Below are positions 1-41,574 of a stretch of 41,574 bases of DNA, one piece after another. Made by a program: the position numbers and the translations under genes. Within the stretch, counting starts at the first letter, position 1, and each line of letters starts with the position of its first letter. Source of the stretch: Nemertoderma westbladi (taxonomy: Eukaryota; Animalia; Xenacoelomorpha); NCBI GenBank assembly GCA_032718475.1, contig JAUCBJ010007591.1, forward strand, positions 1-41,574, written 5' to 3'. The notes beneath the pieces were generated by a model that ran no database searches, was not told the DNA's origin, and saw nothing but the letters and a program-made list of their open reading frames with translations.

Positions 1-454
1 TATCAAAGTTAATGCATCAGCAGTTAGTGGATTGAGACTTTGACATGGTTAACATTTCTCTTATCGCGATCAGTCTTATCATTTCTCTGTCCCACTTTAT
101 TTCCCGGTTGCAATGGAACTCTTTGCATATCCCTTTGCATTTGCAGGCATTGGTATACAGAACCCATCTAATTATGTCGACCAATTAACACATTGAAATC
201 ACAGGGGAGACTGGATTGTGTCATTTGCAAGTGGCAAAACTTACATTCTCTGTGAAAGCAATTTTATTAAAATGCATACAGCACTGCATTGCACCACCAC
301 CGCCCCCGATGCACTCTATCTTATTTAGTATTTATTTAATCCGATCAAATTGCTTTTCAAACTACTCGAAACTGCCCTGAACGGCATCACTTGTGAACAA
401 ACACCAAATGATATTCATTCTTGTCAAACACACTTTCCAGATTGTTGCCATGTA

Positions 455-590
455 TACCTGGTGGTCATGGTCGTGGTCACTGCCACGGTCGTGGTCACTA
501 TTGTGGTTGCTGTCGCTGTTGCAGTCTCGCTGCTGCAGTTGCAGTTTGTTGTCGTCGTCATGGTCGCTGTCAGGGTCGCGGTGCGGTAAC
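455..590. repeat. Degenerate 3/6-mer low-complexity repeat (GTGGTC/GTCGCT-like)
   Basis: Periodic GTN units that give low-complexity ORFs in several frames. Confidence 0.6.
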
Positions 591-689
591 CACAGTGGTA
601 CACTCGTGCAGCTACAAATAAATGGAACAGTTACAAATATACTCATCATTGAAGAACTTCACTTATCTGTTGTGAGCTTTATTCAGATA

Positions 690-930
690 GGGGGGGACTT
701 TCGACGCAATAAAATTCATCCCTCTCCAGGGGAAATTCGACGCAAATAACAGCTGATTACTCTCAAAAATAAAACTGTAACCTGTTCCATCCTGCTTAGT
801 TTATTGTTTTGGTTAAAATAACGTGCCACTGTAACCTGCTCCTTTCCCTAAATTGAGAATTTAACATTGAGGCGGGATATTAATTCGCCAAGTTGGGATA
901 TGCATCCAGTCCCCCCCCCCCCCCCCCCCC
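690..930 (+). mobile_element. MITE-like non-autonomous element, copy 1
   Basis: About 240 bp highly similar to 4290-4530. G-run/C-run termini with decayed terminal inverted repeats. Confidence 0.75.
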
Positions 931-2245
931 TCTCGCTTTATTACGAAGTGTTGTCAATTTTTTAACCTGTTCTCTATAAGGTACAGAATCCCCCACCATC
1001 TGCCACAAATCATAAATCAGGAATACTAATAATAATTCTCATATGATGCCCCTTCAATATATTATACACACAGTAAACCTCTATAGGCCTATATAAGGAC
1101 ATGAATGATCAAACAGCAATCAGTAGCCCAAATTGATAATCAAAGATTCACAAATCGATACAATTTCCCATTAGCCAACATGATGCTTTGTATAGTTTGT
1201 ACATAATAATTATCTGGGTACCTGTTCCTATCGAAAAATATCACTACTTTAATCCTTTAGTAAGAAACTATTGGTAAGAAACATTTGCAGTGACTGACGG
1301 CTTATCATAGAGTAGGAGTGATCCATTAGTTTAGCCCCATTGGTTAGGGTATGTACAGTTGATCTACTAGAAATTAAAATTGGCTGACCAAATTTGATGA
1401 ACCTTTCTGTCTAGGGATTAATGGTTATTGTTTATTTAGTGTGTACTACATTACATATTAACATAATATATCAACCACACCACTAGAATGCATTGTCAGC
1501 TGCCTCATCATTAACTGAATGGAATTGTGAGGTCCGATTGAGCATGTATAACGAATTTATGCAATATGTTAAATTAGTCTACTTTCATTTTGATGTTGTC
1601 TATGACGCACTAAATCGATCATTGCGATTAGAATCCTAATCGTGATTATGTGTTTTCAATGGAGGTGATAATTGTTTCGTAAATGCGCTTGTATGGGATT
1701 ATGATTTCAGTTCGAATGAGCATACTCTCTGTGCCATATGAGTATAGAAAGTTTGTCATGGTTTGACAGGATATGTAGAATATCCATTAAATACCACGCA
1801 TAGGGGTCAATGTTGAGTCGACTTGGGGCCCATGTCCCATTTCATCAAAAATTGAATTTATTGGATATGTTTTACCATAGAATCGCATCTTTTTATCCTT
1901 AGGCAAATCTGATTTCCTTTTTTATGGCCCAGCCTACGTGTAACACAGTTCATGATCGGCCATGTAAATTCTCAATTCTTCTGCATTACTAAGACTAAGG
2001 CACCCTATACTGGCCAATTCCAAATTAGCAAGCGAATATTACTAAGGCACAGAATAATCAAGGCTCAAAATCACTAAGGCTGCCAAAGATGTGGCTAAGT
2101 CAGAATTTAAGTCTTAATCTTGGTCCCTGAAAAGGTTTCTGATATTCTACAGGAGCTTACCAATCAGCAGGTTGTCAGCATCTGTGCCAGTCAGTCCAAT
2201 CATGGAAATCGGATCTGGGACATTTTGTCATGTGACTCTTCATCC

Positions 2246-2375
2246 ATGGACTATTCGTCCCTGGACTATTCGTCTCAGGGATGAAAAGTCTGGCACAAAA
2301 AGTCCTTCGGGACGAAAGGTCTGGGGACAAATAGTCTGGAACGAATGGTCGTAATGAAAAGTCCTGGTCCATATA
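2246..2375. repeat. Foldback-like element made of about 15-bp subrepeats in inverted arrangement
   Basis: GGACTATTCGTC units followed by inverted GACGAAAAGTC/GACAAATAGTC-like units, bounded by ATGGAC...GTCCAT. Confidence 0.55.
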
Positions 2376-2439
2376 CCATGGAGATCAATCAACTTAGCGC
2401 CAGATATACCCCTGGGGTCTTTATAAAATGCCTGAGTGT

Positions 2440-3380
2440 TTGGATGAGTGCGTCATAAGAAATGAAAACGAGTGAGTTGGTCCCCATACCCAAGAAGGGC
2501 AACTAAAAACTTAGGATCTTTGCATAGAAATTTGTTGATCTCTATTGTTGCAAAGCTACAATATAGTTAGTTATATTAAATTACATTACACCAGGGATCC
2601 TATTGTCAACTAAGAGTTAGAAATCTGGCTGTTGTCTTTGTTGGCTTCGATACATTCTCTCAATCATGTATGATCAGTATACTTGAATCATATTGGACTC
2701 AGGAAATTATTGCTGCAATCAGATCACTATGTTTTAGGGTGAGTCCTCCAGGGCGAAGCACTTTGCACGATTCTTATCCATAATTATGGCTGATTATATT
2801 TTACACATATCCTTAGATCCTATATCTGATGAAGCACCGCCAGTCGGTACGAAATATATTATAATACTGTTATAATCTCGCAACAAATTTAATTATATTT
2901 ATATCCTTAGACCATCATAGTGACAATGCATCATATGCAACTCCTCCTACTGTTCAAGAAGTCGAGGTCCTCCTCTACGTACCTTACTGACCAAGACTTA
3001 GTTGATGACTTGGGAGTTTTCTCAGGATGACTAGAGGGATTCCTATGGCCCCTCAGCTCATCACATTTGGGTCAGACTGCTTCTATAATTTTGGCTTTCC
3101 TATTAACTATCTTCTTATTAAGTCCCCCAAGCTTGCCACTTGAATATAGCCGCATCCACTTTGCAGGACATTGCTTTTGCATTGAGAACCAGCACATTCA
3201 CGATCTTGTACTTTGGCAGCCTCATGGGGAGATTAAGCATAATGGGCAGTCAATGACTTTCTTGAGACGCATCTTAAAGGACACTGGCCTTGAAGATGCG
3301 GATAATCTCGCAAAAGCCATGGCGGATACTGAGTTGTGGCGGTGTAATTTTGTTGATAAGACAGCATAGCATTCTTAATG
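2440..3380 (+). mobile_element. Decayed, internally deleted RTE-clade LINE fragment
   Basis: ELVPIPKKGN motif near 2475. 3' part FAGHC...LWQPHG...DKTA matches the copies at 11787 and 40159. Confidence 0.8.
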
Positions 3381-3699
3381 CTCGTTGCATTGGGCTTTCC
3401 AATTGTGAATTGCATGGTGGTGGTAAAATATTTTTGTTAAGACAGCCTATATAGAAAAAATATAATCAATATCAACTATAAAGTATAAAGTCTATATAAA
3501 CTGCCCTACCAATATTTTACAATTGACTGTAGAAGAGTCTAGTTCTAGGGAGGATTGGGTGAAACTGTTGTCACCCAGATTATTATAAGACTGATGTGTA
3601 CAGGTGCAACAGCTACCGCAACAGCAGCAGGCACGATTGGATCATCCAGAAATATTGGGGATGGCAGTTTCCTCAGCTAGGCATTAACGAGCGGATATC

Positions 3700-3900
3700 T
3701 GAACCTTAGCTGTTGCTGGGTAGTTAGAACCTGTAGTAGGTTTTCACACAATGATTCCCAATAAGAAGTAGAAGTATTTGGGCCACAGGTCACTGTTAAA
3801 CAATGCATTAACCTCTCCAACTCTGCACAGAATATAAACGATTTGTAGGTTTTGTTAACTCCCTTCAACATGCCGATTATTACGAATGGAAGGTTATCCA
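3700..3900 (-). pseudogene. Possible decayed LINE ORF1 (RRM-like) remnant
   Basis: Frameshifted YKSFIFC...NALFNSDLWPKY resembles VRSFLITC...LLLDPSIWPLY in the ORF at 39516. Confidence 0.3.
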
Positions 3901-4235
3901 CTCCTCGAGGATGGTCCACTACCATTAGTGTAATCCATTTGTGACTGTGAATCAACCACAAAACTATTAAATCAGGAGAGCCTGAACTCGGGCGAGATGA
4001 CGAAACATCCTCTATTTGAGCAACAGTTGCAGACTCAAGAAATGCACCTTTACTTCTGTTGCATTGTTGACGTTTACTCCTTGAGTGGCATTTATCTGAA
4101 ACTAAACGACTAGATTTAGAATAATTTTATAACGTAGGTTTTGGAGGAACCACCGTCGGAGGGATTCTCCAAAAGCAAATCTTCAAGACAGGAAACAGTT
4201 TTTTGAAATGGGGTAACTATTGGAGGATTCTCAAG

Positions 4236-4720
4236 AGGGGAAACTGGGCGCAAATCCCATCTTAGCGAATCAATATCCCGCCTCCAAATAGGGGGGGAAA
4301 CTGGACGCAATAAAATTTTTCCCTATCCAGGGGAAATTCGACGCAAATAACAACTGATTATTCTCGAAAATAAAACTGTAACCTGTTCTATTGTGATTAG
4401 TTTATGGTTTTGGTTAAAATAACGTGCCACTGTAACCTGCTCCTTTTCCTAAATTGAGAATTTAACATTGAGGCGGGATATTAATTCGCCAAGGCGGGTT
4501 TTGCGTCCAGTTCCCCCCCCCCCCCCCCCCTGTCTCCCCACCTCAATGTTAAATTCTCAATTTAGGGAAATGAGCAGGTTACAGTGTGGTACGTTATTTT
4601 AACCAAAACAATAAACTAAATGCAATAGAGTACAATAGTTTATTTTTTTGAGTAATCAGCTGTTATTTACGTCGAATTTCCCCTGGAGAGGGATGAATTT
4701 TTATTGCGTCCAGTTTCCCT
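4236..4720. mobile_element. Nested MITE-like pair: a plus copy (4290-4530) inside a minus copy (4236-4285 plus 4537-4720)
   Basis: TIR GGGGAAACTGGACGCAA...TTGCGTCCAGTTCCCC. The outer pieces are reverse complements of the same family and join at CCCGCCTC/CCCACCTC. Confidence 0.75.
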
Positions 4721-6319
4721 CCTTATCTACAAGAATCGTGACGTGATGTGGTCCTGCAGACCGCTCTAATCTTATTGAGGAGAAATACCATGTCTGATTC
4801 CGTATTAATCTGAGGAATAGTGGATAAATCACATGAAATAAATATCAGTTGCGGGGATAACAACTGAAACCCAGGATATTCAAACATAGGAAGTCCTGAT
4901 TTTGGACCTTTATACAAGAAGGAAAGGAAACATAACTCGACGTAAAGAATTGATTTGGCCAAAGAAGACTTTCAGTAAAGTTGCAGTTATGGGATAAAAC
5001 TACGTACATTTTACATACTGTATCCATGTAAAACATAGATTTGTTGCCGTAAGTGGTTTTCAGTGTTATTATTCTTGTATATATTTATTTTGCACTCACT
5101 CACTATTTTCGTTCGCTTAACAAACTTCGTTGGTACATGGTACATCAAAAGTATGCATAAAGTGATTACACATGTAGATCAGCACATGGAGTTTACATTG
5201 TTGATCTATGCTGCTCATTCGGCCTCAACGGTGATGCCTCGATTCAACATTAACTCGGTAAGGGTAATATTTAAGTTTCCATCATTGACTACGCAATTCC
5301 GCTAACACACCATCGATCAAACAAAGACGTTGATTTTGTCGTGTGAAACACTGACATGAAGAGGAGATTGAAGTCGAATAAATTATCGTAATACTGTCAA
5401 TCGATAATTAAAGTGACGTTGGCTACTACAATGTGGTAGAAATCCTATTATACTAGTATTGTAAATCGTTAATTAAAACTACAGCATTTTAGCTACAAAT
5501 AATAAAGGGGGTGTGGTTCAATAACAGTGTTTATATGTTGCTATTGTATACAAATTTGGAGAATATTCGCTGCACAAAGTATCTATATTAGATAGATAGA
5601 TGGGAGGCAAATATGTTGACAAAAAATCAAAAAAGTTACAGGTATGCTTTTTCGTTTAATGGCAGAATAATACTATTCAGTATTATATTGAAACAATGTC
5701 ATACTTTGAGCGATGGTATTGTGACCGCATGTTTGCTCTATTATTACAATAGTTCATCATAAGTCGATATCGTATACCGGTAGGCCATTCATTGATATTT
5801 TATTGTTACACATAAGTGGCAAGTGAAGCATAACATGTTTACTAATATAATAAAATATCAACCTTAAAAATCACAAATCAGATCCCCGGCAATGTAATCT
5901 AGGATTCCACTGCATGCGAAGCGGGTTTGTGTTTTTCAACATTGGATTGCTGTTCTTTATTTCAATTTTATTAATAATAATAGGATAATATTCATTATCT
6001 GTAGATGTTTCTACTCCCTATATTTAATAATAATGTTAACCAATCTGCATAAAATGCAGATACTTACTATACAGTATATTTTAGTATGTTTTTTAACTCG
6101 AAATATTTATAAAAATGTGTATAAATCAGTAATACGCGAATATAATAGAATATAATATAATAGAGTTAGTAGAACTTATTAACAAGTACAACATATTAAT
6201 ATAGTAAAAGCAAGTAAATGGTTAATTTAGCGCAATATATCATTAACTATTGGCAATCTCAAAAATAAAATTATAATAGTATCCAACCTATGCAAATAAT
6301 ATGCATATGTGGGCTTGGA

Positions 6320-7060
6320 AGAACTTGGTCTCCAGGTTACGGGCGACGTCTGATTTCCAGATGGTATACATTTTTGATAGAGCTATATGATGTCTTTTTT
6401 TCTAACTTATCTGCTGTTCTCTATCCATGACCCAAGGTACTACTGGAAGTCGTTAATGTTATTTAGTTTTTTTTAAAGAATCCATTAACATTAAAAGTCC
6501 TGTATTCGGTCTTCATAGCAGCATTTATATGCAATCCAACCTCCTTAGCAGCCCACTCCACTTTATTAGAGAGCAGGGCGATGTCATCCGCAAAGTCGGT
6601 GTCTGTGACTGTAGTTGCCGGATATCAACTACTTCTGCGTTCTTGTAGTGTGAATCCTAGATCTCCACCCTTTGTGGCCATCCTCATTGCATTGCATAAA
6701 TGCATAATCCAGTACAATTACAAATAGTAATGGCGCCATGTGTCACCTTGCAGTACGCCAGCCAGGATTGAGAAAAACTCAGTTTCACCATCTGGTGAGA
6801 GTACCTGAGTTTCTGTGTCACAATATAATAATCGAATGCCAGCAACGACTACTTCTGGTATTCCATAAGCTTTTAGTGCTATTTTTCCACGATTTACGGA
6901 GTTCAATGCTGCTGCCTTGAAGTCCACAAAGTTGGAACTGAGGGAAGACTCTTTGACTCTATTCCTTCAATCAATTTCCATGGGTAGTGGTTTGTCATAT
7001 ATAGTTTCCTTGTAGGGAGGGCTGAACTTGATGTTTGGTGGTCGCAGAAGTGATCTTACC
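6320..7060 (-). mobile_element. RTE-clade reverse transcriptase fragment (apparently a second family)
   Basis: AYGIP...SPDGETEFF...GVLQGDT and TDTDFADDIALLS motifs, with frameshifts. Confidence 0.85.
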
Positions 7061-10000
7061 ATTTCCCAACACGTTCTATGTTATTATCAGCTTATAGGCG
7101 CCCTTAAACATTATTATTATTAGTTTATTTCATTCGCACACGGCGACATCATAGTAAAAATGTGTACAAATTACACAATAGTTGTCATAGAGTTCCGATT
7201 TACACACAGAATATATTGCATAACAGGGACGAATGAGTAAGTACGTATAGTGGAGCGACACAATATTCAGATATAAGTTATAGTGTTACGGAATATTAAA
7301 TAAAATAGATATTATGCTTTGCATAATGCATATGTAAAAAGAAGACTCTGAACTAAACAAGTACCGATACCAAATATATATTGGACCAGAAGAGTGAGGA
7401 GAACTGAGTGCGGATAAACTCAGCCTTGTAGTTCTCGATAGTAGATATCCTTCCTGGTTGAAGTCGTTGGCTCAAGGAAGATTTGCTGTACTCATATGTA
7501 AAAAGGGATGTGATTAGAGGCATTGGGAATGCTCTTCTTGATGAATCGTAAGTGGAGAAGACACCAACATACGAATGATTGCTTCTTGGCACTTTGGCTA
7601 ACACTCGTGTGAGGGTTTGCAGGATAAGATTCGGACAATTCTTACAGCGCAGCAATATACATAGGCACTCGTGGTATGCCTCCATTGTTAATGGTCTACA
7701 GCCAATGAGGCAATATATAATTTGGTTGCTGACGTATGGTCCTAGGTGGAGGACTCCCCGGAGAGCCTTGCGGTAATACCAGTTATTCTAGAGCTGGAGT
7801 TGATAGCGCACACACTTGGAATTTAACAGTATATAAAATTGTAGGAACTGCGACAGTGCACCAGAGGTACCCAACAGTATCACAGTCCAATTTGCGACAT
7901 GTCCAGCCGTTCCTGTGGAAAATGTCAGATATGCGTGCGATTGTTTGTATACAACTTTGTAGCCGACTAGCATTGTTTGCGATTGCAACAATAGGGAATC
8001 CTAAGAATGTAAGAGAGGAGCTCGATGGTACTTAGACGCCATTTATATTTAAGAAAGTTGGAACACAATGAGTCGAGTTGCCAAGACCAAGATGAAAAGA
8101 CCACTTTGTTTTACTCTCTTCAAACTGTAGGTTAATGCTGCTGAGTTCATTAGATACAGTGTCAATTATGTTTTCAATTTCTTTCGGAGTTCTTCCTACA
8201 ATTAATATATCGTCAGCGCGTAGGAGATGATCCCAAGCCAAAACAATGATATGTTAAAACCGTATCCTTGGGAGTCTGTCTTTTCGAAGACATCACCTGT
8301 GTACATGATGAAGAGTATAGGGGATAGTATAGAGCCTTGCTTCACGCCTTTGACAAGTCTGACACCTATATTGTTGATACTGTCACCAAACTTAAGGAAA
8401 GCGATTGATGAGCGGTAATAAGCTAACAGTGATAGACAGATGTATGGATTAAGGTGCTTGGATAATTTTCCGAAGAGTATGGCATAGTCGACATTGTCGA
8501 AGGCACTACTGATATCAAGCTGACAGACATATGTTGTATTCCTCTGGAGACGCTGCTATTCAAGAAATTCCAGAATTGTACTAATTATGATATCTGACCC
8601 AATTTTCTTTTGATATGCGAGCTGCGGCAGTGGTATAAAGTCGGGGAGAGATAGAAACTCAAACATGATGACGCTCTTCATCACTTTGCTAACTACGTAT
8701 ATACTGGCAATTGGACAATAGGACCTGTGTGATAAGGCATTCCTCCCTTTTCCTTTATATAAGCTTGAAATAATTGTATACCCTAAGGTCTCAGGGACTT
8801 TGCCTAGTCTGAAGCATGTGTTGATAATGTCGGCCAGTACATTGCAAATAAAGTCCTCATCGAGACACATTATGTGTTCCACTACAAGGGAGTTGATGTC
8901 TCCAGATTTTCCTTTGGCAAGAGCCATTGTGGCGCGCTTTATGGTTGTCGGTGATAATACAGGGAATGTAGATTCTGTACATCTGTTTTGTAGATCAGAC
9001 ACCAGCTTGTCCATATTGTTGTCATACCCTGCCTACTTTATATTCAAAGCTGTTAAATTTTTTAGTATGTCGGTTTGAACTGAATCTGGTGGTTTATTGG
9101 CTTTTTTATCATTGAAAGCACCCCAGAAGGCCTTTGGGTTATTCCTAAAGGTATTTATTCGCCTTCCTCTTGATATTATCTGATGTCAGTGACTTCAGCA
9201 GCCAGTTCTTTAGTCTGCGGACACAAACGACGAGATTCCTTGTAAGCTACGCCATATAGACTAGTTTCATTCTTGTCATCTGTGCACCATAGCTCAAATA
9301 GTTTCCGGCATGTGGTTGATCTGTCTTTGAGTAAAGCTGACCGTATTCGCATATTCTTGGTTTTGCGCAATTTCCTAATTAATGGTAGAAAAATCTTCGC
9401 TGCACCATAAATACTATTTTGGACTCCGGAGACAAATTCTGTTAAGTTGTTGAGATCCCAGTTGATTGGCAACACACCCACTGAGTCATACATCCCCTTC
9501 ACCTCGCTTTGGACCTTTTGTTGATATAAAAGTAGGTGCTCATCAGTTACCTTGCCCCATGCAACCTTGATTGGTGGTGGTAGTTTTCTATACACTCCTG
9601 ATATCTTTCTGGTGTCTTTAACTTCAAATTTCATCTTGAACTTCTCAAATTTAAAGTTAGCCAAGAGTGGGACATGGTCAGATTGACATAGTGCATCATC
9701 AGAGCCAATGGTGCCTTTGACTAAACATTGATAACCTAGATTATTGGATATGATGTGATCAATGTATGAGGCTACTGCGATGAGATTATTTTCATTAAGA
9801 AAACCGTGAAGCCTGTCGCCTCGAGAGGTAGGATGATACCTACATTTATGTGGTCCTTGTAGAGGTCCAAAGTCGCAGTTAGTTGGTGTCGGACAAAATG
9901 ATAGGAATTGCAGTCTCATAAGAGTTAATTAAGTTTGTTAACCGCGCTAACAAGTTCTCGAAGGTTACAGAGGATTTTGAAGAATCAGGAGCATAGCACG

Positions 10001-10150
10001 AAAGGGCAAGCACAGATTGGCTGCAGTCTGAGGATGCAAAGATTCCTACTATATCATCTCCGCTAGATACTTTAGTGGCATTGTGGAAGGTTTCTCTTCT
10101 GTACCAGAGTGAAGTACCTCCAGCACCTCTAACTCGGTTTGGGTTGCACA

Positions 10151-11098
10151 TTAACTGATAGTATATACACATTCAAACTTGTTATGTAGATTTGGCAGTA
10201 GTTCCTTGGCCTCAAGTGCATCGAGCCAATGTTCCTGTACAGCGAATACATCAGTTTCTTCCAATAACTGTGAAATTTTATCAGAGCTAGAATGGAATCC
10301 CCGGCAATTGAAACTCCCAGTCCAGAGGTGAAAGTGATTGCAGTAGTCATTACTTGTATCACATAATGAACCTGATTGCTGGATTGGAGTGTTAAAGACG
10401 TTGCTTATAGGGCTGCCTCTGGAAATGACTGTGTGGTTTACGTTGGTACAGACCAGTCTGTATGTATGACTAGATGTTTGTTTCCCTGTGAATTCATGCT
10501 GATGTCTATTGGCACGGCTGTGTGTGATCCATTTGCAACACCGAACTCCATCAGACCAGAAAGAGTCACTGCAGACAGTGTCATGATTAAACATATCGAC
10601 TGTGATCCTTATACTCACAGTCCTTCCTTGTGTGCGAATTGGCTTCACTCGATAAATATCAACATTTTTCGCGACTAGATAATCCTCAATGTCCATTGGG
10701 TTGTACTGTCTTGGTATGCCAGTTACATATAAGTATGTGTATAGATGGTGGAGGGTTGATTGTGTTGTGTTACCTTGGCGTCTATGGCCATTATTGATAT
10801 ATGGCCTTTGGGCCTGATGTTGCTGATGTGTTTGTTTTCGGAAGTGGTTAGCTCTGATTTGAGTCGCAAAGGTGTTCGGCGGGTTATGAGAATGACCTGC
10901 ACGATGTGCTCCGCTAATTTGTTTGTTGTTATTGATTTTCTGATTTGCCAGTGTATCTCTAATGTTGTTCGTAGGATCATGATCGATGTCATTCCCTGCT
11001 ATATCATTGTCTGCATCACTCAAGGTTATATAGCTTGTGGAAGAATTTGATGGTGTCTCAGAGTTGGTTTCACAGTTGTCCCACTTATTAGGCACCAT
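10151..11098 (-). pseudogene. LINE ORF1 C-terminal RRM-like domain reading in frame into the APE endonuclease
   Basis: LYVTGIP...DIEDYL...SIRITV...FWSDGVRC, then WTGSFNCRG...QEHWL in the same ORF. Confidence 0.8.
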
Positions 11099-11786
11099 GC
11101 TGGAGCTCTATCGACTGTTACCAGTAAGTTCCGATAAGCAAGCATACCCATTGCTGATGAGTATAGATGATGCTGACTTTGACTTAGCGCAGTATGCATC
11201 ATTAGTGCCTTCCACATTTGGTTTGAAGGCGTTCCTTGCCTTTGGCTTAGTCCATTTATTAGTTTTATTAATCGGTTGGCTAATGGGGGTATCGTTTGTA
11301 ACTTCTTCATCACAAGTGGAGTAAACATCGTTTGATAACATGTGGTTTTTATGTGCCATACAGTGTTGGACTATGTGTTATTCAGTTGGTCCTGCAAAAC
11401 AATTCATGCATGCCTCTCTTGGTACAATTCAACCTTTAGGTTAGTGATATCCTGTTTGAGAGCATCATTTTATGTCTCTACTTTACACAATCTGGACTGG
11501 ATTAGTTCGACAGCTTGTGTTAAGTCTAATTTGAGTTGGTCGTATCCAGAGCTAGATGATCCCGTCACAGTGATTGGTAACAATCGCTTTCTACAGATCT
11601 CATGGAACGTTCCATCTTTCATGCAGGAGAGAAGTTCATATATATCTACAGCAAGTTCTTTAATAGAGTTCCTAGAAGAGAATCCATAGAAGACACCTTG
11701 TGTAGGATTCATTAGTTGCTTGACATCGGTAAAAAGAGCATCACGTAGGTTGGATAGGGTGATGGTACTCTCTTTGCCTAATTCCT

Positions 11787-12090
11787 AAGCCTAAGCTTGA
11801 CACTAGAACAAAATTGCCTCCGCTTTGCAGGACATTGCTTTCGCCGTGAGGACCAGCCAGTGCATAATCTTGTACTTTGGCAGCCTCATGGAGTGAATAA
11901 GCATGGTGGACAGCCCATGACTTTCTTGAGACGCATCTTAAAGGACACTGGCCTTGAAGATGCGGATGATCTAGCAAATGTCATGGGTGATAGGGAGTTG
12001 TGGCGGTGCAATTTTGTTGACAAGCCGGCACAGCATTCTTAAAAATGCAGCTGCAATGCAGCATGCCGATCCTAGTAGTAGTAGTAGTAG
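11787..12090 (+). mobile_element. 5'-truncated RTE insertion with (TAG)n tail, inside the LINE
   Basis: TSD (G)CCTAATTCCT at 11776-11786 and 12090-12100. Removing the insert restores the host frame KTLKELG-KESTITL. Confidence 0.92.
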
Positions 12091-12267
12091 CCTAATTCCT
12101 TCAGAGTCTTTTTCTTAGTGTCATTCAGTAGCCTGGAGAGGTCAAACACCTTGTAGGATGGAAATTTGTACGATGGTTGGTAGTTGGCTCTCACATGAGC
12201 TGCGGAGATTTGTGGGTGTGGATGAACTTTGACTCTCTGTGTATCTATTCCTACTTCTGTGGTTGTC

Positions 12268-13338
12268 TCAAAAGGGATTTTTGTATTTGACATCCATGAG
12301 TATCCCTTTAATCCAAGAACGAGCAGATTCTGATTGTAGAAGATTGTCAGGTATACAGGACTTATGATGGGCCAGTGCAGCTGCATAAAGGCATATAAAA
12401 TTTCCACAGTCAAAGTGATTATCCTGAAGAGGAAAGTTGAATATCCGACTGGAATCGATACATCTCCACTTTACATGCTTGCTAGTAGTGGAGCAGTCAT
12501 GCTTTTTGTAATGATTATCCATGTTTTTAAATACATTGCATAATCTCTGAGTGATAATGTTTGGGGTACTATTCCCCAGTGGGCATAGTTTGCATATAGT
12601 CTTTGTCTGGACGTTAATAACATGCAATACATGATGTGAGTTCGAACATTCAGGAACAATAATAAACTCTATGGGGACTGATCTCTGAAATTTGATTAGG
12701 AAATAGCTTCTAGCTATGTATTTAGCTGCTGCAGCTTTATTGTAATTATGGTTAAGAAGATTCTGGGAAAGCTCATCGCTTATCCATACGACATTTTGCT
12801 GGCTGTGCTCTAACATCCAGCAGAAGGCATTCACAGCACCGTTATGTAGCCAATTCTTACCTTCTAATGAGCGTAATTCAATGTCAGTTGGTTGTGAGAC
12901 CCCATAGTAGAAGTCCTCAGTTCTAGAGGTATGAATGTTATAGGCTATAGTGTCAATTTGCTGATATATTTCTGCATTGGATGGTGGTTTGCTTGATTTC
13001 CCGGGAATAACACAGACATCATTCCCAGAGGGATTTAATGCATCAGACCAGACATTTTGGTGACTTACTATAGTGGATGTAGGTTGTGCTTCACTATTGA
13101 AGGTAATCAGATCAGCCGGTTTGTTGATCTGAATGCTGTCCCTTTCTTCCCATGTGCCATCATCTAAGAGATCATCAACAACAACTTTGTTGATGTCGAT
13201 AGCGTTTGGGGAAACAAGGATATTATCCCCGGGACATACGCTTACTGTTGGAGTGATATTTTCCATGGGACGTACAGTTACAATAGGAGTGATAATTTCC
13301 TGGCTGTGGGAGTGATATTTACCCCAGAACATACACAA
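12268..13338 (-). CDS. Ulp1/SENP-like C48 cysteine protease domain of the LINE
   Basis: WLHNGAVNAF, IIVP..SNSHHVL and QDNHFDCGNFI motifs. The expected catalytic Asp position reads LCPLG. Confidence 0.75.
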   Translation of the reverse strand: MCMFWGKYHSHSQEIITPIVTVRPMENITPTVSVCPGDNILVSPNAIDINKVVVDDLLDDGTWEERDSIQINKPADLITFNSEAQPTSTIVSHQNVWSDALNPSGNDVCVIPGKSSKPPSNAEIYQQIDTIAYNIHTSRTEDFYYGVSQPTDIELRSLEGKNWLHNGAVNAFCWMLEHSQQNVVWISDELSQNLLNHNYNKAAAAKYIARSYFLIKFQRSVPIEFIIVPECSNSHHVLHVINVQTKTICKLCPLGNSTPNIITQRLCNVFKNMDNHYKKHDCSTTSKHVKWRCIDSSRIFNFPLQDNHFDCGNFICLYAAALAHHKSCIPDNLLQSESARSWIKGILMDVKYKNPF

Positions 13339-13399
13339 TTTACTGTAGTATTGTCAGACCTTGTGAGGCTGCCATTGTAAGAACTGTCAACTGTATAGT

Positions 13400-13720
13400 T
13401 CAACGGAAAAATATTTTTACTGGACACGGAAGTAACGTGAGTGGAAATGCCGCTCACAGCATAATTGTTATTACTACAAAAATTTGAGAAAACGTGAGTT
13501 GATACGCTACTCAAAACGTTTTTGTTGGAGACATTGGGTATGGTTACGTTATTAACATTATTACTGCGATTATTGGGAATAATGTGAGTTGCTTCTCTAT
13601 GAAAACGTTATTACTGGAAAAATTAGGAATAACATGAGTTGATTCGCTACTGGTAGTGGAAATATTGGGAATGATAACGTTATTAGCATTATTACTGCAA
13701 TTAATTATTACATTATTACA
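13400..13720 (-). repeat. Degenerate tandem repeats in the 5' region of the LINE
   Basis: Recurring AACGTGAGTTGAT/AACATGAGTTGAT-like and ACGTTATTARCATTATTACTGC units. Confidence 0.55.
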
Positions 13721-15339
13721 TTATTAACATTTTCCGTCCAGATACCTTATTTTCCAGTTTGCCAGAACGCTTAGACGTTTGCTATACTATATACTACTAC
13801 TACAACTGCTATTTCGAGTGCGCTCGGCTCGGGCAACATTTGCAATGTAAGCAGATAACGTAAACTAATCAATAACGAAGTTTGTTAGATGGATGTAACA
13901 TATGATCTGCCACTTATATTTAAATGATAACTATTTACTTCATAGTAAATCCAATATGGTTTTTTTTATTGTTCACCCCGCGATGTATAATTTTGCAGAG
14001 AAAGCGTGAGATATAGAGCAATATAGGTTAATTATACTCAATGGCTCAAAAGGGAATAAAGCAATTTGTTCTTCTGAACTTCACCATATAATTTAACTGT
14101 GGTTGCACTTTACGAGTAACTTCGTATATCCCATGATTTTAATTTGCTTTATTGATTGCCATTTCAATTAGTTTATTTCATGTGCATAAGGGTTTTTGCT
14201 TCTTCAACAATTTCAGCAACACTTCATAATCAAAAGTCTCCTCATCAGGACTCCTCTACAGTCAGTCTCCTCTCCAGTTTTGACAAGCAGTGTGGATACC
14301 TACTTTTCCATCACTCATTTTGCCAATTAAGATAACAGATTGCTTCATTAACATAGCAGTTTCAGAGTTTCAGTGCAGTCGATAGCTGGGGCAGCGGTGT
14401 GGTGCGATAGTCTATCTATTTGGTTTTAATGAGTAGGTAGTTTATTTCAATGTGCGGAATCAATTTTAATTGTTGCCTCGCTGCCTTATCACTCATTCAC
14501 TTTGCCAAAATTCGATGATAATTCGATTGTTTCTTGGACTGATTTCTCTGGTTACTGTTTAACTTTTCAGCATGAGCTATTTTTGAAGTAGAGAATTCAG
14601 TCAGATTTCGTCTAAAGACCCGTTTTTACATTTTATTTTATAATTTTGAGGGTCGCGATATGCAGACTTTCATACATTTCTGTTTATTTTCTACAGGCTG
14701 TCATTAAACCAGTTGAGACCGGATCCTATTAAAAGAATTTTAGTTTTATGCGAAATTTCGAACTGCAGACTTGTGTTTTAACCAATAGGACTTATGGCAG
14801 ATTGTTTGTAGGGGTGTGAGCTGAGTCCATAGCAGTATAGTGTGTATGGGGGTTGTTTAACGACACAACTAACTCAAAAACAGTTTTACCTATTACACGT
14901 TTCCTATCATATCCAACTTCCACTATCTGGCATTAGATATAATAATTTCCTGTCCCAATCAGACTTTCACTATCTCTAAGACTGTAGCCTACAGGTGGTA
15001 TACCGCAGTGTAGAAAATTAATCCTTGGTAATGCTAGTCTTTCAGTTCCACAATGATTCACATACTGATTTACTTAATATAGACATTAAATCCAACAATC
15101 CTATATGTCAAGACATTAAGGCAATATGTGTGTATCAGACACTGCGCTGTGTAGCAGAATAACCTCTGTCTACATTGGATAATTTGTTACAGAAGGCAGG
15201 ACTACTGCGCCTCCCGACCACGTACCGTGAACACATGTGCAGGAAGTGTGGTCCATCATTACTGATTAGTTAGTCACACAGTTGTTAACATAGTACTATT
15301 GATGTGGAATGATACCGGAGATTTCCTTCCCTTTTAAAA

Positions 15340-15800
15340 ACTGAAAGAAACAAAACTGTAACCTGTTCTATTGACTTTCGATTATTGTTTTTGGTTAGAA
15401 TACTATTACTACTATCAGCATGCTGCATTGCAGCTGCATTATATATATTACATATACAACAGTATATTAAGAATGATGTGCCGGTTTGTCGACAAAATTG
15501 CGCCGCCACAACTCCCTATCACCCATGACATTTGCTAGATCATCCGCAACTTCAAGGCCAGTGTCCTTTAAGATGCGTCTCAAGAAAGTCATGGGCTGTC
15601 TACCATGCTTATTCACTCAATGAGGCCGCCAAAGAACATGATTAAGCAGTAAACACCCCCAAGGTTGTATAGAATCTGATTGGAGATGTGTTAATTGTAC
15701 TTGACACAGTGAACCCGTCACAATTGGTTAGAATATCGTGCCACTGTAACCTGCTCATTTCCATCAATTGATAATTTAACATTGAGGCGGGATATTAATA
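15340..15800 (+). mobile_element. MITE-like copy split by an RTE insertion
   Basis: AAAACTGTAACCTGTTC... (15353) and CGTGCCACTGTAACCTGCTC...GAGGCGGGATATTAAT (15737-15799) match the 690 family. Confidence 0.75.
15403..15723 (-). mobile_element. 5'-truncated RTE 3' end
   Basis: Reverse complement of the RTE tail. 12-bp TSD TTGGTTAGAATA at 15391-15402 and 15724-15735. Confidence 0.88.
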
Positions 15801-17215
15801 CGAGTCTTTAGTTCCCGCGGGTTTTAGTTTCATATTCCCTAACAAATTATTTCCCGAACAACTTGGTTCCTCAAGAAGCCGGATTTTTGTGCGGTTGCGG
15901 CTGCAGCCACCGCCACCCGGCCTTGTGCAGCCAACTCCCAGCATCCCATGATGACATTGAGCCACAGCTGAATTTCTGATTCAGTCTTATCAGCATCATA
16001 AAGATGCAGATTTTTACCGTAACTGTTGTACTTGTACCGGTAGTATAACTAACTGGTATTACGAACTGCATTCAGCATCAAAAACATTCATGGGCCTCCA
16101 ATCCGGAAGCCCTGCTTATACCCCAGATAGTAAAAGTACTGACTTGGGTATTTTGACTATAGTATAGTATTTGGGTGATGGTGGTTTATTGTTGTAAATC
16201 GAAACATTCCGCAAAGTTTATTATGGTATTTTTTCATTCGGGATTTTTGTTGTAATAATTTAACTATTATTACTGTAATGTTTTGGTTAGTAGTGTAATA
16301 AAATATTACAACATACAGAAACAAACAGAACACAATAAACCGATATTAAGCCTAGCGACTTCAGATTTACGTACACTGAGCAGTTGCACCTGCTTTTATA
16401 CAAAAACACCAACAGAATAGAATGCACATAACATATGGAATGTTTTCGATTGAAAGGAATTTTCTATCCAATCACAACTGTAAAGACTCCATATGGGGCG
16501 AGCCATATGCTATATGTTTGTAAACCACTACCGTATGTATATCACTACACCCCCTTCGAGCTCCGTAGGAGTTTATTATAACCGACGAGGGCGTCGCCGT
16601 TGCCGAGAAGGGGTAGCGAGTTCAGGGGCTGGTGTGGCTTAGTTTTGGAACCCAACGTACAGTTGTGTGTCCAGGTGGGGTCGACGCCCGCCGCGGTCAT
16701 GGGACTGGTGGACAAAGGGGTGTCCAGACCCGAATGGGGGGGGGGGGGGGGGGGGCGCACTGGAGAGTGGTTTGGAGGTGTCGACAAGGAGGAAATGTCG
16801 ATTTCTCGTCACGGTATGGCTGGAGGGGGTTCGCACCGTCTATTGCCGATTGGGCCCAACCTCGACCTCGACTTGTGTACACAGCCGTGCGAGTGAGTGG
16901 GGGTCCTGGATGACCACGGGGTCATCCGGGTCCGCAGGGAGTGATCGTACACCCCCTGCGCGGGAGAAAGCCTCATGTTTTTTTGTACATATAGAGAGTT
17001 TTTGTTTTGTACATTTTTTAATCAAATGTTGATGTATTTTTCACTAGGGTGGTAAAATAGAAAATGGAAGGAAATTCGAATGTTGAAGTTTTACACCACA
17101 ACAGAAAAATTATTCGCAGGCTATTTGGACAGCTCAATCAGTATTAAAAAGAGGACTCATCAGAAGCTATGTTACCAAAAGCATTACTTGTGATTCTGTG
17201 CCGAGATTCTATACA

Positions 17216-17629
17216 ATGCCCTTGGGATTCGCAGCTTGCATACTGTTAGGATTTTACCTTACAATGTCAAACTGCAACGTGGAAATAGCAAAATCGTCTA
17301 CACCTGGGAATATGAAACAATCAAATAATCTGGAGACAATCAACCAATCAGAAAAACTGGAATCAGGGAACAGCCAATTAAATCACCCCAATCAAAAACT
17401 AAATCAAATAGGAACATTCAGCCAATCCAATACAAAGACAGTTAACACCTTGCCTTACACTGGCATTCCTTTTCCAATTGCTTCCATTGTTTCTACTACT
17501 ACCCAAGCCCAAATTATTGGAGACGCGGTAGCCAATCAGATATCCAATCAATGTGTCAAGTGGGATGAGGTAATTATTGTAAAGATCCAGGATAATCCCA
17601 AATCAGTGTTGGATTTCTTTCATTCATTG
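17216..17629 (+). CDS. Coding exon 1 of a probable NMDA-type (GluN2/GluN3-like) ionotropic glutamate receptor: signal peptide and start of the amino-terminal domain
   Basis: Hydrophobic signal MPLGFAACILLGFYL. IASIV...DNPKSVL resembles GluN2 IAVIL...TDPKSII (recalled pattern). Phase-0 donor GTTAGT at 17630. Confidence 0.6.
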
Positions 17630-18320
17630 GTTAGTTGAGCAATAAATATTCTTATTATTAGCAGCTTTCATGCATGATTCCAGTAGTGCGTCTATTTAAC
17701 AATAATTAAAGTATTATTTAGGCGATATTCAAGTTGATACAGTATTTCTTTCCCGTTAATTTGGGCCAAAGAAAAAATGACTGTTGAAGTTCTTCTCTAA
17801 AACTCTACTACAAAATATACATAATTCCAATTTAATATTTCTTTAAAAAGGCGTTTCCCACTTTTGGGGTAAATATTTATTCATTAGCTGGCAAAATAAG
17901 GTAAGAATGTTTAGCTTCAGTTTCATCTCAATACCAAACAACAATCATGTCGTTGTTAGACTATGTTACTACCTAGGTTGCCGCAGCATTAACAATATCC
18001 GTTAATCCTTCCGCCTCTGTGAGGTCCCAATGTGTAATTGGTATAGAACTGGCAACTGGTTGTAATTGTCTATCTGGTTCTCCTATCCTGCGATAGTTAG
18101 GATCTAATAGGGTACTTAAGTAACTAGATGGTTAGGTTAGGTTAACCTAGTTAGGTCTAGGTTAGATTGTTAGTTATATAGTAGTGTTCAGTTCAGCCAT
18201 GGCCATGGTTGTGGACCGTTATTATTTTACTTATGTTATGCGGCACATTTTCGGCGCTGTGCTAATGACCGGGATCATTATAGTTGTATTTCATTTTGTT
18301 TTAATATTTTTTTATTGCAG

Positions 18321-18455
18321 ACTTTGAATCCTGACATTCGCATGCTGCTCATTTTCGCCAATGAGAGTGTCCTGGTCCAGTCTTTGCCTTTAGCTCACGC
18401 TCTGAGTTTACCTATTGTAGGAATCATAGAATCACACATGCTATTACCAATATCG
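18321..18455 (+). CDS. Coding exon 2 of the same receptor-like gene
   Basis: Strong acceptor TTTTTTTATTGCAG and donor GTGAGT, 135 nt, phase 0-0. TLNPDIRMLLIF...LSLPIVGI resembles GluN2 TLTPILGI. Confidence 0.68.
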
Positions 18456-18779
18456 GTGAGTTATTCAATAATAATTATACATAAAAAATACATCATCATT
18501 AATGATTTTAATTTTTGTTAGAATCACTGTTTTGTCATTTTTGCAACCCATTATAATTTACGATTGGTATTAATTAAGCGATATTGATTGGTTAATTTAT
18601 TAACCAATCACGCACGTATACACACTACACTTTCATAATTAAATTCTTTATTTTTGAACCTTAGGGGGGTGTACATTATATTGGTGCAAAATATTACGGA
18701 ATTGCTTTAATCATCAGAAATCTTGATGATGTTTTTAAATCCATGGATTGAATAAATTGATTTAATTTAAACTGTGAAG

Positions 18780-21400
18780 AGCACACAAATGGCCTCACAG
18801 GCGTCAGTTATTTCCTGACTGGCTGGAAGCCTGACTTACCGCCACCATTGAGATGTAATGGCCAACGATTATTTGAGTCCTATTCTTGATGGTCTTTCTG
18901 GACATTGATGATCTTTCTGGATATTGATGATCTTTCTGGACATTGATGATCTTTCTGGACATTGATGATCTTTCTGGACATTGATGATCTTTCTGGACAA
19001 ACCCTGGGACGCCAGGGAGGCCACATAGTGATGGGGAGAGGGATTCTTGAGTTGGAGGCTACTCTCAGACCAAACCAGCCATTATTGGTGACTCTGAGGA
19101 AAATCCCTAGACTAATCTCAGTTAACTCCCTAACATTAGGAAACCCAATGTAACAAAGCGAGCTGACAATCCTGCCAGACAACTTTGCTTTAGTGTGAGA
19201 GTGTACAAGAGCACTGAATGTGGGACTGGACAGAGTGATGAGGTTATAATTAAGTACATGGGAGGTGGTTGGTAACTTGCCCCCGCCTCAGCTGATAATA
19301 GTGATAATAGTGATAATGGTGTAATTGTTCTATTGTTAATCCAACTGCACATGCAGCATTGGATAAAATAGATCAATTCTCAAAAGGCATCTTCCGTTGC
19401 CATTTCTGATGTTCTTGAAGACTTGCTAAGAAGTTTCCTAAGATGTGGTAGGTGGTTCTGTTCTCGATGTGTGCTATTAAGCCACTTGTGTTGTCCCAGA
19501 AGAAAAGGTGGAAATGTATACCACAATCTTCACGCAGCTACTGATGGAGTAGATCAGCATTCATTCTTAACATTCGTGGGAGACTTTAATGCAAGTCTGC
19601 ATCAATCACCTACATCACTCTGGGTCTATAGCGATAGTGTTTCGAAATTCCGTCCATCTTCAGGATTTCATATCTGGAAATGGATTGTTTTCGGCTGGAA
19701 CCCAGTTCAAGAAGCGAACTGGAAACCTATGGACCCATTGTGGTCCGAGTGTTCAGAAGTCCCATATATACCATATTCTGTAGGAAATACAGAGGCTCTA
19801 TACAAGACCCTAAGGCATTTACACTTTGACCCCTTTCCAGTGATCACCGCCATATTGTGACCAAGCTAAGAGGTAGTCTGTGTGGTAGCAGAACAACGAA
19901 ATCTACCTGGCCGCAGCATGACTGGTCCTCTCTGTTGACAAGACAACAGTCCGGTGTGAGATCCAGCTTCACACTAAAGCTGAGCAACATGTATGAGGTT
20001 CTTGCCTCTGATAATCTGATGGAGCTTATCAATAAGTGGGTTGATGCCATTAACAATGCCGATGATAAAATGCAATCAGCCCAGGAATGGTAATCGACAA
20101 TCTGCTGACTGTGCGGAAAAGTCAACCAACCACCAAGGTTAAGACTGAGTGCATACAGCTGAATGCATCAAAGGTTGGAAAACCCACTTTGAGAAGATTC
20201 AAACCAATGACAGGGTATTGCTTTATAACTTTAAGGTACATCATGTATCTGAGTTTGTGCTCACAGAAATCCCCTCCCCATTGGTGACATCTTCTTTGCT
20301 GAAATCAAGACTACAGCAAGGAGCATCAAGTCCCATAGTGCTAGTGGAGTAGATTGCGTCCACATTGAGATCTTTGATGTTATTGAGTATTTGGAGCTCA
20401 TTTATTCTATTATCATGGACAAATTAGTCCCGTCCCTAAGAAGGGCAACCTAATTGAAGAACGATTCTTTTTGTGGAATTTCGTTTATCTAAATTGCTGC
20501 AAAGCTATACAATATTAAATCGCATCGGGGTTCCTGTTTAGAGACTGTTATGCGGGGTCTTTTGACCACCTTTATAAAGATGGGGTGATGGTAACACCCC
20601 CTACTGACACAAGAAGTAGAGGAAATCCAGAAAAGTACCTCACTGATCTAGACTTTGCTGATGACTTTGGGGTACTGTCAGAATCACTAGAAGGAGCCCA
20701 CAGGCTCTTCTGCTCATTGGAGCAGGTTGCTTCTAGTGTTGGTCTTTTTGAAAACTCCATAAAGACCAAAATTTTGACAGTGCACTTTGACAGCCCTCTG
20801 GAAACGTCTGATCGTAAGGGCATAGGCTTCAGGGATGGCTTGCTTGAGCACGTGGATGAATTCTTCTACTTGAGATCATGGATCCGGAATTCAGGTGAAG
20901 AAGACCTTTAGATACGTAAGGGGAAGGCATGGACAGCGTTAAATAGTCTGTCCAGGTTATATATCGAAGTCCAATAGAATACAACGAAATATCAAGGTTC
21001 GATTATTTATGGCAGTAATAGTACCAGTACTCTTATATGGGACTCCTATATGGTTCATTGTGTCAAGTACAATGAACACATCTCATCGGACTGTATACAT
21101 CATTAAAGGTGTTTCATTAGTTCACCCAAGCTTGACATTTGAACAGAGCCGCCCCCACTTTGCAGGGCATTGCTTTCGCCATTAGGACCAGCTAGTGCAC
21201 AATCTTCTGCTTTGGCAGCCTCATGGAGTGAATAGGCATGGCGGACAACCAATGACTTTATTGAGATGCCTCTTAAATAACTCTGCCCTTGAAGATGCGG
21301 ATGTCATGGGTGATAGCGATAGGGAGTTGTGGTGGCGCAATGCAGCTGAAGTAATGAAAATGATGCTGCTACAATGCAGCCTGCCGATAGTAGTAGTAAT
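18780..21400 (+). mobile_element. Long decayed RTE element (5' UTR, endonuclease, deleted RT, 3' end)
   Basis: VGDFNA (EN), PVPKKGN, DLDFADD (RT), LLWQPHG and (TAG)n tail. The 5' boundary is approximate. Confidence 0.85.
18887..18999 (+). repeat. 19-bp tandem repeat (GGACATTGATGATCTTTCT), about 6 copies
   Basis: Head-to-tail, near-identical units with no spacers. Confidence 0.95.
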
Positions 21401-21942
21401 CGTACTTACTAACTCAGACCTCGTGTGTTAAAGTAACAATAATTTCCAGCGTTAATTTTTTATTCCATATTTATTACCCATTGCCTAGAGGATGCAGAAA
21501 AGATTGCCTAATTGCCTAGTCAAGACAATAATCCCAATACGAATTGGCTTTGCCTGCCAGTATATAATTAATTGGGCTATATTCCATGCAGAATTAGTTT
21601 ATGAATGTGACTGACAAAGAAGTAACCAGCAATTAAGACAATCAACCTCTATCACCCCAATAAAATGGGACGACAAACCCCAAAGGGAACACACACAGCG
21701 GGGGTCAGAGGTTACACCTCCGGGAGGGAGAGAGTGACAGCAGCGGGGGGGGGGGGGGGAAACACTCCCAGAGAGATGGGAGGGTGAGAAGTGAGTTATT
21801 AGCCAATGGGGGGAAGGCATCCACTGAATAATGTAATACTGCCAACTAGTGAAATATATTACCAGTCATTGTGTCATTCCATTCACTTTTAGTAAGTCAG
21901 TTAGTTAGGGCAGTACCGTAACTCTTATCACCGTCTCCGTCC

Positions 21943-22064
21943 ACTGCCACCATCGTCATTCAGTTATTGCTATTTTTTAAAATAGCAATAACTGAATGAC
22001 GATGGTGGCAGTTTGAGCACAGGTTGAATGAGTACCGGTAATACCGGTACTAATTCAACCTGTG
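21943..22064. repeat. Two adjacent near-perfect inverted repeats
   Basis: 34-bp perfect arms at 21943-22012 and 23-bp arms with one mismatch at 22018-22064. Confidence 0.9.
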
Positions 22065-22499
22065 TTTATACTTTATTGTGATCATTATACATACCAAGGA
22101 CAATAAGACTCTCAATTAGAACTCCTTTCACATGCACACGGCGGGGACGCGTAGTTAAGACAACCGGATAAACCGGGATCCTCGGTGGATCCCGTCATAA
22201 AGAAGTTATAAGGTACTCATAACTGTGTGATGCTTTATCGTTATACTGTAGCAATATCGGTATTGAAATAGTGAATTAGACCTACAGTAGCCTAGTTGTT
22301 ATCCGCATGTCATTATTTTACATTTATATTCTAGTTCCTCTAAATACTCATTTATCATAAAATAGTATCGCATATTTTCTATTTTAGTTATCCGTTAAGT
22401 ATACTGTGCTACAGTACATGATTAATGTTATAATACTATTGATATAATGTCATATAGTTGTCGAAGAATATATAGAGGGAAAATATAGCGTAGTTAGAA

Positions 22500-22835
22500 T
22501 ATAGAATAGCCCGGACGTTCTAGAAATATTCTTAAGTAAATATGCAACATGCGGTTTCCAAGAAAATTTGTTGTCCAACCAAATTCCAAGAAATTTTGTA
22601 CTGTTTGAATAAATTTATTTTATGATTATTGATTTGAGGTGCTGGAATTTGGGTGGCATCTTTAGTTAAATTGGAAAATATGGTATATTCTGTTTTGGTC
22701 AAGTTAAGCGACAGACGGTTAAACATTAGCCATTCTGCAACTTTATATAGTTGGTTATTGGTGTGAGATATAAGTTCATTAGAATCGTGATTAAAATAGC
22801 ATAGAGAGTATCATCTGCGAATAGTGTGGACATTA
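22500..22835 (-). mobile_element. CR1/L2-type RT fragment
   Basis: TLFADDTL...AEWLMFNRLSLNLTKTEY motif. Confidence 0.8.
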
Positions 22836-23206
22836 GGGCGATCTTTTATTGGTTACAAAGTACAAAATACCCCAGGGATACTTTCTTTAGAGCTAACTTT
22901 CTTGGCCTCTCAGCCTGTTATGAGGGCACATTTAGTTCATTGGCGTATTTTGTTGTAAAGAGTAAAGGTAGGCTTTATCACTAATAATAGCAATAGCCCT
23001 ATTATCCACCAGAAAGAGGGACGTGTTTGCATACACAACGAGATGGGCTATTAAGTAAAACCTTTGGACACCAGACTTCCATTTATTTGATGGTGTGTTC
23101 ATGGTAAATTCGCACAATTATCTGCTAATTCAAAAGTTATTATTAACGGTGGAATTAATTATCGTTATAATATTAATTGTATTTAATATAATATTGTACT
23201 TTTACA

Positions 23207-24549
23207 ATGGGTGGAGGTTTTCTACGATTTGATATGATCCTGTTTTTATCTATATGTTCATTAATTATCTCTTGCCATTCGCTCATACGAGATGATACAG
23301 GGGACTTTGATGATAAAGCTAAAACAGCGTCGTTGAATGCCTCTCACCACGACTATTGTATCCTTGGAGCTGGACCTGCAGGTCTGCAAATGGCCTACTT
23401 TCTAAAATCGTCCAACAGAGATTACGTTGTTATTGAAAGAAATAACATGAGCGGCTCTTATTACACCAAATTCCCCAGACATCGAACCCTAATAAGCATT
23501 AACAAGCTGTACACCGGACAAGCTAACAAACGATTTAACGAGCGCCACGACTGGAATAGTTTACTGAGTGACAACGACGACCTAGTATTCGGGAAATACA
23601 CAGAACAAATGTTTCCCCAAGCTGATCACCTTATCACCTACCTCAATGAGTACGCCAATACCTTGAAACTGAACATTGATTACAACACCGAGGTAACCTA
23701 TGTATCTAGATTCAAGGACGATAATGCAGCCAATGTTGAAACATTTATTGCTTTCACAAAAACCCAAAGAGTGTATACTTGCAATAAATTCATTGTAGCC
23801 ACTGGATGGGCTTTGCCACACGATGGGGGTTTTAAGGAAAAATTTATCTTGGGGTATGAAGACATGGACATGGATGTTGCACAGTTCCGGAACAAACGGG
23901 TCCTTATTATTGGCAAGGGGAATAGCGCGTTCGAGACAGCCAATCATATCAGAGATGTTGCAGCTGCTATAACAATGGTTTCTAAGAGACGCCCCGTATT
24001 AGCTTGGCAATCCCACTACGTAGGTGATATTCGAGCGATAAATGCTGAGTTCTTTGATCTCTACCAGTTAAAATCTTTAAATATTGTAGCGCAAAGAGAT
24101 TTTAAAGACATAAAATTTGTTGTAAACAATAAAACCAATAAAATCTCGTTGGAAAAAGACCTTGTTGAAGCTGATGTCGTTCCTGTCAATGAATTCGATA
24201 AAGTTATCCGTTGCATCGGATTCAAATGGGATAACAGGATCTTCGGGTCTCGAGTTGCCCCTGGCAACGCGTTTCCAACCTCGGAGAAGTTTCCGAAAAT
24301 CGGACAGGACTTCCAAAGTCGGACGCCCGGGTTGTACTTCATTGGGACTATCGCTCACTCTCTGGACTATAAACTCTCCGCGGGGGGCTTTCTTCACGGT
24401 TACCGCTACACAGCCCGGTCTGTCCACAATATTCTAGAACAACGTTACCATGGAGTACAATGGCCGTCAAAGACTGTTCCTATGTATTCTATGGAAACCT
24501 ACATGATGAAGCGAGTTTCAGAAATGCCGGGACCATACCAGATGTTTAG
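23207..24549 (+). CDS. FOXRED2: FAD-dependent oxidoreductase domain-containing protein 2-like, exon 1
   Basis: Signal peptide, GAGPAG, FPRHRTLISINK, RHDWNSLLS, GKGNSAFE, HYVGDIRAIN and SAGGFLHGYRYT. Donor AG/GTAAAA, phase 2. Confidence 0.92.
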
Positions 24550-25119
24550 GTAAAACATTAACTACTTACATAATTGGTGAAAAGTAGAACTTCCCAGCGA
24601 TATGATCCGAGAGTATTTATGTACCGAACGTGCGCAGCGAGGGAGGTTACAATAAATACACTTCTAGGGCCAAAAGCACTGAATAGTACACTTTCCACAC
24701 AATAATTTTCATAATTTTGTTACATTATAGACTGTATCTCAACGTAGCGGCGTTCTGAATACTTAATTTTTATCTTTAATATTTTAATGTTTAGGACTAT
24801 TATTGAAATTCATATCCTATTTATGCAATTATTAATTAATTTCATTTACTGTAACAACTGTACGGGAAATAATGTTACACATAGCATAAGCATACAATGG
24901 CTATCATCAATGGATAATTTTTTGCAAGACATGTTCTAGAAGTTTATTGTTTCTAAGTGATTAATTTATTAGTTAGCTGTGTTACGAAATTACCACCAGA
25001 ACGTTGATAATTTGACATGTAATAAATTATGTTATTTGTTTGGAACCAACTCAACTATTTTATACAGTATCCCAAACATATCCTTACAAATCTGATTTAA
25101 TATATTTTGTCCTTATTAG

Positions 25120-25220
25120 TTTTCTTGGAGAGGTATTTGTTGTAAACAAAGATTCAGGAACGATGACACACTTTGCCGAATATCCATTAAGACTCTTACA
25201 TCGATTCCAAGAAATTACAG
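25120..25220 (+). CDS. FOXRED2: FOXRED2-like exon 2
   Basis: TTATTAG acceptor and AG/GTTGGT donor. Phase-compatible SFLGEVFVV...QEITG. Confidence 0.88.
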
Positions 25221-25890
25221 GTTGGTGTTGGTAGAGCTTCATTTATCATTCAACAAGATTTAATACCAGTGACACAGGCGAATACTGGAATTTTAACAAT
25301 TTCGGTTCAGTTTAACTTAGCCCCTTATTTCAGTTACAGTTTATCTACCGGTTAATATAAATTAAGTAGTGGAATCCCGTTTACTTTTATACATAGATAT
25401 ATAAGCGTTATGTTTATTAGTAAAAATTAAAACACTATAGGGAAGAGCTGCATGCTGATTGGTTACTTTCCTCTGTTACCCGGCAACATATAAGTTAAAT
25501 TTCATACTGATCATTTTTCCATGTTTCCAGAATGTTTGTGGTGTTTTCCCTTTGTTCTATATATTTTTTACTAAGATGCGCTGTGCGAGGTGTACATTTA
25601 GGATTACCTATTTAGGATAGTTAATAGGTTAAATTTCCTGCTTATAAATATTTTTACTGTGTTCCATCTAGTGTTTTCTTAATTCTCTTTTTCTCACCAA
25701 TCCTCTATCACGCTGGCTTGGTGCATAACAAAAATTGGGATAAATAATTTGATTGGAATGAAAGAACTGCCGATATAAAATTAATTTTCGTTAATTAATT
25801 GTATATTTTCATATTTTCATAATTTTAGTTTCAGTTTATTTCAATCATTTCAAATCGGTACTTAAATAATTCAGTTTTATTGTTATTCAG

Positions 25891-26077
25891 GATATCACAT
25901 GGGACCTTCTACAACAATGATAGTCCTTAATCTCGAGTATGGGAAGACATTTGGGGGTCCAGGAGCTGATGTTCTGAATACCAAACAGGTGCATGACCCT
26001 GCCCTCGCTCACACGGAAGATTTGCTGCACCCTGTCTGGTACTATTATTATACTCAACCTACAGCCCGCGATATGAG
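25891..26077 (+). CDS. FOXRED2: FOXRED2-like exon 3 (later exons not found in the window)
   Basis: TTCAG acceptor. LNLEYGKTFGGPG...LLHPVWYYY. Donor AG/GTGCGT, or an alternative GTAAGC at 26090. Confidence 0.88.
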
Positions 26078-26286
26078 GTGCGTCGCATTGTAAGCCCTCT
26101 GTACTTCACTTTTTGAAATATTTAATATAATATTTTTTTTTTACAATTTTACTTTCTAAAAAATTAGATATAAATATTCAATACATTATAGTAACGAAAT
26201 TTCGCATGTCTGAGTTTAGTCATTGATAAACTTTGAACGTTTAAGCTCAAGTCATTGCTATCTGGGTAATAGCAGTTCACGCCACG

Positions 26287-27430
26287 TGTAAAGGCTTTTG
26301 CGTAATTAGCCGGTTATTTTCCCCGTAAAGTACTCTGTAGTTAGTTTACTAGGCATAAAAGGGCCGTGTCCTTACTGTACTGGTGTTTTAGAGGACATAA
26401 AGATAATTTCTTCTGTAGGTGTACTTTAGAGGACATAATCCGCAATTTTGTGACGCAATAAGCCGGATACTCTTGAAAACAGTGTGGATACCATGACGAC
26501 GGCTAACAGCTGATATTGCCACGTCGAACATTTCTTTGTTCTTTGTTCTCTCTTTGTTCGGTCGACCAATCAGAGCGTTTTTTGACTCTGTGTTGGAGGT
26601 TGGATACAGAAACTCATGATTTCAGTGTATATGTTTTTGCCCAGAGCCTAAGAACACCGGCTTTTGGCACCTCCGTGTTTCAGTCTTTAGCTTAACATTA
26701 GTAGGCTTAATTATAGAACGTATATCTGTTATCTAATCTTACAAACCAAACCAATTCATACCTTAACATTACTGCTTTTGCTGTCGGTTATTCATTATAT
26801 TTGTTGATGAAATATTATATCGGAATACTGATCCATAATCAGACACCCCAATCTTCTTGATATACTAAAGGTTAGAGAGACCGGATACATATAACGATTG
26901 CGACTTACATTAAGTGGTTTGAAGTGTATCTAATGCTATTTCATAGGCCCGACATAAATTGTCTGTTGCTCTCTTTATATGTGACTAAAATTAGTGAAGG
27001 TCGGCAGATTAGTGTGCAGTATTGTGCAGCGTTGTGTATGATTGTAACTGATAACAAAGCATCTCCTAAATAATGCGCCATATACGTTAATCTATAGCCA
27101 TTCCGTTGTGTCTAGTTTAAGTCATAACTCTGTTTACATATTTAGAGCGCCACGTCCTAAAGGAACTGTTAATATTTCCCGAAAGTGAATAATATTTGTC
27201 AGAGATTATATATTACGATCAGTCGAATAATACAGTAGGCTTACACCTCAATCAAGTTAAGCTTCCGAATTCAGTCTCCCGGGTATATCCAGCGGGTGAA
27301 TGATTGCGCATAGACTGGCTTCGGCTAATGTAGTGTATCAAATACTCGTCATAGGCTAAAGACTGTCTATCATCTAAAAGACATCCCAATTTGGCAGGTT
27401 AAACTGTCAAAGGTCTTAAAAGCGCAAACA
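26287..27430 (+). repeat. 5' LTR (1144 bp)
   Basis: Starts TGTAAAGGCTTTTGCG and ends AAAAGCGCAAACA. Collinear homology with 38215-39386. Shared CCAATCAGAGCG box near 26566. Confidence 0.88.
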
Positions 27431-27441
27431 ATAACAGATAT
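27431..27441 (+). promoter_or_regulatory. Putative self-priming primer-binding site ATAACAGATAT
   Basis: Abuts the LTR end and is the exact reverse complement of 26722-26732. No TGG tRNA-type PBS is present here. Confidence 0.6.
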
Positions 27442-27713
27442 TGCTTCTGGATTGCGGCGTAAGCAATCAAGTCGAAAGTACCGGTCGACCGGAAACCTGT
27501 AGGCCTGAATGCCTGATCACCCGGACCGGTACTTACAGCAGTACAGGTACAGCAGTATTATTCGATTTTGATTATTATCTACCAGTAGGCCTTAATAATT
27601 AATCAGGGACTGCAGCCCTGGTTTTTTATTGAGATTTTACTTATTTCTGTCAAGTTTTATTTATTTGTAGGCCAGTATTGAGCAGAAGGCGTGTAAGCCT
27701 GCTCAGATTGTAC

Positions 27714-28290
27714 AGATAATTTGTAGGCTTGACTATTGTCGAACTGTTGTTAAGTCTGAACGTATTGCAGTGTGTGTAGAGCATCTGTCCGATAAAGTGC
27801 TAGTTAGGAACGTAGGGGCTTCAAATGCTGTGAGGTAAACCCCCTGTGAAAGAATAAGTCGTACTACTAGGTTAGAACGCATACTAACTAATCATTTCGG
27901 AGTCTGCATATACTGTAGTTTATTTAGGCTTGATAGTAGTCTGCCATCGTTTGGTCTGTACTTTATTTGTGTAGTCTGTACGGGTAGCGTATAACTTTAT
28001 TTAGATAATTTGTAGGCTGGATAGTTGTATGGCTGTTGTTGGGTTTGAGGAAATTTCGGTGTGTGTAGAGCACCTGTCCGATAAAGTGCTAGTTGGGAAC
28101 GTAGGGGCTTCAAGTGCTGTGAGGTAAACCCCCTGTGAAAGAATAAGTCGTACTACTAGGTTAGAACGCATACTAACTAATCATTTCGGAGTCTGCACAT
28201 ACCGTAGTTTGTTTGGGCCTGATAGTAGTCTGTCAGTATTTAGTCTGCATTTTGTTTGAGTAGTTTGTACGCGTAGCGTAATATTTATTA
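27714..28290 (+). ncRNA. Tandem 289-nt structured RNA element (2 copies) in the retrotransposon leader
   Basis: Long G-U-rich stem with compensatory changes around a 122-nt core that differs at only 3 positions. Confidence 0.7.
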
Positions 28291-29236
28291 TTCAGAGTTT
28301 ATGCGATTATTCGCAACATTCATATCCCCAATTTTATTCCTACAGTAATTGTGCTTGTTATACATACCGTTATAGTTAAACTAACCCCGGTACTACATCA
28401 GGGCTGCTCGGCGTAGGTAAAGACTGGAGATTTTATGCTTTGGTCACTCCGGCAGATACCGTGGTTCTTTTAGCTGTTCAAGTATTTTTAACTACTAATT
28501 ATTTGTTGTACAAGTACTTGTACCTAATTTAGGGTTTAGTGTACAGTACTTTCCGAAGGTGATTAGTGTGTAGGCAGTATATTTGTGTTGTAAAGTGGTT
28601 AATAGGCACGTTGGTTCTGGTAGACCGCGGTAATTAACTTCTGGGTAGGAACACTCCGTGATACATAACGTAGTACCTATAGCGATACGGTTATAGGTCG
28701 TCAGACGGTGGTATTTTCCTATCTGGACAATGCAGTATATTTACTACTACTTATTATTTTCAAATACAGTAGTAACCTGTCCGTTGTAATAACCAGATAT
28801 TCTAACCCTTTGTTAGGCTGGTTTGTAGATTCCCTGTAAAATTACCCTAAAAATTCGTATTTGTAATTTTTGTGTTTATTTAGAGATTGTAATCTCACCC
28901 CGATTGTACGTAATTTGTAGTAATAAGTAACTTAGGTAAATTAGAATTATTTGTTTTAGTGTCCAACAAGTAGCACTTCACTGAGAGCGCACAGCTTCTG
29001 TGTAGTGACTCCCCCCAGAAATAATAACATTTATTTCAAACATTGACAAAAACCCATTTCAACGGGTATATATATATTATAAATCAACTCAAACGATTTA
29101 TAAATAGTAGGCCTGCCATACAACAATTAGGTCTCAATATCAGTTGGACTACTGCTTAAATAACGGTAATAAAGTAAGTTAAAGTAACCAAGTAACCCTT
29201 AAAATTCAGAAATTCAATTATTCTAAAATAATTGAC

Positions 29237-29484
29237 ATACCGGTATTTACAATAGGCTTATTATATTTATTTCTATAAATTTTAGGCTGAAATCATACCG
29301 GTATTCTGTAATTAATTCTAGTCTGTAATTATACTTATATATATACATTATAAGTGTAAGCTGTATACCGGTATTCACGATAGGCCTATTATATATATAT
29401 AAATTTAGGCTGAAATCATACCGGTATTCTGTAATTAATTATAGTTACTAATAATACTTATATATACTATAAGCATACCGGTAT
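29237..29484 (+). repeat. AT-rich tandem region with five ATACCGGTAT palindromes
   Basis: Copies start at 29237, 29295, 29365, 29418 and 29475. Higher-order repeat of about 123 bp. Confidence 0.85.
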
Positions 29485-29619
29485 TCTAATATTATATATA
29501 TATCACGCTACACTGAGTAGCAGTATCGGTAATTAATTAATAGGCTAGCAGTTACTGCTGAATTACTAGACTTGCTTAGACTGTAATATAGCAGTAGGCA
29601 TTCAACTGTGCAAACAAAC

Positions 29620-32600
29620 ATGTCTGATACTAAGCAGAACCTGTCGGACAGTTTATTAGATGTAACTATCTGCGACTCAGATAGGGATGTAGAACCGTCT
29701 AGACCTAAGTTCAGTTCACCTCCCACTGTGAGAAAGGTCATCCCTCCAGTAGTAATATCAGAACCTAGGCTGGTCCAACATCGTAGGTCTATCATAGGCA
29801 CTCGAGCTCAGGTCAAGCGGGACCAAGAAGCAGCGGAACAGCAACAACCCGCGAGCCAAGAATTTATTCCTCAGCGGCCCGACAGCTCCAGTAGTGAGGA
29901 TACTGTAGAGCTGACACCCGAGCGCGGAGCAAAGATGACGGATGCGGTTTATTCGGATCCCCTTCTCATCCTTCCTACAGCCGTACTCACTAGGTTATTG
30001 ATTGCGGTGGAAGAACACCAGATTGATTGGGCGAGAAATAAGCGATCGACTAAAGATAGTTATGCGGGATACACAAGGGAAGAACTGAAGTCTATTGTCG
30101 AGTCGCAATGGAACTTCCCCGGACCCGGACTCCCGTTTGATTTATCGGAAGCTGCCTGGGAAGACATACACCGGATGGGAGTAGCCAAGGAAACCATCGA
30201 TCCAGCTGTGTGGAAGAGGTCCGCAGCCGGATACGCACAGGGATTCTTCAGCTCTATAGAGCGATTAAAAGAACAACTGTTTCAACAACCCCAAGGACCT
30301 CAAGAGCAGGGACAACTGCTTTATCAAGTTAGAGAAAGAATTCTGCGAATCAGGCTAATCTTATCGGCCTTTGAGGAGGCTTCTAAAAGAAGACAAGACA
30401 CGTCGTTGCAAGTTGCCGTAAAGACTTGGTTTCAACGGGTGAGTCTCCAGGTTCAAGGAACGGCTCAGTGGAAAGCTCAGCTGGAGGAGCGCTCAACCCA
30501 TGGAGAATCAACAGAGGCTACTTTTTCCCAAGTGGAAAGTGAAGCGACAGCAGAGAAACCGCATAAGAGGGATGCCATTGACATCTATCTGTCAGACTAT
30601 CAGCGTTTTTTAGGAGATGAAGAGTTGAGGAGAAGGTTAGATGGACTCAGCCCTAATAGTGAAGGAACCCAGCGTGTGTTGGACGCCATCGATGTGGAGA
30701 TGAGAGCTGCGAACCAAGCCAGATTTGATGAACGCCTTCGCATCACTAGAGTCCAAGAAGAACAAGTGAAGAAAAAACGTATAGAAGATAGAAAGATAGC
30801 AGCAGCAGCAGTGGCAGTGGCAGAAGCGGAAAGAAAAGCGGCAGAAGTGGATAGAAAAGCTGCAGAGGCAGCGGCAGAGGCAAAAGCGGCAGCGGCAGAA
30901 GCGGAAAGAAAGGCGGCCGAAGCGGAAAGAAAAATAGCAGTGGCAGAAGCAGAACGGAGAGCGGCTGAAGAAACCACCCAATTAGAATTGGAAAACATTC
31001 AGGAGAATCAAGACTGCATAAATAAACAGTTAACAGCTAGTAATATGCAGATGATGAATCGATCTACTCCCAAAAGACAGGGATATACATCATCTGAGGA
31101 AGGCGATACCACCGATACTGAAGGCAAAGAAAATAGCTCTCGTCTAAGCAGACGTAGAAGAACATCCCACCGTCAGAAATTGCCTGATTTGCCTCCAGCT
31201 GTTAGAAGGCAACTAAATAACACCAACTTAGGTAGTACAGAACCCACAGACCAAATAATTACAATAGAAAGACTCCCTACTATAGTAGATGAGCCTGAAA
31301 TAATTAGGCCTGTTCCCGAAGCCACCCTTTCGGTGGCAGAGACACCTGTACTCCCTGAACCTACCTCTAAATTCCCTCTGCACAGCACCAAGCTACCTGT
31401 GCCCAGCAGAACAGCCCATGAGACAGTTCATGTCCTGGACTCCGAGCGAAATATTCATGATTTGTCGCCCGTTGTCCCTCGTCCGCCCGCTACAACGTTG
31501 GCGACTCCCGCTTCGGCGGTCGAATGGGTGGATGAGAGACGAAGGGGGATGGATCTCCTGCTCGGGCAGATGCAGGAGACCGTTCAGCAATTCAAGGGCA
31601 CAGTGAGGGAAAGTAGGTTAGAGTTGCAAGAAGTGCAGCAAAATATCGCGTTAGAACGCGATAAATTAGTAAATACACAAAAGGGTATACCACCACCCTC
31701 GGTAATGATGTGTCAACCTGTTAGGTCTGAAGTATCTCATGCGCAAGGTGTGGAGCCTACACGCATATATACTGCTAGCGAAGTAGAAACTCCTATAGTG
31801 AACCCTATTAAGGGTAATTATAGACCTGTTGATAATGATATTCCTTATAGACCTGATCATAATCCGAGAAATTTATATACCGATAACTCGATATTAAATA
31901 ACACGATGGCCCAAGAAAGTTTTACGCGTCAAATGGCTAGAACCGAAGCCCGGCAAGCGGTAAAGGTGGGAGAGATAGTCAAGTTCAATGGAGATGAGAT
32001 GAAATGGTTACCTTTTAATGAATATTATAAAGATAACATACAGAACTCTGTACTATCTAATGGAGAGAAACTTAGATTCCTCATCGAGTGCTTGGAAGGA
32101 TCTCCCAAGTTAATGGCGTTAAAGTTTATTGGACATCCAGACGGATTAAGACAAGTTTGGAATACACTAAACATCAGGTATGGTAATAGGAATAACATAG
32201 CTAAATATTTGTATGCAAAATTAGTAGCGCCCCGAAAGTTCATTAGCAGCGGGATAATAGAGTTTTCCGATGAGATTCAAGAGATCTGTAGACAATTAGA
32301 TTGGTTAGGTAAGTCTCATGAATATCAGAGTTCTATGGTTATTGGAGCCGTGGCTTCTACTTTACCGAAGGGTGGAGTAGGTACACGCTGGGATAAGAAA
32401 GTGTTATATATGATGGAACAACAACGACGAGACCCTACCATGGCTGATCTCATGTCATTCTTAGATGGAGAAGTGAAATTACAGCTCCTAAAACTGTCCA
32501 GAGAGAAGACACCGGAAAACAAGGTAAGTGAGAAACCCATCTCTAGGAGAAAGGTAACACCAGTGTGTTATACAGACGACGGCGAAAGCCAGACTTCTCA

Positions 32601-35559
32601 AGGAGAGGATAGCGGGAAAGACACTGACAGATCTTATTATGTCATTAAAATGCCTAAAGATCAGGTAAGTAAATTCAAGTCTCGAACCAATGACAGGAGA
32701 GAACAGGTAAGAAAAACTCCTCCTACGTCTCCTAAGAGAATTCAGGTGAGAAAGCCCGAAGAAAAAACAAGTGTGCACAATGTTACTCAAAGTAAGGTAA
32801 GTAACATCAAACCGAAATGTGCGCTATGTGACGGGACCCATCGCTTGAATATGTGTGATGAATTCCTAAAGAAATCATTAACTGAGAGACGGGAAGTCAT
32901 GTGGGATAAGCGGTTGTGTTATAATTGCCTCAGACAAGGACACCAATGGCGAACCTGTTACTCCAACACAAGGTGTGCAAAGTGCGGTGCGAAACATCAT
33001 ATCTTGTTGCACACTGAATTCGAGCGAAATAGTCCGAGTCAGGTAAGTGATTCCGAACTACATGTCCAATTCAGTGATGTGAACGACACGGATCAATCTG
33101 AGATGGAAGGATTCTATACGGACGAGTTCTCCGACGAAAACGAATCCTGTTACATGATAAATACCGCAGTGTATCGAGCACTCACTTATGAAAAAGATAC
33201 AGACATTGACCTCACTCTAACTACTTCTGATCGACAACCATCTTGGAAAGCGCCAACTTCCAATGTAGGGATCCGAGAATTTCCTGTGGTACAGGTAAGG
33301 GTCCACGGACCAAAAAGGAGTTATGTAGTGAACGCCCTCCTTGACTCCGGTAGTACGGGAACATTCATCGACAAAGAGCTAGCCGAAGACATATTTGCTG
33401 GACAACCCAAGTTCCGAACCAAGCTAAACATGTCAGGAATTATGCAGGTTTGGAAATCTACAGTAACAGCGGATTATTATGTAGGTGCGTTGTCCACCCC
33501 CCAGGACGAACTAGGAGAACATAGCATAAGGTCAGTGAAAATGGTGGCAATAAAGAACTTCGCTACCACCCAAGTGGAACCTTATAACTGGGACGAGGAC
33601 GATTTCACCCAGCAGCTGGAAATACCTAGATTCGACACCGATTACCCTGGAGTGCAAATACTCATCGGTCAAAACGCGCATGAAGCGCTCGAGACATTGG
33701 AAAAACGGCCCGCTCAACCGCAACCATTACAACCTTATGCGATAAGAACTAGAGTGGGTTGGTACTTTACTGGCCCTTCCCGTAGAACTCTCATGGAAAG
33801 ATTACCGAAAGATCAGGTATATCAAGTGCGAGAATGGGAAGTTGAGAACAGTGAGTTAGACGATCCAACTGAGGGAACTCCATACTCCTCAGACAACGAC
33901 GATATACATCAACTCTTCGATGAGGAGAATGCCATCGATCTCCTTAAGGAAAATGAGACTTGGCAAAACCAAGTAAACTTATGTCAACTCCTTCTTCCAT
34001 CAGATCGAGACGACTATAACGACGAGCTTAATGAAGTCATTGAACGTTATAATGCCAAGACTCGGGATGAACACGCCGTGAGATTCTTTACTCAAGAGGC
34101 TGTAGAGCCCAACTCCTACGATAAAGCCCTATCGGTGGAGGAAGAAAGAGCCAAGCAGATCCAAGCGACAACTACTCGTTTTCTTAAAGATCAAGGTAGA
34201 TATGAGATCGGTCTTCCTTTCCGAAAGCGAGAACCAAAGTTCATTAACAACAGACCCTTGGCGGAGAAAAGAATTGCTCAACTACATCGACGCCTTACGG
34301 CAAATTCTTCAGCTAAAGAAATGTATCAAACGCAGTTGAAGAAGTTTATTAGCAAGGGATATGCGGAGCTAGTACCGGAAGAAACACCTATAACTGAGAG
34401 AACGTATTATTTAACTCACCATTACGTTCCCAAACCCGGTAAACCCCATGAAGTACGAGTGGTGTTTGACGGCTCCGCCCTTTATATGGGCCAATCTCTT
34501 AATTCTGAATTGTTACCCGGACCCAACTTACTCCAATCCTTGTTGGGAATACTATTAAGATTAAGACAATATTCCATTGCTTTCGCCTCAGATATAGAAG
34601 GTATGTTCTTACAAGTCAAAGCGCTGGATAGGGATCGAGATAGCCTACGATTTCTGTGGTGGCCTGAAGGAGACCTCAACAAGAAACCGGTGGAGTACTG
34701 GATGACCATCCAAGCCTTTGGGATAATCTCGAGTCCTTCAAACGCCTGTTCCGTGGTGCGCACCACTGCGGATGACAACCGAGACGCCTTCTCTAAAGAG
34801 GTGATCGACAATATCAAACGAGACATCTACATGGACGATAATCTAAAGTCCCTTCCATCAGTCGAAGAAGCCATTGAGGTCGCTAAAGAAACGGTAGAAT
34901 GCTTAAAGAAAGGTGGATTTCGATTAACTAAATTCACTAGCAACTCCCGTGAGTTTCTGGAGTCGATCCCGGTAGAAGATCGAGGAGCAAAAGACCTAGA
35001 TCTAATAAAGGATGATCTCCCAGAAACTAAGACCCTTGGTTTGAAATGGGACACAGAAAGATATATCCTGTTTTTCCAACTAAAACAGCGAGATAATCCA
35101 GTTCGGACTAAACGGATTTGTTTAAGTATCCTGAGCACTTATTTCGATCCATTGGGATTTATTAGCCCAGTTATATTGATTGCTCGGAGTTTAGTACAAC
35201 AAATGTGGCTTGAAAACCACTCATGGGACGATCCACTTAAGGGAGAGTTATTAAAGAAGTGGATGAAATGGGAAGATTCTCTACCAGCCATCGAAAACTT
35301 TATAATTTCCCGTTCATATTTTGGTCATGTTCTCCCTACGTATTCCTATCAACTCCATGTGTTTGGAGACGCCAGCGATATGGGAATAGGTATAGTAGCC
35401 TACCTAAGGGTGGAAACTCCGGACGGAATCAAAGTCGCCTTGGTTACCTCTAAGGCATTGATAAACAACAAGTTGAAAGTTCCTCGAGCGGAGTTAAAAG
35501 CGGCTCTATATGGATCTCAGATCACTCTATTAAATAGCATCCCAGATCTGTATGCATGA
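29620..35559 (+). CDS. BEL/Pao Gag-protease-RT-(partial RNase H) polyprotein, 1979 aa from the first ATG
   Basis: DUF1759-like KFNGDEMKW...LNIRYGN, three Cys/His knuckles (CALCDGTH, CYNCLRQGH, CAKCGAKHH), LLDSGS, RVVFDGS, YMDD, HVFGDAS and PRAEL. Ends before the rest of RNase H and integrase. Confidence 0.95.
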   Translation: MSDTKQNLSDSLLDVTICDSDRDVEPSRPKFSSPPTVRKVIPPVVISEPRLVQHRRSIIGTRAQVKRDQEAAEQQQPASQEFIPQRPDSSSSEDTVELTPERGAKMTDAVYSDPLLILPTAVLTRLLIAVEEHQIDWARNKRSTKDSYAGYTREELKSIVESQWNFPGPGLPFDLSEAAWEDIHRMGVAKETIDPAVWKRSAAGYAQGFFSSIERLKEQLFQQPQGPQEQGQLLYQVRERILRIRLILSAFEEASKRRQDTSLQVAVKTWFQRVSLQVQGTAQWKAQLEERSTHGESTEATFSQVESEATAEKPHKRDAIDIYLSDYQRFLGDEELRRRLDGLSPNSEGTQRVLDAIDVEMRAANQARFDERLRITRVQEEQVKKKRIEDRKIAAAAVAVAEAERKAAEVDRKAAEAAAEAKAAAAEAERKAAEAERKIAVAEAERRAAEETTQLELENIQENQDCINKQLTASNMQMMNRSTPKRQGYTSSEEGDTTDTEGKENSSRLSRRRRTSHRQKLPDLPPAVRRQLNNTNLGSTEPTDQIITIERLPTIVDEPEIIRPVPEATLSVAETPVLPEPTSKFPLHSTKLPVPSRTAHETVHVLDSERNIHDLSPVVPRPPATTLATPASAVEWVDERRRGMDLLLGQMQETVQQFKGTVRESRLELQEVQQNIALERDKLVNTQKGIPPPSVMMCQPVRSEVSHAQGVEPTRIYTASEVETPIVNPIKGNYRPVDNDIPYRPDHNPRNLYTDNSILNNTMAQESFTRQMARTEARQAVKVGEIVKFNGDEMKWLPFNEYYKDNIQNSVLSNGEKLRFLIECLEGSPKLMALKFIGHPDGLRQVWNTLNIRYGNRNNIAKYLYAKLVAPRKFISSGIIEFSDEIQEICRQLDWLGKSHEYQSSMVIGAVASTLPKGGVGTRWDKKVLYMMEQQRRDPTMADLMSFLDGEVKLQLLKLSREKTPENKVSEKPISRRKVTPVCYTDDGESQTSQGEDSGKDTDRSYYVIKMPKDQVSKFKSRTNDRREQVRKTPPTSPKRIQVRKPEEKTSVHNVTQSKVSNIKPKCALCDGTHRLNMCDEFLKKSLTERREVMWDKRLCYNCLRQGHQWRTCYSNTRCAKCGAKHHILLHTEFERNSPSQVSDSELHVQFSDVNDTDQSEMEGFYTDEFSDENESCYMINTAVYRALTYEKDTDIDLTLTTSDRQPSWKAPTSNVGIREFPVVQVRVHGPKRSYVVNALLDSGSTGTFIDKELAEDIFAGQPKFRTKLNMSGIMQVWKSTVTADYYVGALSTPQDELGEHSIRSVKMVAIKNFATTQVEPYNWDEDDFTQQLEIPRFDTDYPGVQILIGQNAHEALETLEKRPAQPQPLQPYAIRTRVGWYFTGPSRRTLMERLPKDQVYQVREWEVENSELDDPTEGTPYSSDNDDIHQLFDEENAIDLLKENETWQNQVNLCQLLLPSDRDDYNDELNEVIERYNAKTRDEHAVRFFTQEAVEPNSYDKALSVEEERAKQIQATTTRFLKDQGRYEIGLPFRKREPKFINNRPLAEKRIAQLHRRLTANSSAKEMYQTQLKKFISKGYAELVPEETPITERTYYLTHHYVPKPGKPHEVRVVFDGSALYMGQSLNSELLPGPNLLQSLLGILLRLRQYSIAFASDIEGMFLQVKALDRDRDSLRFLWWPEGDLNKKPVEYWMTIQAFGIISSPSNACSVVRTTADDNRDAFSKEVIDNIKRDIYMDDNLKSLPSVEEAIEVAKETVECLKKGGFRLTKFTSNSREFLESIPVEDRGAKDLDLIKDDLPETKTLGLKWDTERYILFFQLKQRDNPVRTKRICLSILSTYFDPLGFISPVILIARSLVQQMWLENHSWDDPLKGELLKKWMKWEDSLPAIENFIISRSYFGHVLPTYSYQLHVFGDASDMGIGIVAYLRVETPDGIKVALVTSKALINNKLKVPRAELKAALYGSQITLLNSIPDLYA

Positions 35560-36097
35560 GAATTACCCTAATTCTACTGCTAGCTTTCCATAATGTCACC
35601 ATAGCAACAACCACGCTAGAAATAGAAAAGAGTTAAAAGAGCAATAGAAAGCTTATCCCATTGAATAGCATACGGAATAAATAGCACACTGCTAGTATCC
35701 AGGGATACATAATAATAATGTGGCATTCTGGAAGGCACTTGACTAACGGACAAATGGCCCGAATGTGTACAATTTGTGACAGTTGTGTGGAATTTGTGCG
35801 TTTATAGGTGAATGTTACTACTAAAGTGTGTTTACAGTAGCGAGTCGCAGTTGTGAAAGTTACCCTGCCTCTGTAGCAAGAACCTGAAGTAATTCTGAGC
35901 CCTTGGGACGGACAGTGGAGTGACTCGCGCTGGTTATTGTTGTCGTTGTGTAGCTCCTACGTTGGCGAGAGACACAGCGGCGACAGTACATTAGTGCTGA
36001 GGGGCTTGCGCTGTCCGGGGGCATGGAGGGGGAGGCAGTGACGACCGCTAGCCTAAATTATGATTAATTATAATATCGATAAACTCATATAGCAGCT

Positions 36098-38136
36098 ATG
36101 ACTGAGTTGATAGAGGATGATCTTGGTATCATGGAGCGATATTCCCTACCCTTGCAAGCGTTTGTTGATAGTTTAATAAGCGGCGACGCTAGTCAACCTA
36201 CTACAGAGGACGATGGCCGTTATATCGAACCGCCAATGTCAAAGGAACAGCTCATGCGTGAATTGGACTATAGAAAATTCACCGCTCGCTATATGCATCG
36301 TAAGAGTACGTATATCGACTTCTTAACCACTGGTCATCCTATCGATTTACACGATACGGACGATGTAGACACCAAAAGGGAAATGATCCTATTTAAATAT
36401 CATGCCCAGCGGAGTCAGAACGAAAAACTTAGAATCGAACACGAAAAATTCTATTCGAAATCGACTCAAAATAGAAGACGTTGAAGAACCGGATAAACGC
36501 AGTGACTTCAACGTATATTTGGAATTCTTGAGAGAAGTATGTAAAACTGGAGAAAGATCACCCACGTTTCCTCTACAAGACATGCGTCTTTGGCATTATT
36601 GCGATGAATTCCCTAGACCCAACCAACAAACGGAAAGACATAAACATCCGCGGAGACGTTGCGCTAAACACAGTTTTACTCGCTATACTTACGGGAGTTT
36701 CGAGCGAAACTTGTTCGACGTATCACCTACGCTCGCTCGACTCAAACAATCCTTAAATAAACCGATGATCAGAGTTCCGGAATACTCGGTCAGACCTCCT
36801 CATTCCCTAGTGAGACCTCAAACTCTTGATCCTAATAGTATAACAGATCCTCCTGAACTGTACTCACTGTTCACAGATCTCGTGTTACCCGAACAATTAA
36901 TCGGTGGCACTCCGGTAGTGGGCTCTTTAGATATTCGCCCATCTTACCTAGCCGGATTGGGACGCGGACATTTAATATCGCCGTTTAACCCGTATAATCG
37001 TCCCGGTCTAACCCCGATACAACCCGTCACCGAAGTCGAGGAGAGCGTTGTACGAAACGCGTTAGACACTATTCGGCAAAAGATCGGAAAAGGAACTTAC
37101 GATTGTTTGGAGAAACGTAAATTGCAGCAGCAAGTCCAAGCGGTAAAATAATTAGCTTTACCTCAGTTCGATCGGGAAATCCAGAATCTCGAAGAAGATA
37201 TCGAACTTGGACAAACCTACTCTCTACAAGAGTATTTGGACGAACGCTTCCAACGACAAGCGGAGGAAAATCAGCTCGAGGAGAAACACATCGAAATGGA
37301 TGAGAGAGAAGAAGCAGCTTTAGCCCAACCAGAAGCTCAAATCCTTATGACTGATCTCTATTCCAAAACCATCATTCATCCCTCGATGGTTCCCCATATC
37401 GGAGACAAACTCTTCGCCACGGTACAACCCCAACCGGTTGATATCAACCTAAGATCTCAAGATCTTATCGCTAATGCACCTATGTTACAATGTCCGCCAA
37501 TCGAGGCCACTCATATCGACCGTATACTCGTTGAACCTCCGGACAATCGAGCGGATCTTGTCCGTCGTATGGTACACAAGGTCAACCTATGCGCTAGACC
37601 TTTACCGAACTCATTTTATGGGATCAAAGACCACCCTTATTATGTCAATTTAACTCAATATTATATGGTGAAACCGGAGATCCTACATACAGTTTAAAGT
37701 TTCTACCATTGATAAATCACGCGGTGACTTGTTCATAAACTCGCATCCCGACTTACAAGAAGTTCATAGACAACCATATGAATATAAAGCCAGAGAACGC
37801 GAGTTGGAAAGAACCATCAAACCGAGGAAATTTCTCACTACTCACAGTCAACCTACCGCTCTCGTGCAAACGACCCATCAGGGACCAGTAAGAGCTGCTG
37901 TCTTGAAACGCACTCTAAAGGTTGTTCGACCTCATTCCACTGAGGTTGATATCGATCAACCGGGTACCTCGACTGGCGGATACACCGCCCATAACCCTAA
38001 ACCTTCCGATGCAATTGTATTGTACCCCTCACCCAGGAGTTATAGCCCTCCTAGTAAAGTGGCTCGCCCCAAAGAGAAAATTTCTCTTGCTAGCCTCAAA
38101 AAACTTCGTAAACGCCGTTCACGTAAGAAGGAGTAA
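36098..38136 (+). pseudogene. Additional 3' ORF of the element (about 680 aa), broken by two frameshifts and one stop
   Basis: ORFs 36098, 36402, 37236 and 37729 join via an extra A in GAAAAATT (about 36445), an in-frame TAA at 37149 and a shift at 37672-37695. Confidence 0.7.
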
Positions 38137-38205
38137 TTGTTTAGAGTATTTTTATATTTTAGAAACTGTGATTTTTTATATTTTATAGAATTAAATCCCA
38201 TTTTC

Positions 38206-38214
38206 TGGGAGCGG
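38206..38214 (+). promoter_or_regulatory. Polypurine-tract-like plus-strand primer (TGGGAGCGG)
   Basis: Immediately precedes the TGT of the 3' LTR. Confidence 0.7.
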
Positions 38215-39386
38215 TGTAAAAGCTTTTGCGGACATAACAAGTCATTTTTCCCCACAATGTACCGTGTAGGTGCTTTAAGCGGACATAACAAGTCATTTTT
38301 GCCACAATGCGCCTAATACTCTAAAAGACTGGAGCTCAGATGACGAAATCTGTCAGCTGATTTTCTGTAAACGTGGAGCCTCTTTGTTCTGCTCAGCCAA
38401 TCAGAGCGATTTTCACTTTAACTTGAACAAGGGCCTATGTAAAACCGCGCAATGCATTACGGTCTTTGTTTACCTTTCTGAGCGAGAGAACTGCTTGGAA
38501 ATCTTCTGTACTTCTGATTTTGGAAGTTTCAGACTTTGCCTAAACATCTGATAGCTTTGATTACAAGGACGTAATCTATTATCTGCAATGCATTACTGCA
38601 ACGCATTACTGACAGCAAATCAACTCGGAACCTACCGACATACTGACTCATTGAACTCTCATTTATAACTAGTATGTAACACATACTGATTGTTCACCGC
38701 ATTATTTTACTTCTGTTATTAATTGTTGTTATATGGATATATATTGTTGATATATTTGGATAATACTGATGAATACTCATAAAACCACCCCCCATCTTCT
38801 TGATTACTGAAGGTTAGAGGAACAGGTTACCGGTAGCAACTGCGACTTACATTATAGTGGTTTTTGTGTGAATTAAATGCTATTTCATAATCCCTACATG
38901 TGTCAGTTGCGATCTTCCTTATATATGATCAAATTCAGTGACGGTCGGCAGATCAGTGTGCAGTAGTGTGAAGTAGTGTGAAGTCGTGTGAAGTAGTGTG
39001 ACAGATAATAAAGCATCTCCTAAAGAATGCACTATTTACGAAACTCATTAGCCATCTAGTTGTGATTAGTATAAGTCATAACTCTGTTTTTATACTTAAA
39101 GCGCCGCGTCCTAAAGGAACTGTTAATATTTCCCCGAAAGTAAATATATTTGTCAGAGATTATATAGTAACGATCAATGGAATAATACAGTAGGTCTGCA
39201 CCGCAATAACTTCAAAGCACCCGAATCCAGTCTCCCTTAACTGTGGGTGAAAGGTCGCTCACAGACTGGCTTCGGTGGATGTAACTTCAGTACATTAAAT
39301 AATTGGTCTAGGCTAAAGTCGATTTATAAACAAGAAGACAACTAAAATTGGCAGGTTAAACTGCTAAAGGTCTAAAAGCGCGAACA
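38215..39386 (+). repeat. 3' LTR (1172 bp)
   Basis: Starts TGTAAAAGCTTTTGCG and ends AAAAGCGCGAACA, followed by the TSD. Confidence 0.88.
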
Positions 39387-39391
39387 CCACG

Positions 39392-40158
39392 CAGGCTCGA
39401 ATTTTGTTCTTCCCACTTTAGACTTGTTCCAAATCCTGGAATACGACTAGAAAGTAATGGCGAAGGCATCAAATTCCTTTTCTATTTAGGCAAAAAGGAA
39501 CCAAACTACAGACTATTGATAATTACTCCTGTTATTACTACTGCTGTAATTCGTAATCCAAGTGATGATCCACAACCGAGCGATGATAATTATACCCTCG
39601 TCACCTATTGTCGTCCGAAGCGTGATCCTCCACAGAAACAGGCGGTGGCGGCTCGTGTGAGAAGAGGCGCGAACAATTCCAATGCGCCTTACTTTGTTCA
39701 AGGTTCCTCCAATGGTACGGGGGGGTTCTGTACGGTTCAACCTTCTCGTAAACCCTTCCTTACAGGATGTCATCCTGATTTTGATCCCGCAGTTATCCTC
39801 GATCATGTAAAAAACTCTCTTGGGTTTGCTGACGTCACCTGCTACAGCATATCAAAGGCAGAGTCTCCCGTTCGGTCGTTTTTAATAACGTGTTCAGAGG
39901 ATCAACATTCTCTACTCTTGGATCCAAGTATCTGGCCACTCTATTCGAGAATTCGCGACTTTGAAACAAGGCCCCGCGCCACTAGGCCCATGCGCGTCGC
40001 AACGGGATTTAATACAGCTGTTCCAGACTCTACTGCTACAACTGCGGGTAGCCCTCCTGTGGGAAACAGTAACGCCTAATCGCTGATGCGAACCGGTACG
40101 CGGCTTTGGACACTGGAACCCAGGGTACCGAAACAAGCGTCGTGGCCGGAGAGTCAGT
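39392..40158 (+). mobile_element. LINE ORF1 remnant (RRM-like) plus possible start of ORF2; probable target of the BEL insertion
   Basis: FLTGCHP...SFLITC...LLDPSIWP in ORF 39516-40079, then an FGHWN endonuclease-like start near 40105. Confidence 0.65.
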
Positions 40159-40585
40159 GAAGTAGCTCAAGCATTCTTAACATTCTGTCCATGCTGGGCT
40201 CTAACTGCTACGCCGGGTTCATTGTGTCAAGTTCAATGCACACATCTCCAACCAGACACTATATAACATTGGAGGTGTCTCATTGGTTCCCCCAAGCTTG
40301 ACACTAGAACAAAATCGCCTCCGCTTTGCAGGACATTGCTTTCGCCGTGAGGACCAGCCAGTGCATAATCTTGTACTTTGGCAGCCTCATGGAGTGAATA
40401 AGCTTGGTGGACAGCCCATGACTTTCTTGAGACGCATCTTAAAGGACACTGGCCTTGAAGATGCGGATGATCTAGCAAATGTCATGGGTGATAGGGAGTT
40501 GTGGCGGTGCAATTTTGTCGATAAGCCGGCACAGCATTCTTAAAAAAGCAGCTGCAATGCAGCATGCCGATCCTAGTAGTAGTAG
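40159..40585 (+). mobile_element. 5'-truncated RTE insertion with (TAG)n tail and 53-bp TSD
   Basis: Exact duplication of 40106-40158 at 40586-40638. Nearly identical to the 11787 copy where they overlap. Confidence 0.93.
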
Positions 40586-40779
40586 TTGGACACTGGAACC
40601 CAGGGTACCGAAACAAGCGTCGTGGCCGGAGAGTCAGTTGTCCCCTGTGTAACTCTGCCTTGAGTCTGAGCTTGGTGGGATAAATATTTCTCCATTTGAC
40701 GCAACACCGCCGCGGCCGCTGTGAGGGAGGTGAATACCGCGGCCGCTCCTAAAGCCGCAGGCCATCGCTAACTATATAG

Positions 40780-41574
40780 GTTAACTTGGGATTCTGGGGG
40801 ACTTTTCGATGAAGGAACAGACCAAATTTTTTTATTTTCGCACCAGGGGAGCGACTCGGAATTCTAAGATATTAGCCACTCTAACATTAGCAAATCTATC
40901 CCCTCGACGGACACGGCGGACAAAAAACCGTCATTTTTTTGACAATTTTAAAAATTTTTTGAAAGGCGCTCTACAGTGGCTCGAAAAAACCCTAGGTTAT
41001 TGCTTAACCGACGCGGGGATACGATAGAAGGGATTAATTAGTGAATTCGTTTTTTTTTTCAAAAAAGATTACCACGCCTTTTTCCCGAAATTGTCCGTCA
41101 AAGTTGAAAAAACGGACAAAATGGCTTTGCGGGATCCGCTCTGACTCGGCTAATATTAATCGTACGGGGACGAAATTAACGCGGTTGGAAAGGGGAAGAG
41201 TGGTACTACCTTCGTATCGAATGGGGGTAAGATATTTATTAATATTTCGGGTGGAAAAAGGGGCCGTAACTTTGTCCGTTTTTTCCATCTTTTTTACCTA
41301 ATTAATATTTCCAAAATTTTTAATTCGACAACGATAGTAGGAATCTGCCAATTCTTTTTCGGAAAGCGTAGAAGACCACAGGGGCTACATTCCTATCGAA
41401 TGGGGGCACAAAAAATATGTAGGCAAAGGGGTCCAAAAAGGGCCCGAAAATAATAAAAAGTTTATAACTAACAACTTTTTTATTTTTGACTCTAGAAGGT
41501 TAAAGTACATTTTATACGGTTAATATCGATACGGGGAATCCAAATATTCGATTGGTTTTGCCGCGCAAACGATA
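40780..41574. other. Unclassified CpG-rich, homopolymer-rich segment, possibly a DNA transposon subterminal region
   Basis: Composition shift only. No convincing ORF or second TIR in the window. Confidence 0.25.

Follow-up and report, generated by a model that had tools for sequence, protein, structure and literature searches.

A BEL/Pao-derived retrotransposon of Nemertoderma westbladi with a candidate self-primer in its LTR

According to the ICTV profile, a host tRNA primes the reverse transcription of BEL/Pao elements via an 18-nt site, and their replication is poorly understood (PMC8742986). Priming with the element's own RNA is described for Tf1/sushi and for Tj1 (PMC4600332). In Tf1, the primer site is bound by the 11 bases at the start of the RNA, and RNase H separates base 11 from base 12 (PMC7175516); the priming structure consists of three duplexes (bioRxiv 2022.12.06.519325). 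In addition, self-priming has been predicted for the plant elements Tcn1 (gypsy) and TAR (copia) (PMC6317226), and bivalve TRIMs are reported to have no clear primer site (PMC6934838).

For BEL/Pao elements, self-priming was not found among the titles and abstract openings searched, in which subscription papers and Repbase reports are thinly covered. The excerpts of four BEL/Pao surveys (PMC554778, PMC3118150, PMC6238403, PMC8220671) contain no passage on a priming mechanism under the terms looked up, and BEL/Pao self-priming does not appear in the passages of PMC3601003 and PMC13524379.

The element considered here lies in a stretch of 41,574 nt from the xenacoelomorph Nemertoderma westbladi (contig JAUCBJ010007591.1), called the window in the following. 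A preliminary description of this DNA had proposed a self-priming BEL/Pao retrotransposon. The feature at the LTR edge is real, and judged by its sequence it is probably Tf1-like self-priming outside the groups in which such priming is described. To the reading that this lineage primes its minus-strand DNA with its own RNA in the manner of Tf1 we assign a probability of about 0.68; the copy in the window has neither an integrase nor a tRNA-type site.

Anatomy, class and surroundings of the element

The LTR element is 13.1 kb long and is bounded on both sides by the target-site duplication CCACG (26282..26286 on the left, the identical 5-mer at 39387..39391 on the right). Both LTRs are read on the plus strand and were delimited by their mutual homology, the 5' LTR with 1144 nt (26287..27430) and the 3' LTR, which is of a diverged type, with 1172 nt (38215..39386). 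The 5' LTR end at 27430, from which the preliminary description had started, is confirmed by homology to the 3' LTR end at 39386, by TG...CA termini in both LTRs and by the CCACG flanks. A leader of 2.2 kb separates the 5' LTR from an ORF of 1979 aa (29620..35559, plus strand) for Gag, protease, RT and RNase H, which matches Pfam PF03564 (E 1.9e-10) and PF05380 (E 2.9e-32), contains three zinc knuckles and the motifs LDSGS and YMDD, and terminates within RNase H. A tblastn search for an integrase with the C-terminal 560 aa of three relatives found nothing below E 0.45 in the window. One or more broken accessory reading frames follow at about 36098..38136 (plus strand), for which Pfam and Atlas searches gave no match, and a polypurine tract is located at 38207..38214 (plus strand). 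About 550 nt of non-coding DNA (35520-36100) lie between the end of pol within RNase H and the accessory frame. The leader contains a tandem pair of 289-nt copies that are 87% alike (27714-28289) and more short repeats at 29237-29539.

Identity to the RT-RNase H region is 40-43% in the best-matching of 243 BEL/Pao-type proteins. The best of these matches have the same Pfam domains, and the named proteins among them come from marine invertebrates. By its proteins, that is a BEL/Pao Gag capsid domain, zinc knuckles and a BEL/Pao-related protease, RT and RNase H, the element is BEL/Pao-derived, and its polypurine tract and LTR lengths, within the 0.2-1.2 kb of the group, agree with this. Yet it is no textbook member: the integrase expected after RNase H is missing from this defective copy, and so is the 18-nt tRNA primer site. 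Nor does it belong to Tf1/sushi, given its BEL/Pao domains, the absent integrase and the absence of chromovirus proteins. It is not placed in Sinbad, Suzu or Sailor, the tree being built without a named reference.

The two LTRs are about 75% alike over the 3' 665 columns and less so upstream, where similarity occurs in blocks. Such diverged LTRs stand against a perfect target-site duplication and an open 6-kb ORF, a combination for which a subfamily hybrid, gene conversion or an assembly join may account; we infer that two subfamily types were probably joined in this insertion. Contigs aligned to the window show that the family is highly repeated in one organism (three runs), and relatives of it occur at low depth in a single run from another organism. 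Among 40 of the 316 differences in this alignment, none falls on the motif or the primer site discussed below, a result with no bearing on covariation. In a contig of run X4 the LTR start directly follows LTR sequence of the 3' type (joint 27026 / 26287), which suggests a family copy nested inside the LTR of another copy. Close relatives were not found: a search of viral contigs gave 0 matches, and the LTR motif occurs 0 times in the genome contigs searched. A search of Rfam over 26200-39500 gave one chance-level match and no ribozyme, and a tRNA gene search of the window gave none.

The DNA just upstream (23192-26080) carries the exons of a gene for a flavoprotein oxidoreductase (Pfam Pyr_redox_3), which we take to be FOXRED2-like; the element may sit inside an intron of this gene. 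Another transposon may be present on the minus strand at 8556-13353, where there are several ORFs, one of which encodes a Ulp1 protease domain (PF02902). Furthermore, a SINE- or MITE-like dispersed repeat of about 300 nt is present in at least five copies on both strands (3111, 11775, 15401, 21052, 40216), and a second, inverted-repeat family occurs at 684-929, 4237-4728 and 15724. The right flank (39360-40079) contains an open frame of 239 codons without a Pfam match, which presumably resembles ORF1 of a non-LTR element.

Pairing at the LTR edge and competing folds

As the preliminary description had stated, the first 11 nt past the 5' LTR (27431..27441, plus strand), the candidate primer-binding position, which has no TGG, are the exact reverse complement of 26722..26732 (plus strand) within the LTR, the candidate self-primer. 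The duplex halts exactly at the LTR boundary, C26733 facing A27430, so that, as in Tf1-type elements, an LTR segment of 11 nt pairs with the site and its 3' end meets the LTR edge. When the LTR was shuffled 20,000 times with its dinucleotides preserved, 22 shuffles reached a pairing of at least 11 nt at offset 0, 52 at offsets 0-3 and 72 at offsets 0-5. Of 10,769 internal 11-mers just three are complementary to a stretch of the LTR, this site among them, and 1 of 300 internal pseudo-sites equalled the contiguous 11-nt match in the widened test described in the next section.

The sole TGG within 28 nt past the 5' LTR lies at +17. The tRNA end that it implies has 0 matches in the excerpted table of published metazoan tRNA 3' 12-mers (PMC13524379), which holds less than the full tRNA set and stands outside the host's own tRNAs; as a positive control, the complement of the site in three related elements (L031, L034, L039) is found there exactly, as tRNA-Tyr. 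Within this scope the earlier claim that a tRNA primer site is missing holds. The last seven letters of the motif, to be sure, resemble what we take to be a tRNA-Asn anticodon loop, which favours a primer drawn from the host's RNAs, be it an unusual tRNA end, a tRNA half or another small RNA, with the LTR match due to chance and the motif kept for a helix inside the LTR. The same explanation can draw on the description of BEL/Pao as tRNA-primed (PMC8742986), on half-tRNA priming in copia lineages (PMC6317226), on the weak placement of the window in the tree and on the intra-LTR helix as a reason for the conservation of the motif. We nevertheless regard it as unlikely, given a chance of about 0.001-0.004 at a fixed position, a match that hits the one motif that is both structured and conserved close to where the RNA probably begins, and a signature shared by all nearest testable relatives.

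The motif lies within a block common to both LTRs (1 of 500 shuffles reaches the score) with its counterpart at 38573-38582, and the post-LTR site agrees with the 5' LTR version at both positions at which the LTR motifs differ. This shared block had been put forward in favour of self-priming. The block itself is borne out, but it does not count as independent support, because a helix inside the LTR could explain its conservation, which hints at a motif that is transcribed and structured. The second partner of the motif was recognised at 27050..27088 (plus strand) by folding and by comparison of the two LTRs: 27050-56 pairs with 26727-33 (probability 0.97) and 27080-88 with 26717-25 (0.88) in folds that include upstream bases. 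In the 3' LTR the second partner (39002-39010) overlaps the only AATAAA of that LTR (39007), at a place where the 5' LTR reads AACAAA (27053). At the equivalent positions the 3' LTR likewise has complementary letters, each helix part showing a single matched change, a comparison that carries no statistical control, and in folds of the 3' LTR the helix reaches 0.05-0.6, its second part 0.01 or less.

With extensions included, the two partners are similar in energy (-18.8 kcal/mol for the second partner, -22.3 kcal/mol for the primer duplex). This similarity, together with the overlap of the internal partner with the AATAAA/AACAAA position, would suit a purely regulatory pairing, in which the motif pairs by turns with the poly(A)-signal region and with the leader to control processing of the 3' end, packaging or dimerisation, without being cut into a primer. 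Such a role would leave the element without a primer and the coincidence of the duplex end with the LTR edge unaccounted for; moreover, an 11-nt pairing is kept at the same place in relatives, for which the switch arrangement is not shown. A purely regulatory role thus appears quite unlikely.

The imperfect extension of the duplex beyond its core does exist and lowers the energy from -11.3 kcal/mol for the core alone to -22.3 kcal/mol; when the RNA is folded globally, it is reduced to 26716-21 paired with 27442-47. Three further pairings between U5 and the leader, said to flank the site, are present as words and do not form in folds: CGCAA/TTGCG has a probability of 0.0-0.01 and competes with a predicted leader hairpin at 27450..27468 (plus strand), CTTA/TAAG has a probability of 0.0, and GCAGGTT is held in a local U5 hairpin, while most of the family depth differs at 27498 in its proposed partner AACCTGT. 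A U5 hairpin at 27390..27411 (plus strand) is kept in both LTRs with a probability of 0.96-0.97. A further helix, reminiscent of the Tf1 'pretzel', is predicted beside the primer site between 27304..27309 (plus strand) and the U5 end at 27422-27427 (0.87-0.92 in the 5' LTR, 0.0 in the 3' LTR); a corresponding helix on the leader side was not found in the folds, so that just one side helix is predicted.

Which partner of the motif wins appears to be set by the RNA start, the modelled primer duplex being favoured only for starts near 26710-26722. Folded to 27480, RNAs that begin at 26710-26722 form it with a probability of 0.81-0.85, those that begin at 26684-26700 with one of 0.16-0.21. Another set of folds gives 0.47-0.65 for 26722-27520 and 0.0 both for 26722-27900 and for starts at 26600-26682, and long-range folds of this kind are weak evidence in both directions. 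The RNA start could lie upstream of the motif, in view of a conserved Inr-like TCAGT (26680) and CCAAT (26566), or downstream of it, in view of a TATA-like word at 26712.

Related elements with and without tRNA-type sites

BEL/Pao loci were collected from genome contigs by alignment search (39) and from metagenomes (9, with a best-segment identity of 34-49%), 48 in total. The 39 animal-type loci (L010-L048) come from contigs that are labelled as parts of bacterial genomes or bins, a placement pointing to contamination with host DNA. The 29 loci of at least 5 kb were scanned and the 19 below 5 kb left out; a usable LTR end was present in 14 of the 29, leaving 15 without. Sorting by a TGG site preceded the pairing test (L010 and L014 joined later), tRNA-type meaning a TGG within 7 nt of the LTR end. 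Six of the 14 elements (L025, L027, L028, L031, L034, L039) are of tRNA type, with tRNA-Tyr, tRNA-Gly type or unassigned sites, and the other eight are not.

A first test of contiguous pairing at offsets 0-3 gave merely 4-8 nt in L012, L013, L018 and L019, the 8 nt of L018 and L019 lying immediately past a CAG acceptor. The test was widened after these results were known, to offsets 0-10 and to junctions of strong splice sites, and was applied in the same widened form to 300 internal pseudo-sites per element as controls. All eight relatives without a tRNA-type site then pair with their own LTR, over 11-12 nt in seven and 8 nt in one. The match is contiguous like that of the window in one of them (L012, 11 nt, 0/300 controls) and spans a predicted LTR splice junction in the other seven: L010, L014, L015, L018 and L019 with 11 nt (0/300 controls each), L035 with 12 nt (0/300) and L013 with 8 nt, one mismatch and two further pairs (7/300). 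The pairing offsets run from 0 to 8, and the LTR ends of L010, L014, L015 and L035 are inferred. The six tRNA-type elements reach 7 nt at most, and a 6-nt spliced match in L028 is equalled by 6 of 300 controls. Self-priming is better supported for this reason, since eight of eight relatives without a tRNA-type site are self-complementary there versus none of the six with one. The proposal of a self-priming BEL/Pao lineage thereby gains support from the relatives, but not from the U5-leader helices originally offered for it.

The predicted introns of the seven spliced relatives measure 77-1022 nt and have strong donors, and AATAAA lies within 20 nt of the acceptor in L015, L018, L019 and L035. 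The sister families L018 and L019 differ in two letters at the exon end, and the two primer-site letters opposite them have changed in step. Covariation in related families had been named as a check of the idea, and, as far as these relatives go, the pairing is kept with other letters in the eight of them, with matched changes in L018/L019; L015, L018 and L019 stem from a single assembly.

The element of the window might itself be spliced like most relatives. Removal of an intron from 26728 to 26870 or 27397 would leave a junction primer that pairs over 10 nt at offset 1 in either case; the longer intron would also delete the competing partner. The 27397 acceptor resembles those of L018/L019 and is present in both LTRs, and the stretch past the motif differs in length between copies. 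However, the 26728 donor is weak, falls below the strong-site filter and is missing from the 3' LTR, the 10-nt junction pairing is equalled in 71 of 500 shuffles and is shorter than the unspliced 11 nt, and AATAAA never follows 27397 in either LTR, unlike in L015, L018, L019 and L035. We therefore favour the unspliced form for this element, for which splicing seems very unlikely.

In quick maximum-likelihood trees of RT-RNase H, the branch that parts self-pairing from tRNA-type elements has a support of 94 and 85 (two trees), and the clustering of the self-pairing label was equalled in 0 of 500 label shuffles. The window forms a long basal branch of the self-pairing group (support 81-88), a weak position, as its grouping with the tRNA-type elements instead is not rejected (p-AU 0.14). 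The relatives would raise the prior for self-priming in the window, with a shared origin not proven.

Proposed route and comparison with known systems

In the proposed route, the observed pairing of the motif (26722-32) with 27431-41 places a 3' end at the LTR edge. Transcription would begin at about 26710-26722, so that the motif comes to lie at the RNA 5' end. The RNA would then fold back, the duplex being flanked by the U5 hairpin and the predicted 27304-09/27422-27 helix. By analogy with Tf1, RNase H would cut after 26732 and RT would extend from the cut across about 700 nt of U5 and R. More speculatively, upstream U3 bases might hold the motif on its partner in the poly(A)-signal region in the 3' LTR copy of the RNA. 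The copy in the window, whose RNase H is cut and which has no integrase, would depend on enzymes supplied by an intact copy of the family. In most relatives an equivalent 11-nt primer would be made by splicing out an LTR intron; the element of the window and L012 would carry it ready-made. Primer formation at a splice junction, if it occurs in the relatives, would be of a kind not met in the literature searched.

A wider reading is tentative: a broad branch of BEL/Pao elements of aquatic animals may have dropped tRNA priming in favour of spliced (seven of nine) or ready-made (window, L012) primers that are interconvertible, the primer of the window doubling as a switch. If true, an 11-nt primer from the element's own RNA would tie reverse transcription to splicing and let the lineage escape silencing by tRNA fragments, and the motif would be paired to the primer site when it lies at the 5' end of the RNA and to the poly(A)-signal region when it lies at the 3' end. 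The branch would represent a third superfamily on such a route, here in animals; it would account for BEL/Pao elements that lack a detectable primer site and alter the scores that they receive from annotation tools. Of the two forms, the contiguous one found in the window is the simplest to test.

Compared with Belpaoviridae, the element shares Gag PF03564, three zinc knuckles, PF05380, the order protease-RT-RNase H, a 5-bp target-site duplication, TG...CA LTRs and a polypurine tract. It differs by the absence of the 18-nt tRNA site, the integrase and part of RNase H, by its length of 13.1 kb (4.2-10 kb in the family), its 2.2-kb leader and its LTRs of about 75% likeness.

With plant Tcn1 (gypsy) and TAR/Houba/Osr-1 (copia) it has in common that self-priming is predicted from complementarity (PMC6317226). 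These elements have plant hosts and belong to other superfamilies, and no splice-built primer is mentioned in the excerpts of that source. As self-priming is predicted there in a second superfamily, copia (PMC6317226), a repeated origin is plausible, and an origin independent of Tf1 is a reasonable assumption for an element of a different superfamily.

Tf1/sushi elements are Ty3/gypsy chromoviruses, whereas the window encodes BEL/Pao proteins, and its R-U5 region of about 700 nt is a prediction, as is the one of two 'pretzel' side helices of Tf1 that it has, in the 5' LTR only. Its motif has a competing internal partner, many of its relatives seem to need splicing to obtain a primer, and its self-priming is predicted from sequence. 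Nevertheless, the likeness to Tf1/Tf2 (S. pombe), Tj1, Tosmo and Tf1/sushi in general extends to an 11-nt LTR segment that is complementary to the site just past the 5' LTR, to the absence of a tRNA site and to flanking LTR helices, which in the window are predicted. The Tf1 primer (PMC7175516) and the candidate primer of the window both have 11 bases, and the Tf1 primer site also starts with ATAAC (PMC11042837), which may be a coincidence.

Follow-up and report, generated by a model that had tools for sequence, protein, structure and literature searches.

A tandem structured RNA repeat, probably functional, in the 5' leader of a BEL/Pao retrotransposon from Nemertoderma westbladi

Locus and host element

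The window considered here is the whole analysed stretch of 41,574 nt from Nemertoderma westbladi (contig JAUCBJ010007591.1, assembly GCA_032718475.1). Two head-to-tail copies of a 289-nt unit, differing at 42 of their 289 letters, are located 280-860 nt downstream of the 5' LTR of a retrotransposon and 1.3 kb upstream of its gag AUG (Table 1). The tandem repeat, already described in an initial annotation made from the letters of the window, is thereby confirmed.

Table 1. Features of the element and of its tandem units
Feature	Position	Strand	Remarks
5' LTR	26384..27430	+	TG...CA, 1047 nt
Primer-site position	27431..27441	+	exact 11-nt reverse complement of LTR 26722-26732
AUG-poor 5' leader holding both units	27431..29619	+	from triplet counts
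Unit 1	27714..28002	+	predicted rod with branched head; outermost arm pairs partly decayed
Unit 2	28003..28291	+	predicted rod, 59 pairs alone, 73 in context with flanks (27987-28272), about one third G-U
Head of unit 1 (twin 28070-28191)	27781..27902	+	P3 closes junction: P4 arm, A-rich linker, small hairpin
UCCGA with UCGGA	27788-92 with 27897-901	+	nested helix or pseudoknot
P3 helix	27801-07 with 27884-90	+	closes head junction of unit 1
P4 helix	27812-18 with 27841-47	+	covariation in one family contig
AG/GUAAA, splice-donor-like	27833..27839 (twin 28122-28128)	+	family-invariant; donor use putative
Longest family-invariant stretch, 19 nt	27849..27867	+	A-rich linker and hairpin base; candidate protein or tertiary contact
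gag-pol frame	29620..35559	+	1979 aa: DUF1759, three Cys-His boxes, protease, RT (YMDD), RNase H
Second coding region, orphan	36098..38136	+	in pieces: two frame changes, one in-frame stop; lysine/arginine-rich tail at end
3' LTR	38215..39386	+	1172 nt, 78% of aligned letters like 5' LTR

Judged from its sequence features, the host element is a BEL/Pao LTR retrotransposon belonging to a high-copy family and devoid of integrase. Its single gag-pol frame combines DUF1759, Cys-His boxes, a protease (weak match), an RT and a Peptidase_A17 RNase H, as is characteristic of BEL/Pao. The portion spanning RT and RNase H shares 29-45% identity with at least 120 BEL/Pao-type proteins, the best named ones originating from marine invertebrates. 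The frame ends within the RNase H; the match of all four full relatives is lost at 35523 and no integrase was found in the window. No target-site duplication was found around the LTRs, whose flanks are unmatched, and the two LTRs are only 78% alike, so that the 3' LTR probably originates from a sister subfamily. The copy is defective by its sequence and probably recombinant, and a 3' half derived from another subfamily may loosen the link between the units and the second protein. The longest unbroken piece of the second coding region (249 aa) belongs to no Pfam family, had no match among 1.84 billion representatives and gave no usable Atlas match. No relative was found either for the N-terminal 760 aa of Gag. 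An AUG-stop (27328, 39279) is retained at matching places in both LTRs despite their divergence, as is the start of a short uORF (27073, about 39027).

No TGG-type tRNA primer site follows the 5' LTR. The 11-nt complement found at the primer-site position occurs in 0.1% of 5000 LTR shuffles, or in 0.3% when four offsets are allowed, and suggests, for this one copy, a candidate self-priming of the Tf1 type in a BEL/Pao element; transcription would then be predicted to start at 26722. Passages of PMC6317226 describe self-priming for the Tf1/Sushi, Tcn1 and TAR/Houba/Osr-1 elements; no BEL/Pao case was found in that paper.

The remainder of the window contains several other features. An uninterrupted 448-aa FOXRED2-like frame (23207-24553) is 39-47% identical to at least 120 matches, of which the named ones are all animal, in line with an animal host, and it is shorter than these relatives, whose lengths are about 550-760 aa. 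Members of a MITE-like family, which have long inverted arms and end in poly-C or poly-G, are present at 684-929, 4237-4728 and 15724-15802. A dispersed SINE-like repeat of about 300 nt, without any tRNA or Rfam match, occurs in both orientations (3111-3410, 11775-12074, 21110-21409, 40276-40575 and, on the minus strand, 15467-15648). An Ulp1-type protease frame (12268-13338, minus strand; Peptidase_C48, E 3e-9) adjoins unannotated frames at 8556-11098, together with which it may belong to a DNA transposon. At 21943-22072, two near-perfect palindromes lie side by side, their arms measuring 34 nt and 31 nt.

Fold and family variation of the tandem units

The plus strand is predicted to fold at -88.2 kcal/mol for unit 1 (z -3.42) and at -98.0 kcal/mol for unit 2 (z -4.92), energies reached by none of 200 shuffles of either unit, whereas the minus strands fold no better than shuffles (z +0.98 and +0.20). 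Such strand specificity argues for a feature at the RNA rather than at the DNA level and supports the sense-strand RNA proposed in the initial annotation. The outer stem of unit 2 has 21 G-U pairs among its 59. The same annotation had described a stem of about 60 bp in each copy with pairing kept. This holds for unit 2. Unit 1 can form 54 of the 59 stem pairs (41 the same, 10 changed on one side, 3 on both sides, 5 broken), but its own best fold contains only 35 pairs (27743-80 with 27903-40). Among the 18 stem pairs that differ, 5 are broken when 9.1 are expected from random mutation (P 0.023); the retention of pairs exceeds that null only modestly (P 0.023 and 0.029), and in a two-sequence shuffle control the double changes are not significant (65/500).

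As the initial annotation had noted, the cores of the two copies (27781-27902 in unit 1) differ at only 3 of 122 places (27784, 27806 and 27825); their arms differ at 30 of 133 (Fisher p 9e-7). A covariance model built from both cores matches only these (212 and 211 bits); the next best matches, at 26 bits, are inverted-repeat hairpins elsewhere. A possible third unit at 28497-28790 was rejected: a lax alignment outscored all but 3-10 of 300 shuffles and disappeared under strict scoring.

The stretch is present in five of the seven public sequence runs listed, four of organism A and one, with a small share, of organism B. In run X2, 13,698 contigs could be aligned to 1.4 kb, which indicates a large and varied family, although the summed contig depth cannot be read as a copy number. 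The junction of the two units is spanned by diverged contigs (record 27 of X5, with 33 differences, and record 21 of X4), so the tandem arrangement is a trait of the family. Joints skipping both units (544 and 554 nt, depth 17-40) were observed along with joints skipping about one unit (four of 285-291 nt and one of 289); the latter may be cross-copy alignments, and the contigs lacking one or both units may be dead copies or may mean that the units are dispensable. Homologues of the units were seen only in the runs of organisms A and B. In viral contigs, a DNA-pattern search returned no match for two patterns and an RT-protein search returned two pattern matches and no confirmed locus. The single match in metagenome contigs is a chance 20-nt match with unrelated flanks, and the three matches in prokaryote genomes have nothing alike beyond the search pattern. 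A loose end at 27798, from one X5 contig, has an orientation that would mean an antisense RNA end; its letters resemble a template-switch cDNA adapter, and this run, labelled 'DNA?', may therefore be cDNA.

Within the family the core is far from constant: 26 of 91 core places vary among contigs in a variant table spanning 27799-27888, where diverged subfamilies are under-counted because they align poorly at 27801-27848, and one contig differs at 24 of 156. The near-invariant core of the initial annotation therefore holds only between the two copies of the window. Both copies share at 27823 a letter that is in the minority in the family, on which account their near-identity most likely reflects homogenisation between units and not invariance; conversion, which the annotation had itself named as a refuting explanation for the core identity, is thus probably part of the truth. 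The stretches that are invariant across the family are 27807-10, 27827-31, 27833-39, 27849-67, 27871-80 and 27882-86, of which 27807-10, 27833-39 and 27849-58 are unpaired, and the family differs by about 15% elsewhere in the core.

The helices of the head can be compared with this variation. One X5 contig, to which the changes were assigned by matching depth (26.1), carries six changes in P4: two double changes (A-U to G-C and G-C to A-U) and two wobble-to-Watson-Crick changes, with all seven pairs being Watson-Crick. Six transitions placed at random leave seven Watson-Crick pairs out of seven in 1.3% of trials, or 14% if wobbles are counted. A third pair type may exist, since U is recorded at 27814 and A at 27845, though they could not be assigned to the same contig. 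In P3, two changes to wobble pairs are tolerated, but 25-44% of depth has a pair-breaking change at 27887 for which the opposite strand lists no compensation. Three changes lie in the loop of the small hairpin 27864-75. Of the pairings in the initial annotation, one fails and another rests on a private change. Its CUUCA/UGAGG helix is broken at three places that vary in the family, 27820, 27823 (changed in 65-70% of X1 and X3 depth) and 27832, without any partner change at 27833-35, and the X5 contig with the P4 changes retains only two of its five pairs. The covariation of AGCAU/AUGCU rests on A27825, private to copy 1: at this place, which is not covered in X4, 99-100% of the X1, X3 and X5 depth has another letter. 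Imposing the AGCAY/RUGCU helix on the fold carries a penalty of 10.1 and 7.9 kcal/mol. This alternative pairing is, until shown otherwise, best regarded as a coincidence of a single copy; the invariant 27827-31 leaves open a three-pair version of it.

The UCCGA and UCGGA strands, unchanged between the copies, are predicted to continue the rod as a nested helix (p 0.86 and 0.93). Within a nested model, imposing the crossing hairpin that would turn them into a pseudoknot (27781-84 with 27797-800) raises the energy by 5.1 and 3.6 kcal/mol, before pseudoknot stacking; the inter-copy difference at 27784 improves this hairpin. At 27799, 25% of the X1 and X3 depth carries a change that both models would require to be compensated, and its partner places, like both strands themselves, fall outside the variant table. 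Loose ends in X4 and X5 display a change at 27899, the partner of which (27790) is also outside this table.

The rods could alternatively be generic or neutral: a fold-back that was duplicated and whose copies template switching keeps similar, perhaps together with A-to-I editing, or a repeat acting as an enhancer at the DNA level. The probably homogenised core is consistent with such an origin, as are the predicted folding of the entire leader into rods and the nature of the one-sided arm changes, 7 of 10 being A/G swaps opposite U that editing could fix as G-U pairs; DNA-level insulator or enhancer repeats are mentioned for the gypsy and ZAM leaders in passages of PMC3383448. This alternative nevertheless appears quite unlikely in view of the strand-specific fold, the double changes in P4 and the 19-nt invariant stretch lying in a core otherwise diverged by about 15%.

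Start codons and candidate splice sites in the leader

A strong deficit of start codons extends over 2.5 kb ahead of gag. In 27076-29619, ATG is the most depleted of the 64 triplets (8 versus 42 expected, z -6.8), whereas CAT is near normal (32 versus 38), and host DNA at 1-8000 displays only a mild ATG depletion (151 versus 186). Six ATGs follow the LTR (27509, 27825, 28029, 28435, 28301 and 28730), and the first four of these are absent from 78-100% of family depth. This purge suggests that the unspliced leader is probably scanned by ribosomes, which in turn favors rods that can be melted over an IRES or a shunt. Ribosome shunting was disfavored, since bypassed stems would be free to hold AUGs. 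Other observations in this region include CTG as the most enriched triplet of 27076-29619 (56 versus 25 expected), additional predicted hairpins or rods between the LTR and unit 1 (27431-27690; z -4.8 for 27450-27649), and, just ahead of gag, another A+T-rich domain that folds strongly on the sense strand (28900-29620; z -6.0, 30 shuffles) and contains a 123-nt tandem repeat (29237-29466).

The units might instead be a translation element, an IRES or an enhancer, where the 40S subunit would land and then scan the AUG-free 1.3 kb up to gag. This proposal is in keeping with the length of the leader (2.2-2.9 kb), the high predicted stability of its rods, the short uORFs of the LTR, including the AUG-stop common to both LTRs, and the lack of any AUG in 29001-29619 (8.9 expected), and IRESs are present in some errantiviruses according to part of PMC3383448. 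The purge is however also observed within the units (2 ATG versus 10 expected) and in the 283 nt upstream of them (1 versus 4.4, P 0.04), a distribution that fits end-to-end scanning better, and no Rfam IRES model was matched at E<=10. A role as a translation element is considered unlikely.

Another proposal is that the heads gate a splice donor or U1 site, and so would set the ratio of spliced to unspliced RNA or silence the poly(A) signal of the 5' LTR. No family variation was observed in the AG/GUAAA motif, which has four sense-strand occurrences in the leader (27833, 28122, 28415, 28934), and pyrimidine-rich, acceptor-like sites are found just downstream of unit 2 (28344) and upstream of the second coding region (35875). 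Against this, the 7-mer is not enriched across the window (11 seen versus 8.4 expected), the would-be introns are AUG-purged as well (4 ATG versus 23 CAT in 27835-29619), from which the unspliced leader seems to be translated, and the invariant 19-mer and the long rods are left unexplained; the proposal is given only an outside chance. None of the 11 joints listed has GT..AG ends and no loose end lies at 27834 among the rows listed (24 of 391 and 20 of 61), these being contig data with no bearing on splicing. A spliced-leader RNA was rejected, as no Sm-type site was found by pattern and the donor is deep inside a stem.

Comparison with known RNAs and proposed function

No Rfam 15 family was matched in the window at gathering threshold, the six matches at E 0.58-7.5 being far under it. 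Twister, HDV-like, hairpin, group I/II and lariat-capping RNAs were matched neither by covariance model nor by core motif; the initial annotation had likewise recognized no hammerhead, HDV, twister or group I consensus. In position and shape the units resemble the cis signals of several elements, but neither sequence nor model places them in any of these classes.

A ribozyme had been among the options of the initial annotation. In this view the tandem units would be a novel ribozyme, self-cleaving or lariat-capping, that frees monomers or circles of 289 nt in the manner of retrozymes. The compact head, the invariant linkers and the possible pseudoknot would suit a ribozyme, and passages of PMC7761336 describe metazoan non-LTR retrozymes as tandem, highly paired and of about 150-300 bp, similar to the units. 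These passages also describe retrozymes as lacking LTRs or as having the ribozyme inside the LTR, while the units lie in an LTR element and have no hammerhead core (no CUGANGA on either strand of 27600-28400). No Rfam ribozyme was matched at gathering score or at E<=10, hairpin, twister, HDV and intron core motifs are absent by pattern, and cleavage in this part of the leader would detach the primer site from the template of reverse transcription. This option is very improbable.

Our preferred reading, to which we give about an even chance, is that the units are a protein-bound signal selecting the unspliced full-length RNA of the element for export or for dimerisation and packaging, like the RRE, MTE or psi. 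It is drawn from the leader position and from analogy with known signals. The stretch separating the primer site from gag is the usual place of packaging signals in retroviruses and LTR retrotransposons (for Ty1, PMC4974528). The RRE has the shape of a long irregular stem with a branched head, and the units are like the HIV-1 RRE and RxRE/RcRE in their size of about 300 nt and in their predicted rod with a branched head. HIV-1 and the host element both possess an extra coding region with a basic tail, as well as donor-like sites. Rev binds its highly structured element through a domain overlapping its NLS (PMC3856414, in part). The units differ from the HIV-1 RRE by their location in a 5' leader, their two tandem copies, their BEL/Pao host and the absence of an Rfam RRE match; the second protein of the element is without a detected relative.

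The MusD MTE, the MPMV CTE and the RSV direct repeats are, as proposed for the units, cis RNA elements of LTR elements that serve unspliced RNA. The MTE and CTE lie in the 3' half of their elements. These two and the RSV repeats thus differ from the units, which lie in the leader, share no sequence match with them and have only a putative pseudoknot. The MTE requires a pseudoknot and a kissing loop (PMC3362945, in part), and RSV has two 115-nt direct repeats flanking src (PMC3856414, in part). Retroviral psi and the Ty1 5' pseudoknot region are, like the units, downstream of the primer site; the units are much larger, duplicated, non-coding and 1.3 kb from the gag start, and no palindromic kissing loop was identified in them. 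Passages of PMC4974528 and PMC3362945 describe competition between Gag binding and translation, respectively in Ty1 and as a leader switch in FIV, and the former adds that a packaging role of the Ty1 5' pseudoknot could not be demonstrated.

Among invertebrates, Cer1 of C. elegans is like the host element an LTR retrotransposon with an orphan 3' ORF, its lineage being Ty3/gypsy, other than BEL/Pao. According to passages of PMC10309623, the orphan ORF of this CERV system is expressed from a spliced mRNA and needed for the export of genomic RNA. The terms 'response element', 'stem-loop' and 'cis-acting' do not occur in the main text of that paper.

From their position and predicted fold, the units would form a structured sense RNA inside the unspliced genomic transcript, whose transcription we infer. 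An export or packaging element fits the leader of a BEL/Pao retrotransposon, a context absent from the initial annotation. The long, bulged, G-U-rich rod could serve as a scaffold presenting the branched head, whose invariant A-rich linkers might be bound by the zinc-knuckle domain of Gag, which carries three Cys-His boxes, by the basic-tailed second protein or by a host export factor. Unbound rods would be unwound by scanning ribosomes and Gag would be made; bound rods would block scanning and commit the RNA to export or to the particle. Duplication could provide avidity, or let pairing partners be exchanged, either from one unit to the other or across two RNA molecules. As each head contains a donor-like site, the signal would be missing from spliced RNA. 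The export or packaging reading is supported by the leader position, the strand-specific fold, the P4 covariation, the invariant A-rich linkers, the tandem arrangement in diverged members and the AUG purge. The one-sided P3 change at 27887 and the family contigs without units speak against it. So do classical hairpin data, by which ribosomes would not be expected to scan across rods of about -90 kcal/mol.

The functional sense-strand RNA without an Rfam match put forward in the initial annotation is thus supported by the plus-strand fold, the absence of Rfam matches and the variation in the family, and the units are best described, on these predictions, as a real and probably functional RNA structure that is uncatalogued, in a known kind of setting. 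A bolder proposal, which we hold to be distinctly improbable, is a BEL/Pao lineage with the programme of a complex retrovirus: a duplicated, pseudoknotted, RRE-like leader RNA with a built-in donor, an orphan basic-tailed protein that recognizes this RNA and is made from spliced RNA, and tRNA-free self-priming from the LTR. If true, it would be a Rev-like pair outside retroviruses, with its RNA half identified; if the orphan protein binds the units, an independently evolved pair of the Rev/RRE kind would be added.

In the titles and abstract openings of the open-licence literature, no report of a structured packaging or export signal in BEL/Pao was found. The lack of a described signal is of note since BEL/Pao is one of the main LTR lineages of animals. 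The compact duplicated unit and its thousands of natural variant contigs constitute a ready set for covariation analysis, and the units provide a testable handle on the choice between translating and packaging one and the same RNA.
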